A stretch of DNA of 64,000 nucleotides from Syncephalis fuscata S228. Its lineage: Eukaryota > Fungi > Zoopagomycota. The stretch lies in contig JAHLTZ010000030.1 of NCBI GenBank assembly GCA_025786725.1, positions 1-64,000 on the forward strand, in the 5' to 3' direction. The notes beneath the pieces are model-generated. The model did not search any database. It saw nothing but the letters and a program-made list of their open reading frames with translations, and had not been told where the DNA came from. Numbering within the stretch: the stretch's first letter is position 1; each line of letters begins with the position of its first letter. The position numbers were made by a program, and so were the translations under genes. Below are positions 1-64,000 of this stretch, piece by piece.

Positions 1-2559
1 CAATATAAGCCTACACAAATACTAACCAAAAGTATGTTAATTAATCAGCTATTTAATGCATAGTCAATTGTTAATTGTTAACGTTAATTTATATAGTAAT
101 GACTGGCCATTAGAAACTGTTGTCGTTTTTGCTAGCCATAATAACTAATTAGCAGTACCGTAATATATTATTAATTAAAAAAGATCAGTAATTAATGTTA
201 CATGTAGTTGCAATGTATATGCAATACTAAATATCACATTGCTAATCATCAAGCAATGCCCTAGTCTGGCGTTGTCCTATAGTTTTAGTTTTTGATACTT
301 GCTGATAATTAACACTTATATTACTGCTTCTTAATTGTTTACTATCAAATAGGCTATTAAGCTATTTTATAATAAGTGAAATAATTATATACTGTTATAT
401 GATAAGGCCTGATGAATGCACGTTTGTCTTATTTATAGGTTATACAATCTTGATAGGCTTACGTCTTGTTGTACATGTAACAAATTTGCTATTTCACAAT
501 AAAATTTACAACTTTGGCATGCCTAGCGGCAATCTAATTACTAACGCTAAGTACGGTATCTAATGACTATAATATAGCTTAATGGACACTTCTTTATTTT
601 TGTTATTCTATTTAATAGTATTAAGTATGGTGCAGGACAAAATATTATAAGTAAACACAAACTGTAAATAATAAAAGTAATTGTTATCGCGTTTTAGCTA
701 GGTTTTATTTTCATTTGTTACGTAGCAAGTGTCTACATCTTTGTGATTTACAAATATCTATTTATAATTAGTAACCAATAACAATGACACTTACTGTTCA
801 ATGTCGACCGTGTCGCTTTATCCTTTATTCGTTCTTTTCTGTTTTTCGGCACTTTTGTTTGTCGCAGCCTTATTATTAACTAGTATATATGCCTAGTTCA
901 TCCACTACATGGCTTTATTGCTAAAGATAAATATTGTTATGCTTAACAACATTAACGTACAAGCATGTAATGTTCAGTAAACACAACTATCTTCGATCTT
1001 GTAGCTCATATTTAATAGTAATACATGCAGTCGAAATAAGCAATAACATAACATCTACACACCATTTCCAACTGTAATATATAGTATATATTATTTATGA
1101 ATAAGCAACAATTTATTCAGCCATTGCGCTACTTAAATGCCGGTTTTATTATTATAGAGACATTATGCCGTCTAATTCATTCAAAAGTAATGCAGATGAT
1201 AAACGTTCTATTTAGTTATTAAAAACTGAAAACCATTATTGTGCTAATGTTATTGTACTGCTATGCTGGCCATAATACTTTTCATAGTATTTTTGTAGAT
1301 GTAGCTGATTGCCGTAGTGGCATATACATTTGTGAAAAGTTATGTTTATTATTTCTATTTGGTTAATACTTGCTAACCATTGGATAAAATAAAGCATGAG
1401 CATGGCTGAAACAACTTAATAAAATATAATTAAACGAGCTATATATTTGCTGCAAGCTTTTGCAGTTTAATAGATATAGCTGAGCTATGACTTCTTCCTG
1501 GAATAATAAAGTTATTGACTAAAGAGGCGAATAATGCAAATCATTGATTAGGATTTGATGTTTGTATAAGCTAAATAGTAGCTGTCAAACATAGATAAGC
1601 CACTTTACATGGCTACCTATACAGCAAAGAATATATTATACTAACAATATGCAGCACGTTAATTTGTTTGCATAGTATATTGATATGCTGTAATTCTTAT
1701 ACACGCAATCACAATACCAACAGTGGCCAATAAACTTTAATATAGCCTATAATCACTCATACATTTATAATCACTATCAAATGTATCTTCTATATAATTA
1801 TATTAAAAATTAGCTGGCCACAATATCTGACATTTTTGTACCGTCTAAATACATGGCACATCATTAATTATAAGTCGGCTACAAAATTTATGCTTAGTAT
1901 TGCTTGCATAAAATAATTATCTAATGCACACCGTTACATTTACAATATTATCGTATAGTTTTATTTTAAATATAGTAAGTTTTACTGTAAGTTATCTACT
2001 ATGGCAATAAAGTATAGTATTTTACGACTAAATCGCACACAGTCGATAGCTTATCCAGTACTGTTTAAAATCAACGGTGGTTATGTATATATAACAGCTA
2101 TAACACCAATACAATTTAATGCGTAAAACACAATGGTAAGCCAATAAACCTATATGAAATAAGGTTCCGACCTGAATAACCGGCTTACAGAATTCATTTG
2201 TAAAGTTTAAAGCAAAGCATTAGGAGCAAGAATAATATGTTTAGTAAGGAGATTAAATATAGAGTAGACGTTTGCTATTAAGGATTAATATATACAAACA
2301 TAAAATAACATATTGTAATAAAAACCAAACTAAATATGATAATAATAATAAATTAAAGACTAATGGTTTATTAAAAGATAAACAAGCATAAATGTATCTA
2401 CACTAAAAATGTTGCTTATGTACTACAAATATAAAGGTAACGTATACCTTTAAGCTCTATGGTCAGTAGCAATGCATAAAATAAAATATGTTAAAAATAA
2501 TGAGAAACATAAATTATATATTATGTAGAATTTTGTCATATTCATTAACATTTTAGTAT

Positions 2560-3200
2560 AGTTTGAAGGTTAGATGACTATATTTGATAATATTTGGGCA
2601 ATTGAGCTACACTTTCGTTCTATTAAACATGGAACTGGACGATAAATGGCACCAGTCATTAAAATACTCATTATCTTAGACTTGTTACTTTGTATGCATA
2701 TATCTTTTATTCACTAGTATCATTTTCATTCTATCTCACACTACTATATACCATTTATAACATACTAGACATAATTTATTCTTCATATGTTACAATTCAC
2801 TTCGTTATTCCACCTATTGTATCGTACACGCTAAAACTTTAACTCCGAGTGCCATACTTTTTATTATATATTTATACCATTATGTATTATTTTGTGCTTG
2901 TTTAGTCAAGCTTTGTCCAAAACTGTTTTACGTTTTGTTCTAGCTTTATTATTGATATTTTTTTATTATAGTTCAATTTACACACTTGCTCATGTATAAA
3001 TGCTCTAACGCCTTAACATTGCCAATCACCATTTTGGTTCGTATATTCATTATATTGTTTATTGCTTTTTTGAATAAATAAATGCTATTCAATATCGTTG
3101 TCTATTTATTTCTAGCTATATTATTTGTAACAAAATAGCTATTCTACAGTCATTTGATTACAGCTTCGCCATGTATAGCGAATATTAAATCATTATCACT
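2560..3200 (+). mobile_element. Degenerate remnant of the TIR-module/MITE family
   Basis: 2570-2700 (atgactatattt...ctattaaacatg...aaatactcattatc...gtatgcatata) resembles the module at 4860 and 21290. 2880-3130 resembles the MITE interior at 31660-31880. Confidence 0.5.
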
Positions 3201-3498
3201 ATGCATATTTATTTTTAATTATAGTATAGCTTAATTATTATTGCTGCTTTAGTAATTTCTTCTATCTTTATTACTTATTTTCTTTTTATTATTTTACTCG
3301 ACATTTAAATGACAAACACTACAATATAAACGCGTACACAGTTTTATCCATGAGTAACGGAATAGCTGGATTTTACAATTACAATTTATTTTACTTGCAT
3401 TTGTTTTGTCAAAAGCAATTTGAACGTCTTGCGTATCTACTAAGTTAAAAATACGATAAGAATACAGCTTTTAGCTATAGTGATGAGCTAGTCTATAA

Positions 3499-4241
3499 CT
3501 AGCGATGGGCTGGTTTACCGCCATCTCCACCGCCAAGATCTCTTATTGCTTGTACTGATGGTAGTGGCGGTGGAGCCGGTGTTGCATCGGTAGTCACAAG
3601 TGTATCACCTACAATACGAAATGTTGACAGTGACATGCCCGCTAGACAACTGGCTGTATCCGGTGGTGGCGATCCAAAGGTAGGCTGTGGAACAGGTAAA
3701 GCTGCCGTAGCAGCAGAAGCTGTCGCTGCCTCCATCCATAGTCCATCCCGTTGCCATCCATGGACAATTACTTTGATCTGAATAAGTAGATATCAATAGC
3801 AATTGTATTATTATTAATATGGTAATTACTATAATGGCTTCAACATATTCCATTCTTTATATTGTCTTTGTTTACATTGTTTCTATTACTTACCACGTGA
3901 CTTAGTGGGATAGGCACAGTTAATGTGCGTCGATGCCGAATAAGATGGTCATAAATAACGCCATAGTTCTCTGGAACAAATTTGCGCAGCTGTGGTGTGC
4001 AAGGCTGCGGATCATGATGGGCAGGAGGATCGTCCTTGGTGTTTGTTATATCTGAATCTGCAGTCAATGTAGGATGTGGCAGGTCTTGCATCCACTGTCT
4101 CCGCTGCTCTTCCCAGTGGCCAAGTCCAACTGCTGGCTCTTCAGCAGTTGTTTTTTTACTACTGGATTCTTTACATAGAAATTCAGTCATGCTGGCTTTA
4201 CTGCTGCAAATAGATTGTGTTTGCTCTTCGCTTAATTGCAT
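3499..4241 (-). CDS. DUF4050 / Gag1-like clamp family protein, 2 exons (4241-3894, 3777-3499), ~208 aa
   Basis: Motifs GLGHWEEQRRQW, IYDHLI...PIPLSHV and, after a GTAAGT...CAG intron, IKVIVHGWQRDGLW are typical of DUF4050. Confidence 0.8.
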
Positions 4242-4859
4242 TATAAAGGATTAAAAAATAAATGATTCGGTCGAATGTTGTAGAGTAGCAATGCAAATTA
4301 TAATACTCTTTTTCGAATAATTGAAAAGTAAATCTAGAGCAAGAAGAGAAGAAAAGGAATGAGATAAAAAGGAGTACCGTTTCTGGAAGGATTCGGCTTT
4401 TTAAAAGGCGGACTGGCTAAACGCTATTAACTACATTCCTTGAACATTCAAAAAAGAACTTGACTGCTCGGTGAAATATTATTAATTGGGAATAATTTTG
4501 TAAACTCAGTTGACTTGCCCTGATATACAAGTGCCACACCACCTGGCCGCTTTCAATTAACCTGTTTCGATATTATAGATGTTTCAGAAATCTCAAGTTT
4601 ATAGTACCGTACAATCTATTGCATACATGTTTTATTCCAACAATACATTACAACATGGTTGTACATTATTGACAGCTTATTATTTAACAGTTTTATCTAT
4701 TATGTTAATGCTAGGATCCTATATATTTGTGTTATGCTGTTTCATTTAATGTTTAATTTCAAAGTCTATAGCTTAATAGTTATTAAATAAAGTGTAATAA
4801 TCATATAACATATTGTATGCCATTTGGCATTATTATACAAATTAATTGAATTGATCATT

Positions 4860-5856
4860 GTTTAGTATGATCCGGTGGTCAAATGGCTGCATTTAATAGC
4901 ATCCAATCTATTGAACATGATGATGGGTGGTAAGCGACATCAATCATCAAATACTCATTATTGTAGCTTTATTATCCAGTATGCATATATACTCTATCTA
5001 TATCATCCCCATTCTGTCCCATACTAATATATATCATTCTATGATATACTAGATACGCTCTATTGCTTATATGTTCTAATACACTTTGTTCAATTTACTC
5101 GCTACTTTATATGCACTATGACTTTAACACCGCTCATCGTACACTTGACATCGTATATTCATTTATTATATATTATTCTATACTCGTTTGCTCTTGCTCT
5201 ATTCAGACTTAATGTCCTTTTGACGCTAGCGCTATTATTAGTGAAGCTTTGCTATTTTGCTCATTCGCTTAGTTACTTATTAGTTTATCTACATTATAAC
5301 TTTAGCACTATTGGTCGCCACTTTGTACTGTATATTCTTTATTTTGTATATTGCTATATTACATATTAGCTATACGTCGCCTAGAGTCATTATCCATTTG
5401 GTTCTAGCTCTACTACTAAAACCTTGACCTATTTCACTTCTTTCTACTCATTGTATTATATTGCTAGAACAAATACTAAAAGTATGCATAGATGTATTAC
5501 TTTATTAAACGTATGTATTAGATTGATTATCTATAGCTAATCACGGCTGAATTAGCTAAAGTCAGTTAATTATGATTATAATGGTATCCAAGTCAAGTAG
5601 TGGAGCATTTATAGGAATACAAGCTCAAAAGAAAATATATTGGTATAAAAGTGAAATGGAATATGGATAAAAACCATGTAAATAGTCATAACGCAATACT
5701 GCGCAAATATAATAGGCAGATGGTGGATATATGCATACTGGATAATCAATCTACAATAATGAGTATTTGATAATTGATGTCACTCACCACCCATCATCGT
5801 GTTCAATAGATTAGATGCATTAAATACTGGTCATTTAACCACAAATCATACCAAAT
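4860..5856. mobile_element. ~1-kb non-autonomous MITE-like element with ~135-bp imperfect terminal inverted repeats
   Basis: tttagtatgatccggtggtcaaatggctgc...attatccagtatgcatatat at 4861-4990 and its reverse complement at ~5727-5856. AT-rich non-coding interior. No TSD visible. Confidence 0.75.
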
Positions 5857-6510
5857 ATTTAATAAAACAGTATCTTTTTTCTTGCTATAATATTACATTA
5901 TTTATCTATATAGCCACATATAGAGTAATCTTTATTTCATTAAAAAATAGTTTATTTCATTATTCATATTGAAACACTTTGACACATCGTTGTAGCGTAG
6001 TTTAAACGTTTATGAATGATTCTGTTATACGCACACACATTCACAAAGAAGCATCATGAGAAATATGAAAATAGAGACACGAACAGACAGACAAACAGAC
6101 AGACACTAATACGAAGAAAGAAAGAAAGAAAGAAAATGAGGGAGAGGAAATAAGAATGCTAAAGTGATATACTATCGATTGATGAGTACGTAAAACTAGT
6201 CAACCATCTATACTCAATGATGTAGAGGATCACTTGTACTAATAGCATCTTACTTATGTCACACACACATACACTATCTGCTACACTCACAAAGACATAG
6301 GACCACATAACAACAACAACAGCTGTAACAACACAAATACACGTGCACCAATACACACGCCAAAGATGCCGTATGGAATGAAATAAATCTGCTGCAGCCC
6401 TTGGGATAAAAGGAACAAAGGAGAATAATGAACGAACAAACCGCTGTCCAGTGCTATAGGCAAATGACAACAAATACGGTAACCATATAGTAAGTTATAT
6501 TGCTATGACA

Positions 6511-8350
6511 TTACATTGGACGATAGGCATGTTGTTGGTACTCCATTACATGTGATGCATGTTGCTGTTGCTGTTGCTGTTGCTGCATTTGTTGTTGATG
6601 TTGCTGCATTTGCTGTTGTAACTGCTGCTTCTGTTGTGTCGATAGTGTTGGGTGTGAGGCAGATGTACGAAGCACTGGATAGTGTTCTCCCATACGAGGA
6701 TATAAGCCTTGTAGCATGCCTACACGTAGATGTTCCGGCACTTTTAGTACAAGATAGCATAGATAGTTATGCTCTGTCGGTGTAAGGTAGCCGTGCCACA
6801 TCGTGTCACTCTCGACCAATCGATCATATTTGGTATCATGAGAGGGGGCGGCAGCCGGTTGGGCCTTTGACTCTAGATAGACATTAGGCATTGACTTCTC
6901 GGTAGTAGGTGTCATGTTCCAATTACTATTTAACATAAGTAGATTAATAAAAATAAAGTATTGCCATTTTTGTAACTTACTAATGATAATCCGATGAAAT
7001 CGACATATTGTTTGCTGCTGTCGATGGTACTTGAGGTGTATCGGCACGAGGTATTTGTGGTAGTGTCATATTCAAGCTTGAACCCATTGCTTGAAATAGA
7101 CCAACCGTCTCGGCACTAGATAGCATCGGCTGCTGATGTGGATGACCATGCGAGTGTGCATGGTGCTGTTGGTGGTGTGTACTTGTCGTACCGGCTGCCC
7201 ATGAAGCAGTACGGACTAGACGACGTGTAGATGTTGTTTTCTATAATAGCACATAGCGTTGTGTCAATATACGTATATTGAATATTGAACAGTATGTTAT
7301 TACCTTTAATGCTTTATCGGCCACATTCCATGCATCCATAATACGGGCGGCAAACATCTTGTCGTCCTTCTTGCCCAAGGCGACAGCTGTTACGTAAACG
7401 TTATGGTGCAATAAAGCACGATTGTTGATCATGGCTTCGACTCTATTTAAAATATCTGCTTTTAACTTGCCATGGACTTTCTACTCAAACAAGATTAGCC
7501 ACTTGAATAAATAAAGCCTACTACTACTACTACTACCATTACTTACTTGATCTAATTTAAGCATTTTAAATGCTCCCATCATTTTAACTTCAGTTTCTCG
7601 ACGTAGTTTGTCAGCCATATCACCGTTAGACAAATCACGGGCAATTTCTTCAGGTGTAGTGGCTCGTCCACTTCGAGACTTGTAACCAGTTAGAATAAGA
7701 TGAAGGAGCATTTGTTTAAATGCCTTGTGTGCCAAGTCACCGGCCATTTGCGGTGAAACATCTTGATTGTCTTCTAACTGTGATGGATGATAGGCCGTAG
7801 CTTGTTGTGGCTGTTGTTGCGGCGGCTGTTGCTGTTGCATTAATGGCTGCTGTTGCATTAATGGCTGCTGCTGTGGCTGCGACGGCTGTTGTGGCTGCAT
7901 CATAAGCTGCAGTTGAGACGGCTGATGTAAATGAATAGTCTTGTGAGTTGAAGGAATAACAAACTTGACCATTGGTGGCTGCTGCTGTTGCTGTTGTTGT
8001 TGATGGTGTTGTTGTTGTTGATGATGATGATGGTGATGGTGATGTTGCTGCTGCTGCTGCTGCTGTTGATAAGGCTGTGCATGCATAGGGGGAGGCGATG
8101 AAGACGAGGAGGTTGACGAATTGGAAGATACGGAGGACGGTGATGGTGATGACATACGTATATGGTGTGCCAATGGCGAATGATTTGCATAGCTATAATT
8201 TCTTTGCACTGCAGGTGCACGTGGCCGCGTATTGGCATTTACATTTGCAAGACGCCCTTTACCACCAGATGGCATGACCATCGGCACTACAGCCTGATTA
8301 GACCAAAAGTGCATATTTGGCTGGCCACGGTGACTCATAGTATAATCCAT
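6511..8350 (-). CDS. Uncharacterised polyQ/polyH protein (family member 1), 4 exons
   Basis: Three GT-AG introns join the ORF pieces in frame (..LKLDQ|KVHGK..KALK|KTTST..DYHY|NWNMT..). One copy of the shared helical domain, plus motif YLTPTEHNYLCYLVLKVPEHLRVGMLQGLY. Confidence 0.8.
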
Positions 8351-11300
8351 ATCAACTAATATTGAGGATAATGTTGTTATTGTTGCTATAACAATTGAAA
8401 GAGAACAAAATACAAATGGCTATAGTTGTTCAAGGCGGAGTATGAATTGCTAGATCACTGTAATGAAGTATAATTTACTCCGCACCCACACACACACACA
8501 ATCACAAACAAATAATCGCTGGTTTCAAACTCCGAATAACAGACTACCCAATATTTGGTAATCAATGGCTAAAGGATAAACGCAACGATGTGTGACGTGT
8601 TGTTTGTTTAAAACAAATACGCGCAGTACAAACGAGTGTAAGTGCAACTAGAAATGGATACACAGCCACAAACGCCACAAATTCTAGAGTAGATGTGTGT
8701 ATCTATGGATATGAAAGGTAAATATCACCACACACCAATACAAATAGCTGTAATGGATCTGTCAATGAAATAGAAGTGCAATAGTAATAAAGGTTATTAT
8801 TACTTTAGCCACAATGTAACGCTCAAGGAATGATTTATGATATTGTTATGGTTATAAAGGGTATTGTTGTTGTTGTTGTTATTGTTGTTATTGTTGTATT
8901 TTTATGTAGTTGCAGTAGAAGTAGTAGTAGTTGCTGTTTTGGTGTTCAACGGTAATGGCTAGTGCTGTGTACAGCGAAAGAGAGATATACCGTCAAATGC
9001 TACGACAGGCGAAGAAGGTTCTACAATAGAAACCGTCGACAGTGTTGTTTAAACGAATATGCACGTGCGGGTGTGTAACTTGCAATAGGTTAAAATAACG
9101 CAAGCGAGTTACGCGGGATGAGTAGGTCACTGTTAGTATGAATTGTCTAATGAAAGTAGTATATGTGTTAGAAACGATAAGTAGGTTGCAGTGGTGTTGC
9201 AGGTAGCGCAGTAAAAGGAAGAAGATAGGACGAGAAAAAAGATAGAACGAGCGACCAAGGCAGCTAACAACAGAGGTGCGTGTGCGTCAACTATTGAGTG
9301 TGGATAGAGATAGAAAGAGGTGTGAAGGTCAGCGCGGTTTCAAGTATTCTTTTCGTACCGTTGCAGTTGAGTTGCAGCAGCAGCAGCTATTATCGTGAAT
9401 GGCCTAGTGTGCTGCAGCCAGGTTGTCGTTGTTGTTATTGCCGTTGCCGTTGCCACTGCTATTGTTGCTATTATTACTACACAAAAGTTGTTGCGCAGCC
9501 AATGTGTGGCGACTATGCCACTTGTACCAAACCAGAAAGGGGCACAAGGCAGTGGCGCAGGAGCGGTCATGATTGCGGAAGAATAGAGCGGCTGAAACAA
9601 GTCATCGTTGGCGACATGTGGGCATGAATGTGTGTGTGTGTGTGGATGGATGGACGGGAACGAGCGAATGAATGAATGAATAGACAGCTATGGATGGAGT
9701 TGCCTCGTACACCTGCACGCGTGGATAGGCAAATAAGGAGAGAGAGCAAAGGGGTACCTGCTCGTTCAGATACAAAAACAGAAAGGATGCGTGGAGAAGA
9801 AGCGTAATCATTCTATATGTGTGTGCGGAGAGTGTTGCCATAACTGTAATAATGTGGTAATAGCAATAGCAAAAGTAGCAGTGACTAATGCAGCTATGGG
9901 AGATGCAAGAATGAACGTGAACGCGCCATCAAAAAGTAAACGAGGGTGCATGTGGCACTTACCCTGTTGCACAGCGTATTGGCCAGGTCTGTACCTACAA
10001 TTCAAATAGGCTATGAGTGTAGACAGATAGATGGCTGGATAGGTAGATAGGTAGATAGATAGATAAAGAAGGACAAAGTAGATAGATGGATACAGCGATA
10101 CCAGCGGAATGAATACTGAATAGCCATATTTTATATAGCCGGATCCAATCAACGCACCGTAAAGGGTCATGCAGCATTGGCAACAGTGCCATTCGTTAAA
10201 TATCACATATTCTCACGTGGATTGGCATATTCAATAAGAGTTTTTTGTTAATCTAATAACCAGTAAATTGTCAGTATTTGATGATAACCACTTGTATAAT
10301 GAAGTGTCTAAATAAATGAATAGCATATTTATTACTATTAAATAATATGACTACATTATGTTTATTTCAGTAATTAATCGTATTTATATACATGCCATGT
10401 TATACAACAATTTATCACACCATAATGTAATATGTATATTATTTAGTATTAACGTTATAAATTGATGGGCAGATGCAATAGATGCCGCGACAAGCCGAAT
10501 ACGCAGTACATTATCCAAGATGCACCTCTACGTACACACGCATATTGACACATGGATGTGAACGTATCATTATTGGTCACATCATTCTCACGACAGTCTT
10601 TATGATGAGCGTTGTCATTATCATAATACTGTTGATAGTGTACCATCTTTGTATTCTGGCTATCGTTCCTTTGCTTTTGTTCTTTTGTTGTTTCATTGCA
10701 TCTTGTTTTCATTTGAGATGGATATCGATACCGGTACCGATATCATCATTGGTTCGTTGCTGCCCTTTTGTCTATGTGGACACAGTAAAGGGCATGAGTT
10801 TGAAGGGTGACGTCATGTGGTGGTGATTGCTCACGCGGATAGTTACTGGCTATAACAGCAGTAACAACAACCAACAACCATAACACTGATGCTATTCAAT
10901 GGCATCGGTCCATCAGTAAACTGGTGGATAATGCGATGCATATCGGATAGACAAGCGCCTCGCCTTGTCGCCTTCGTTTTGTTAATGCGGAACGGCATTG
11001 GTGTGTGTATGTGTATGTGACTGTTTACCAGTATCCGAACCTATAAGCTTCGGTAATTAGATGGAACACAACAACAATGCAATGTTACAGCATAGATATG
11101 ACATAACAATAAACACAACAGTTGTAACAATGACTGACATGGCAGTAGTAATTATAGATGCAGCACCAAATAATAATAATAATAAGGGCACGGACAGCAG
11201 GACAAACAACTGTTACAGCTATTAAAAGCAGAACTGGGGCCACAAAGGCACGAGAATAAACAGATTGGTGTGACCTATTGAATAATGTGGCATGTTAATA

Positions 11301-11408
11301 TGAAAGAGCAGCCTAGCTTTATTTTTATTATTTAGTTAATGACAATAATGATATAAAATAATGGATATTTATAGCTGATTCAGCCCATTCGCTTAATAAT
11401 TGTCTAGC

Positions 11409-13827
11409 TTACATCCAGCGGTGTAAAAGTGCTCGGCGTAGATGTGGTGGAATCTTCATAATTAAAAACTCCAAGTGTTCTCGTTCCAGCTCGGTTAGAT
11501 ACGCGTTTATCAACGTGGTTTCATCTAAGGTCGATGAACTCGGTGCAGGCAGCAAAGGAGATACTGCAGGTGGCTGGGCAATAGGCGGTGCTGTGCTGTG
11601 GTAACTGGATAATGTAGGTGTTGGTGTCATAGAAGCCATGTGGTTGTAGTCATAGGCAATGGCAGCTGTGGACTAGTTGCATAACCACCGCCTGATTGCA
11701 TCACTGTCATACTTGTTGATGTACCTGGTGACATCATATTGGGTAGTGTAGATATGGTGGGTGTTTGAGATTGCTGTTGTTGTTGTTGTTGTTGTAAATG
11801 TGGATTATGTTGATATTGTGGCTGTGGCTGTGGTTGTTGCTGATAATGTTGTGTAGATTGATGAAGATGCTGTTGTTGTTGTTGTTGTTGTTCTTGTAAT
11901 TGTAATGGTGATGATTGTATATGGCGTGGTACTGATGACATGGTCATATCTACATTTCTTGTATCAGTATGTTGTTGTTGTTGTTTTAATGGTGATGATT
12001 GATGCATTGCACCTTGTTTTCGTGGTGATATAACTTGTCTTGTTGGTGGTGCGTTCATTAAATTAGATGTCGTTGTTGCTCTCCTAGTGATGAATGATGA
12101 TAATCTGATTGAGCTGGTGGTGTTGATGGTGAACTCGATACACTAATGGCCGATGATGCCATAACAGTTGTTGTTGTAATATCGGATTGTATAATTGGTG
12201 TAATCATACGTTCACGTGCCTTTTCTGCATTGGCTGCACCGAGTACTGATATACTTGTAATAGATGATTTGGGTTTTGATAAAGATGATGACCGTGGTGG
12301 TGATGATGATCTATATTATATATAATAAATTAATTTATTGATTCATTATTAATTAGGAATACACTGTTTATTATAACTTACCGTTGACGTGAATAACCAT
12401 TGCTATTAGACATAATGACATCAGGTTTATCCCAGTTTGAACTAGTATCTTTCTGTGGCTTATCCCAGTTTGAACTAGTATTTTTCTGTGGTTTATCCCA
12501 ATTGGAACTAGTATTTTTTTGTGGTTTATCCCAGTTAGAGTTATTGTCTTTCTGTGGCTTATCCCAATTGGAACCAGTATCTTTCTGTGGCTTATCCCAG
12601 TTTGAACTGGTATCTTTCTGTGGCTTATCCCAGTTTGAATTGGTATCTTGTTGTGGTTTCCCCATACATCCCAGGTGTGTTTATCAGTTACTACTGTCTC
12701 GCCCCAAGAAGAAACACCAGCCGATCCTGATGATGGTGCGTTGTCGTGATGATTATTGCTACTACTATTACCATTACGTTGACGACTACGACTACGACTA
12801 TGACTGATACTGCGACTATCATTCTTATTAGACTGTTAAACCATTCATTAGCCATTATCAATATAATTAAAATGTATATTTACAGAGTATGGGTCGGCAT
12901 CCGAGTAACGTGAGTGGCTGCTTGAATCACGACCATTTCTACTAGTGTCCCGTGTACTTTCCGTGTTCCTTGATGATGAATATTGATTATTTTCCCAATA
13001 TCTTTGATAACTTGGATCCTATTTCGATAATTAAGTTAAGTTAAATTAATATCGCTAAATACATAACTACATACTTTTACTAATTGATGTGCTTTTGGAT
13101 ATGCTGACTCCAACACCGTTGCAAATCGTGGATCACTAGTTTTAAACTTTTCAATAACATCTTCCATGACAGTAAAAAAGTTCTTGGATGCTTTCATCTT
13201 ATATTTAAGCGAATTGATTATACTATCTTGTTCTTTGCCCGATACACGCTATTACAACACAGCATTTAGTCTTTATGCTCAATTACTGGCCCCTTGTCAC
13301 CTTCTCTACTAACTCACCCGTGTTATGCGTAATTGGCCCAGTGTATAGCGAACTCTCTCGCCTAGCTTGTGCATAAAGTTTAATAGACGTGCTTTTGACA
13401 TATCCTCGATCAATCGATCGGTATCAGCTGGATCGCCTTTTTTAACATAGTCCGCCAATAAAGTATTATAGATTAGCTGTACAATGATTGCATGCTCTAG
13501 TTGAGTGCTGGTAATGGCTGAATTTTCGTCATGGCTATTCGATGAATGCGGATCAATGTAGCGAGAACGTTCCTTTCTTTGCAGCAATGAGCCCGACTCG
13601 TCCTCTTCAATCCAATTCGAGGGCCGTTTTCCAAAGCCTCCATTGATTGCCGAGGCTAATGGTGCGCCATAGTCGTTTTTTGAATAGCCAAAACCGCTGT
13701 CATTGGCACTGCTACCATGCTTACTGTGGGTCGACGACGATGTTAAATCTACGGTAAATCCAGTCATTTGTATAGCGCCATCTTCGGGATCGGGTGTACG
13801 CCTATACTCTCCTGAATAGTCAGACAT
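11409..13827 (-). CDS. Uncharacterised S/Q-rich protein with Trp repeats (family member 2), 5 exons, three apparent 1-bp deletions
   Basis: Starts MSDYSGEY, with canonical introns, the shared helical domain and C-terminus YLTELEREHLEFLIMKIPPHLRRALLHRWM. The frame slips by -1 near 12660, ~12085 and ~11640 (sequencing error or recent pseudogene). Confidence 0.7.
12420..12665 (-). repeat. 30-bp coding tandem repeat, ~8 units, encoding (NWDKPQKDTS)n
   Basis: The unit ttatcccagtttgaactagtatctttctgtgg recurs every 30 bp. Confidence 0.95.
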
Positions 13828-14614
13828 TGATGAGGTAGCGTCTTTAAGATATTTAGTAAGATAGCCGTGGATTGCTATCACTCTTGCTGTTGTTTGGTAG
13901 TCTTAAATACGTGTGGCTATATATGCTTACGCATGCATACAACTGGGAAAGCACAGCGATTTACAAATATGACGTATTTTTCTTGGCACTTTTGTAGCAG
14001 TCCTGCCTAAACGTGTACGGTTGGCACTAACTAACTATAAGCTAAATAGCTAAAACTAAACTTGGTCAATATCCAAAAGAACTAAAGCGTGTTAAACCGA
14101 GAAAGAGAAAATGGGTAAATAAAGAGAAATATTTTCACGACACTTGGATCATTACACTCCATTAAAACGGCGATCAAATAGCAATAATCATTATAGGCAT
14201 CATTTAGAGCAAGCGCAATGATATATTAGTATGTATATATATATACTAATTAATCATTTGAATAGTTAATCTATATATAGTATTAATGTAGAGTATATCT
14301 GTCTAATATAACAGATCAATAAGCTAAAAGTACTAGACGGGATGTATGTGTAGTAAAGGGGCATTTGTTAATCCAATATTAACCAATCTAATGGTCATTG
14401 TAATTAATTAACTACTATTACAGTATATTAATTCATTAAACACTTTAACTAAGTAATTTAACAAAAAAATAGTACTGTTTACCTAATAGTATGTAACACA
14501 TATCTAAACTCAATGGTTATAATAATAATAATAGTAACGAGATATCAACACTATTTGATAAAAACACGTTTTTTTGTTTTCCACCTTCAAACTATTTCTC
14601 ATTTGTATACAGTC

Positions 14615-17600
14615 ATGGCAAGTGTTTCTAACGAGCTTGTTTCTACTGAGCCGTTTTCACCAGGTAACAACTAATATAAATTTATAATAAACTATATGTA
14701 TATATAGTATGTATGCTAGTTAGCTAGTTAGTTAGATTAGCTATTGGTATAAAGTAGCCCTTTACTATACAGTTTGTATAGATTTATCAAATAGCACTTC
14801 ATGACTCTACTACATAGTAGACATAATAGCATAACGTGTATATACATACAAGATAGCACAAAATAACTTGTAGTATTTGTTTATTACTTAGATTCGGCGG
14901 CATCGCCAGATCTCGATAATGTTACAAGCACAGACATATCAAACGTACTAAGTGTACCAAGTAAAACAATGGTAGAAGTCGTTATTCCTCAAACTAGCCT
15001 CATTAATGCGGCCAACCAAGCAAAACCTATGGTGTATTCAAAACAAGATCCAGAATTGGAACAGGATAACCAGGGCAATGTCATAGAGGACAACTACGAC
15101 TTGGGCTTTTCAGATGTATTGTTTATAACGCTCAATTGGATCTTAATACATGTACTGGCCCAAACATATTATGCCATTGATGGCAGAATAGTGGCTGAAC
15201 AAGTAATAGCCGAACATTTAAGCAACGGTACTATTGCCGGAATTGTATCAAAAAGTATTGGATTACGCATTGTAACGGCATTGGAACAATTAGCATTAAC
15301 AGATGTATGTCATAGATATAACAATAAAGATATACTAATGATACAGTAAATAATCTATTAGACGGTAAAAGCCTCGAGTGATGAAGAAATAGACACTGAG
15401 AAGCAATTAGAAGAACATATTATTAGCCGTATTAATAATCGACAGATATTTCTACAATTATTAGCAAGTGGTATAAGAGATGCAGGCAATGCAGTACCCA
15501 CTGAACTATCCACTCGAATTACTAATGCCACACAAATAGCATTGAATTCTATGGCAAGTAGATGAGTGATGGATAGGCAGTTGATTAATATCGAGTATGA
15601 TATAGACGGATACTGATCAACCATGGCCACGTAAAGTGTATATTGGTAAACAGTCAGAATGGCTGCATCCTGAAATAAAACAGCTTAATCAAGAATACAA
15701 TACAGTAAGTTGATAGATTCTATTTAATAACATGATTCCATTGTATTTATTATTTTTACTTTAGTTATTTACTACAATCCCTCCACCTTATTATGATATG
15801 GTTGATTCAGACACATTAAGGTAAGTATTGTATGAATGTCATGTAAATAGTACATATTTATCATATATAATAGAACTCGTTTCATTGTTGAGCGTGCAAA
15901 TCCCAATGCACTACCTCGTGGTGATGAAGATCTTGAATATTCTATTGGTGACCATGATGTAGAACAATCTCCAGATATTAGAAACGACGAAGAACATAGT
16001 GATTATAGCTATCATAGTGTTCATAGTGATCATAGTGATGATGAAGAACAAATTGATAGTAAAAGCGACAATGGCAGTCAGAAAGCAGCATGTTTTGTAG
16101 CATTATCATCAAATGATTTAGATGACAAAGTACTAAATACCGATGTTGATTTAGAAAAGATATGGATGCACGCATTTAGACTAGAAATTGTAGAGACTTA
16201 TTTATCTATGGCACCGAAAGAGCTAAATAATATAGTTGCCTATGATATTCGCAGTACATCGCTTATAGATCGCATTAAATCGCGTGTTGATAAACAATTT
16301 AATGAGCTAGTTAAATTAGCCAATATTATTATGGTGAGTTTAGTTGTATATATTTATTAAATAGTAGTTAACAACGCTTGTTTAATAGAATGGACAAGAT
16401 ATATCGGTATTAAGAACACAAGTAGATATTGAATTGGATAAGATGCAATCACAGCCTAGTGCCATTATAACTTTATTAGAAAAGTTAAATACTGCTTTTA
16501 ATTGGTCGGAGAATGAGACAAGAGTAGTTCAAGCAATTCAAAAGATAGCAGCCCAGTTAAATCCTCAATTATATGTAAGTTAATTAATCGGTATTAATAT
16601 TTGTATTAACCCTATTTAATAAGATGTCATCACCATTGCCATCACCAGCACCATTTCCAAATATATCAAGATCGCCATCGCCATCGTCTTTATCTTTATC
16701 ATTTAAACGGGACAGATTGCTGTCAACACCACCACCACCGCTTTTAAAAAGCCCCTTAATTCTCAAACAACACCGTAAGTAGTAGTAATAGAAATGGGAA
16801 TATTAATAGTACTTCTAGTGGCAGTGTTCAATCATTAAACATTGCAGTTAACACATTGAAATAATACTAACTTGTAACTACATTGTAGAACTAATATACA
16901 AGAAATAGCGGATGTTGTACTTGTTGAAAAAATGGAAAGTATAATTCGTTCACACTATTATAGAAAAGAACATTTTACGCAATCAACAAACAATATAATT
17001 GAAGATCTACATTCAAACGAGCTTGGACGTCGTTTACGAATCAATATAGATAGAACCATCAAGCGTTTATCTGAAGCAGGTACAATCGAGAGGGTAGGTC
17101 ATCAGATAGACATCAAACAGCTGTAACTAACTTGATACAGGATTTGTCATCTTCTGAGATGAGCAATTTAGTAACTTTAATTACTCATCAGTCGATGAAA
17201 AAGGCCATTGTGAATCGTTTGTTGGGTGCTGCTATGAAGAATATAAAGCAAAATCCCCTGCTTAAATCATTCTGCAATGAAGTGGACCGATTACGACATT
17301 TCTCTTACAGAAATTATAATGTGATTTAATAATACGCATAATAACAATAGTTTACTAATAATGGCTGATTATAGGCATCATTGAATTCAGGTACTAAAAC
17401 AAACAAACAATTAATATTAAATCCAAATTTTGCACAACAACGATTGCAACAGAAAAAGGAAGAGGAAGATCGGAGAATACAGAAAATACAGAAAATACAA
17501 TATATACAAGAACAGCTAGAACAGCAAATAAAAATAAAAGAACAAGAACAGTTAGATCAGCAAATGAAACAAAAAGAGCAAGAACAACAAATAAGAGACA

Positions 17601-17917
17601 AGCAGCGGTTAAAAGAGCAAGAACAACAATTACAACAGGAATTGTTACAACGGCGTACATCGTCTAATTATGCCAATACTACTACTATACAGTCCAATTC
17701 ATACAAAGTTGAATCAGATTTGATTATGGCTCAACTGCAAGCAGTACAGCATAAACAAGTGACAAATCAGATAACACAGTCTATTCAACCTACTATACCA
17801 CCACCATCCATGGATTTAACGCAATTTCTTAATCAAACAGAAGTCATGCATCTAACTGCGATACTTGACCGACTTCCGCCTCATCTTCGTCGTCGGTTCC
17901 TTGAACGTTGGGTGTAA
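14615..17917 (+). CDS. Uncharacterised multi-exon protein (family member 3) with three copies of the shared helical domain and a Q/E/K coiled coil
   Basis: ATG at 14615; about 11 exons joined in frame by short introns; ends FLNQTEVMHLTAILDRLPPHLRRRFLERWV. Some exon borders are uncertain. Confidence 0.75.
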
Positions 17918-18426
17918 TTTCTTTGCTTGTTTTACCTTTGCAATTATATGCATTTGTTTATAATCATTTCATTTCAATACGGCGATTAGATTATACTGCA
18001 ATAAATAAATAGTTTATAGTCATTATTTGTACTATACAATCAATTAAGTCTCTACTTTATTATACACTTGATGTAATAGCATTTATTGTTTATTAATTGA
18101 CTGTACTAATATGAACAAGTATTCAATAGTTATATCTACATAATATGACTAATTTCTAATACCATTATTACTCAGCCGTCTATTATTTGGCCTTATGCCA
18201 GTTTGTAAACAATCTAGAACTACAACACAACACAACATGTGCCTGTGCTCGCGTAAATACTTTGCATTTATCCGATGACGATAGCCAACCATATCTATTT
18301 AGCCGATGACTATCCGCATCTCATAGTATTCCTTCTCCGTCAACATAGCTTTTCCTTAAATAGTCTACTATTTTGCTTATGCGCTAGTATTGGTTAGATA
18401 CTGTCAATTACTAATACGCTATTGCA

Positions 18427-20037
18427 ATGCCTTATTCTGAAGAATATACGGTGTATAACACACCGCGAAAACAGGGCCACACATCGACCTTTACTCGTTG
18501 GGCCGTAAAATGGCGGCGCCTGAATCGTCCATTGCGTTGGCTCATCCTACTGGGCATTGTATTCGGTATCGGCTGGACTATGCTAGCTATTTGGCGTTGG
18601 GCCCGGAACAGTAGAGATTATGGTAAGCGTCACTGCTGTAGATACATCAGTGTAGCATGCTTCTAATCATCAATAGGCAAAAAGTTTGTTGCATATAGTA
18701 CTGGCTCACTTACTTCGACTCGCTGCAAGGTGCCGTATCCTGATCGGCCACATATTCAATACGTGTTAATGATAGATGCCGGCAGTACTGGATCTCGTAT
18801 TCACGCCTATCGCTTCAATTATTGTCAACAGCATCCAGAACTGGAGTCGGAAGTATTCCACCATATCGAGCCGGGTCTTTCAGCTTTTCCTGATAATCCA
18901 GATGCCGCAGCACGTAGTCTTGATGAGTTGATGCAGGTGGCACTTCAAAGTGTGCCAGAATCACTGCATAGCTGTACACCAGTGGCCGTTAAGGCTACTG
19001 CTGGTCTTCGTCTACTAGGTCCTACCACCAGTGATGCTATTCTAGCACAGGTCCGTCATCACTTAACGACCAACTATCCATTCCCTATTGTTAAGAAGGA
19101 TGGTGTTGTTATCATGGATGGCAAGGATGAAGGTGTATATGCGTGGATTACCGTTAATTATCTGCTTAGTAACTTTGATGCCGATAAGCGCGTATCTACT
19201 GCAGCCATCTTCGATTTAGGTGGTGGATCGACGCAAATTGTATTCGAGCCAACTATGCCAATTAATCAGCCAATGACCCCTGGCGAACATGAATACGCAC
19301 TGCAGTTTTCTAGCCGGGACTATGTACTTTATCAGCACAGCTATCTTGGCTTTGGATTGATGGAGGCCAGACGGCGTATTCTACAGTATAATATCCACAA
19401 ATGGCAAAAGGAGTCTGGTCCAGATGGGCTTGTTAATCATCCATGTCTGCCAGTAGACTATCGTGAGATATTGCCAACGGGTAGTGGTGATCCTGCTCAC
19501 GAACTTAAAGCATATCCCGAGGCAGATAAATCTATTACGCTTGTTGGATCGGCCAATGGACTTGATCAATGCCGTAAATTCGTTAAAGACTTGATGTTTA
19601 ACAAGGACCACACCATTTGTCCAGTTCGTCCATGCGCATTTGACGGTGTCTATCAGCCAAGCTTACAGGATACGTTCAGCCATGGCGATTTGTATATATT
19701 CTCCTACTTTTATGATCGGTTAGAAGCATTGGGCTTTGGTAGGGACTTTACTCTACAGGATGTACACGATGCAGCCGACCATGTTTGTAAAAACGATACC
19801 GCTTGGTTTGAACGCAAAAAAGGTGTAAAAGACGTGGCCAATTTATTTAAAAAGAATGCTTATTACTGTGCTGATATGGCATTTATTTATGGTTTGTTAC
19901 ATGATGGCTATGAAGTGCCTAATGTGCGCCAAATGCATATGGCCAAAAAGATCAAGGACTTTGAGACAGGCTGGTGTGTTGGTGCTGCCATTGCCGTACT
20001 TGACGAAGGCCATTATTGCCGTGTACGAGAATTGTAG
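18427..20037 (+). CDS. GDA1: Golgi guanosine diphosphatase (GDA1/CD39 family), 2 exons (18427-18622, 18677-20037)
   Basis: N-terminal TM anchor; apyrase motifs IDAGSTGSRIH, KATAGLRLL, MDGKDEGVYAWITVNYL, DLGGGSTQ, GWCVGA. Confidence 0.93.
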
Positions 20038-20064
20038 GCCTAGTCATGATCGGCTAAATTCTAT

Positions 20065-21074
20065 TCAGTCCAAAACAATACAAAAATTATTGCGTTTGCC
20101 ACCAGGACGAATTTCTTTTTTTGTAAACTTTTTACTTGTATTGGCTGATGCTAATGAACAAGCTGATGTTGTATCTCGTTGAAATAAATAATAAGCAAGC
20201 CGAGAAGAAAAGTGGTGCGCTACTAATTGATCCATACCAATGGTCTTCATAATGTCAATTAATAAATCGTGATCTAAATAGCGTGAGTTGTTAATGCAAG
20301 GCAATGGCAATACAAGAAATAAATAGCCGGCGCCATTAGGGCGAAGGAATTCAATAACGCGTCGTAGCATTGTGCCTAATTATCAAATGATTATTAAATA
20401 TTGAATATCGAATGACTATACTTATTTATCAATTACTTACCGCGTGCTTTGATGTCACCGACAAAGTTAACAACTAACGATAGACAAATAATGTCATATC
20501 GATCATTTAGTTGTTCTGGTGGTGACATTGTAATAAAATCACCTTGACGAATACCTTTTTCGCGTGGATTTAAATCAACTGCATCGACTTCGATCCAGGC
20601 TGATTCTCTATAATAATTATTGGCCGCTAGTGCTCCTACATCTAATAAACGCAATTTATCTGTGGATATCTTTAATTGAATTAACTACTATTGCAAATGA
20701 CCAGTATTATTATATATATAACTTACTTTTGAACGTACATCCAATGAAGTTAGCTGTTTTATTAGCCAACGGCTTGTATCGCCACCACGTATAAAGCTAG
20801 CACCTTTAACACTAGCTGATTGATATGCATCGAGTCCACCAAGTGTTTTGAGCTCGTCACGAATCTCACAAGCTCGTATTGTATTATTTGTGGCCTCACA
20901 CTGAGCTAGTTCTTTATTTAGCGTATGGTAGCGGCGAATAAGTTGGTTGTTGGGCTTTGTGTAAATACTTGCTTCGTTATTAGCACCATTACTGCCGCTG
21001 CGATTCAAGGCAGTGTGAGAAGCACTGAGTGTAATTGGACGTCGTTTTGTTAAACGTTTACGGTGAGGTGGCAT
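20065..21074 (-). CDS. BMT2: 25S rRNA adenine-N1 methyltransferase Bmt2, 3 exons
   Basis: GGLDAYQSAS..RGGDTSRWL, LLDVGAL, ICLSLVVNFVGD..ARG, LFLVLPLPCINNSRY, NNFCIVL. Confidence 0.9.
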
Positions 21075-21289
21075 GTTGTTAGGAAAAAATAAAAAATAAA
21101 ATAATACAATTTGAATGAAACGCAAAAAGTGTTAAAATGTTAATACAAAAGTATTAGACCAAATAAAGTATATCGTTTATTATTTGCTTAAAAACAGTAT
21201 TCAATACATAGTATAATAACAAGGAAAGTGTAACCATTAGGCTATATATTATCATTATATATTTTTAGTATTTGCTAATCATTTATTGC

Positions 21290-23870
21290 TTATAATATGT
21301 TTGGATGATCAAATGACTACATATGTAATATTGGCATAATTGGTCTATATTCTTTCTAATGAACATGAATGGGTGGTGAATAACATCAGTCATCAAATAC
21401 TCATAATCGTAGATCAATTATCCAGTATGCATATATCTTCTATCCATTTATATCATTTCCATTGTATATCCATACAACTATATACTATTCTATGGTATAC
21501 AGACAATATATATTTGTTATATATATTAAATCGTTTTATTGCTTAATAAATAATATAGCTTCAATGTTGCTATTTATACTTTCTCATTGTATATTTATGA
21601 TATTCTATAACTGTATAATACATTAGATATGCGCTAGCTAAAACTGCTGTTCATTTGACACTATTTTGTTATTTATAAATATCAACTCATTTATTTTATT
21701 AAATCACTAGCAATACAATTGCGATGTTGTTATTCATTCACATGCTTATCATTCTGCTATAGAATAGACATAAACTGTTAATAAAATATTTATTGCTACC
21801 TGTATTTATAATTGACATGGAAGCACACTTCAGTATAGCTGGATGGACAATCGAGTCAACCGACTGGTGCAGATATGATTGTTTTGTGGACAAGTGTAGA
21901 ATAAAAAAGGGACTATCATCTGATCTAGTGGTGAAATGGCATCCGTGCACCAAAATGGTCCAGCCAGGCGCAATACACCAATAAACAGTCGCCATGTACT
22001 CTACCAATATTGTCCATTCTAATTGGTGGATATATTTTGGAATAAGCTTATAAGGTGTGCTGAGCGTACTTTTGCTCATTACTTCGCTTTCTCTTGTTTC
22101 TAGTTGTTAATATGCTGTAAACTGCTTGTTAATGGAAGCATCTGTTCTAGTAGCTATATCCAGTGGTGAGTGGTCTCCTTGTTGGTTGATCACGATATAC
22201 TGCGTTATGCATTTGAGCTGTGTTGAATGTAGAATACAGTAGTGCAGACTATTGTGTTATACTAGCTAGCAACTATATGGTTGCCTGTACTAGGCAGCTG
22301 TATACTGGCATAGTGTGGAGATATGTGGGATAACAGGGTGTGCAGTACTGTGTTTAGCAAGTCAGTATTGCTGTGCACTCCCCTCATGTTGATGCGGCGA
22401 CCCGTATGGGTGGTCATATGTTAGTGCTCACTTGTATTGAACGTGCACTGGAGGTGTGTTTGATAGCCTTCAACTTGCTGAATACTATCATCGCACACTA
22501 GACTGGTGTGATATGTGGCTTATTCGTACTGAATACCATGCATTACACTGTTTACTTGTGGGTGTTGTTAAACGATTGTAATAGAACACTAGTCGCCATA
22601 CCATTTTAGTTTTCAACTGCCGTGTATTACTTTATACAACACTGACATAAACAAGGACTACGGCCGAAAACAAATGGCATCTCTACTACTATAATGTCTT
22701 AGCGTAGACTGGTTACTATATTACAATTATTTAATAACATATCAGTATTGGCGATGTGTGTTTAGTTGTAATATGTTGTGGTGTTCATGTGTTCAGCTCT
22801 AGACATCAACTACAAATGGGTGAATCCATAGTTTGGTGCAGCTTATTGCTACGCTTGAATTCCATGGCATTTTATAACATTTATTGAACAGCATCGCCAT
22901 CAAGATAGCAGCTAATATAGAGCTGTACGCATCCGACAAATTTACTTACGCCCAAGTCGTAGTATGTCGGTACTCCAGGTGGACGTATAGTTGCTATATT
23001 AGCTGCTACCTTGTTTAACAACTTTTAACAACATTTCTAGTTTATTTGTATAACAATAACAACAATACACAAACAACTACACTCGTGTACACTATAAACT
23101 ATACGCAAGGAACAATCAACTAGATGTAGGTGCTTATTACTACTAAACAATACTAACGCACTTTTATTATAGCTATTCAAGCATTGGTGCCGGATCAACA
23201 AGTATATCCAAACTGCATTTGTTATCGGGCACAAATATTTTGCATGCAACTTACAATACCAACTATAGAATTCGTTGGCACAAGCATCGACAACAATACT
23301 GTATACTGTCGTTGGTACTATTGTTTGGGCTGGATTCTAAATGGGACATATACTTATCTGGTTTATATTACCCAACACTAACTGGCATTGCTATTGCGTA
23401 TCTGCTAAATGTTTTGGTTTGATTGAAGTGGTGGTAATAAAGAGGGAGGTGGTGGGCATTACACATATATTACATTGAAATGGTAGATTTAATAAAGAAG
23501 CGCATGAGGTGTTTGCTGAATCGACATAACACTGTGACTCCATTACTAGTTTGTCTAATGTTGTGCTTATTATGTTTAATAAAACTATAATACTGGTACA
23601 TGTATTCAATTAAAGTCACTGATACTTGAATGGCTAGATTACAAGTAGCTACATTCAATACTGCATCTACGCCAACTATTTTAATAATAGTGCCAATGAT
23701 TTATTTATTGCTGTGTTATTTATTGCCATTTAACATGATCCAGTGGTCAAATGGCTGCATTTAATAGCATCTAATCTATTGAACATGAGTGATGGTGAAT
23801 GACATCAATCATCAAATACTTATCGTTGTAGATTCATTATCCATATGCATATATTCAGTATACATATAGA
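21290..23870 (+). mobile_element. Cassette A copy 1: TIR module + ~2.3-kb non-coding body + second direct TIR module (23728)
   Basis: Near-identical to 28874-31450, 44818-47390, 60790-63360 and the reverse complement of 38180-40753. The same short ORF translations recur in the ORF track. Confidence 0.85.
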
Positions 23871-24599
23871 ATTTTATTATATACTCAGACTATATATATT
23901 ATTCTATCTTTGGAAGTTATTAGTGCATAGCAGTCCAATCATCATGCTACTAAACTCGCTGCATGCTTTGGTTTGCCATAGATCACCACTGCAGTCGTTT
24001 TAAAAGTAGTAGTAGATTGCACTTTTAGTACGGCCACTGAATAACATTTCAGTACCATCAGTGCGATCTACTACTGTCGCTACTGTATATGCTATTACCA
24101 GCACGATCTATAGTGGCAATCTATAGCAAATCAAGGCATACAGTAGCTTTGGCAGCATATGGTCGCTACATTCGTCGTACTGGCAGTTGTGCATATACAA
24201 TAGCGTAATCTGCAATGATCCATAGCATAAACAAAGTGTACAACGAGACTTCACAGCATATGCTCAAAATAACATAAAACAAGCCAGGAATGCACTTACC
24301 GTGTCAATAAAGCTGCCAAAAGCAACGATCAGAGCAAGGAAAGTGATTTGTAAAAAAAGGTTAGATTACAAAAGAGCAATTCAAGTACATAAGTAAATAG
24401 TGTTTGTACATAATAGTAGACAGTCAACTACTGACACTATTTAGATGGTATATATGGAGTGTACAAATATATGGTATAGATATATGCTATCAAGTGTGAA
24501 GAAAGAGAAAGGAAATGTGATGACGTAGATTGTGAGCTGTGAGTCTGTCAGTCAATATTTATAAACAGCCGAGTTTAATTCATTAATAAATGGAGTGTA

Positions 24600-24860
24600 A
24601 ATAATAAAAGTCAATCTACCCAACATGTCGATACATCATAGAACAGATTAATAGTAAATGAACAAATGCATTGAGAATAAAAGTTATTTGACACCAAAAC
24701 TACTCATTATTATAGAACATATACTCAGTATATTAAAAGATCAATTAAATATAATAAAAGTCATTTACACCCAAAAACACTCATTATCATAGAGGTGTTT
24801 GTCAGTATAATAGCGAATGCATTAAAGAATAAAAGTTAATTAATACTAAAAGTCAGTGTA
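24600..24860. repeat. Degenerate ~75-bp tandem repeat x4 downstream of the kinase (also 56510-56760)
   Basis: aataaaagt(c/t)a recurs at ~24603, 24676, 24753 and 24828, the middle units continuing ...cacc.aaaa.actcattat.atag. Confidence 0.7.
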
Positions 24861-25040
24861 GTACAATACATATCAACGGTTACTACATTATAAAGATGAA
24901 CAATGGCTTACATATTAAATAGAATAAAAATAATAGTATTTATTTATAATATATAAGTAATTAATGTACATACAAGATGAGACAACTATGCAGTATGATT
25001 AGTATTGTGATTTGTATAATTGTTAGTAAGTACTTACCTT

Positions 25041-27403
25041 TTATTTAGCATTCTTTTTGCTAAAACGGACCTTGCGAGGTGGCAGACTCCCTTTGTTTTT
25101 GACGCACAATGTCTTGTATTTGGAATAACGGATGCGTTTTGGACTGCGGGTTGGAGGACTAGGTGCTATATGCCGCCGTGTTCCTGTTACCCGTGGTGGC
25201 GATACACGTGCTGGTGCTGGTGCAACAGCTACTGCTGGCGTGACCGGTGGAGCTGTTACCGGTGTAGTAGCTGTTGCTGTTGGTGGTGGAGCTGTTACTG
25301 GTGTAGTAGCTGTTGGTGGTGGTGGCTGTAATGCTGGTGGTGGAGGTGGAGGTGGAGGCGGTGGTGCTGGTGCTGATCCATTGTTGAACCAAGAACAGTT
25401 CAATGCCTGGGCGACGGTATACCGTGTGGTACTATCTAGATCTAGTAATCCTTCCATCAATTGAATGGCTGCAGTGTATTAGTTAATGTTAATAAAAAAT
25501 ATATAACTTACCTTGATTACTTAACCCGTTGATTCTTCCCCGGCCAAATGTGGGCGGATTCTGTAGTATACGCCTCATATACATAGATTGGGTCTTTACT
25601 ATGCTATATGGGCAGCGTCCTAATTAACAGTATTAAACAGTTAGTATTTGCTTTTGTTTTTGTTTGCACTTACCCAGTAACATCGTATGGAGCGTTGCTC
25701 CCAAGCCCCACATATCGGCGGGCTTTCCATACCCCTTAGCATTCAACAATGCTGAAGGTAGCCGATCTTTGGCCCCAGGCATGCTTTTGATGATATCCTC
25801 CATATTCTCCCGCCTATTAGTTCCCAAAGCACCTCAGGTGCCATGTAGGCAACTGTGCCGCAAAAAGTGGTCACAGTTAGTGAAGGAGGGAGAATGCATG
25901 CCATCCCAAAGTCTGTAAATACGACTCTGGGACCCCCCTGGCCACCAAACAACAGCATGTTGTCGGGCTATTTAAATGTTAGCAATAATTACAAATATTT
26001 AATAAATACTTACTTTGATATCTAAATAACAATAGTAATAATAGTAATAATAGTAATAATAGTGATTAGTGATTATATTAATTAATAGGTTAATGTATTT
26101 ACCACGATGAATGATATTCATGCTATGAAGGTGCTAATAAATGTTAGTATTTTAATTATGTTTTATACTAGTACTTACTTGAATACCTTCAAGCAGCTGT
26201 TTAAAGATATATTTTGCTTCCATCTCTGGAAGTGGGGCTTTTGAGACGATGTGATTAATTAGATCACCGCCTGTTGCGTACTCAAGAGACAAGTACGTGT
26301 TCAGGGCGGTGACCGTACCATCTAAAAAGCCTATTACGCCAGGGTGTTACCCACCGCACGTAATGTGGCGACTTCATTATTGAAGCTTTTAAGGCCGCTT
26401 CCTTTTGATGATACTTTGACCGCAACACGTTCGCCTGTGCTGCGGTCAAATCCCATGTAGACTTGGCCAAAAGCGCCCCTATTATAAATAATTAGTAGCT
26501 AATTAGTTAGTTTAGTTTATTACTTACTCTCCAATGGGCTTATCAACAAGCATGAACTTCTGGTTGATTTTCTATAACATTAATAAAATAATATTAGCAA
26601 TATTTAAATATAATTGTAACTTACCTTTTCGTATCTTTGCTGTCTTCTATTTTTACAGGCTTATAATGTTTAATGATGTAGATATTAAACGTTACTGCCA
26701 CGCATAATTAGAAATAATCATAAATAATCACTTGTCACTTACTATTGTGGCCAGGTATTGTGACAACACAATCACCAGCAAATCTTCTTGATCCATGGCA
26801 CCCAATTCAATCATTAACTAAAATAATTGTTAGTAAAATAATTACTATTACTTGTTAAACTAACCCATTAAAACATCTAGTTCAATGTTCTAAATCACTA
26901 ATTAGTATTAATAATGTTAAATGCCCATTTACTTACTTTGAATGTAATAAAACCATTTGACTATAATAATTCATAATTAGTACCCGTTTATCAATGCAAA
27001 TATTATACTTACTACTAAAAATTTGAAGCATTGATCTGGCAAAGATGCAGTGGCCAGGCGGACATTGCTGTTTAAATGTGTATGATATTAGCTTATTGTT
27101 TATATATTACTTTAAATAATTACCAGCCTTGATCGGACCCAACAGTATAGCTCTTATTTTTTATTAACAGAATTTCTAAATAAACACTAATTAGATATAT
27201 TTATATTTAGTATTGTTTAACTTACTTTTAGATCCTGCCTCATGGATTCTAACCCATGCAATGGTGTTAGTACGTACGTGCATAGATAGATTGTTCCAGA
27301 TTTCTGGAACGTTATAAAACATCAAATCCTCATTGCTTAGAAGATTCAATGGCTGTTGAACAGCAACAGCAGCTGGAGCAGTTGGGGCGGAAGTAGAAGA
27401 CAT
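25041..27403 (-). pseudogene. FHA-like + CAMK-group Ser/Thr kinase copy 1, frameshifted as assembled
   Basis: Same exons as 56948-59322 but with small deletions: cccaaagc vs cccaaaagc (~25825), gggtgttac vs gggtgattac (~26347), gtatcttt vs gtactcttt (~26633), and VNG to VND* (~26810). Confidence 0.75.
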
Positions 27404-27544
27404 TTTTATAAAGTATAAAATAAAAATAAGTAAATGGGTAAATTTCAAGTTGAAAGTTATGAACTGGAAGTAGAGCTGTAGAAAAAGTAAGGCAAACAAT
27501 TATGTGTATTGCTCTTTCGTTTATTTAAATATTTACAGCATTAT

Positions 27545-28090
27545 AGTATCAATTAATGTTGAAGCCAATGCCACAATTGCAATCAGTATTCTAAGAATCA
27601 TCAGAATGCAAATCAGCGTGGAAGGCAATACAGCAATGCCAACTGATATTCTAAAAAGGTATAATACCAATCAGTATTCTAGGAAATATTGTAATGCCAA
27701 CTAGCATTGGATGCAATGTCACAACACCAACCATTATTCTAGGAAGCATTGCAATGCAAATCAGTATTGAAGACAAAGCTACAGTGCCAACCAGTATTTT
27801 AAAAAAAGCACAATGTAAATCAGTATGGAAGGCAACATTACAATGTAATTTTTTATTCTAAAAATATTACAATGTCAATCAGTACTGGATGCAATGTTAG
27901 AATGCCAACCAGTGCTGAAGATAATGTTATGTTGCCAACCAGTATAGAAAGCATTGCCACAATGTAAATCAATATTTTAGAAAATATTGCAATGTAAATC
28001 ATTATTGGCTGCAATGCTACAATGCCAACCAGTATTCTAAGAAATAGTACAATGCCAACCAGTATTGAAGGTGATACAAGAATAACAATG
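27545..28090. repeat. 30-bp minisatellite (~18 degenerate units) just upstream of the kinase start
   Basis: acaatgccaaccagtatt / gcaatgtaaatcagtatt recur every 30 bp. Confidence 0.85.
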
Positions 28091-28873
28091 TAGGCAAACA
28101 ATGCTTTTAAAAGACACAAAGAGCCCATGTGGATAAATGGTTTATTTTTAGTGTAGCAAACAGGCAAATTAATAGCCAACAATCAAAGCGCCAACCGCAG
28201 CAAATAAAGAAATAGCTACAAATAAACCATTGATGCCATTGAATGTTACAACACAAAGAAAAGACTAACAGCGTGCTGCAGACTTTATAGTGACAGTGAA
28301 ATAAGGGCGTTGTTTTGCATGATGCATAGTAGCATCAAAGTATTGTTCTTAAATGGTGCAGAATGGCATCAGATTATTGGTTCCAGGCGATGCAAGTGGC
28401 AGCAAACTATTGTTCTTGAATACCATTTTGCGTCATCATATTGATACAATATTGCAAATAATGACAATGACAGCAGAACATTGTTCCTAGATAACACAAA
28501 ATGGTATATCATTGATACAGTCATCCAAATACACAGTTTATTTGTTTAAAAATAGAACATTTGGAGCAATGCTTTGTCTTATTCAAAATATGGCATTCTA
28601 TGGCCATAAGCTGAACTAGAAACTATACCAGGAACTGGGTAATTAGCTTTTATCGCCTTTGTATGCTGTAGGCTAAACGAAGTCTATCTAGAAGAACGGC
28701 CATACATATAATAATTAACACTTGTAAACATATTTTAGCAAGCTGAAAAGAATATGTTTTTATTTATCAACATCTTAAGCTATCTTATACACCAGTTCAA
28801 GTAGTTATGTACAAATAGATTGGTAAAATAAATAGTAAAATAAATAAATATAACATTTTTGCAAACATTAACC

Positions 28874-31800
28874 ATTTAGTATGATTTAATGGCCAAATGA
28901 CTACATCTAATAACATTTGTTTTATTGAATATGAAAATGGGTGGTAAATCATGCCAGGGTCCATAATACTCATCATCGTAGATCAATTATCCAGTATTCA
29001 TATATCCTCCATCCATTTATATCATTTCCATTGTATATTCATACAACTATATACTATTCTATGATATACAGACAATATATATTTGTTATATATATTAAAT
29101 CGTTTTATTGCTTAATAAATAATATAGCTTCAATATTGCTATTTATACTTTCTCATTGTATATTTATGATATTCTATAACTGTATAATACATTAGATATG
29201 CGCCAGCTAAAACTGCTGTTCATTTGACACTATTTTGTTATTTATAAATATCAACTCATTTATTTTATTAAATCACTAGCAATACAATTGCGATGTTGTT
29301 ATTCATTCACATGCTTATCATTCTGCTATAGAATAGACATAAACTGCTAATAAAATATTTATTGCCACCTGTATTTATAATTGACATGGAAGCACACTTC
29401 AGTATAGCTGGATGGACAATCGAGTCAACCGACTGGTGCAGATATGATTGTTTTGTGGACAAGTGTAGAATAAAAAAGGGACTATCATCTGATCTAGTGG
29501 TGAAATGGCATCCGTGCACCAAAATGGTCCAGCCAGGCGCAATACACCAATAAACAGTCGCCATGTACTCTACCAATATTGTCCATTCTAATTGGTGGAT
29601 ATATTTTGGAATAAGCTTATAAGGCTGTGCTGAGCGTACTTTTGCTCATTACTTCGCTTTCTCTTGTTTCTAGTTGTTAATATGCTGTAAACTGCTTGTT
29701 AATGGAAGCATCTGTTCTAGTAGCTATATCCAGTGGTGAGTGGTCTCCTTGTTGGTTGATCACGATATACTGCGTTATGCATTTGAGCTGTGTTGAATGT
29801 AGAATACAGTAGTGCAGACTACTGTGCTATACTAGCTCAGCAACTATATGGTTGCCTGTACTAGGCAGCTGTATACTGGCATAGTGCGGAGATATGTGGG
29901 ATAACAGGGTGTGCAGTACTGTGTTTAGCAAGTCAGTATTGCTGTGCACTCCCCTCATGTTGATGCGGCGACCCGTATGGGTGGTCATATGTTAGTGCTC
30001 ACTTGTATTGAACGTGCACTGGAGGTGTGTTTGATAGCCTTCAACTTGCTGAATACTATCATCGCACACTAGACTGGTGTGATATGTGGCTTATTCGTAC
30101 TGAATACCATGCATTACACTGTTTACTTGTGGGTGTTGTTAAACGATTGTAATAGAACACTAGTCGCCATACCATTTTAGTTTTCAACTGCCGTTTTTAT
30201 TAATTTTTACAACACTGACATAAACAAGGACTAGCGGCCGAAAACAAATGGCATCTCTACTACTAATAATGTCTTAGCGTAGACTGGTTACTATATTACA
30301 ATCATTTAATGACATATCAGTATATGGTGATGTGCTGTTTAGTTGTAATATGTTGTGGTGCTCATGTGTTCAGCTCTAGACATCAACTACAAATGGGTGA
30401 ATCCATAGTTTGGTGCAGCTTATTGCTACGCTTGAATTACCATGGCATCTTGTAACATTTATTGAACAGCATCGCCATCAAGATAGCAGCTAATATAGAG
30501 CTGTACGCATCCGACAAATATTACTTACGCCCAAGTCGTAGTATTGCCGGTACTCCAGGTGGACGTATAGTTGCTATATTAGCTGCTATCTTGTTTAACA
30601 ACTTTTAACAACATTTCTAGTTTATTTGTATAACAAATAACAACAATACACAAACAACTACACTCGTGTACACTATAAACTATACGCAAGGAACAATCAA
30701 CTAGATGTAGGTGCTTATTACTACTAAACAATACTAACGCACTTTTATTATAGCTATTCAACCATTGGTGCCGGATCAACAAGTATATCTGAACTGCATT
30801 TGTTATCGGGCACAAATATTTTGCATGCAACTTACAATACCAACTATAGAATTCGTTGGCACAAGCATCGACAACAATACTGTATACTGTCGTTGGTACT
30901 ATTGTTTGGGCTGGATTCTAAATGGGACATATACTTATCTGGTTTATATTACCCAACACTAACTGGCATTGCTATTGCGCATCTGCTAAATGCTTTGGTT
31001 TGATTGAAGTGGTGGTAATAAAGAGGGAGGTGGTGGGCATTACACATATATTACATTGAAATGGTAGATTTAATAAAGAAGCGCATGAGGTGTTTGCTGA
31101 ATCGACATAACACTGTGACTCCATTACTAGTTTGTCTAATGTTGTGCTTATTATGTTTAATAAAACTATAATACTGGTACATGTATTCAATTAAAGTCAC
31201 TGATACTTGAATGGCTAGATTACAAGTAGCTACATTCAATGCTGCATCTACGCCAACTATTTTAATAATAGTGCCAATGATTTATTTATTGCTGTGTTAT
31301 TTATTGCCATTTAACATGATCCAGTGGTCAAATGGCTGCATTTAATAGCATCTAATCTATTGAACATGCTAGTTGATAGTGAGTGACATCAATCATCAAA
31401 TACTCATCGTTGTAGATTCATTATCCAGTATGCATATATTCAGTACACATATACTTTATTCACCTATATCATTCTATTTTATTCTATAATGATATATACC
31501 ATTTTATAACATACTAGACACATTCTATTGTTTATATGTTTCAATATACTTTATTCACACCACTCATTATGCTATACACACTATAGCTTTGACATCGTTT
31601 TATATGCTTTCTCACCGTACATTTACCATTTTATATACTATTCTATACTCGCCTAGTCTTCCTTTATCCAGAACTGCTTTTATGTTTGTTCTAGCTTTAT
31701 TATTAATAAATCTTGACTAATTCTGCTCATTGGTCATGCATATATTTTCAACAACTTTGACACTACTAATCGTCACTTTAGTTTGGATATTCATTATACA

Positions 31801-32167
31801 ACTTTATTGATTTATTACACAAGAGCTACGAACCGACTAAAGTCGCTGTCCGTCTGGTTCTAGCTGTATTATTGATAAAGCTTAGTTCATTTACTCGTTA
31901 GTCTATATATACTTGAGATTTATAGCAAATGGGCTGTCTACTATGTGATATAATGATATATAGTAGTGTGGAATAAAATGGGAATGATATAGGTGAATAA
32001 AGTATATGTGTACTGAATATATGCATACTGGATAATGAATCTACAACGATGAGTATTTGATGATTAATGCCATTCACCACTCATCATTATGTTCAATAGA
32101 TTAAATGTCCACTTCAATTATGCAAATATTATATATGTAGTCATTTGACCACCAGATCACATCAAAT
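28874..32167 (+). mobile_element. Composite element: TIR> cassette A copy 2, TIR> (31309), ~0.5-kb interior, <TIR (ends 32167)
   Basis: Starts atttagtatgatttaatggccaaatg. 31309-31490 and 31970-32167 are ~180-bp inverted repeats. Same layout as 44818-48090. Confidence 0.85.
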
Positions 32168-32520
32168 CTTCAATAAGCTGTCTATTGATCTTTCATATCA
32201 TTCGGTCTCATATTCAATAATGTTACGTGGTGTAGCTGTCATCGCAACAAACAACATTATTTACCTATCTGCTACAGGTAGCGCAAATGTAATAATCGTA
32301 TAGCAGATAAGTAATTCTTATGGGCAAATACATAAGACGGCTATAGCAAGTATGATATGACTTATTAGTTGCTACAGCATAGCTGTATTTACATAATAAT
32401 ACATCATTTTTGAGACAATGTTACGCATCATAGAATGATCTTTATAAAAACGGCAATTTATATGTAACATAGCCTTTGTAACACAGGTTTATAAAATTTA
32501 TTCCATTCAAGTCTGATATA

Positions 32521-33928
32521 TTAGTTCACGCTTGGCGTAGCTGTATGTTTATCAATCCATTCAACAATTGTTTTAAAGAAATCCTCCTTTTCAAGTTCGT
32601 TGTGTACTATGCAAATAAGTTAGATTAATACACACACGCCATTATCAATATTCAAATGCTATCATACCTTCATGGCGGTTTTCTTCTAATAAAAGCAGTG
32701 TTTTATCCAAGTCCTCTGGCAGCTTATTAAAGAATTCCTGACTCGAATCCGGACTGAACAGCATCAGCAGTGTTAGATGACGGATTATATTAATAGACAT
32801 TATCGTGCGACATACCATGTAATCTCGTCATGAGTGCCGTGAACTAGGAGCAATGGTGTTTTAAAAGTTGCATATCTCTTATTGAGCAAAGCATCGCCAT
32901 TCTCCAACACATCTTTGACTATATCATACAATGTAATGAGTACCATCAATAAATAGATGTCTATTAACTTACGAGTGCGCAATGTTGAATGGCTAATGTT
33001 ATATTCACTAGCCTTGTAAGCAGTAACCACTTCAGAATCGCGAGTTAGGTTGTTATGATCTAGCAGCGGTAAAAGAAACACCTCAATAAGTATTGTGTGG
33101 ATCAGATATTGCAAAGCATTTTACCAAAGCCCGGATCCATGTGAAAAGTCGGCATAATCTTTGCCAATAAAGATGCAGTTGTGCGTAGAAAAGTGCCGGG
33201 GCGTACCCTCTTGCCCGTTTGAATGGCAGGACCTAGGCCACATGGCTTTAGTTTTGATGCATTGTGCATCAATTAATATCACTCACCCGTGCTAATGATA
33301 CCATCGATGGGGTCCTTTTCAGCGCGAAGTGCGCCATAATTAAGCACAATCATACCACCCATTGAATGGCCATACTAATTCAATAATAACGGCAAATTAA
33401 TCAAATGTGGGCCCATTGTCTAATAATAGATTTACCAAAAAGTGTGGCACGCCTTTGATACGCGCTCGCTTGTTTGCGGCTTCTACATCATCGAGTACCT
33501 TCTTGAATCCTTCAGTGTGTCCCAAAATACCATTTCGAAGACCGGTTTTGCCATATCCACGCTGGTCATAACCATGCGACTGAATGCCAGCCTGTGCTAG
33601 TACTCGCATAATTTGATCGTATCGGTCAATATGCTCACCAAGACCGTGAATAAATGTCACAGTTGCCTTGGCCGATTCATTTTTGGGCTATTCAAAACAT
33701 ACTAAAATAAGCCGACACATATTGTTGCAGACCAGCAAAGCTTACCGCGTAAGTAACCGTGTAAAACTGGTGTCTGTCATGCTCTATCCAAGCCTCAGTA
33801 CGGAGAATCTCATCGTCTTCCAAATTAACTTTGGTATTCTCAACAGTCGTATTTTGAGTGTCTGTTTCAAGGACGGCTTCTACCAGGAGTTTCTCTCTGG
33901 CAGTAGCAGGAGTAGCAGTGTCAGTCAT
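32521..33928 (-). CDS. Monoglyceride lipase / lysophospholipase (alpha/beta hydrolase, Yju3-like), multi-exon
   Basis: FIHGLGEHIDRY, YDQRGYGKT, nucleophile motif GHSMGG, PLLLVHGTHDEIT, RHEVHNE across GT-AG introns. Confidence 0.9.
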
Positions 33929-34451
33929 GGTGGATTGAGTAAATGGTAGGTAATAATGTGTGGGCAAGAGAATAGCAAGAATGGTCAAACGGCAAATAGA
34001 TACATTAATTCCGTAGGCCTTTCACCGCCATTCCTGATACAGATACCAATTAACCAATTAACCAACCATCTGTTTAGCCGCATCTCGGCCAACGTGGGCT
34101 GGCAGATAAGTCCTTATTTGGTAGCTGAATAATAGGTGCTATAATGCTTATAACCATTATTGTTACCATGTAGTCGAATATCGGCCACATGCAGCTACAA
34201 GGGTCAATAAACGCGGATCACAGCAACCTGTTTGTTTCGTAAATCTCGTACATGTGGAGTATGGAATAAACCCGTCCATTCTCAATATAAACAGCTGATA
34301 CATTCATGTAGTATTCATCAGTTAATTCCCTATCGTCGCATTGTCATATAGCACTTTGTTAACAAAGTATTGATTACTTTGATTGAAAAGAGCATATCAT
34401 AAATTTTCACGTCTTTTATTCCGCAATATTGTAACTATTACTCTGCAAATC

Positions 34452-35407
34452 ATGCATCTGGATGAGCATTTAGCAGACTATAGTGCCATTGAGCTTCTTC
34501 AAGAAGCTCATAATGTAAAAGAGTTACAGGCCCGATTCGTCAGTATACGAGGCCAGACAGCCATTTCCACAGCTTTATTATGTATATTTTTACGTAATAC
34601 TTACTATGCTTTGTGCGTTATCTTTCGGCGTCCTGACCGACTTGCTTCTTGGTGCTGTCTATTTATGTGTATGACTGGCACTTTAGTCCTGGCAATCACC
34701 TTGCTAGGATATAACTTGACAGGCGAGATTTCATGTCGAGAATCAACATGGATGCAAGCTATTGGCGATGTTATCTTTAACACAGTCATCAATATTATAA
34801 TGCTTGAACGCGCATATCTTGCTTACCGTCGCAACAAGTGGATGTTAGTGTTTGGCATTCCTATTCTGATTATTCCACCTGCTTTATATCTTTATGTTTT
34901 TTCGAGCGATGTTGTAGCACATTTTGACACTGAATACGCATGTCATACAACCTATCCTAAATATATCCCCTATGTCCACGCCCTTTTAGACTTACCGGCG
35001 TGCATTGTCTTTTCTGTTGCATTTTTCATCGTAGTCTATCGCCAATATAGCTTGGTTGGACATCAGTGTTGGCAAAAGCTAGCACGCGACGGTATTATCG
35101 CTATGCTTGCCATTATTTTTGCCGACATTTTCTGCTTGATTGGCAATTTGGCATTTCCCGTTTATTTAATGAATGATATTATTTTTCTGCTTGACTGGTA
35201 AGTTTAGTATGAATACAATGAATTAGCAAGCTAACACTGTTATTTAGGGGAGGCCTTTCAACCTTGATAGTCAAGCATGCACATGATTCAGTATTTAAAC
35301 ACAAATATTCCATGGACACAAAAACCCATCCCATAGCTAAAACAACACAATTTGTTCAAACAAGTATTACGGCTAGTGAATTCACGAGAATAACATTGGA
35401 TTATTGA
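34452..35407 (+). CDS. Multi-pass (about 7 TM) membrane protein, receptor-like, 2 exons
   Basis: About seven hydrophobic segments, an LERAY motif after the third, and Cys in two predicted outer loops. Intron 35198-35247 keeps frame to TGA at 35407. Confidence 0.75.
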
Positions 35408-35847
35408 TATATTTCAATGAATTATTTATCACTTAAATAGACTATTTCAAACGTATTTATATCCAGGAATAATAAAATTTTGCATAGCGATTATTGTTCA
35501 TATTTGTAATATAGCCAATTATCTGCAACTACAATAAAACATCATATAAAACATTGTTATCAATCATACTCAATACACCAAATTTTCGGTAATCATCATA
35601 AATGTAAAACAATTTTAATAGAGGCATCAATATGATTACAAGCATTATCACTTGGTAGTGTTTGCTTTTATTTAGATATTGTCAATGCTTATAACCAGTA
35701 ATAATTAACACTAATGAAATAATAATAACTTTTCGACCACATGTTCTAAATAGTGTTTTAAAAAGCAGAAGTAACAGCCAACATTGTTACACTTTCTATC
35801 GCATGACCATCCCTTTACGTTAAACAGCTATACTGTGTAGAGTTAGC

Positions 35848-37012
35848 ATGAGTACAAACCTTGACGATTTTCCTAGCTTTTGCTTTGGAGCAGGTGTATT
35901 TAGTGGAGCCTACAATTCAATTACTGAAACCAATGCTTATGCTGCTATTGAACAAGCACTAGAACGAGGCATGTTGACCGTTTGAATCTATTACAGCCGC
36001 TAACTCGCTAATGATGAACACTAGGTGTGCGTATGTTTGATACAGCACCTTATTATGGACGCAGTGAAATAATACTTGGCAAGGCACTACAACGAGTAGC
36101 AAAGCGTTTTCCACGCGATCAATATCTTATTTCTACCAAGATAGGGCGATATGGACCAAAACGTGCCGATTTCGACTATTCAGCCTCTCGAGTACGGCAA
36201 AGTATCAAAGAAAGCTGTGATAGACTAGGTGTTGACAAACTAGACATTGTATTCTGTCACGATGTTGAGTTTGTTTCAGAGGCTCAGGTATTGGATGAAG
36301 CATTACCAGCATTGTTTGAACTAAAGGTAAATAGTATCGATAGTTTAATTGATGGCACTTGTAATAGTAACTGATTGGTTGTAGGAACAAGGCTTAATCG
36401 GTCGTGTAGGCATTAGCGGTATGCTATAGACTATAATTATATACTTGTACTTATTTGTTTATAGGCTATCCACTGGATGTTTTGTTGAGTATTGCAGAGA
36501 AACAAGCTGCACGTAACCAGCCACTTGACATCTTACTTAGCTATTGCCATTATACGCTGCAAAGTACGCTGTTGAAAGAGTATAGTCCTCGATTTAGAGC
36601 CACTGGCATATCTCGAATTATAAATGCATCTCCACTATCAATGGGTCTATTTCGTGATGCAGATCCACCAGAATGGCATCCAGCTAGCCAGGAACTTCGA
36701 CAAACCGCCCGACACTGTGCAGCATTGTGTCATGAACAAGGGTGTTCAATCGCAGATATTGCCCTTTATTTTTCAATGCAGTTTACTGGTGCTGATACTA
36801 TCATTGTAGGTTGTTCTACACCAGAGGAACTTGACTGTGCATTGGATCGTTTCATGGAAATTCATGGCCCAAATCAATCTGCAATACACTCTTTTGGCAC
36901 AAATAATAATGGATACGATAAGGCGCACTATACGTCATGTCTAAAGCAAATCCAGCTTTTATTGGCACCTTATCATAATGTTTCATGGGCATCTCCTCCT
37001 CCTGATGCTTAA
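35848..37012 (+). CDS. Aldo-keto reductase, D-arabinose/L-galactose dehydrogenase type (Ara2-like), 4 exons
   Basis: FDTAPYYGRSE, ISTKIGRYG, LDIVFCHDVEF, GISGYPL, SYCHY, NASPLSMGL, PPEWHPA. Confidence 0.9.
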
Positions 37013-37196
37013 TTATATAAAATGCTCATTTTAACATAAATACCAATCATTGTCATCAGTGTCATATTTTATATTCATTAGAACACAATTGCCAACAATA
37101 AACACCATAATCTATCACAGCATATTATTTAATTATTATCAGGCAGTATAGCATTATAAAATGTTTGTTCATCCATCTTATTCGTTTATTTATTTC

Positions 37197-37772
37197 TTAA
37201 TAGTTACATGATTGGGCGTTGTTGATACTTTGGATGGTTTGGTTGGTATAGTATGCTTTTCAGGGCTCTCTTGACCTTTATTAGAGCAAGTAGAAGTATC
37301 ATCGCCAAATATACGTCGGCGAGCAGCCTCATAGCTCTTTTGTCGTTCATCGATAGACGGCGACGCTGCTGCTTGTTTGTTTGCTCTTTTGTCTATCGTT
37401 TCTTTGGGTCGTTGAAGAATCTTTCGCTAAATATCTAATGGTTATTCATAATAACATAGTAATTATTTCGCTATCTACTTGCCTCTGGCACATATTGAGT
37501 ACGGTCAGGATTATTATGCACAACTATTACATGTTCACCGCGATTTCTATTTGTCATTATTAGTATAAATTGTAAATACAATACGCCTACTTACGCTTCT
37601 TCCCATAGTTGTTGATTCCTGGCATGTTCGGTCGATAAGCCTTGAATAGGCAAAGGCTCCAACTAGACTATCGATCAGTATGCATTGCACAGTAGAATTG
37701 CCTACTTACTCCGGCGTCTTCGGCCGCCTCCCAATCATCGTAACAGTCATCTTGGTTGTTAATGCTACTCAT
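37197..37772 (-). CDS. SUZ-domain RNA-binding protein (SZRD1-like), 4 short exons; absent from the ORF track
   Basis: Spliced translation MSSINNQDDCYDDWEAAEDAG|LEPLP..QLWEEA|N..QYVPE|RKILQRP..SIDERQKSYEAARRRIFG matches the SUZ pattern. Confidence 0.82.
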
Positions 37773-37937
37773 TGATAAATAGTGTGGATATGGCTAATGA
37801 AATGTTGAATTGGCAAGGCCTTGTTTCACCAATAATTCAAAGACAGTTGATCAATTAAAATTAGTTACTATTATTATTAAATACTGTAACATCATAAGTA
37901 AACGGGTGAGTTGTGTTAAATTTGTTAATAATGAAGT

Positions 37938-40773
37938 TAGAACAAACATAAAAGCAGTTCTGGATAAAGGAAGACTAGGCGAGTATAGAATAGTATATAA
38001 AATGGTAAATGTACGGTGAGAAAGCATATAAAACGATGTCAAAGCTATAGTGTGTATAGCATAATGAGTGGTGTGAATAAAGTATATTGAAACATATAAA
38101 CAATAGAATGTGTCTAGTATGTTATAAAATGATATATATCATTATAGAATAAAATAGAATGATATAGGTGAATAAAGTATATGTGTACTGAATATATGCA
38201 TACTGGATAATGAATCTACAACGATGAGTATTTGATGATTGATGTTACTCACTATCAACTAGCATGTTCAATAGATTAGATGCTATTAAATGTAGCCATT
38301 TGACCACCGGATCATGTTAAATGGCAATAAATAAAACAGCAATAAATAAATCATTGGCACTATTATTAAAATAGTTGGCGTAGATGCAGTATTAAATGTA
38401 GCTACTTGTAATCTAGCCATTCAAGTATCAGTGACTTTAATTGAATACATGTACCAGTATTTTAGTTTTAATAAACATAATAAGCACAACATTAGACAAA
38501 CTAGTAATGGAGTCACAGTGTTATGTTGATTCAGCAAACACCTCATGCGCTTCTTTATTAAATCTACCATTTCAATGTAATATATGTGTAATGCCCACCA
38601 CCTCCCTCTTTATTACCACCACTTCAATCAAACCAAAGCATTTAGCAGATGCGCAATAGCAATGCCAGTTAGTGTTGGGTAATATAAACCAGATAAGTAT
38701 ATGTCCCATTTAGAATCCAGCCCAAACAATAGTACCAACGACAGTATACAGTATTGTTGTCGATGCTTGTGCCAACGAATTCTATAGTTGGTATTGTAAG
38801 TTGCATGCAAAATATTTGTGCCCGATAACAAATGCAGTTCAGATATACTTGTTGATCCGGCACCAATGGTTGAATAGCTATAATAAAAGTGCGTTAGTAT
38901 TGTTTAGTAGTAATAAGCACCTACATCTAGTTGATTGTTCCTTGCGTATAGTTTATAGTGTACACGAGTGTAGTTGTTTGTGTATTGTTGTTATTTGTTA
39001 TACAAATAAACTAGAAATGTTGTTAAAAGTTGTTAAACAAGATAGCAGCTAATATAGCAACTATACGTCCACCTGGAGTACCGGCAATACTACGACTTGG
39101 GCGTAAGTAACATTTGTCGGATGCGTACAGCTCTATATTAGCTGCTATCTTGATGGCAATGCTGTTCAATAAATGTTACAAAATGCCATGGCAATTCAAG
39201 CGTAGCAATAAGCTGCACCAAACTATGGATTCACCCATTTGTAGTTGATGTCTAGAGCTGAACACATGAACACCACAACATATTACAACTAAACAGCACA
39301 TAGCCATATACTGATATGTCATTAAATGATTGTAGAATAACTGCTAGCTTTCTCTACAATACAATCGATAGTAGAGCTACAATTCTATTTCAGTCGCCAT
39401 TGCAGAGGACCTTCGGTCAGTCAAATTAATTTTCGTGTAACGCAGTCGAAAATCAAACAGTATGGTAGCTAGTGTTATTACAATCGTTTAACAACACCCA
39501 CAAGTAAACAGTGTAATGCATGGTATTCAGTACGAATAAGCCATATATCACACCAGTCCAGTGTGCAATGATAGTATCAGCAAGTTGAAGGCTATCAAAC
39601 ACACCTCCAGTGCACGTTCAATACAAGTGAGCACTAACATATGACCACCCATACGGGTCGCCGCATCAACATGAGGGGAGTGCCAGCAATACTGACTTGC
39701 TAAACACAGTACTGCACACCCTGTTATCCCACATATCTCCGCACTATGCCAGTATACAGCCGCCTAGTGCAGGCAACCATATAGTTGCTGAGCTAGTATA
39801 ACACAATAGTCTGCACTATTGTACTCTACATTCAACACAGCTCAAATGCATAACGCAGTATATCGTGATCAACCAACAAGGAGGTCACACACCACTAGAT
39901 ATAGCTACTAGAACATATGCTTTCAGCAACAAGCGGTTTACAGCATATTAACAACTAGAAACAAGAGAAAGCGAAGTAATGAGCAAAAGTACGCTCAGCA
40001 CAGCCTTATAAGCTTATTCCAAAATATATCCACCAATTAGAATGGACAATATTGGTAGAGTACATGGCGACTGTTTATTGGTGTATTGCGCCTGGCTGGA
40101 CCATTTTGGTGCACGGATGCCATTTCACCACTAGATCAGATGATAGTCCCTTTTTTATTCTACACTTGTCCACAAAACAATCATATCTGCACCAGTCGGT
40201 TGACTCGATTGTCCATCCAGCTATACTGAAGTGTGCTTCCATGTCAATTATAAATACAGGTAGCAATAAATATTTTATTAGCAGTTTATGTCTATTCTAT
40301 AGCAGAATGATAAGCATGTGAATGAATAACAACATCGCAACTGTATTGCTAGTGATTTAATAAAATAAATGAGTTGATATTTATAAATAACAAAATAGTG
40401 TCAAATGAACAGCAGTTTTAGCTAGCGCATATCTAATGTATTATACAGTTATAGAATATCATAAATATACAATGAGAAAGTATAAATAGCAACATTGAAG
40501 CTATATTATTTATTAAGCAATAAAACGATTTAATATATATAACAATATATATTGTCTGTATACCATAGAATAGTATATAGTTGTATGGATATACAATGGA
40601 AATGATATAAATGGATGGAGGATATATGCATACTGGATAATTGATCTACGATGATGAGTATTATGGACCCTGGCATGATTTACCACCCATTTTCATATTC
40701 AATAAAATAAATGTTATTAGATGTAGTCATTTGGCCATTAAATCATACTAAATCATTTGTGTTTATTTATAAA
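37938..40773 (-). mobile_element. Cassette A copy 3 plus part of the MITE interior, inverted
   Basis: Reverse complement of 44798-47634 with only ~3 differences noticed by eye. Confidence 0.9.
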
Positions 40774-41265
40774 CAAAATTTATAATAATATTAAATGACA
40801 CACAATATGTCAATTCTGTATTGCATCTTTAAATAATTAATTGTAATTATAATATATTGATATCTGTGGCGAAAAATATGAATTGCGTGGTGCAATAACG
40901 CTACACACTGCCGTATTTTATGCATAAATAAAGATATACTGTATTCATTATTTAAATTTGTTTTATTAATGTATATCAGTACTTGTGAGTATTATCCTGA
41001 CCCCCTCCCCAATAATAAAGACACAACAATTGGTGGAGAACCTGGGCATGCTCCCATTCTTTCTCCACCGTCCATTAACAATGGTGTTGCAATTTAAATA
41101 TATACATCACTTTTCAATTTTGTCTTGCTCAATTAATCCAATCAGCTCATATGTGACGGTGCTTGTTATGCCAATTGTATATAATAACGAGTGCGGTATT
41201 AATATGAAAAACGTTTAATTTACGCCTTTTCCTGTCATCAAATAAACTGTTTGTTACACATAACA

Positions 41266-41430
41266 CAGCAATGGTGCAGCGTTATCATTTCCAATGCCGC
41301 GACGATGTTCCATCGTGAGTCGGTATTCTTGTAACTTTAAGGACCAACGACCAAGTTTACCAACTGGCTTAGGCCAGGACATTAGCTAGCGCAAAATCGA
41401 ATAATCAATGACAATGGTAAAGGATGGCTA
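41266..41430 (-). pseudogene. Ty3/Gypsy retrotransposon RNase H C-terminal relic
   Basis: Translates FTIVIDYSILR*LMSWPKPVGKLGRWSLKLQEYRLTMEHRRGIGNDNAAPL, matching the Gypsy RNase H end pattern (F.i.TDH..L.W....grL.RW.l.LqEy.f.i.hr.G..N..AD.L), with one stop. Confidence 0.8.
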
Positions 41431-41967
41431 CATGCCCGGACTCTTCACCAACTGTGGTGTCATTGTTATCAGGGGTCGGGATAGCGCACACAATTTCTGA
41501 TAAAACAAATTCAAATAATAGAAAGGACTTATTTTTATTTCAAATGCTGGGTGCAATATGACTCTATTTATACGTAAAAGCAGGCAGTGTGCGAGATCAT
41601 TGCATCATGTGGTTTATATCTGTCATCATAAATATACCACCTTTTTTCTACTGCCTTTAAGCATCATTCCTTGTTATTGCTGTTTTCGTCCTACCCCTTT
41701 GTTCCTTTTTGTTTTACATTTTGAATGCCATCTTTTAATATTACATTTTGTTACACAACTTACGCAGGTCATCAATATTGAATGACATATTACAGTCAAA
41801 CAAATAGAGCAATATAATTATATATAAACCAAACTGAAACAGTAATGACGTAATTTTAATTCAATCTACTGTTGTGAAGCAATTCATTTATAAAACGCAA
41901 TAAAGCTAATTTTCACGCAATTATCACTTGATTCATCTTGTATACTTTACTGTTTTATTCGTTCAAT

Positions 41968-42225
41968 ATGCCACTGAATATCGATGCATTGCGTAAAGAG
42001 ATGGCGCAACAGCCACCTTTCCATGACCAGCCACCGCCAATGCCTACTACTGCAAACAATAACCAATCTGATGCAACTAAGCAAGTTAAAGAGTGTGTCA
42101 AACAGGCCGTCGACCAAGATACAGCTAAAGAGGCTTCTAACACTGCCAATAAGGCAAGCACAACTAGTTCAACGATTGCAGATAAGCTAGTGCCATCAGC
42201 ATCGACGACAGCTTCAAAAAAATAA
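41968..42225 (+). CDS. Small hypothetical hydrophilic protein (~85 aa)
   Basis: ATG-initiated ORF with coding-like composition between AT-rich flanks; no recognised motif. Confidence 0.5.
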   Translation: MPLNIDALRKEMAQQPPFHDQPPPMPTTANNNQSDATKQVKECVKQAVDQDTAKEASNTANKASTTSSTIADKLVPSASTTASKK

Positions 42226-42413
42226 ATACTTCTATTTCTTCACATTATTATAATCATTATTAGACAATTAATCACCTAATTACCATCAGACCTTTATTGT
42301 TGATTATCATTGACTTTTTGAAACTGGTGTTTATTGGTTATCATTGACTGTTATCGCTTTTCGTTCACTAATATTACTATTCTTACGTACCTTTTACTTG
42401 CATCTATTCAAAC

Positions 42414-44730
42414 ATGCTGGATCATTTCACAATCTTCACTCGAGGCGGTATAGTTCTGTGGTCGAGTTCCTTCTCACCGCTACAAAGCAATCCAGTAGAT
42501 GATCTGGTACGCGAAGTATTAGTGGAGGAGCGTACAGGACAACGGGCTTTTGAAAGTGGCTCTTATACCGTACAGTGGACGTTGGCCAATGAACTGAATC
42601 TTGTCTTTGTAGTAGGTTGAACCTGTATATACCTATATCTATACAGTTGGTCTAACTACTAGTGTTATCAGGCAGTTTACCAAAAGATTCTACAGTTAGC
42701 CTATGTAGAAGATTTGTTACTTGGCGTACGACGGGCATTCACCGACATGTTTTCCGACATTTTGGTTAGCTGCTTAACCATCGTACTGCCACAAGATCAG
42801 TTTGCCAAATTCGATATTAAATATAACAATATTACGCGGAAACTAGAGGAACGAGAGTATTCAGTAAGTATATAAACCCATAGTACTGTGACACTGATGT
42901 TTATTATCACTAGTCTCGTGCCACCAAAGCACCGCGTCGATTTGAGGAAACTAAAAAGTATCAGAATACATTGGAAGCATCCCGTGGTAAAGGTAATTAG
43001 GCTTTAATAGAATATTCAATTGTTTATTAAATGGTGTAGGCAAAAAGGTCAATACAAGTGCATCCAGCCATGCATCTGAAACTAATGACGATGAGGACGA
43101 ACAAGTCGGTGTGGATTCACCAAGAGTACAGAGACATGGCAAAGGAAGACGTGGTAATAAGGATAAACCCAAAAAGTAAGCTAATCAATATTTACTGGCT
43201 ATATTTGTTTATAACGAGCGACGATAGAGAATCAAAGAACTCAGCACGTAAGCCACGAGTATGGGATGACACGTATAATGAAGAACAAGCAAAAACACTT
43301 GATTTTAGCGGTCAAAGTGATCTTACGGCAAATAATACGATTGATGCAGAGCGATTGGTAAGTGCAATAAATGGTAATGTTGCCAATAATATTGATGTAT
43401 TTCGATAGATTGATCGATCAGCATTGGGTGAACAAATATCGGGTGGCATATACAATGTTCGTACTATGGGCAATTCCGACGACGAAGAGGATGATGATGA
43501 TGACGACGGCCATAATGAAGCTGGACCAAGTGGTATGATGTCATTCTTCCAACGTATTACTGGTCAAGCGGCGGTGACTGAATCGGATTTGGCACCAGTG
43601 ATGAGAGCAATGAAAGAGCATTTAGTTAATAAGAATGTTGCAGCTCATATTGCTGACCATTTGTGTGAATCTATTTCTAGCGGTATTGTAGGTCGTCGAC
43701 TTGGTACATTCAAGAGTAGGTTTATGGCTCAATGGTCTACCTGACAACTAATATTGTTTGGTGATGTAAAGGTGTAAAGGCAGAAGTGAAGCGACAAATG
43801 GAGACGGCAGTAACTCGTATTCTTACACCACGTACTTCACTCGATGTACTACGTGATGTATTTGCCGCTCGTGATGAGCATCGCCCTTACACAATGGTGT
43901 TTGTCGGTGTCAACGGCGTTGGTAAATCGACCAATTTGTCAAAAACATGCTTCTGGCTACTTCAAAATAAGCTTAGCGTGCTTATTGCTGCGTGTGATAC
44001 ATTTAGATCAGGTGCAGTAGAACAGCTGCGTGTACATGCACGTAATTTGTGTGCACTTGAAAAGACGGCCCGTATTGAATTGTATGAACGTGGCTATGGT
44101 AAAGATGCGGCAGGTATTGCCAAAGATGCCATTAGTTATGGTAAGTTTTAATTTATCAATAGATTAGTACCGACTAAAACACAATTATTAATGTAATGTA
44201 TAATAGCCAAGGCCAATAAATTCGATGTAGTTTTGGTGGATACAGCAGGACGTATGCAAGATAATGAACCATTAATGCGATCCTTGTCCAAGGTAGCTTA
44301 TTTAATCATATTTGTTGGTGTAGTGTTTACTAATCATGGCCTATAGCTTGTCAGTGTCAATAATCCTGACAAGATTATATTTGTAGGAGAAGCATTAGTG
44401 GGTAATGAGGCTGTCGATCAATTAACTAAATTCAATCAAGCATTAAAAGACTTCTCTGGACTACAGCATCCGCGTCAAATTGATGGTATTATATTAACAA
44501 AATTTGATACTATAGATGATAAGGTATGCTTTACATTAATGCTCTAGCTATTTAATATTGACTATTTGTTCTGACTAACACGCTATTGTTATTGCTATTA
44601 GGTTGGCGCTGCATTGTCAATGACATTTATTACTGGTCAGCCTATTCTATTTGTTGGCACTGGTCAAACTTACACCGATCTTAAAGGCATGAATGTGCCA
44701 CATGTAGTGCAATCATTGTTACGTGATTAA
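42414..44730 (+). CDS. SRP101: Signal recognition particle receptor alpha subunit, multi-exon
   Basis: [16 protein letters not shown] longin start; [61 protein letters not shown]. Confidence 0.96.
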
Positions 44731-44797
44731 ATACCATTAATAATTGACGCGACAGAAATTAAAAAATAGTAATCGTTGTAGTTAATCTTGGCTTTCT

Positions 44798-47700
44798 TTT
44801 ATAAATAAACACAAATGATTTAGTATGATTTAATGGCCAAATGACTACATCTAATAACATTTGTTTTATTGAATATGAAAATGGGTGGTAAATCATGCCA
44901 GGGTCCATAATACTCATCATCGTAGATCAATTATCCAGTATGCATATATCCTCCATCCATTTATATCATTTCCATTGTATATCCATACAACTATATACTA
45001 TTCTATGATATACAGACAATATATATTTGTTATATATATTAAATCGTTTTATTGCTTAATAAATAATATAGCTTCAATGTTGCTATTTATACTTTCTCAT
45101 TGTATATTTATGATATTCTATAACTGTATAATACATTAGATATGCGCTAGCTAAAACTGCTGTTCATTTGACACTATTTTGTTATTTATAAATATCAACT
45201 CATTTATTTTATTAAATCACTAGCAATACAGTTGCGATGTTGTTATTCATTCACATGCTTATCATTCTGCTATAGAATAGACATAAACTGCTAATAAAAT
45301 ATTTATTGCTACCTGTATTTATAATTGACATGGAAGCACACTTCAGTATAGCTGGATGGACAATCGAGTCAACCGACTGGTGCAGATATGATTGTTTTGT
45401 GGACAAGTGTAGAATAAAAAAGGGACTATCATCTGATCTAGTGGTGAAATGGCATCCGTGCACCAAAATGGTCCAGCCAGGCGCAATACACCAATAAACA
45501 GTCGCCATGTACTCTACCAATATTGTCCATTCTAATTGGTGGATATATTTTGGAATAAGCTTATAAGGCTGTGCTGAGCGTACTTTTGCTCATTACTTCG
45601 CTTTCTCTTGTTTCTAGTTGTTAATATGCTGTAAACCGCTTGTTGCTGAAAGCATATGTTCTAGTAGCTATATCTAGTGGTGTGTGACCTCCTTGTTGGT
45701 TGATCACGATATACTGCGTTATGCATTTGAGCTGTGTTGAATGTAGAGTACAATAGTGCAGACTATTGTGTTATACTAGCTCAGCAACTATATGGTTGCC
45801 TGCACTAGGCGGCTGTATACTGGCATAGTGCGGAGATATGTGGGATAACAGGGTGTGCAGTACTGTGTTTAGCAAGTCAGTATTGCTGGCACTCCCCTCA
45901 TGTTGATGCGGCGACCCGTATGGGTGGTCATATGTTAGTGCTCACTTGTATTGAACGTGCACTGGAGGTGTGTTTGATAGCCTTCAACTTGCTGATACTA
46001 TCATTGCACACTGGACTGGTGTGATATATGGCTTATTCGTACTGAATACCATGCATTACACTGTTTACTTGTGGGTGTTGTTAAACGATTGTAATAACAC
46101 TAGCTACCATACTGTTTGATTTTCGACTGCGTTACACGAAAATTAATTTGACTGACCGAAGGTCCTCTGCAATGGCGACTGAAATAGAATTGTAGCTCTA
46201 CTATCGATTGTATTGTAGAGAAAGCTAGCAGTTATTCTACAATCATTTAATGACATATCAGTATATGGCTATGTGCTGTTTAGTTGTAATATGTTGTGGT
46301 GTTCATGTGTTCAGCTCTAGACATCAACTACAAATGGGTGAATCCATAGTTTGGTGCAGCTTATTGCTACGCTTGAATTGCCATGGCATTTTGTAACATT
46401 TATTGAACAGCATTGCCATCAAGATAGCAGCTAATATAGAGCTGTACGCATCCGACAAATGTTACTTACGCCCAAGTCGTAGTATTGCCGGTACTCCAGG
46501 TGGACGTATAGTTGCTATATTAGCTGCTATCTTGTTTAACAACTTTTAACAACATTTCTAGTTTATTTGTATAACAAATAACAACAATACACAAACAACT
46601 ACACTCGTGTACACTATAAACTATACGCAAGGAACAATCAACTAGATGTAGGTGCTTATTACTACTAAACAATACTAACGCACTTTTATTATAGCTATTC
46701 AACCATTGGTGCCGGATCAACAAGTATATCTGAACTGCATTTGTTATCGGGCACAAATATTTTGCATGCAACTTACAATACCAACTATAGAATTCGTTGG
46801 CACAAGCATCGACAACAATACTGTATACTGTCGTTGGTACTATTGTTTGGGCTGGATTCTAAATGGGACATATACTTATCTGGTTTATATTACCCAACAC
46901 TAACTGGCATTGCTATTGCGCATCTGCTAAATGCTTTGGTTTGATTGAAGTGGTGGTAATAAAGAGGGAGGTGGTGGGCATTACACATATATTACATTGA
47001 AATGGTAGATTTAATAAAGAAGCGCATGAGGTGTTTGCTGAATCAACATAACACTGTGACTCCATTACTAGTTTGTCTAATGTTGTGCTTATTATGTTTA
47101 TTAAAACTAAAATACTGGTACATGTATTCAATTAAAGTCACTGATACTTGAATGGCTAGATTACAAGTAGCTACATTTAATACTGCATCTACGCCAACTA
47201 TTTTAATAATAGTGCCAATGATTTATTTATTGCTGTTTTATTTATTGCCATTTAACATGATCCGGTGGTCAAATGGCTACATTTAATAGCATCTAATCTA
47301 TTGAACATGCTAGTTGATAGTGAGTAACATCAATCATCAAATACTCATCGTTGTAGATTCATTATCCAGTATGCATATATTCAGTACACATATACTTTAT
47401 TCACCTATATCATTCTATTTTATTCTATAATGATATATATCATTTTATAACATACTAGACACATTCTATTGTTTATATGTTTCAATATACTTTATTCACA
47501 CCACTCATTATGCTATACACACTATAGCTTTGACATCGTTTTATATGCTTTCTCACCGTACATTTACCATTTTATATACTATTCTATACTCGCCTAGTCT
47601 TCCTTTATCCAGAACTGCTTTTATGTTTGTTCTAGCTTTATTATTAATAAATCTTGACTAATTCTGCTCATTGGTCATGCATATATTTTCAACAACTTTG

Positions 47701-48090
47701 ACACTACTAATCGTCACTTTAGTTTGGATATTCATTATACAACTTTATTGATTTATTACACAAGAGCTACAAACCGCCTAAAGTCGCTGTCCGTCTGGTT
47801 CTAGCTGTATTATTGATAAAGCTCAGTTCATTTACTCGTTAGTCTATATATACTTGAGATTTATAGCAAATGGGCTGTTTACTATGTGATATAATAATAT
47901 ATAGTAGTGTGGAATATAATGAGAATGATATAGACGAATAGAAGATATATGTGTATTGAATATATGCATACTGGATAATGAATCTACAACGATGAGTATT
48001 TAATGATTGATGTCATTCACCACTCATCATCATGTTCAATATATTGAATATTATTAAATGTAGCCATTCAATCCTCATATCATACTAAAT
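44798..48090 (+). mobile_element. Composite element: TIR> (44818) cassette A copy 4, TIR> (47250), interior, <TIR (ends 48090)
   Basis: Same layout as 28874-32167. The right end catatcatactaaat is the reverse complement of the left end atttagtatgat. Confidence 0.88.
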
Positions 48091-48211
48091 GTTAATTATA
48101 TAATATGCTATATGTCATGTAACATTATTATACACTTTTTATGAACAATTTATTAGCATTTTCTATTTAACTTAATATTTAATTCATATTAATTATTATC
48201 GGTTACAAGCA

Positions 48212-48889
48212 TTATGGTGATGAAGAACGAGAACGGCGACGTGATCTGGAATGGCGTTGAGGCGATCGACTACGTCTACGGTCTTTCTTATCGCGCCTAG
48301 AGCGTTGACTGGAACGACGAGAAGATTTACGATATTCATCATCGCTATAATCATAGTAATTTATATCAATAATGTTATTAATTATTAAATAATATTTACC
48401 TTGAAGTATCATCATCACTGCTGCTGCTACTGCTACTGCCACTAGAGTATTTTTTGCCTTTACCATGGCGTTTACGACGTGCTCGACGTTGCCTTCTATC
48501 TTCCTCGCTATCAGTTGATTCAGACGAAGAAGAGGAGGATGAAGATGAAGATGAAGGACTACGCCGTCTTCGTCGCTTATGCCCCGCTGTCTTCTTCTTT
48601 TTCTCAGAACGTTCTTCTTTTTCTTTCTGTGCTTTCTCTATTGCAGCCAATGCTTCAGCCGTTTTCTTTTGCAGTGCCGTCTGCTTCTTGGGTGGTTCTA
48701 TTTTAAGGAAATTGCGGCATTCAAGCGTGAGATGACCTACTGTAGTCTACCAGTTATATCTTTAGCTTTAAACGTCCGTTTTGAACACTTACAACCTCCA
48801 CATTTCTTGCAGGCGCCCGTTTTAATGGATGAGCCGGCATCGGGATTGATGAGACGTTCAAACGCATCAATACCTCGCTGTTGGTCCAT
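48212..48889 (-). CDS. CCHC zinc-knuckle, RS-rich protein (SREK1IP1/CXIP4-like), 3 exons
   Basis: GACKKCGG|VGHLTLECRNFLK followed by K/R/S-rich low-complexity sequence. Confidence 0.85.
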
Positions 48890-49151
48890 GATTACAATGA
48901 ATTGCTAAAAAGATGTAAAAATGAATATAATAGAATCGTTAATAATATTCTATAAAACATTAATTATGATAAAACTGTTAATATTTCAATGAGTACAAAA
49001 TATTAAGCTAATTTCAATATTTACAATTAACTAATGATTTATTAATATTATTACTTAAATGAATAGTGCGAGTGTAGTTATATCAAAGTTAACCGATATT
49101 TGTTACCGCGTATTAACTAAATTTTATACCAATAAATAGATGGCTGTTTAT

Positions 49152-50390
49152 CTAATAACATTGACTTTTGTCGTTTAGTACTTCTTTGCTTCGTTCGTAG
49201 ACAGGGAAGAATATACTACAGATGCAAAACCACCATACACTCCGTGGTATAGCACCTGCAAAAAAGGCTTGGCTTAGCGTAAATGCGCCTGGACGTGGCT
49301 GAGCACGTGCCTCAGCTATAATATTACGCGCGGCTCCTAGAACAGTAAGCGATTGTTTAGCCGATGGTTCGGCACCATTTGTTGCCAAACTACTGCGAGT
49401 CATTACCATGACTCGCGTCTTAATAACATCAAACGGTGTAGTAAGAAATCCAGCCATAGCACCGCTTACTCCACCAAATAGCGTACTAGCCATTGTGGGC
49501 ACGCCACTTGCATCGCCATCCTTGTGCTGTTGTCCGCCAAGAGGACGCCAGCCACGCTGATGTGCAAGTTTAAAGTTTTCGTAAGTAGTAAATAGGATAA
49601 CCATGAATGGTACATCGCGTAGTGTGGTGGACCAAAAACCGCGGAATAAACCGCCAACACCCTCTGCTTTAAGCACTTGCTCAACGACTTCACGCGACGA
49701 TGAAGCTGTGCCTGCCTGCAAGCGCGTCGTTACTACTTCACGTGGTACTTTAGCAACGCTAGATGCAAGATCGCCAATGGTGGCGGCCATTGCTGAAGCC
49801 GGTACTTGTGATAGTTGTGGCATCCAATCTGGTACGGGTTTACTATGCGGCGATGTCGGCGGAAGGTGCATCAGATAGCCTTTGGCAAGTTCATAAGTTG
49901 CTAAACGCAACGCTCCCTATTGAATACAAATGCGAATGTAAATACTACAGTCTAATAGCACTTATTTCACTTACCTGCGGTGCTGCTCCACTTACACTTG
50001 CGACAAATCCTTTACTTAGCACCGAAAACATCTCCTTGGTAAAAAGTCCTTTTATCGGCTGTGGTGTCGCCGATGTTACAACTGCCGCTTGTATTCGTGT
50101 TTTGAATGTATCCAATGGATGCATGATGGCATAAGCTAGCGCCAATGCAATACCACCAGATGCAAAATTGTCTAACCATCGTATCGGCCAGTTGGTCAGC
50201 TATTGTGGCTACTTGTTTAATATACTAAGCAAAACTACCTACTTCTATACAATTGTGGTCGTGTAAGACCATTTGGTAAACCGCTAGACATCACTTGTTC
50301 TAGTTGAGGTTTAAATGACACGATAGCATCTTTAGTTTTCACAGCTGACGGCACTGACTGCGACGGCAATATCAAAGGCGTAGAAGCCAT
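49152..50390 (-). CDS. Mitochondrial carrier family protein (S-adenosylmethionine carrier-like), 3 exons
   Basis: Three carrier signatures PLDTFKTRIQ, PREVVTTRLQ and PFDVIKTRVM; RDVPF motif. Confidence 0.88.
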
Positions 50391-50773
50391 ACTTTAAAAT
50401 ATATAAAAGAGGAATTCAAACTATGTAATAAAACGAACTGCAAATGGTTTTGTTTTTTAACAAACAAAAGCGATGATCAATCACTGTTACCATCTTAACT
50501 TGTTATTACCATATTTAGAACAATAAATTATTTGGTTCCCACATTAAGAATCATAGCTGTATATATTTGCCATATTCCAGGCGTTTTTTACTTGTGCAAA
50601 ATGTGGTTATACAACTAATTAATTTCTATTATCAATAAAAAATATCCAAGACCTTCTTACATCATTACACACATTATATTTTATAGCTGCATCACAGTTA
50701 ATTGCTATTATTATGCTTGTTATTGTAACGATTGTTACTAGGTAGCACTTATTATGGTTTTATTACAATTGTA

Positions 50774-50882
50774 TCTACAATGATGAGTATTTGATGCCTG
50801 ATGTCATTCACCACCCACCATTATGTTCAATAGGTTGGATGTTATTAAATACTAGCCATTTGATCACCAAAGTGTATTAAAT
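50774..50882 (-). repeat. Solo copy of the TIR module
   Basis: tctacaatgatgagtatttgatg...atgttcaatag...gccatttgatcacc is the reverse complement of the module. Confidence 0.75.
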
Positions 50883-51005
50883 TATTATTGTTGTTATTTA
50901 CTTGTAAAAGACAAGATTAAATATTACTGTCTAAATAAAACAATAAAATCAGTTTAATTCGTTTATTGGTCTAAATTTAGTTATTACATGGTAACAGATA
51001 TTGTG

Positions 51006-52430
51006 TTAGTATACATTCTTTTGTTGATGCTTTAGTTTTGCCGTGTTCATGTATTGCAGTCGATCCTTTAGTCTTTGCAGTAAAGGAATAATATACTCTG
51101 GCCGCGGTATATATTTATAATGTATTGCGCGTCGCAACACACTATAAAACCGTGGCTTGTCGCCAATGGCCGAAAATTCTTCCATTAATCGCCCATAGGT
51201 ACGAGCAGGTAAATTTGGTAGCTGCGAACTAATTCGATCGGCCAGCACTAGATCGATGGATATAATACGACGAATAACTGCATCGGCTGCATAAGGTAGA
51301 CAAGGAACAAGTCTTTTGTTCATCTGATTTAACACGTGGCATAGCGAAGTAAGACTACCACAAGCTGCATGTCCAACTACAAGAGCTGCCCAAGCTTCTG
51401 GCGGCCAGTCTATGCCAGTCTTGCGCATACGACCCAGTATGTGCTCTGTCGCTTGAAGCCATGTAGTCTGAGATGGGTCATAGGTATATTCTGGAATATA
51501 TTTGCGCGCCTTTCTCCGTTTTCGCTCATAGTTAGTTATAGGGGTCAGATCATACTGCGTCAATTTGTTGCTTTGTAAATAATCTTCAATATCAAGCCAG
51601 TCCGATGTACGAGTGGCCATTCTTAGCATGACTGTAAATCCAAGAGCATCAGGGCAAAGACCAATGGCATATATTCTTGCCCATAGATTGCATACTGTGG
51701 ACCAGTCTTTTGAGTAGCATGCTTTCCACATCACTAACTGATAGTCTGAAATATTAGGAGGCAATCCACATAAATGCATATCCTCTAAGATCGATAGCGT
51801 ATTAGCAACAGAAATGTCAGCACTAGTCGAAAACAAACGAAATAAATAGCGAAAGTCTCGCCTACGTAGCTGGGCCTGTAGCTGGTTTGGCCGCAATAAT
51901 CGATAAGTATCAAATATACGCTTAGGCTCTTCGCTACGAGCAATAAGTGTGTAAAATTTGGCCAATAGTTGTAAAGACGAGTTTGCTATTTCGTAGTCTG
52001 TTTCTATAACCGAAGCCAATTTAGCTAGTACCAATGGCGGCTGTCCACTACAGGTAGCAGCTACTGGTTGTTTACAGCTTAATTTCTTATAGGTCACTGC
52101 ACGCTTGGACCAGTCTCGGCAAAGTATATAGTCATACATACAGCGGTTATTAGAATAATTAGCCTCCACGGATACGTATTGCTTTCTTGGCCGTGCCATA
52201 TTCACAGCTTTCACTTTACATCGGTCAATTTTTAAATTTCCATTAATTGGCTTATTTTGAAAATTGGTCGTTAAATTATTGTTGGATACTGCTATCGGCT
52301 GATCAGTTACTATTAATGAACTAATTGTCCGTCGACTACAGATCTGCCGGCTACTGCCAATCGCTTGTCGTAAATAGCGTAAAGTTGCGTTGGATGGTAC
52401 AAATACGCAGTGAATCCCTTGTGGCCGCAT
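51006..52430 (-). CDS. Pentatricopeptide-repeat-like, probably mitochondrial protein (474 aa)
   Basis: Arg-rich N-terminus; PPR-like segments LEDMHLCGLPPNISDYQLVM, GLCPDALGFTVML and MRKTGIDWPPEAWAALVVGHAACG. Confidence 0.7.
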   Translation of the reverse strand: MRPQGIHCVFVPSNATLRYLRQAIGSSRQICSRRTISSLIVTDQPIAVSNNNLTTNFQNKPINGNLKIDRCKVKAVNMARPRKQYVSVEANYSNNRCMYDYILCRDWSKRAVTYKKLSCKQPVAATCSGQPPLVLAKLASVIETDYEIANSSLQLLAKFYTLIARSEEPKRIFDTYRLLRPNQLQAQLRRRDFRYLFRLFSTSADISVANTLSILEDMHLCGLPPNISDYQLVMWKACYSKDWSTVCNLWARIYAIGLCPDALGFTVMLRMATRTSDWLDIEDYLQSNKLTQYDLTPITNYERKRRKARKYIPEYTYDPSQTTWLQATEHILGRMRKTGIDWPPEAWAALVVGHAACGSLTSLCHVLNQMNKRLVPCLPYAADAVIRRIISIDLVLADRISSQLPNLPARTYGRLMEEFSAIGDKPRFYSVLRRAIHYKYIPRPEYIIPLLQRLKDRLQYMNTAKLKHQQKNVY

Positions 52431-53059
52431 TAGCTAATAGTCCAAGCGCAGCAAGGATGCAGCGACAATTAAACAACAGCCGTTTTGGTATTCGGCTCAT
52501 AAACAACGAGAATCGTAGCAATGTTTGTATAGACTAGCCGATTAGAATAAATACCACTTTACAGAACAGAATCACCTGCCAAAGTAAAGATCTATACCTA
52601 CGCAATCTTTCAATGGCACCGTCAAAGGTGATTCAATAAAAATGTAAAACACACAAATCGATTAAACACTTGTAGTTAAATATCTATTTGTTAGTTGCGC
52701 CCAATCAACGTTTATTAATCCAATTGATTCGCAGCTAAAACATAATGCTTTGTGATTAAAAACGGCGCTATTTTAAGCCGCGACTGCTCTACGCTTTCTT
52801 CTTTGCAGTTTATACACCACCACCATCATCCTTATTAAATAACTTTTTTTTCGCACCCACCCTTTCCTTATTCATTAGAATCGTGCCTGTACCATCATTA
52901 TTGGCAAATAACAATCTTGAATATATATAATTGCTATTGCTATTGCTATTGTGGCCGGTAAAATTGGATTGGTCATAGTCCTGCTGTAAACGATCGGTTA
53001 GCATTGACGCCTTTGACCTCATCAATCAGTTCCAATTCCACATATGCGTCTTTTGACAG

Positions 53060-53136
53060 TTATCACGTGACATTCCCGTGATTTCACACGTATTTCCGCG
53101 TTAAAAGCGCGCTAAATACGCGCAGATCACGTGACT
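53060..53136. promoter_or_regulatory. CpG-rich motif cluster: two ATCACGTGAC E-boxes flanking ACGCG/GCGCG motifs
   Basis: atcacgtgac at 53062 and 53126, cgcgt at 53097 and acgcg at 53118, in the divergent intergenic region. Confidence 0.5.
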
Positions 53137-53498
53137 TTTGATTAGTTTCCACCTTCCCTTTCTTCTTGTTCTGGAATGCACTTCCTTTTCATTATTACTC
53201 TGCGCACAAGCCATTTCAATCAACAAACGCTGCTTACTTCTTTCACTTCTTGCTAGCCTTCTTCTTAAACGCCTGTCTTAAATTTGTTGCCAGGCTTTTT
53301 TAGCATTTGTTGTTGTAGAACAATACTCAGTGCTATTCATACTAGACTATAGCCATTGAATAGTCGAGTATAGACTCTTTAACGAACGACCTATTTCTTC
53401 TCCAAGTACTGTCCTTTTGTGCAGTCTTATTCGTAACTTGCTATATCATTAGCAGCACTAGCTTCATTGTTGGCAGTTGGCGACTTTGTATTGCCAAC

Positions 53499-54479
53499 AT
53501 GGACCGACTTTCATATCGTGCTAGTGCATCGTCTTCCTATGACAGACAGCACTATGCATACAGTGCTGGTAGTAGTACTCAGCACGTTTTTGATCGTGTA
53601 ATAGCACATACACCAACTGTGGGCAGTCTATTACGTAATCAGATGATTGTAGATGAGTATGACTTGTATGGAGAGCATCCTTCGCTACTGTCTTCGGAAC
53701 TTACCGATGATGATGATCACTATATTAGCGACGAGGCCGAGGAAGAGGCTAATAAAGAAAACATTGAGCCTGCAAAGGCTACGCCTTCACAAGCTGCGCC
53801 CCCTACTAGACTGCCACGGCTATCAGATGTACCAGAACTAATGGCAATGTATCGACGTACCAACCGAGCTCATAGTACCCGTGTACCATCTAGTACACGG
53901 CCTGCAACTCGTCGAGTAGTACCAGCACGTCCACAGCCTGCAACTCGTCGACAAGAATCAACGCGTCCACAGCCTGCAACTCGGCAGGTAGAACCGGCAC
54001 ATCCACAACCAGTAATCCGTCGACAAGAACCAATCATTATGGAGGACGATATTTTTACACAAGTATCACCATCTTTATATGCGGAAACTCGTCCTACAAC
54101 TCCATGCCAACAGTCACATGCTGTTGCTATGCATATTCCACCTGTAACTTGTCCGGTGTACGATCATCCATCACAACACCAGTCAACATCGACCAGTTCC
54201 TCGTCCATGAATGTTGACAACGAAAGTTGCAGTGACGAATGTTACGACATTGACTACGATGCCGATGTATCTTGGAATAGCAGTGGCGGCGTTATAGATC
54301 AACGCCACTTGCAATACAATTTCAACCGCAGGATTGAAGCAGATTTATTCGACACTATTTCTGATACAGAAAATAATGAGCCGTCACGGTCCAATAAGCG
54401 TCGCCGCACTCACGACCACAATGGGTCACGAAGTCAAGTGGCAACTCGACGAAATCCACGCCGAGTTCCAATTGCTTAA
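53499..54479 (+). CDS. Intronless disordered protein (326 aa) with a KEN box, 12-aa repeats and a basic NLS-like tail
   Basis: NKENIEP; four 36-bp repeats (RPQPATRRQEST-like) at ~53895-54030; NKRRR near the C-terminus. Confidence 0.8.
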   Translation: MDRLSYRASASSSYDRQHYAYSAGSSTQHVFDRVIAHTPTVGSLLRNQMIVDEYDLYGEHPSLLSSELTDDDDHYISDEAEEEANKENIEPAKATPSQAAPPTRLPRLSDVPELMAMYRRTNRAHSTRVPSSTRPATRRVVPARPQPATRRQESTRPQPATRQVEPAHPQPVIRRQEPIIMEDDIFTQVSPSLYAETRPTTPCQQSHAVAMHIPPVTCPVYDHPSQHQSTSTSSSSMNVDNESCSDECYDIDYDADVSWNSSGGVIDQRHLQYNFNRRIEADLFDTISDTENNEPSRSNKRRRTHDHNGSRSQVATRRNPRRVPIA

Positions 54480-55769
54480 GTTGGTATAATCACAATACCA
54501 CATCACCAACGGTGCTGATCTGTTTTATAATCACTGTTTGCATATTGTTACACTTTTTATTTGCTTGTTTTTTTTATTTGACGTTTAAAATGTACAAAAA
54601 AATACATTCTGACGTTTATTTCACTGTTTATAATCTTTTTTAATTTTTTTTCATTGCTACAACAGTATGTACTTTAAATGGTGATTAGCTTTTCTTTTCC
54701 ATTTCTATTGCATCTTATCAACATGGCATCGTTGTTTGCTTTTAAATAAATAGTTTATATCGGTGATTATAGTTGCAAATATGCAGTGTTTTAATTATTG
54801 TCTAGCTATTTTGGTATATTAATATAACTTATAATATAATGAACTCGATTTGGTTTTATTTTACGTTAACTCCCACATTTGAGTCAAAGCAAAATTTGTT
54901 TCAATAGAAGTCATACTGTTATGCACAACAAGCATAGGTATAATGTTCATTACTACTTTGCAATTCACAGGGCCTATCATTTTTGCTGTTGGCTATGCGT
55001 AGAAAGATTGATCGAATATTAATAGAAGCCTTATGGCTGCAATTCCATGGCATTCCGCATTTGCTGTTGTTATATCTACGTACAGTGTGGATTATTGCAT
55101 CTGAGTGGTCTTTTTTATTTTCTAATATTCTAATATTGCATTTTGAGCATATTTGCGATGTAAAATCAATATTAATATAATTATTATAAATGTTGTTTAT
55201 TAAACAGCTACTTCCCTTATAGCTAATCTGACTAAGTAAAAGACATTTTGAACAATTAATATCCTAATTATAATATATATATATATGTTAAAGTAATAAT
55301 AAAGATAACTAATTAATTACATTATTGTATTGATAATTACACATGAATCAATTAATGTTGGATGTAATATTATACATGTTATAGTAATGAGTAAATGTTT
55401 AATTGTATTTAAAAGTAAAGGAGTGAAGTAAGTAAATATAAATGTAGGAATCAACATACAATAACTTATATATACTAATTAATAGACTCATGTAATTTAG
55501 TGTCAAAAGACCAAAATTGACATCCTTTACTTGATTGAACTACACATTTGTTGTTCTATTAAACATGGTGATAAATGGCGAGTGACATTAAATAATCAAA
55601 TTGTAATGCTTTGAATACTTTATAACAATAATAATATGGATCAACATTTATTTATTGCTATAATTTATTTATTAGTTATACTATAATAATAAATCACAAT
55701 AGTTATTGATATAATATTACTCACCGCTCATTATGATTATATATATTAACATGCACTAGGATATAGTCT

Positions 55770-56180
55770 GTATGCCATCAAAGCTGTTATATACTTTGAT
55801 TTGCTTAGATTGCTAACATAGTCATTGCACTGACTGCTGTATATGACGAATGTGGTGACCAAATGCTACTAAACTCGCTGCATGCTTTGGTTTGCCATAG
55901 ATCACCACTGCAGTTGTTTTAAAAGTAGTAGTAGATTGCACTTTTAGTACGGCCACTGAATAACATTTCAGTACCATACAGTGCGATCTACTACTGTCGC
56001 TACTGTATATGCTATTACCAGCACGATCTATAGTGGCAATCTATAGCAAATCAAGGCATAAGTAGCTTTGGCAGCATATGGTCGCTACATTCGTCGTACT
56101 GGCAGTTGTGCATATACAATAGCGTAATCTGCAATAATCCATAGCATAAACAAAGTATACAACGAGATTCACAGCATATG
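55770..56180. repeat. Foldback (long imperfect inverted repeat) built from ~85-90-bp subunits; truncated copies at 23944-24262 and 63444-63762
   Basis: 55826-55912 pairs with 56029-56113. Inner agtagtagattgcact pairs with agtgcgatctactact, and actgaa pairs with ttcagt. Confidence 0.75.
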
Positions 56181-56947
56181 CTCAAAATAACATAAAACAA
56201 GCAGGATGCATTACTGTCAATAAAGCTGCCAAAAGCAACGATCAGAGCAAGGAAAGTGATTTGCAAAAAAGGTCAGATTACAAAAGAGCAATGCAAGTAC
56301 ATAGTGTAAAGGTGTTTGTACATAACTAGTAGTCAGTCAACTACTGACACTATTTAATATACATATGAGTGTACAAGTATATGCAATGGATATATGCATC
56401 AAGTGTGAAGAAAGAGAAAGGAAATGTGATGACGTAGATTGTGAGATGTGAGCCTGTCAGTCAATATTTATAAACAGCCGAGTTTAATTCATTAATAAAT
56501 GAGTGTGAAATAATAAAAGTCAATCTACCCAACATGTCGATACATCATAGAATAGATTAATAGTAAATGAATAAATGCATTGAGAATAAAAGCCATTTGA
56601 CACCAAAACTACTCATTATCATAGAACATATACTCAGTATATTAAAAGATCAATTAAATATAATAAAAGTCATTTACACCCAAAAACACTCATTATCATA
56701 GGTGTTTGTCAGTATAATAGCGAATGCATTAAAGAATAAAAGTTAATTAATACTAAAAGTCAGTGTAGTACAATACATATCAACGGTTACTACATTATAA
56801 AGATGAACAATGGCTTACATATTAAATAGAATAAAAATAATAGTATTTATTTATAATATATAAGTAATTAATGTACATACAAGATGAGACAACTATGCAG
56901 TATGATTAGTATTGTGATTTGTATAATTGTTAGTAAGTACTTACCTT

Positions 56948-59322
56948 TTATTTAGCATTCTTTTTGCTAAAACGGACCTTGCGAGGTGGCAGACTCCCTT
57001 TGTTTTTGACGCACAATGTCTTGTATTTGGAATAACGGATGCGTTTTGGACTGCGGGTTGGAGGACTAGGTGCTATATGCCGCCGTGTTCCTGTTACCCG
57101 TGGTGGCGATACACGTGCTGGTGCTGGTGCAACAGCTACTGCTGGCGTGACCGGTGGAGCTGTTACCGGTGTAGTAGCTGTTGCTGTTGGTGGTGGAGCT
57201 GTTACTGGTGTAGTAGCTGTTGGTGGTGGTGGCTGTAATGCTGGTGGTGGAGGTGGAGGTGGAGGCGGTGGTGCTGGTGCTGATCCATTGTTGAACCAAG
57301 AACAGTTCAATGCCTGGGCGACGGTATACCGTGTGGTACTATCTAGATCTAGTAATCCTTCCATCAATTGAATGGCTGCAGTGTATTAGTTAATGTTAAT
57401 AAAAAATATATAACTTACCTTGATTACTTAACCCGTTGATTCTTCCCCGGCCAAATGTGGGCGGATTCTGTAGTATACGCCTCATATACATAGATTGGGT
57501 CTTTACTATGCTATATGGGCAGCGTCCTAATTAACAGTATTAAACAGTTAGTATTTGCTTTTGTTTTTGTTTGCACTTACCCAGTAACATCGTATGGAGC
57601 GTTGCTCCCAAGCCCCACATATCGGCGGGCTTTCCATACCCCTTAGCATTCAACAATGCTGAAGGTAGCCGATCTTTGGCCCCAGGCATGCTTTTGATGA
57701 TATCCTCCATATTCTCCCGCCTATTAGTTCCCAAAAGCACCTCAGGTGCCATGTAGGCAACTGTGCCGCAAAAAGTGGTCACAGTTAGTGAAGGAGGGAG
57801 AATGCATGCCATCCCAAAGTCTGTAAATACGACTCTGGGACCCCCCTGGCCACCAAACAACAGCATGTTGTCGGGCTATTTAAATGTTAGCAATAATTAC
57901 AAATATTTAATAAATACTTACTTTGATATCTAAATAACAATAGTAATAATAGTAATAATAGTAATAATAGTGATTAGTGATTATATTAATTAATAGGTTA
58001 ATGTATTTACCACGATGAATGATATTCATGCTATGAAGGTGCTAATAAAATGTTAGTATTTTAATTAATGTTTTATACTAGTACTTACTTGAATACCTTC
58101 AAGCAGCTGTTTAAAGATATATTTTGCTTCCATCTCTGGAAGTGGGGCTTTTGAGACGATGTGATTAATTAGATCACCGCCTGTTGCGTACTCAAGAGAC
58201 AAGTACGTGTTCAGGGCGGTGACCGTACCATCTAAAAAGCCTATTACGCCAGGGTGATTACCCACCGCACGTAATGTGGCGACTTCATTATTGAAGCTTT
58301 TAAGGCCGCTTTCTTTTGATGATACTTTGACCGCAACACGTTCGCCTGTGCTGCGGTCAAATCCCATGTAGACTTGGCCAAAAGCGCCCCTATTATAAAT
58401 AATTAATAGCTAATTAGTTAGTTTAATCTATTACTTACTCTCCAATGGGCTTATCAACAAGCATGAACTTCTGGTTGATTTTCTATAACATTAATAAAAT
58501 AATATTAGCAATATTTAAATATAATTGTAGACTTACCTTTTCGTACTCTTTGCTGTCTTCTATTTTTACAGGCTTATAACGTTTAATGATGTAGATATTA
58601 AACGTTACTGCCACGCATAATTAGAAATAATCATAAATAATCACTTGTCACCTACTATTGTGGCCAGGTATTGTGACAACACAATCGCCGGCAACTCTTC
58701 TTGATCCGATAGCACCCAATTCAATGCCATTAACTAAAATAATTGTTAGTATAATAATTACTATTACTTGCTTAAACTAACCCATTAAAACATCTAGTTC
58801 AATGTTCTAAATCACTAGTTAGTATTAATAATGTTAAATGCCCATTTACTTACTTTGAATGTAATAAAACCATTCGACTATAATAATTCATAATTAGTAC
58901 CCGTTTATCAATGCAAATATTATACTTACTACTAAAAATTTAAAGCATTTGGCTGGCACGGAGTTTGTAGCTAAAGGGCAGTTGCTATTTAAAATGCTTA
59001 TAATGTTAAATTATTGTTTTATCTATTATCTTATATACTTACCAGCCTCCACCAGCTCCAACGGTGTAGTTTCTATTTTTTATTAACAGAATTTCTAAAT
59101 AAACACTAGTTAGATATATTTATACTTAGTATTGTTTAACTTACTTTTAGATCCTGCTTCATGGATTCTAGCCCATGCAATGGTGTTAGCACGCATGGGC
59201 ATAGACAGAGTGTTCCAGATTTCCGGAACGTTATAAAACATCAAATCCTCATCACTTAGAAGATTTAATGGCTGTTGAACAGCAACAGCAGCTGGAGCAG
59301 TTGGGGCGGAAGTAGAAGACAT
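56948..59322 (-). CDS. FHA-like domain + CAMK-group Ser/Thr kinase (Chk2/Dun1/Mek1-type architecture) with Pro-rich, basic tail; 14 exons, intact
   Basis: Spliced in frame: YTVG..C and LMVNG..GDCVVTI (FHA-like), GEGAFGQV, VAVK, HRDIKPDN, DFG, CGTVAYMAPE, DMWGLG, RYTVAQAL. Confidence 0.9.
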
Positions 59323-59464
59323 TTTTATAAAATATGAAATAAAAATGAGTAAATGGGTAAATTTCAAGTTGAAAGTTATGAACTGGAAGTAGAGCTGTAG
59401 AAAAAGTAAGGTAAACAATTATGTATTGCTCTTTCGTTTATTTAAATATTTACAGCATTATAGT

Positions 59465-60008
59465 AGCAATTAATGTTGAAGCCAATGCCACAATTGCAAT
59501 CAGTATTCTAAGAATCATCAGAATGCAAATCAGCGTGGAAGGCAATACAGCAATGCCAACTGATATTCTAAAAGGTATAATACCAATCAGTATTCTAGGA
59601 AATATTGTAATGCCAACTAGCATTGGATGCAATGTCACAACACCAACCATTATTCTAGGAAGCATTGCAATGCAAATCAGTATTGAAGACAAAGTTACAG
59701 TGCCAACCAGTATTTTTAAAATAGCACAATGTAAATCAGTATGGAAGGCAACATCACAATGTAATTTTTTATTCTAAAAATATTACAATGTCAATCAGTA
59801 CTGGATGCAATGTTAGAATGCCAACCAGTGCTGAAGACAGTGTTATGTTGCCAACCAGTATAGAAAGCATTGCCACAATGTAAATCAATATTTTAGAAAA
59901 TATTGCAATGTAAATCATTATTGGCTGCAATGCTACAATGCCAACCAGTATTCTAAGAAATAGTACAATGCCAACCAGTATTGAAGGTGATACAAGAATA
60001 ACAATGTA
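59465..60008. repeat. 30-bp minisatellite upstream of kinase copy 2
   Basis: Same array as 27545-28090. Confidence 0.85.
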
Positions 60009-60789
60009 GGCAAACAATGCTTTTAAAAGACACAAAAAGCCCATGTGGATAAATGGTTTATTTTTAGTGTAGCAAACAGGCAAATTACTAGCCAACAATC
60101 AAAGCGCCAACCGCAGCAAATAAAGAAACAGCTACAAATAAACCATTGATGCCATTGAATGCTACAACACAAAGAAAAGACTAACAGCGTGCTGCAGACT
60201 TTATAGTGACAGTGAAATAAGGGCATTGTTTTGCATGATGCATAGTAGCATCAAAGTATTGTTCTTAAATGGTGCAGAATGGCATCAGATTATTGGTTCC
60301 AGGTGATGCAAGTGGCAGCAAACTATTGTTCTTGAATACCATTTTGCGTCATTGTATTGCTACAATATTGCAAATAATGGCAATGACAGCAGAACATTGT
60401 TCCTAGATAACACAAAATGGCATATCATTGATACAGTCATCCAAATACACAGTTTATTTGTTTAAAAATAGAACATTTGGAGCAATGCTTTGTCTTATTC
60501 AAAATATGGCATTCTATGGCCATAAGCTGAACTAGAAACTATACCGGGAACTGGGTAATTAGCTTTTATCGCCTTTGTATGCTGTAGGCTAAACGAAGTC
60601 TATCTAGAAGAACGGCCATACATATAATAATTAACACTTGTAAACATATTTTAGCAAGCTGAAAAGAATATGCTTTTATTTATCAACATCTTAAACCATC
60701 TTATACACCAGTTCAAGTAGTTCTGTACAAATAGATTGGTAAAATAAATAGTAAAATAAATAAATATAACATTTTTGCAAACATCAACC

Positions 60790-63360
60790 ATTTAGTATGA
60801 TTTAATGACCAAATGACTACATCTAATAACATTTGTTTTATTGAATATGAAAATGGGTGGTAAATCATGCCAGGGTCCATAATACTCAGCATCGTAGATC
60901 AATTATCCAGTATGCATATATCCTCCATCCATTTATATCATTTCCATTGTATATCCATACAACTATATACTATTCTATGATATACAGACAATATATATTG
61001 TTATATATATTAAATCGTTTTATTGCTTAATAAATAATATAGCTTCAATGTTGCTATTTATACTTTCTCACTGTATATTTATGATATTCTATAACTGTAT
61101 AATACATTAGATATGCGCTAGCTAAAACTGCTGTTCATTTGACACTATTTTGTTATTTATAAATATCAACTCATTTATTTTATTAAATCACTAGCAATAC
61201 AATTGCGATGTTGTTATTCATTCATATGCTTATCATTTTGCTATAGAATAGACATAAACTGTTAATAAAATATTTATTGCTACCTGTATTTATAATTGAC
61301 ATGGAAGCACACTTCAGTATAGCTGGATGGACAATCGAGTCAACCGACTGGTGCAGGTATGATTGTTTTGTGGACAAGTGTAGAATAAAAAAGAGACTAT
61401 CATCTGATCTAGTGGTGAAATGGCATCCGTGCACCAAAATGGTCCAGCCAGGCGCAATACACCAATAAGCAGTCGCCATGTACTCTACCAATATTGTCCA
61501 TTCTAATTGGTGGATATATTTTGGAATAAGCTTATAAGGCTGTGCTGAGCGTACTTTTGCTCATTACTTCGCTTTCTCTTGTTTCTGGTTGTTAATATGC
61601 TGTAAACTGCTTGTTAATGGAAGCATCTGTTCTAGTAGCTATATCCAGTGGTGAGTGGTCTCCTTGTTGGTTGATCACGATATACTGCGTTATGCATTTG
61701 AGCTGTGTTGAATGTAGAATACAATAGTGCAGACTACTGTGTTATACTAGCTCAGCAACTATATGGTTGCCTGTACTAGGCAGCTGTATACTGGCATAGT
61801 GCGGAGATATGTGGGATAACAGGGTGTGCAGTACTGTGTTTAGCAAGTCAGTATTGTTGTGCACTCCCCTCATGTTGATGCGGCGACCCGTATGGGTGGT
61901 CATATGTTAGTGCTCACTTGTATTGACCGTGCACTGGAGGTGGTTTGATAGCCTTCAACTTGCTGATACTATCATTGCACACTGGACTGGTGTGATATGT
62001 GGCTTATTCGTAATGTTTGCCATGCATTACACTGTTTACTTGTGGGTGTTGTTAAACGATTTGTATAGCACTGGCTGTCATACTGTTTGATTTCTCGACT
62101 GCTTTATACGAAAATTAATTTGACTGACCGAAGGTCCTCTGCAATGGCGACTGAGATAAAACGGCATCTTTACCGTTGATTATATTGTAGAGAAGGCTAG
62201 TTGCTATATAAAATCATTTAATGACATATCAGTATATGGCTATGTGCTGTTTAGTTGTAATATGTTGTGGTGTTCATGTGTTCAGCTCTAGACATCAACT
62301 ACAAATGGGTGAATCCATAGTTTGGTGCAGCTTATTGCTACGCTTGAATTGCCATGGCATCTTGTAACATTTATTGAACAGCATTGCCATCAAGATAGCA
62401 GCTAATATAGAGCTGTACGCATCCGACAAATGTTACTTACGCCCAAGTCGTAGTATTGCCGGTACTCCAGGTGGACGTATAGTTGCTATATTAGCTGCTA
62501 TCTTGTTTAACAACTTTTAACAACATTTCTAGTTTATTTGTATAACAAATAACAACAATACACAAACAACTACACTCGTGTACACTATAAACTATACGCA
62601 AGGAACAATCAACTAGATGTAGGTGCTTATTACTACTAAACAATACTAACGCACTTTTATTATAGCTATTCGAGCATTGGCGCTGGATCAACAAGTATAT
62701 CTGAACTGCATTTGTTATCGGGCACAAATATTTTGCATGCAACTTACAATACCAACTATAGAATTCGTTGGCACAAGCATCGACAACAATACTGTATACT
62801 GTCATTGGTACTATTGTTTGGGCTAGATTCTAAATGAAACATATACCCATTTGGTTTATATTACCCAACACTAACTGGCATTGCTATTGCGCATCTGCTA
62901 AATGCTTTGGTTTGATTGAAGTGGTGGTAATAAAGAGGGAGGTGGTGGGCATTACACATATATTACATTGAAATGGTAGATTTAATAAAGAAGCGCATGA
63001 GGTGTTTGCTGAATCAACATAACACTGTGACTCCATTACTAGTTTGTCTAATGTTGTGCTTATTATGTTTATTAAAACTAAAATACTGGTACATGTATTC
63101 AATTAAAGTCACTGATACTTGAATGGCTAGATTACAAGTAGCTACATTCAATACTGCATCTACACCAACTATTTTAATAATAGTGCCAATGATTTATTTA
63201 TTGCTGTCTTATTTATTGCCATTTAACATGATCCAGTGGTCAAATGGCTGCATTTAATAGCATCTAATCTATTGAACATGCTAGTTGATGGTGAATGACA
63301 TCAATCATCAAATACTCATCATTGTAGATTCATTATCCAATATGTATATATTCAGTATAC
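60790..63360 (+). mobile_element. Cassette A copy 5 bounded by direct TIR modules (60790, 63221)
   Basis: Near-identical to the other four copies. Confidence 0.88.
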
Positions 63361-64000
63361 ATATAGAATTTCTATTATATACTCAGACTAGCATATATTA
63401 TTCTATCTTTGGGAAGTTATTAGTGCATAGCAGTACAATCATCATGCTACTAAACTCGCTGCATGCTTTGGTTTGCCATAGATCACCACTGCAGTTGTTT
63501 TAAAAGTAGTAGTAGATTGCACTTTTAGTACGGCCACTGAATAACATTTCAGTACCATCAGTGCGATCTACTACTGTCGCTACTGTATATGCTATTACCA
63601 GCACGATCTATAGTGGCGATCTATAGCAAATCAAGGCATACAGTAGCTTTGGCAGCATATGGTCGCTACATTCGTCGTACTGGCAGTTGTGCATATACAA
63701 TAGCGTAATCTGCAATAATCCATAGCATAAACAAAGTATACAACGAGATTTCACAGCATATGCTCAAAACAACATAAAACAAGCTAGGATTGCATTTACT
63801 GTGTCAATAAAGCTGCCAAAAGCAACGATCAGAGCAAGGAAAGTGATTTGCAAAAAAGGTCAGATTACAAAAGAGCAATGCAAGTACATAGTGTAGAAGG
63901 TGTTTGTACATAACTAGTAGTCAGTCAACTACTGACACTATTTAGATGGTATATATGGAGTGTACAAGTATATGCAATGGATATATGCTGTCAAGTGTGA
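63361..64000 (+). repeat. Start of a third cassette B, cut by the window edge
   Basis: Matches ~23860-24500 and, from 63444, 55863-56408. Confidence 0.88.

What the first reader, a model, noticed from the sequence alone, without database searches (positions are those of the whole stretch)
6511..17917. Three adjacent genes form an unrecognised paralogue family sharing a ~125-aa helical domain with conserved introns
Seen: gene 1 has AHKAFKQMLLHLILTGY..EEIARDLSNGDMADKLRR..AFKMLKLDQ|..MINNRALL. Gene 3 repeat 1 has LFITLNWILIHVLAQTY..QVIAEHLSNGTIAGIVSK..ALEQLALTD|..RINNRQIF. Gene 2 has IIVQLIYNTLLADY..RLIEDMSKARL..TLGQLRITR|. Gene 3 carries two further copies (IVAYDIRSTSL..IIM| and NIIEDLHSNEL..TIER|). 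All five copies have a phase-0 intron mid-domain and another intron about 60 codons later. The rest of each protein is Q/H/S-rich and disordered. Genes 2 and 3 are head-to-head. Inference: an old, highly diverged tandem cluster encoding a possibly undescribed domain family, perhaps heteromerising transcriptional or RNA regulators. A mating or compatibility locus role is speculation.
Basis: partly seen in the sequence, partly recalled or inferred. Interest (0 to 1): 0.8.

Follow-up and report, generated by a model that had tools for sequence, protein, structure and literature searches.

The report
Syncephalis-only helical-domain gene trio
Three neighbouring genes of the mycoparasitic fungus Syncephalis fuscata encode a small protein family built on a ~125-residue all-helical module (five copies in all) that matches no described domain or solved fold and was found only in Syncephalis; what it does is unknown, most likely a nuclear regulatory complex.

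Summary
The observation largely holds. Window 6511-17917 carries three intron-containing genes: G1 and G2 on the minus strand, G3 on the plus strand, with G2 and G3 head-to-head. By database names the organism is Syncephalis fuscata.

G1, G2 and the first G3 copy share a ~125-aa domain (profile-profile P from 2e-7 to 8e-4). The third G3 copy is modestly significant (P 0.003; 0 of 60 shuffles reach it). The middle G3 copy is not significant by sequence (P 0.2). It fits only by exon structure and by an AlphaFold model that was given the family alignment.

All five copies have a phase-0 intron at the same alignment column, followed by a 58-65-codon exon. cDNA contigs confirm the G2 introns. They also show that G2's three frame breaks are assembly errors.

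An undescribed, genus-restricted domain family is supported. The regulator and heteromer ideas remain inference. Nothing supports a mating locus.

The scan noted the same stretch once more in this genome, but not on other DNA.

The parts
6511..8350 (-). Gene 1 (G1): 4 exons (8350-7547, 7480-7304, 7240-6981, 6925-6511), 551 aa, with an intact reading frame.
   Evidence: The model has canonical GT..AG introns of 66, 63 and 55 nt. The orthologue L007 keeps exons 1-3 and the intron positions. RNA evidence was not obtained for this gene.
7304..7744 (-). G1 helical domain: N-half 7547-7744, phase-0 intron 7481-7546, C-half exon 7304-7480 (59 codons). The domain is basic (pI 9.8).
   Evidence: It is 98% (N-half) and 93% (C-half) identical at the amino-acid level to L007, while third codon positions are only 46-47% identical. 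hhalign to G3a gives P 2.4e-7.
6691..6810 (-). G1 copy of the shared C-terminal motif (Y-L-T-x-x-E-x-x-x-L ... P-x-H-L-R). Here it is followed by a poly-Q tail.
   Evidence: Alignment A7. The own-genome profile search gave E 2.4e-19, and only the three cluster genes matched.
11409..13827 (-). Gene 2 (G2): expressed and spliced. The genome sequence has three 1-nt homopolymer deletions, near 12659, 12066 and 11640, that break the frame. The cDNA is intact, giving a product of about 730 aa.
   Evidence: cDNA contigs show joints at 13318/13248, 13074/13017, 12884/12832 and 12382/12310. They also carry an extra A at 12659, an extra A at 12066 and an extra C at 11640. The public model P0003 (483 aa) stops at the second break.
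13075..13515 (-). G2 helical domain: N-half 13318-13515, phase-0 intron 13249-13317, C-half exon 13075-13248 (58 codons). The domain is basic (pI 9.6).
   Evidence: hhalign to G3a gives P 5.8e-5 and to G1 P 7.9e-4. Both flanking introns are confirmed by cDNA. Orthologues are P0007, L013 and L015.
12382..12690 (-). G2 Trp-periodic repeat (33 bp x 7, unit N-W-D-K-P-Q-K-D-T-S-S), preceded by two WG motifs and an R/S/H-rich stretch.
   Evidence: Tandem Repeats Finder reports 12427-12656, period 33, 7 copies. WG and NWD motifs are also present in the S. pseudoplumigaleata orthologue P0007.
11412..11528 (-). G2 C-terminal motif, at the very C-terminus.
   Evidence: Alignment A7. E 4e-21 in the own-genome profile search. 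It is 68% identical to L014.
13828..14614 (.). Divergent intergenic region of about 790 bp between the G2 and G3 start codons, presumed to be a bidirectional promoter.
   Evidence: cDNA contigs reach 14091 on the G2 side, and an adapter-tagged contig end lies at 14585 on the G3 side. The head-to-head order is kept in L013 and L015.
14615..17917 (+). Gene 3 (G3): 11 exons, about 830 aa, with three domain copies, a coiled-coil-like K/E/Q region and the C-terminal motif. There is probably one more 1-nt assembly deletion in exon 8 (16707-16775).
   Evidence: The model is. The public model P0002 (826 aa) agrees except at intron 3 and around exon 8. cDNA confirms intron 1, 14663/14892. No contigs were laid over 15000-17399.
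15107..15556 (+). G3 copy a: N-half 15107-15304, phase-0 intron, C-half 15362-15556. The copy is acidic (pI 4.9).
   Evidence: Smith-Waterman z 14 against the G1 N-half. hhalign P 2.4e-7. The AlphaFold model has pLDDT 78 and seven helices. It is 73% identical to L013.
16136..16574 (+). G3 copy b: N-half 16136-16333, phase-0 intron, C-half exon 16389-16574 (62 codons). The copy is acidic (pI 5.1). It is a probable, not proven, member of the family.
   Evidence: Sequence similarity is not significant (P 0.2). The intron column and exon size match the other copies. The AlphaFold model built with the family alignment has pLDDT 82 and the same helix order. It shares 11 of its 50 top sub-threshold VIA hits with copy a.
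16890..17320 (+). G3 copy c: N-half 16890-17093, phase-0 intron, C-half exon 17141-17320 (60 codons). The copy is basic (pI 9.6).
   Evidence: hhalign against the merged G1+G3a+G2 profile gives P 0.0026 over 95 collinear columns, with 0 of 60 column shuffles reaching it. Orthologous copies occur in L013, L015 and L016.
17798..17914 (+). G3 C-terminal motif, at the very C-terminus.
   Evidence: Alignment A7. E 6e-17 in the own-genome search. It is 77% identical to L013.

Best explanation
**Shown**
- The region is a three-gene paralogue cluster restricted to the genus Syncephalis (Zoopagomycota).
- Each protein carries one copy (G1, G2) or three copies (G3) of a two-exon, ~125-residue all-helical module.
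- The model of that module has an N-terminal three-helix unit and a C-terminal three-helix unit joined by a flexible link, with an H2-turn-H3 motif I-A-x-x-L-S-N-G.
- Each protein also carries a ~35-residue C-terminal motif found nowhere else in the genome.
- The module arose by duplication of the two-exon unit, both between genes and inside G3.
- It is under strong purifying selection, and G2 is transcribed and spliced.

**Inferred**
- The proteins are nuclear regulatory or scaffold proteins that act together.
- G2 and G3 would be co-expressed from a conserved divergent promoter.
- The basic copies (G1, G2, G3c) would contact nucleic acid or acidic partners.
- The acidic copies (G3a, G3b) would pair with the basic ones.
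- The shared C-terminal amphipathic motif would dock all three proteins onto one common partner.
- The disordered Q/H/S, RS-like, W-repeat and coiled-coil parts would recruit other factors.
For: **Family and duplication**
- Pairwise and profile-profile statistics support the family.
- The phase-0 intron sits at an identical column, followed by 58-65-codon exons.
- Orthologues keep the introns.

**Expression**
- Spliced cDNA contigs cover G2 and the 5' end of G3.

**Selection**
- The G1 domain is 96% identical to its orthologue while third codon positions are 46% identical. The flanking disordered parts are only about 40% identical.

**Restriction**
- Only 9 proteins matched among 1.84 billion. 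All except one 3,546-aa hit that I did not inspect are Syncephalis proteins or unnamed contigs that carry the same genes.
- The genome holds no further copy of the domain or the motif.

**No known family or fold**
-.

**Acting together (circumstantial)**
- The head-to-head G2-G3 pair is conserved in three species at saturating divergence.
- The split between basic and acidic copies is conserved in orthologues.
Against: - No experiment and no homology links the module to nucleic-acid binding, nuclear localisation or heteromerisation.
- There is no clear NLS in G1.
- Helix 3 of the acidic copies is not basic.
- Copy b has no sequence support.
- The AlphaFold models rest on shallow alignments of 21-22 rows. 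The copy b model used the family alignment, so it is not independent.
- The apparent genus restriction may partly reflect how few Zoopagales genomes are public, and the exon-split domain.
- RNA evidence is missing for G1 and for most of G3.
Confidence: 0.55

Rival explanations
1. The module is a very diverged member of a known helix-turn-helix superfamily, that is, an HTH followed by a helical bundle in the manner of TetR-like regulators or eukaryotic winged-helix factors. On this reading the three genes are a lineage-specific family of sequence-specific DNA-binding transcription factors, not a new fold.
For: - The N-half models as H1, hairpin, H2, turn, long H3, with a conserved I-A-x-x-L-S-N-G turn.
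- H3 is basic in G1, G2, G3b and G3c.
- The G3c N-half gives weak Pfam hits to HTH_Crp_2 and AbiEi_4 (E about 0.1).
- Q/H-rich regions are typical of activators.
Against: - Foldseek TM is 0.17-0.25.
- T3SS-gatekeeper-like bundles recur just as often in the same lists.
- TetR chains are very numerous in the PDB, so recurrence is expected.
- There is no wing after H3.
- The HTH Pfam hits are single-member and non-significant.
Confidence: 0.25
2. Only G1, G2 and the first G3 copy (perhaps also copy c) are homologous. The middle G3 segment is an unrelated helical stretch, and its resemblance comes from amphipathic-helix composition plus a chance intron coincidence.
For: - hhalign gives P 0.2, and 4 of 60 shuffles reach the score.
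- Pairwise z is at most 3.2 against any copy.
- The own-genome profile search did not retrieve it.
- The AlphaFold model of copy b used the family alignment, so it is not independent.
Against: - Copy b has a phase-0 intron at the same alignment column, then a 62-codon exon that ends in a second phase-0 intron, as the other copies do.
- The spacing from the conserved Tyr to the intron is 45 residues, against 44-46 in the others.
- G3 has about one intron per 250 nt, so two such coincidences are unlikely. My rough estimate is below 1e-3.
- Copy b is conserved as a unit in L013.
- The model has pLDDT 82 and the same helix order.
Confidence: 0.15
3. The cluster is a mating-type or compatibility locus whose genes are idiomorphic regulators.
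For: Only the general picture fits: clustered, divergently transcribed, lineage-specific putative regulators.
Against: - Haplotig C226 is 99% identical over window 513-10537 and has one SNP in G1.
- The cDNA differs from the genome at only two bases over G2.
- There are no HMG or homeodomain hits.
- Ordinary orthologues in the same arrangement occur in other species.
Confidence: 0.03

Closest known systems
TetR-like and other HTH-plus-helical-bundle regulators
   Different: There is no sequence or profile match, and TM is about 0.2. The cluster is eukaryotic, its genes are intron-split, and the module sits inside long disordered proteins and is triplicated in one of them. No ligand-binding domain of TetR size is present.
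Divergently transcribed partner-gene pairs (for example fungal histone H2A-H2B and H3-H4 pairs)
   Same: Two paralogous genes are kept head-to-head across species, which in known cases secures stoichiometric co-expression of proteins that heterodimerise through a shared helical fold. Here too, basic and acidic versions of one fold are paired.
   Different: This is an analogy only. The module is not a histone fold (no match), and dimerisation is untested.
GW/WG 'Argonaute-hook' platform proteins (GW182, Tas3 and similar); relevant to G2 only
   Same: G2 has about ten Trp residues in a disordered S/N/D/T/K-rich context, including two WG motifs that are also present in the S. pseudoplumigaleata orthologue.
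   Different: Most repeats read N-W-D rather than G-W or W-G. There is no homology to any known hook protein, and Argonaute binding is untested.
Orphan (taxonomically restricted) gene families of early-diverging fungi
   Same: The members are annotated 'hypothetical protein', have no Pfam domain, and are found only within one genus.
   Different: Unlike most orphans, this family has a well-folded predicted domain, internal triplication with conserved introns, near-invariance of one member at saturating synonymous divergence, and conserved gene order.

Membership tests
Any Pfam-A domain family | The HMM score reaches the family's gathering threshold, or at least the same family is hit repeatedly across members. 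| tested here: not met
   Exon by exon, the full proteins P0002, P0003 and P0007, and all 21 members of A4 at E up to 10. Nothing is near a cutoff, and no family is hit by more than 2 members.
Any protein with a solved structure (by sequence) | A significant profile match to a PDB chain. | tested here: not met
   hmmsearch of the A4 profile against 177,635 PDB sequences. The best matches are designed helical repeats at E 0.004-0.006 and about 20 bits.
Any solved or Atlas fold (by shape) | A Foldseek E-value of 0.001 or better, a VIA Z clearly above the helical-bundle noise (above about 13), or TM above 0.5. | tested here: not met
Helix-turn-helix or winged-helix DNA-binding domains | A tri-helical core whose H2-turn-H3 superposes on known HTHs, with a basic recognition helix and (for winged helix) a beta wing after H3. 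| tested here: inconclusive
HTH or other nucleic-acid-binding domains | Demonstrated DNA or RNA binding. | not testable with these tools
   This needs EMSA, a binding array or CLIP.
Argonaute-hook (GW/WG) proteins (G2 only) | Multiple GW or WG motifs in a disordered, small-residue-rich region. | tested here: inconclusive
   There are two WG motifs plus eight N-W-D repeats in S. fuscata, and WG x2 plus N-W-D in P0007. The motif context is only partly canonical.
Argonaute-hook (GW/WG) proteins (G2 only) | Physical binding to an Argonaute PIWI domain. | not testable with these tools
   This needs a pull-down or co-immunoprecipitation.
Fungal mating-type or compatibility locus | Deeply diverged idiomorphic alleles at one locus. 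| tested here: not met
   The only allelic sequence available (C226) is 99% identical, with one SNP in G1. G2 and G3 are not covered by a second haplotype, so the test is partial.
Fungal mating-type or compatibility locus | It encodes HMG, homeodomain or alpha-box regulators (in Mucoromycota and Zoopagomycota: sexP/sexM HMG flanked by tptA and rnhA). | tested here: not met
   No such Pfam hit in any cluster protein.

The most novel reading that the evidence does not exclude
The three proteins form a Syncephalis-specific hetero-oligomeric, nucleic-acid-binding complex built on a previously undescribed helical fold. G2's RS-like and Trp-repeat region recruits Argonaute or RNA-processing factors. 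The complex would then be a lineage-invented small-RNA or chromatin effector, functionally comparable to RITS-type assemblies, in an obligate mycoparasite.
Probability: 0.1. Interest if true: 0.65.

Novelty: categorically new. Interest (0 to 1): 0.4.

Why it matters
**What was gained**
- If the fold is truly new, this adds a domain family to the catalogue from Zoopagomycota, a fungal phylum with almost no experimental biology.
- The history is clear: a two-exon module was duplicated between genes and triplicated within one gene.
- One member is conserved at histone-like levels, which points to an essential, lineage-invented function in an obligate mycoparasite.

**Practical result**
- The public gene model of G2 (483 aa) is truncated by assembly errors and lacks the conserved C-terminus.
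- The same kind of homopolymer deletion probably affects other genes of this assembly.

**Limits**
- Taxonomically restricted 'hypothetical' families are common.
- Without a function, the finding is of moderate interest.
- 'New' here means that no family or fold was detected with shallow alignments and medium-confidence models. It does not mean a demonstrated new mechanism.

Tried and rejected
**Family and structure searches that found nothing**
- Pfam, on exons, on full proteins, and on all alignment members at a permissive threshold.
- A PDB sequence profile search.
- ESM Atlas by features for the G3a and G2 domains. No usable hit, and Atlas structure neighbours of P0007 had TM at most 0.45.
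- Foldseek against the PDB, VIA wide and Atlas shape searches on two models. All were below the noise level.

**Searches for more relatives**
- Word-index protein searches with the G1 domain, the G3 C-terminal motif and the whole-domain profile returned only Syncephalis-type fragments or the query itself.
- Own-genome searches for further domain or motif copies found none.

**Other negatives**
- Rfam over window 1-22000 found nothing.
- A literature search for the species name found no paper that deals with these genes.

**Steps that failed or were left out**
- A combined copy b plus copy c alignment for AlphaFold misplaced the fragment rows, so I dropped it.
- Adding the L016 copy b to the profile was abandoned because its splice model was ambiguous.
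G1 was searched exon by exon only, and its joined search was left out.
- For G2 and G3 I used the stored database proteins P0002, P0003 and P0007.
- Joined domain sequences were built from stored files only inside local scripts, for pairwise and hhalign statistics.

**Rejected readings**
- G2 as a pseudogene: the cDNA restores all three frames.
- Divergent alleles at G1: the apparent 94% match on C226 is a 1-nt indel artefact.


Full report
**What is in the sequence**

The window is AT-rich eukaryotic DNA (GC about 0.29-0.43) with short GT..AG introns.

I rebuilt the three genes from the raw sequence.
- G1 lies on the minus strand, with exons 8350-7547, 7480-7304, 7240-6981 and 6925-6511. It encodes 551 aa and its frame is intact.
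- G2 lies on the minus strand, from the ATG at 13827 to the stop at 11409.
- G3 lies on the plus strand, 14615-17917, with 11 exons.
- G2 and G3 are head-to-head, about 790 bp apart.

Database names identify the organism as Syncephalis fuscata. P0002 (KAI9592903.1, 826 aa) is the public model of G3. P0003 (KAI9592902.1, 483 aa) is a truncated public model of G2. Both are 'hypothetical protein'.

**Transcription and the frame breaks in G2**

Downstream of exon 3, G2 changes frame three times without any intron signal. Each change needs one extra base in a homopolymer.

The only public run that holds the region consists of spliced cDNA contigs. It shows joints at 13318/13248, 13074/13017, 12884/12832 and 12382/12310. 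It also carries one extra base at exactly 12659 (A), 12066 (A) and 11640 (C).

G2 is therefore expressed, spliced as modelled, and intact. The genome has homopolymer deletions, and the public protein model stops at the second one.

The same cDNA set confirms G3 intron 1 (14663/14892) and places a contig end with adapter sequence at 14585.

G3 exon 8 needs the same kind of -1 correction somewhere in 16707-16775 to join exon 9 in frame. No contig was laid over 15000-17399, so this is a prediction.

**Is the shared domain real?**

I defined each copy as the ~66 residues before the phase-0 intron plus the following exon.

- Smith-Waterman scores with 300 shuffles:
  - G1 vs G3a N-half: z 14.
  - G1 vs G2 joined: z 5.7.
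  - G3b and G3c reach at most about z 3 against any other copy.
- I then added orthologues from other species: L007, L013, L014/P0007 and L015.
- hhalign between small sub-family profiles:
  - G1 vs G3a: P 2.4e-7 over 111 columns.
  - G3a vs G2: P 5.8e-5 over 104 columns.
  - G1 vs G2: P 7.9e-4 over 118 columns.
- The merged G1+G3a+G2 profile against G3c gives P 0.0026 over 95 collinear columns. None of 60 column-shuffled controls reaches this score.
- Against G3b it gives P 0.2, and 4 of 60 controls reach the score.

So three copies are clearly homologous. Copy c is supported modestly. Copy b is not supported by sequence.

**Exon structure as independent evidence**

In the unconstrained MAFFT alignment of full-length rows (A4), the mid-domain intron falls between the same two columns in all five copies and is phase 0 in all.

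The next exon is 59, 58, 65, 62 and 60 codons long. The closing intron is phase 0 at the same column in four copies, and within one codon of it in G3a.

The distance from the one invariant residue (a Tyr at the end of helix 1) to the intron is 44-46 residues in all five copies.

Orthologues keep these introns.

G3 has about one intron per 250 nt of coding sequence. Two extra copies each matching at two boundaries is therefore very unlikely by chance; my rough estimate is well below 1e-3.

This is the main argument that copy b belongs to the family.

**Predicted structures**

- AlphaFold2 on copy a, with a 21-row family alignment, gave pLDDT 78 and pTM 0.66.
  - The model has helix 1, a small hairpin, helices 2 and 3 joined by the conserved S-N-G turn, a short helix 4, and three further helices.
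  - Confidence dips at the junction that coincides with the intron.
- Copy b, with a 22-row family alignment, gave pLDDT 82 and pTM 0.65.
  - It has six helices in the same order.
  - It lacks the hairpin and the short helix 4.
  - This model is not independent of the family alignment.
- The two models share 11 of their top 50 sub-threshold VIA neighbours out of 48,161 chains. That agrees with a common architecture.

**Comparison with what is known**

- Pfam gives nothing for single exons, for the full proteins, or for any of the 21 alignment members, even at E up to 10.
- A profile search of all PDB sequences gives only designed helical repeats at about 20 bits.
- Foldseek against the PDB: best E 0.75 (copy a) and 0.45 (copy b), with TM about 0.2-0.3.
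- Atlas shape search: TM at most 0.41. Atlas feature searches: no usable hit.
- The only recurrent themes below threshold are TetR-type regulators, aligned from their N-terminal helix-turn-helix, and type-III-secretion gatekeeper bundles. Neither is convincing.

Within the limits of shallow alignments and medium-confidence models, the module matches no described family or fold.

**Distribution**

- A full HMMER search of 1.84 billion representative proteins with the N-half profile found nine proteins:
  - the S. fuscata G3 and G2 models;
  - a G2 orthologue of S. pseudoplumigaleata;
  - five unnamed metagenome or SRA fragments (P0001, P0004, P0006, P0008 and P0009);
  - one 3,546-aa protein (P0005) with nine short matches, which I did not fetch and take for a repeat artefact.
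- The contigs of four of those fragments, and of the S. pseudoplumigaleata orthologue, carry the same genes.
- Word-index searches with the G1 domain, the C-terminal motif and the whole-domain profile added nothing.
- Two metagenome scans were blank.
- In the 29.4-Mb genome itself, neither the domain nor the C-terminal motif occurs outside the cluster. The one exception is a 10-kb haplotig, C226.

**Selection and gene order**

- The G1 domain is 98% (N-half) and 93% (C-half) identical to its metagenomic orthologue. Third codon positions are 46-47% identical, which means saturated. The flanking disordered regions are only about 40% identical.
- G3 copy a and the C-terminal motifs are 73-81% identical to L013. 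Copies b and c are 26-46% identical.
- The G2-G3 head-to-head arrangement recurs in L013. It also recurs in L015, where the divergent partner carries a G1/G2-like N-half and the G2-type N-terminus.
- The domain copies fall into a basic group and an acidic group. G1, G2 and G3c have pI 9.6-9.8. G3a and G3b have pI 4.9-5.1. The split is conserved in orthologues.

**Interpretation**

Shown:
- a genus-restricted, selected paralogue family, transcribed at least for G2 and the 5' end of G3;
- a family built from a duplicated two-exon helical module plus a private C-terminal motif.

Inferred, with low confidence:
- The three proteins work together as nuclear regulators or scaffolds.
- The conserved divergent promoter suggests stoichiometric co-expression of G2 and G3.
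- The basic and acidic versions of one fold suggest heterotypic pairing, or nucleic-acid binding by the basic copies.
- Several features are typical of transcription and RNA-processing factors: the Q/H/S-rich regions, the RS-like regions, the Trp-repeat region of G2, and the coiled-coil-like region of G3.

The helix-turn-helix reading of the N-half remains a live rival.

The mating-locus idea has no support:
- The haplotig is 99% identical and has one SNP in G1. The apparent 94% protein identity came from a 1-nt indel.
- No HMG or homeodomain is present.
- Orthologues are ordinary.

G1 was searched exon by exon, and its joined search was left out.
- G2 and G3 were searched through stored database proteins.
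- Joined domain sequences were assembled from stored files only inside local scripts, for statistics.
- Read laying was given 6,000 letters.

**Verdict**

Copy b rests on exon structure rather than on sequence. The 'undescribed domain family' reading is supported, and function remains open.

Interest is moderate. This is a clean example of a lineage-invented, strongly constrained domain family, but one without a known role.

Noticed in passing
window 11640, 12066, 12659 (and probably 16707-16775): The genome assembly lacks single bases in homopolymers that the cDNA contigs contain. As a result, the public G2 protein model (483 aa) is truncated and one 'intron' in it is invented. Other genes of this assembly are likely to be affected in the same way.
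   Followed up: yes
window 12382-12690: G2 carries a 33-bp x 7 tandem repeat that encodes N-W-D-K-P-Q-K-D-T-S-S units. It is preceded by two WG motifs and an R/S/H-rich (RS-like) stretch. WG and NWD motifs also occur in the S. pseudoplumigaleata orthologue, so this may be an Argonaute-hook-like platform.
   Followed up: partly
G000:C226 (L006) versus window 513-10537: A 9,973-bp contig is a 99.0% identical haplotig. It differs by 28 SNPs, clustered at window 2000-2500 and 3500-5000, and by 84 indel columns, mostly in repeats. Only one SNP falls in G1.
   Followed up: yes
L014 / P0007 (S. pseudoplumigaleata KZ990025.1): The public 829-aa model fuses the G2 orthologue to a downstream, unrelated gene. 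The G2 C-terminal motif is cut in the middle by a mispredicted intron, although the genomic sequence encodes the full motif at L014:2821-2937.
   Followed up: partly
window 7304-7744 versus L007: The G1 domain is conserved at a histone-like level (about 96% amino-acid identity) across a divergence that has saturated synonymous sites. This is far more than G2 or G3, which are 40-73% identical over the same kind of distance.
   Followed up: yes
window 14585: A cDNA contig ends here with Illumina adapter sequence, 30 nt upstream of the G3 start codon. This is a likely transcription start of G3. G2-side contigs extend to about 14091.
   Followed up: no
window 8351-11408: The intergenic stretch between G1 and G2 is long (about 3 kb) and rich in microsatellites. 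It has strong GC skew, no long ORF and no Rfam match.
   Followed up: partly
L016 1-560: In a GC-richer relative (an SRA contig), copy b of the G3 orthologue seems to have a shorter helix 3 and a differently placed intron. It retains a D-I-I-N-G motif like the family's S-N-G turn.
   Followed up: partly

Follow-up and report, generated by a model that had tools for sequence, protein, structure and literature searches.

In the window, that is, the whole 64,000-nucleotide stretch of Syncephalis fuscata S228 DNA that was analysed, a kinase gene (in cassette B) and a predicted structured non-coding RNA gene (in cassette A) occur in arrays whose joints carry a repeat module, T. The reading that we favour, with somewhat better than even confidence, is that the arrays are local duplicates of a kinase-ncRNA unit, reshuffled by recombination inside T copies, and not a new cargo transposon. 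Kinase and A form an ancestral head-to-head two-gene unit, present at dozens of sites in the genome, and T is the long end module of a MITE-like or foldback-like family that is abundant in the genome.

The T module and its MITE-like family

An HMM built from ten T copies, with modules accepted at E<=3e-5, finds 17 modules in the window, as the original prediction had counted (about 17). On the + strand they start at 2552, 4861, 21293, 23729, 28875, 31310, 44819, 47251, 55498, 60791 and 63222, and on the - strand they are placed at 5855, 32166, 38321, 40752, 48089 and 50881. T measures about 235 bp, to which an outer motif of some 22 bp is added, so that it is larger than the ~130-180 bp first proposed, and it makes up ~6% of the window. 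Its 19-nt core, ATTATCCAGTATGCATATA, is present 13 times when up to 2 mismatches are allowed, versus 0 occurrences expected by chance, and conservation is broad, extending over positions 21-135.

Solo modules are found at 2552-2805 (+ strand) and, truncated, at 50771-50881 (- strand). As had been described, inverted modules also form the ends of three simple MITE-like elements on the + strand, with arms that are 84-88% complementary: a free-standing element of the same family at 4861-5855 (arms 4861-4999 versus 5855-5718, 85.7%), T2> m <T3 at 31310-32166 (arms 31349-31520 versus 32107-31935, 87.9%) and T> m <T at 47251-48089 (arms 47272-47461 versus 48068-47876, 84.5%). Elements of the T>m<T type measure 860-1,000 bp and their sole ORF, of 60 aa, belongs to no known family. 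In the 29 Mb genome, the family gave 136 scored matches and 989 first-look candidates; reading covered about 12 units and, of some 1,000 T loci, about 45. Terminal inverted repeats, short length, no coding capacity and many dispersed copies make T>m<T MITE-like.

Anatomy of the arrays

Self-BLAST and the T HMM resolve array 1 (21293-32166) as T1'> A T2'> B T1> A T2> m <T3, in agreement with the T>A T>B T>A T>m<T succession that the original prediction had given for the 21.3-32.2 kb stretch. The sequence to its left (18500-21270) is present once in the genome, and no second copy of this 10.9-kb array was seen in the genome comparison. Array 2 (55498-64000; self-BLAST, locus L031, T HMM) reads degenerate T> R-left B T1> A T2'> B', with the degenerate T (55498-55601, + strand, E 3.4e-5) upstream of B copy 2, close to the position near 55495 expected for it, followed by T1 (60791-61023, + strand) and T2' (63222-63464, + strand). 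The third, truncated B begins at 63444 and is cut at B position 784, just past the window end, and the predicted period of 7,581 bp is recovered as 63444-55863. Within both arrays, the T modules are all on the + strand, that is, they are same-orientation repeats at the breakpoints.

The window contains five copies of cassette A that are 95-98% identical by self-BLAST, four on the + strand and one on the - strand: copy 1 (21396-23868, +), which is 98% identical to copy 2, the reference copy (28965-31453, +), an inverted copy (38178-40662, -), a copy inside a kinase-less composite at 44798-48089 (44909-47394, +) and the copy of array 2 (60881-63365, +). The copies of cassette B are 96-97% identical. 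Copy 1 (23944-28870) consists of the R repeat (23944-25044), the kinase gene and a lineage-specific upstream region, and copy 2 lies at 55863-60790. The inverted A copy is part of an inverted arm (37920-40773) that is 99.8% identical to 44798-47652 and ends at the outer T1 terminus; the cassette-array description originally given, correct in its T copies and their order, had omitted this inverted partial copy of the same system. Between the inverted A arms lies a spacer with an SRP-receptor gene (40774-44797).

The kinase gene and the predicted RNA gene

The intron-rich kinase gene that had been recognised in one cassette is confirmed in cassette B, where it has at least 5 exons on the minus strand and Pfam Pkinase matches with E 4e-16 and 4e-14. 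Copy 2 (56948-59325, - strand) has open exons and encodes a CAMK-like Ser/Thr kinase, and copy 1 (25041-27406, - strand) has two frameshifts in this contig, the corresponding copy in a second contig, C357, being intact.

Cassette A had been treated as anonymous, a view that does not hold. No ORF is common to 8 A copies, in which 1-bp indels are frequent and 3-nt/codon periodicity is absent, and neither a Pfam search of the ORFs of A nor Rfam and tRNA searches of A gave a match. The conserved core (29520-30110, + strand) is predicted to be structured. Single-sequence folding gave a z-score of -4.9 for the + strand and of -1.45 for the - strand, and the consensus folding energy was -139.8 versus -61.6 kcal/mol, in line with folding of the + strand only. 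Pairs predicted from one copy were canonical in 58% of the changed cells of six diverged copies, whereas a permuted-partner control gave 41+-4% and in none of its 500 trials more than 54%. Column-shuffle z-scores were inflated, a coding-exon control also reaching -8, and were discounted, so that the structure claim relies on strand asymmetry, single-sequence folding and pair retention. By these predictions A is a conserved, structured non-coding RNA gene on the + strand, and it is presumably expressed.

Of the 44 A cores in the genome, 28 face an exon of a paralogous kinase head-to-head at a distance of 2.0-3.3 kb, which makes A and B the two parts of one old unit of two genes. In eight old units T is missing between kinase and A; in old units T stands after A and before R. 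T1 (28875-29108, + strand), located between the kinase upstream region and A, is thus specific to this lineage. The idea that the kinase is captured cargo does not agree with a kinase-A pair at 28 or more loci and a linkage that predates T1, and the expectation of a module at every cassette boundary genome-wide fails at the kinase-A joint of the eight old units. Kinase-less A copies mostly belong to a young subfamily (>=95% identity) that is flanked by T and parted from its kinase.

Composites and switch points inside T

The 3.3-kb composite T1> A T2> m <T3 at 28875-32166 (+ strand) has like copies at 44798-48089 and in contig C319 (locus L042, 3747-7008, minus strand), in all of which A sits between T1 and T3; the kinase lies between inverted ends only if the whole array is counted as a unit. 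These three composites have unrelated flanks, the flanks of T-bounded A units are single-copy, and T modules enclose recent A copies (95-100% identical) at no fewer than four unrelated sites. Among the 28.9-kb, 44.8-kb and C319 copies, the interior shares 95-100% identity, whereas the outer T parts are only 40-80% identical.

Switch points between partners cluster at T positions ~100-118 and ~140-150, flanking the invariant 19-nt core, a clustering that may partly reflect where differences are visible, as T conservation is broad. The module T1' (21293-21539, + strand) is chimeric, its left ~100 bp being like T3 (74%) and the remainder like T1 (91-96%). T2' (23729-23964, + strand), which abuts R at 23944, is the same as T2 to about position 145 and unrelated beyond it; the part to the right of this point has matches only in further copies of this junction and its parent was not found, so that the tandem junction is only a candidate for a reciprocal T x T product. 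Both switch zones recur at C319, C113 and C35, the C35 copy switching partner at 31450 and the C113 copy, without A, switching in the same T zone.

Of ~9 independent junction types, 6 fall in T modules. Block edges outside T lie in m (37920/47652) and in R (at 55863 and where the third B ends). In contig C328, identity is 98% in the 3' part of A, 83% in the 5' part and 67% in the kinase, and the exchanged tract has one edge inside A and the other in the R part of B; T is therefore a frequent joint and not the sole joint. The module had been proposed to serve as both transposon end and recombination joint, and the second role is upheld by T at the joints and by partners that switch inside T, but marks of transposition were not found and some exchange edges lie outside T.

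No recurrent direct repeat that could be a TSD was found at end offsets of 0-44 bp in 10 elements, the terminus being uncertain, with a ~22-bp conserved motif beyond T, and no transposase domain was found in the large ORFs of the window, in line with the original statement that neither is visible there. Helitrons, with 5'-TC and CTRR-3' ends, a 3' hairpin and no TIRs, were ruled out, as the ends here are ATTTAGTATGAT... and its reverse complement, that is, long TIRs. For an integron- or Crypton-like site-specific cassette system, no recombinase domain was found in the large ORFs of the window.

Discussion

The arrays and their copy numbers might be an assembly artefact, with near-identical repeats or two haplotypes mis-joined, as the assembly has many near-duplicate contig pairs and the ends of C357 lie near B copies, as if the assembler had broken at repeats. 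This explanation appears very improbable, however, since the copies differ by 2-5% and so are not collapsed duplicates. C357 matches window positions 24016-55167 with 98.9-99.6% identity, the 40774-44797 spacer being in the opposite orientation, and independently carries the path B>T1>A>T2>m<T3 and both inverted arms; it thus gives independent support to the junctions that it covers, and there is an inversion between the two inverted A copies. The A>T2'>B junction, moreover, was found four times (window and C328) at 92-94% identity. It is likewise hard to credit that A is a non-autonomous transposable element preferring sites upstream of kinase genes of this family. Between units at some loci, A is 83-91% identical and the kinase exons share only 66-68% nucleotide identity, as such an element would predict, yet 28 loci have a fixed orientation and distance, A and the exons are equally diverged (76-78%) in other unit pairs, old units have no termini in common at the A edges, homology there continues into the kinase 5' region, and the strand-specific RNA structure predicted for A indicates a gene.

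Ordinary segmental or tandem duplication of repeat-littered DNA, with T at the edges pre-existing or added later and without a causal part, is unlikely but deserves some weight. It would account for the edges in m and R, for the C328 tract with its edges inside A and the R part of B, and for the ancestral position of T after A, but not readily for 6 of ~9 independent junction types falling in a module that makes up only about 6% of the window, for the same two T zones switching at independent loci, or for the T flanks of the kinase-less A copies. Quite doubtful, too, is the composite transposon of the original prediction, in which T is a true end and composites up to the 10.9-kb array, with the kinase as Pack-MULE-like cargo, were moved by a transposase encoded elsewhere. 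In its favour, inverted T modules delimit both the array and the 3.3-kb unit, T belongs to an abundant MITE-like family, the three composites have unrelated flanks and the inverted arm has its inner edge at the outer T1 terminus. Against these points, no TSD was found at any offset in the 10 elements, no transposase was seen in the large ORFs of the window, the 10.9-kb array was not seen a second time and the kinase-A linkage is older than T1. Common termini with 9-11-bp TSDs, as in Pack-MULEs, were not observed; variable termini (outer T 40-80%) around near-identical interiors (95-100%) are the opposite of the outcome expected from cut-and-paste, and the signature of transposition is therefore missing. 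Alternatively, a true transposition could have been followed by overwriting of the outer T halves.

Homologous recombination or repair synthesis inside T fits the data better than cut-and-paste transposition, and the spread probably proceeded by homologous recombination or synthesis-dependent strand annealing (SDSA) rather than by transposase action. In the duplication and reshuffling that we favour, a T copy downstream of the ncRNA gene would belong, as an ancestral component, both to the unit and to the spacer that separates tandem units, and a second copy, T1, would stand between kinase and ncRNA gene in this lineage only. As T copies are numerous and have a nearly invariant core, they would offer patches of homology. 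Between them, unequal exchange or repair synthesis would lead to the tandem duplication of the 7.5-kb unit and would also bring the ncRNA gene, alone or together with the MITE interior next to it, into T or MITE copies already resident elsewhere, which may have given the kinase-less T-bounded copies at 44.8 kb and in C319, C113 and C35. The inverted A copies would have allowed the flip of the 4-kb SRP-receptor segment.

Among known systems, the direct T flanks and the chimeric junction T resemble NAHR or unequal crossing-over between dispersed repeats such as Alu, MITE or Ty, as do inverted copies that flank a segment of opposite orientation in two contigs. Unlike in NAHR, no parent sequence was found for one junction half (the right part of T2'), and a 2.4-kb gene was inserted into single resident repeats, which is more like repair synthesis than a reciprocal crossover. 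Pack-MULEs, Pack-MITEs and transduplicating TIR elements share with the system described here a host-derived gene, A, between inverted non-autonomous TIR ends at several unlinked sites; in contrast to Pack-MULEs, no TSD was found, termini differ between copies, the cargo is predicted to be a whole non-coding RNA gene and not exon fragments, and carriage of the kinase is only putative. SDSA or gap repair with template switching at transposon ends, from which internally rearranged Ds and P elements arise, is resembled in that the new sequence is bounded inside the repeated end and the outer end stays that of the recipient, a likeness in which the initiating break or excision is putative.

Results

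Self-BLAST of the window recovered blocks A and B, and the cassette array proposed in the original prediction is real. Cassette A, a ~2.5-kb block with a putative structured ncRNA gene, is present in five copies, at 21396-23868, 28965-31453, 44909-47394, and 60881-63365 on the plus strand and, inverted, at 40662-38178. The ~4.9-kb cassette B occurs twice (23944-28870 and 55863-60790) and a third B begins at 63444, so that the distance from 55863 to 63444 matches the predicted period of 7,581 bp. The 7.5-kb A+B unit is itself repeated, with 96.4% identity between 23944-31453 and 55863-63365 in self-BLAST. A profile search with ten copies of the end module T detected 17 T modules in the window, the approximate number that had been counted, and the degenerate T expected at ~55495 corresponds to the profile match at 55498-55601. 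The existence of the module was thus confirmed, but its size was measured as about 235 bp and not as the ~130-180 bp that had been claimed. The 19-nt T core ATTATCCAGTATGCATATA occurs 13 times in the window at no more than two mismatches, with 0 occurrences expected by chance, and in many copies an outer ~22-bp motif with the consensus TTTATAAACAATTTATTA is located beyond T. T is broadly conserved across positions 21-135, which speaks against a uniquely conserved core. Three simple T>m<T elements, m being the element interior, are present with arms that are 84-88% complementary. The proposed orders of modules and cassettes were found at 21.3-32.2 kb (T>A T>B T>A T>m<T), at 44.8-48.1 kb (T>A T>m<T), and from 55.5 kb onward (T>B T>A T>B). 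The gene for a Bmt2-like rRNA methyltransferase (20688-21125, minus strand) has its start some 170 bp away from the left edge of the first array, and the housekeeping genes flanking the arrays include GDA1/CD39, an aldo-keto reductase, and a mitochondrial carrier.

Cassette B consists of three parts, which are the R repeat (B 1-1100), a minus-strand kinase gene rich in introns, as had been announced for one of the cassettes, and a lineage-specific upstream stretch. Kinase exons were searched one at a time; they match Pfam Pkinase (E 4e-16 and 4e-14) and their nearest solved structures are CAMK-group kinases (MARK, AMPK, Chk1). The exons of kinase copy 2 (56948-59325) are open. Kinase copy 1 (25041-27406) contains two frameshifts in C224, the contig of the window, whereas its counterpart on contig C357 (L033:1030-3496) is intact with both exons open, and therefore either copy 1 is an allele-specific pseudogene or the frameshifts are consensus errors. 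The R repeat (23944-25044 and 55863-56950) is located downstream of the kinase and belongs to a separate dispersed repeat family, for which the genome search gave 375 first-look candidates. Its left part is palindromic (24008-24075 and 24078-24205) and internal direct repeats of 75-77 bp are found at 24674-24851. R was considered as a TIR element and as a structured RNA, and both were ruled out, as it has no TIRs and no folding signal (column-shuffle z -0.5). Between the kinase start and T1, degenerate tandem-like repeats of ~100-140 bp are observed in the lineage-specific stretch (27669-28070 and 59585-59987).

A protein-coding function of cassette A was rejected, as six-frame ORF analysis revealed no open frame common to eight copies that are 72-98% alike. 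Substitutions lack a 3-nt periodicity, and within ~90%-conserved blocks, indels of 1 bp are frequent. No match was obtained when nine ORF pieces from A were searched against Pfam or when the window was searched with Rfam at gathering thresholds, and a search for tRNAs detected none. The sole match in a relaxed Rfam search over A was RAGATH-6 (30480-30659, minus strand) with 29.7 bits versus a threshold of 170 (E 0.21), which is almost certainly due to chance; this region overlaps a 20-bp perfect inverted repeat noted in every A copy. On the plus strand, the single-sequence fold of 29560-30100 reaches -190.6 kcal/mol (z -4.9) and none of 100 dinucleotide shuffles was as stable, whereas the minus strand only gave a z of -1.45. 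Similarly, the ten-copy consensus fold amounts to -139.8 kcal/mol on the plus strand versus -61.6 kcal/mol on the minus strand, and 14-19 pairs of the consensus fold display compensatory changes. A hold-out test used the pairs that were predicted with no other copy of A than that of the window; in six diverged copies, these stayed canonical in 58% of the changed cells, compared to 41 ± 4% for permuted partners (maximum 54% in 500 trials) and 32-49% for slid partners. Column-shuffle z-scores were not accepted as proof of structure since they are inflated: a kinase coding-exon control also gave a z of -8 (R, -0.5). They were therefore discounted, and strand asymmetry, dinucleotide shuffles, and the hold-out pair test were relied upon. 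The plus strand of A is unusually structured and non-coding. Two copies from elsewhere in the genome (L043 and L046), and only these, contain a ~110-nt GC-rich hairpin-like insertion in the conserved ncRNA core at the position equivalent to window 29902.

Genome-wide searches yielded a minimum of 62-72 candidates for A, along with about 70 matches to exons of this kinase subfamily. A kinase exon is positioned head-to-head at a distance of 2.0-3.3 kb in 28 of the 44 A cores listed, and those without a kinase partner mostly belong to the young A subfamily (at least 95% identity). The R-kinase-A units that were read (L039, L043-L050) have the order R, kinase (leftward), A, T, and an extra T is often found ahead of R, which gives T>R-kinase-A arrays. 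In none of eight old units is there a T between kinase and A. T1 is confined to the lineage of the window and its C113 relatives, where it stands in place of some 600 bp that form the upstream part of A in old units. A and B are one old gene pair.

The T>m<T family is abundant, with 989 first-look candidates in the genome. As had been stated, no transposase domain was found in the large ORFs of the window and no target-site duplication was seen; for 10 elements, no consistent repeat was detected at any end offset. The 3.3-kb composite T1>A T2>m<T3 was found three times, at 28875-32166, at 44798-48089, and on contig C319, with flanks that are unrelated between sites, and a fourth, partial copy is present on C35. 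Neither the left flank of the first array nor that of the C319 composite was found a second time in the genome, and the assembly therefore contains no empty allele for either; both flanks are single-copy. Copies of the composite share 95-100% identity in their interior (100% for T2-m in the two window copies), and in the outermost ~100-250 bp of the T modules that bound them, identity is just 40-80%, which is the usual distance among unrelated members of the T family. Judged from sequence comparison, such identity profiles are not those expected for a transposed element.

The switch from high to low identity occurs in two zones of T. One, at T position ~100-118, was observed in T1' of the first array, T1 of C319, T1 of C113, and T3 of the 44.8-kb copy. 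The other, at ~140-150, was observed between T2 and T2' (31453 = 23868), in the C35 copy (31450), and in an A-less copy on C113. With switch points in these two zones, each A cassette starts within one T, ends within the following T, and has the core at both ends. Homologous exchange would leave such a pattern, as would break repair by which T>A T> is copied into a resident T and the recipient's own outer T sequence is retained. Exchange is also indicated outside T, as a tract on C328 that comprises the 3' part of A, T2', and part of R shares 93-98% identity with the window, whereas outside the tract identities are 83% for the 5' part of A and 67% for the kinase exon. This tract looks like a recent ectopic exchange. 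The same contig harbors two inverted kinase-ncRNA arrays (L047 and L048, at 690.5-700.5 kb and 781-790 kb).

Ahead of B copy 2, R extends further to the left, like solo R copies, whereas A>B junctions are devoid of the leftward R part and T2' abuts R at 23944. T2' equals T2 to about position 145 and then differs, which places the A>B junction inside a T module, and the right part of T2' matches only other copies of the same junction. The junction is a putative, not a proven, product of reciprocal T x T exchange.

A second contig, C357 (31.5 kb), is 98.9-99.6% identical to window 24016-55167 and reproduces B>T1>A>T2>m<T3 as well as both inverted arms. A 4-kb spacer with an SRP-receptor gene (40774-44797) has opposite orientations in C224 and C357, with the flanks swapped to match, and is bounded by inverted A copies that are 99.8% identical over 2.85 kb. 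Inversion of the spacer would be the expected product of recombination between these A copies, and the difference in orientation may reflect a flip-flop or a polymorphic inversion. C357 itself could represent either a second haplotype or a paralogous copy that is unplaced. T-family matches often occur in near-identical contig pairs (C35/C193, C339/C336, C223/C16, C101/C349, C168/C17, C366/C268, and C361/C162), which suggests that haplotigs or large recent duplications are present in the assembly. In C357, T1 contains a ~320-bp GC-rich insertion (20829-21148; L035:829-1148) that is not present in the window copy. It is bordered by a 19-bp direct repeat, CTACATCTAATAACATTTG, has a 90% identical copy at L022:1226-1495, gave no match with ARAGORN or Rfam, and resembles a SINE or a retroposon.

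Discussion

Sequence switch points inside T at several loci support the predicted role of the module as a recombination joint. The accompanying proposal, that a cargo transposon amplifies a captured kinase, found no support, because 28 of 44 A cores are paired with a kinase and the old units have no T between the two genes. From the sequences compared, the best-supported interpretation is repeat-mediated duplication, exchange, and inversion in a family of kinase-ncRNA gene pairs, in which a young ncRNA subfamily would be spreading into T/MITE copies. A more far-reaching reading, which we regard as rather unlikely, is that T with its invariant 19-nt core serves as a genome-wide landing pad, and that the cassette from T core to T core, a structured ncRNA gene, can be copied into any of ~1,000 resident T/MITE copies. 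This might proceed by loop-out to a circle followed by re-integration, or through break repair with T>A T> as the template. In both cases, homology would drive the dispersal of cassettes in a eukaryote with no need for a transposase, and the process would also amplify and invert neighboring genes, the fast-diverging kinase family included.

A literature search found no published work on Syncephalis repeats. The present analysis suggests that within 64 kb of an early-diverging mycoparasitic fungus, one abundant miniature-transposon end can drive tandem duplication, dispersal of an entire ncRNA gene, and inversion of an essential-gene segment, and it links the T repeat to a family of kinase and structured-RNA gene pairs that is large and unexplained. 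Should the rearrangements prove unrelated to the T modules, the locus would be an ordinary repeat-rich duplication. If dispersal is homology-driven, the young T-flanked A copies would be natural experiments in which the ncRNA is parted from its kinase partner, and the system would provide a clear case of gene movement via MITE "landing pads" without transposition.

Follow-up and report, generated by a model that had tools for sequence, protein, structure and literature searches.

A duplicated kinase gene in Syncephalis fuscata

Syncephalis fuscata is a mycoparasitic fungus of the Zoopagomycota. The window that we analysed is a 64-kb stretch of DNA that forms the start of contig C224 (333 kb) in the 29.4-Mb assembly of this species. 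Self-BLAST of the window revealed a duplicated unit of 7.5 kb whose two copies are 96.4% identical over 7,532 bp, each containing one minus-strand kinase gene with many short introns. The two units and their kinase genes are:

23944..31453, no strand assigned: duplicated unit, copy one (self-BLAST match to 55863-63365)
55863..63365, no strand assigned: duplicated unit, copy two (self-BLAST match to 23944-31453)
25041..27403, minus strand: copy 1 of the kinase gene, frameshifted as assembled (pairwise alignment with copy 2)
56948..59322, minus strand: copy 2, a pseudo-FHA kinase gene of 14 exons and 565 aa (exact spliced match of NCBI protein P0152 plus spliced joints)

A third full unit opens contig C357 (C357:1-7417, 96.0% identity). 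We also considered a third kinase copy beyond the end of the window and ruled it out: all that C224 carries of the unit there is 788 bp of its 3' flank. The assembly as a whole holds five close kinase copies on three contigs, namely copies 1 and 2, the one on C357 and two on C113. Where near-identical 'paralogues' of the family sit on separate contigs, some of them may in fact be haplotigs.

The exons of copy 2 are placed as follows:

59145-59322, 59043-59094, 58930-58984, 58854-58877, 58782-58806, 58656-58733, 58537-58607, minus strand: exons 1-7
58439-58482, 58089-58389, 58011-58041, 57922-57929, 57581-57875, 57419-57526, 56948-57375, minus strand: exons 8-14

Residues 1-388 of this model are those of NCBI protein P0152, which matches the DNA exactly once spliced. 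Past that match, we extended the model by two further introns for which run X2 also shows spliced joints; the spliced contigs of that run carry joints at introns 6, 8, 12 and 13 of the kinase family. The 13 introns are all of the GT..AG type and measure 43-81 nt, and a TAA closes the open frame. P0152 itself is 400 aa long because its annotation reads through intron 12. The part of the gene that encodes the FHA domain has one small exon more than a simple reading gives, with exon 4 at 24 nt and exon 5 at 25 nt; a 28-nt variant of exon 4 was dropped, since P0152 and the rest of the family show a separate 25-nt exon 5. Searches and folding were done with P0152 (model residues 1-388) and with single exons, and the joined coding sequence was used only in local scripts. 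Run X2 also holds an unspliced contig across intron 12.

As assembled, copy 1 does not keep its frame. Deletions at 26812 (2 bp), 26795, 26634, 26347 and 25826 fall in exon 6 (2+1 bp) and in exons 7, 9 and 12, a TGA stands in exon 6, and the match to exon 9 is split by stops. A first-pass annotation of this DNA had described the two copies as differing by small indels; indels are indeed present, but they are frame-breaking deletions of 1-2 bp in copy 1. Because the indels in the copy 1 gene body are deletions only, because most of them are homopolymers shortened relative to the closest copy (that on C357), and because they lie within a 1.7-kb stretch without substitutions, we read them not as decay but as what are probably long-read consensus errors.

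A CAMK-group kinase in an amplified family

The 3' half of the gene encodes the kinase:

56948..58482, minus strand: kinase domain (Pfam Pkinase; exons 8-14), then a tail rich in Pro, Thr and Ala and a basic motif at the C-terminus

Pfam Pkinase matches both the kinase exons and P0152. The catalytic motifs of copy 2 are intact: exons 8-9 encode the Gly loop and the AVK lysine, and HRDIKPDN, DFG and APE stand at residues 285, 308 and 332, respectively. The best solved relatives are CaMK1, Rad53, Chk2, MARK and DAPK, and CaMK1 scores slightly above Rad53 and Chk2; judged by this comparison the kinase belongs to the CAMK group, and group placement is all that the comparison shows.

The family appears to be restricted in distribution and abundant where it occurs. 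Searching protein clusters with exon 9 gave 27 cluster representatives at E<=1e-10 and no more, and the family was found in Syncephalis only; outside this genus, kinase identity is about 30-35%, with none above about 35%. About 30 loci in the S. fuscata assembly share one exon structure, which bears out the earlier proposal of an amplified kinase family. A literature search found no paper on this kinase family. By reading, the N-terminus of the copy 2 protein seems to have no obvious signal peptide, and the conserved basic C-terminal tail looks nuclear. Nothing in our analysis points to secretion, to an effector role, or to the conflict or nonself-recognition biology that the first-pass annotation had brought up.

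An N-terminal domain with a predicted FHA fold

Ahead of the kinase, the gene encodes a small domain spread over several short exons:

58585..59184, minus strand: coding region of the FHA-fold domain, with introns, residues ~47-145 (AlphaFold2, Foldseek, hhalign)

From P0152 residues 1-175 and an alignment of 15 family sequences, AlphaFold2 produced a model with a mean pLDDT of 78 (about 80-94 in the core) and eleven strands between residues 47 and 144. When this model was compared with the PDB using Foldseek, 49 of the 49 matches listed at E<=1e-3 were FHA domains, with a probability of 1.00 and a target-normalised TM of 0.6-0.8 (up to 0.80). They include CT664, Rad53 FHA1, Chk2, Mek1, Dun1, Ki67, MDC1 and TIFA, and the top match is 3gqs, the FHA domain of Chlamydia CT664. 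Comparisons at the sequence level point the same way. The family profile aligns in register with Chk2-type FHA domains in hhalign (probability 71%, E = 3.9e-5, 89 columns), TIFA and Rad53 FHA domains rank first, weakly (E = 0.1-1.3), in a family-profile search of PDB sequences, and BLASTP of a family member against frog Chk2 gives an alignment that starts at the 'Y-I-V-G-A' strand and extends across the kinase. The first-pass annotation had assigned the N-terminus to the FHA fold, and the structure prediction, the exclusively FHA matches and the hhalign register all agree with it. In architecture, a predicted FHA-fold domain thus precedes a CAMK-group kinase whose catalytic motifs are intact.

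Standard profiles do not recognise the domain. Pfam PF00498 gave no FHA match in nine family proteins at E<=1, all of which returned Pkinase only, and Pfam found no FHA domain at E<=10 in P0152 and two S. plumigaleata members, whereas Chk2-like controls scored 37-108 bits. Pfam searches of single exons also returned Pkinase alone. Canonical FHA exons were detected elsewhere in the genome, and none of them at the kinase family loci. The 46 residues at the start of the copy 2 protein (residues 1-46) contain no SQ or TQ.

Three motifs define FHA domains: GR follows strand 3, SxxH precedes strand 5 and NG precedes strand 7 (PMC3162421). In the hhalign register, G72-A73 stand opposite the G-R of Chk2, and P87/C90 stand opposite its S/H, which agrees with the original reading of the two divergent loops as the beta3-beta4 (G-R) and beta4-beta5 (S-x-x-H) loops. 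The Gly at the end of strand 3 (G72 in copy 2) is nearly invariant in the family. In place of the Arg, 15 of 15 aligned proteins and every locus where exon 2 was recovered have A, S, T or P, and the absence of Arg extends to the S. plumigaleata members. At the Ser position most proteins have Pro and a few have kept Ser, and the His position is Cys or Tyr, with His in no family member examined. For the Asn-Gly region, the TIFA alignment puts the conserved N104 at TIFA's Asn, and hhalign puts D108/V109 opposite the Chk2 N-G. Both kinase copies had been described as lacking the Arg and the His; they do, and because the two residues are missing across the family in two Syncephalis species, the degenerate pocket is an old, family-wide trait. 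From the residues at these positions, it is reasonable to infer that the FHA domain of this family probably no longer binds phosphothreonine.

A short island of divergence separates the two copies

The two kinase genes in the window are most unlike each other in one short stretch:

58930..59094, minus strand: divergence island in copy 2 (exon 2, intron 2, exon 3), residues 60-95
27013..27175, minus strand: copy 1 sequence that corresponds to the island (exon 2, intron 2, exon 3), of the type common to C357 and both C113 copies

Across exons 7-14, copies 1 and 2 differ by 2 substitutions in about 1,285 nt, so the catalytic and tail exons are essentially identical, as previously described. Within the island, they differ at 11 of 52 nt in exon 2, 12 of 56 in intron 2 and 18 of 55 in exon 3, and the introns on either side differ at only 2 of 50 (intron 1) and 0 of 52 (intron 3). 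Exon 1, which like the intervening intron had been noted to diverge, differs at 12 of 178 positions, eight of them private to copy 1 and located in its 3' half. With strand positions taken from the structural model, the island (residues 60-95) corresponds to strands beta2-beta5 together with the beta3-beta4 and beta4-beta5 loops. Both island peptides read as first quoted and the contrast between them is real, except that the reported 12 substitutions in 29 residues come to 11.

The clustering of these differences is pronounced. The gene has 47 sites private to copy 2, and the island, which at 165 bp makes up 7% of the 2,375-bp gene, contains 35 of them (binomial P = 7e-31). Among the five close copies, copy 2 is the outlier here, and the other four share another type: copy 1 is 91-92% identical to C357 and C113 in this stretch and 75% identical to copy 2. 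Intron 2 of copy 2 is 21-27% diverged from that of the others.

Adjacent segments of the gene group the copies differently

How the five close copies group together depends on the segment. In both flanks (5' and 3') and in exons 1 and 14, the C113 copies stand apart from the rest; in exons 2-3 it is copy 2 that stands apart, and exon 6 joins copy 1 with copy 2. Such conflict between adjacent segments is characteristic of gene conversion or recombination among paralogues. The copy 2 tract fits this pattern: it is sharply bounded, it includes an intron, and its grouping conflicts with that of its flanks.

The same unevenness is seen in synonymous divergence. Among the five copies, dS is 0.00-0.03 in kinase exons 7-13, 0.08-0.30 in exons 4-6 and 0.08-0.47 in exon 1. 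For exons 2+3 of copy 2 against the others, it reaches 1.09-1.37, with dN of 0.20-0.27 and dN/dS of 0.17-0.23; no block has a dN/dS of 1 or more. Identity among the close copies is as high in the kinase introns as in the kinase exons, so that the 'invariant' domain reflects recent homogenisation rather than constraint.

The copy 2 tract itself appears to be old. Its exons 2-3 are 68-71% identical to those of the sisters and to those of the distant C350 and C304 loci alike, and because of this equal distance the tract resembles an ordinary old family lineage. The sisters' exon 2-3 type is 54-59% identical to C350/C304, and by this comparison the type shared by the other four copies looks like the more derived one. 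We found no donor for the copy 2 tract in the 29.4-Mb assembly: the best match over exon 2, intron 2 and exon 3 is 75% (copy 1, C350), and a match of 88% is obtained only when the shared end of exon 1 is included. The recombination or gene-conversion mosaic put forward in the first-pass annotation is therefore supported by the discordant segments, the divergence per segment and the contrast in dS, but its more specific suggestion of a module swapped in from another paralogue finds no source in the assembly.

Islands recur in other paralogue groups

The best 30 loci fall into eight groups of sisters that are 91-99% identical, plus singletons. Three further groups, whose sisters are otherwise 96-99% identical, contain islands of 17-46% divergence, most of them in exons 1-6. 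In one group of four loci (L004, L005, L006 and L012), separate islands occupy exons 3-4 and exons 5-6; in the pair L008/L009, the island is in the 3' half of exon 1, and in the pair L028/L029 it covers exons 1-2. A few islands lie elsewhere, in a stretch of the kinase C-lobe, the intron 10 region and the tails, and four of the eight sister groups are without any island. BLAST against the 30 family loci gave no donors above 75-84% for four other islands, beyond the near-identical sisters. In the one further-group island where it was measurable, exons 5-6 of L004-L006, pairwise dN/dS is about 0.45. The variable part is the FHA module as a whole, in various strands and loops, and not the two pocket loops specifically. 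The expectation that divergent tracts would concentrate on those loops across paralogues thus stands for the FHA-coding exons, in which they mostly lie, and fails for the beta3-beta4 and beta4-beta5 loops in particular.

Two exons behave differently from their surroundings. In one group, an exon is diverged at 24 of 52 nt when its flanking introns differ by 8-9 per 51-58 nt, and in another group an exon is diverged at 21 of 55 nt when its flanking introns differ by 4-5 per 52-56 nt. Because these two exons are more diverged than the introns next to them, which tract import alone leaves unexplained, there is room for selection on the domain.

Probable mosaic ancestry and its alternatives

We consider it likely, with a probability of roughly 0.7, that the contrast in exons 2-3 and intron 2 reflects mosaic ancestry, brought about by gene conversion or recombination within an amplified, Syncephalis-restricted family of pseudo-FHA kinases. 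According to this explanation, the ancestor of the family would have lost the Arg and His of the phosphothreonine pocket, and most members would have lost the Ser. The kinase core and its introns would have been homogenised very recently across the five copies on three contigs, and the FHA-coding exons would carry much older tracts with sharp borders, one of them being the 165-bp tract of copy 2. That tract would either have come in from a member of the family that the assembly lacks or be a relic spared by homogenisation. We infer that the FHA module may be a partner-docking part that works independently of phosphothreonine, and that the tracts may give the copies different partners.

An alternative that we regard as unlikely assigns selection a larger part. 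Here, conversion would keep the copies alike and selection would remove those conversions that overwrite the recognition surface of the FHA domain, such that islands persist; the family would then be a varied repertoire for recognition that might be linked to mycoparasitism or to nonself recognition. Islands in 4 of 8 sister groups, most of them in FHA exons that make up about 19% of the locus, are what such selection could produce, but instead of sharing one surface the islands are spread over different parts of the domain, and four groups have none. In the beta3-beta4 and beta4-beta5 loops, replacements reach about 2-3 times the density found in the strands, and the two exons described above exceed their flanking introns in divergence, yet dN/dS is below 1 wherever measured. 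The lack of donors is expected under this model. Sequence divergence blocks heteroduplex extension, however, so islands can last without selection.

It is very improbable that the island arose by change in place, with the two loops altered after a recent duplication by positive selection or local hypermutation. Amino-acid changes do gather in the loops, at 7-9 of 15 loop codons against 4-6 of the 21 other codons of the patch (dN 0.36-0.53 in the two loops and 0.11-0.19 in the strands, with dS of about 0.7 or more), and no donor was found; but the patch is saturated at synonymous sites (pS 0.58-0.63) alongside dN of only 0.2-0.27, the diverged intron 2 is enclosed by introns 1 and 3 at 0-4% (copies 1 and 2), and the equal distance of copy 2 from its sisters and from C350/C304 marks the tract as old. 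The earlier suggestion that the loops were diversified by positive selection does not survive these observations, given the low dN/dS of the patch, a dN/dS of at most about 0.5 in the two loops themselves, the saturation of dS and the divergence of the enclosed intron.

That the patch or the whole duplicate is an assembly artefact, a mis-polished or chimeric long-read consensus, is likewise very improbable: the DNA runs do look like small long-read cells, copy 1 does carry homopolymer-type deletions in a substitution-free stretch, and no contig in any public run covers the patch, which is therefore without read support independent of the assembly, but the copy 2 patch keeps its frame, its splice sites and a dN/dS of 0.2, unlike random error, NCBI annotates copy 2 as a protein, comparable islands occur in other groups, and a contig in X2 matches the distinctive exon 6 of copy 2.

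Relation to known systems and implications

FHA-kinases of the Rad53, Chk2 and Mek1 type usually occur in one or few copies, and their phosphothreonine pocket is strictly conserved. The Syncephalis family resembles Rad53, Chk2, Mek1 and Dun1 in having an N-terminal FHA fold followed by a Ser/Thr kinase with HRD, DFG and APE motifs. Unlike these kinases, its members lack the Arg and the His and mostly the Ser, they have no Pfam FHA match, and in the copy 2 protein no SQ/TQ cluster of the Chk2 and Rad53 kind lies ahead of the FHA domain. The family also differs from them in comprising about 30 loci with near-identical duplicates and in being confined to Syncephalis.

The closest parallels for the pocket come from bacteria. 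Shigella MxiG-N has an FHA sandwich that does not bind phosphothreonine, and Chlamydia Cpn0172 FHA-2 is without the conserved Arg (PMC3162421). The closest structural relative of MxiG-N is 3gqs (PMC3162421), the same CT664 domain that heads our Foldseek matches. As in these two domains, the Syncephalis N-terminus is predicted to keep the FHA sandwich when the set of GR, SxxH and NG motifs is incomplete. The bacterial domains, in contrast, belong to secretion systems and show neither kinase fusion nor amplification, and for Syncephalis the loss of phosphothreonine binding is deduced from the residues.

Mosaic gene conversion in multigene families offers a third comparison. Shared features are near-identity, introns included, over part of the gene, sharply bordered old tracts elsewhere, and discordant segments. 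What sets the Syncephalis genes apart is that no donors can be identified and that the tracts fall repeatedly in one small domain.

These results describe a lineage-specific FHA-kinase family of about 30 loci in which the fold, as predicted, and intact kinase motifs are kept and the pocket appears to have been lost. Within single genes, synonymous divergence differs up to about 70-fold between the putative docking domain and the kinase domain. The case also carries a caution, in that an 'invariant domain plus variable loops' resembled selection and is probably explained by mosaic ancestry. It provides a natural setting in which to ask what an FHA domain without its pocket binds, and how gene conversion shapes modular signalling genes.

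It is tempting to speculate that the Syncephalis kinases form a repertoire whose catalytic half is kept uniform by conversion and in which selection against homogenisation preserves the diversity of a phospho-independent FHA docking domain, although we see this as a long shot. If true, it would amount to a cytoplasmic system of variable recognition modules of a kind undescribed for FHA kinases, which this mycoparasite might perhaps use for host sensing or nonself recognition.

Repeats and extent of the duplicated unit

Each kinase copy has, about 1.5 kb upstream of it, a repeat of about 2.5 kb that forms part of the duplicated unit. In all, the window contains five copies of this repeat, at 95–98% identity. 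The copy at 60881-63365 contains no open reading frame longer than 104 aa. Two shorter repeats lie in the region preceding the start codon of copy 2.

21396-23868, 28965-31453, 38178-40662 (inverted), 44909-47394 and 60881-63365: copies of the ~2.5-kb repeat
59579-59985: minisatellite, 60-bp unit, 6.8 copies, 64% matches
60235-60337: 34-bp repeat

Beyond the window end, at L039 (G000:C224:63444-64228), the 3' flank of the duplicated unit recurs only as a 788-bp piece. A third kinase gene on C224 was considered at this locus and ruled out, as the flank piece stands there alone.

Integrity of the kinase copies

When the two gene bodies were compared, copy 1 showed nine deletions of 1–2 bp relative to copy 2, five of the nine exonic, and nearly no substitutions; the same comparison found no deletions in copy 2. 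These deletions look like long-read consensus error.

25826, 26139, 26158, 26347, 26619, 26634, 26795, 26812 and 26855: 1–2-bp deletions in copy 1, scored against copy 2

The second family copy on contig C113 (L011, G000:C113:286182-289364) has lost 132 bp within exon 12, in the activation segment and insert, and has a 1-bp gap in exon 9; it is probably a decaying copy.

Exon structure and the C-terminal tail

57922-57929, minus strand: exon 11 of copy 2, an 8-nt micro-exon
57527-57580, minus strand: intron 12 of copy 2
56948-57060, minus strand: basic C-terminal motif of the copy 2 protein

The micro-exon encodes part of the HRDIK catalytic loop, and several other members of the family have a matching exon of 8–9 nt in their annotated models. 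One of the nearer relatives of exon 9 is P0006, a database protein of 2,027 aa with four kinase domains in tandem (33% identity). The NCBI model of copy 2, P0152, reads through intron 12 and stops early, at 400 aa; in the public sequencing run X2, one spliced and one unspliced contig cross this intron.

In the family proteins, a Pro/Thr/Ala-rich spacer of variable length precedes the basic C-terminal motif. The Pro-rich tail region of copy 2 (57064-57313) matches a 250-nt contig of a 2023 soil metagenome (X6) with 0 mismatches. The basic motif itself, of the type R-x-R-Y-S-K-Y-K...R-K-x-R-F-x-K-K, is kept throughout the kinase family in both Syncephalis species, and is a candidate nuclear localisation signal.
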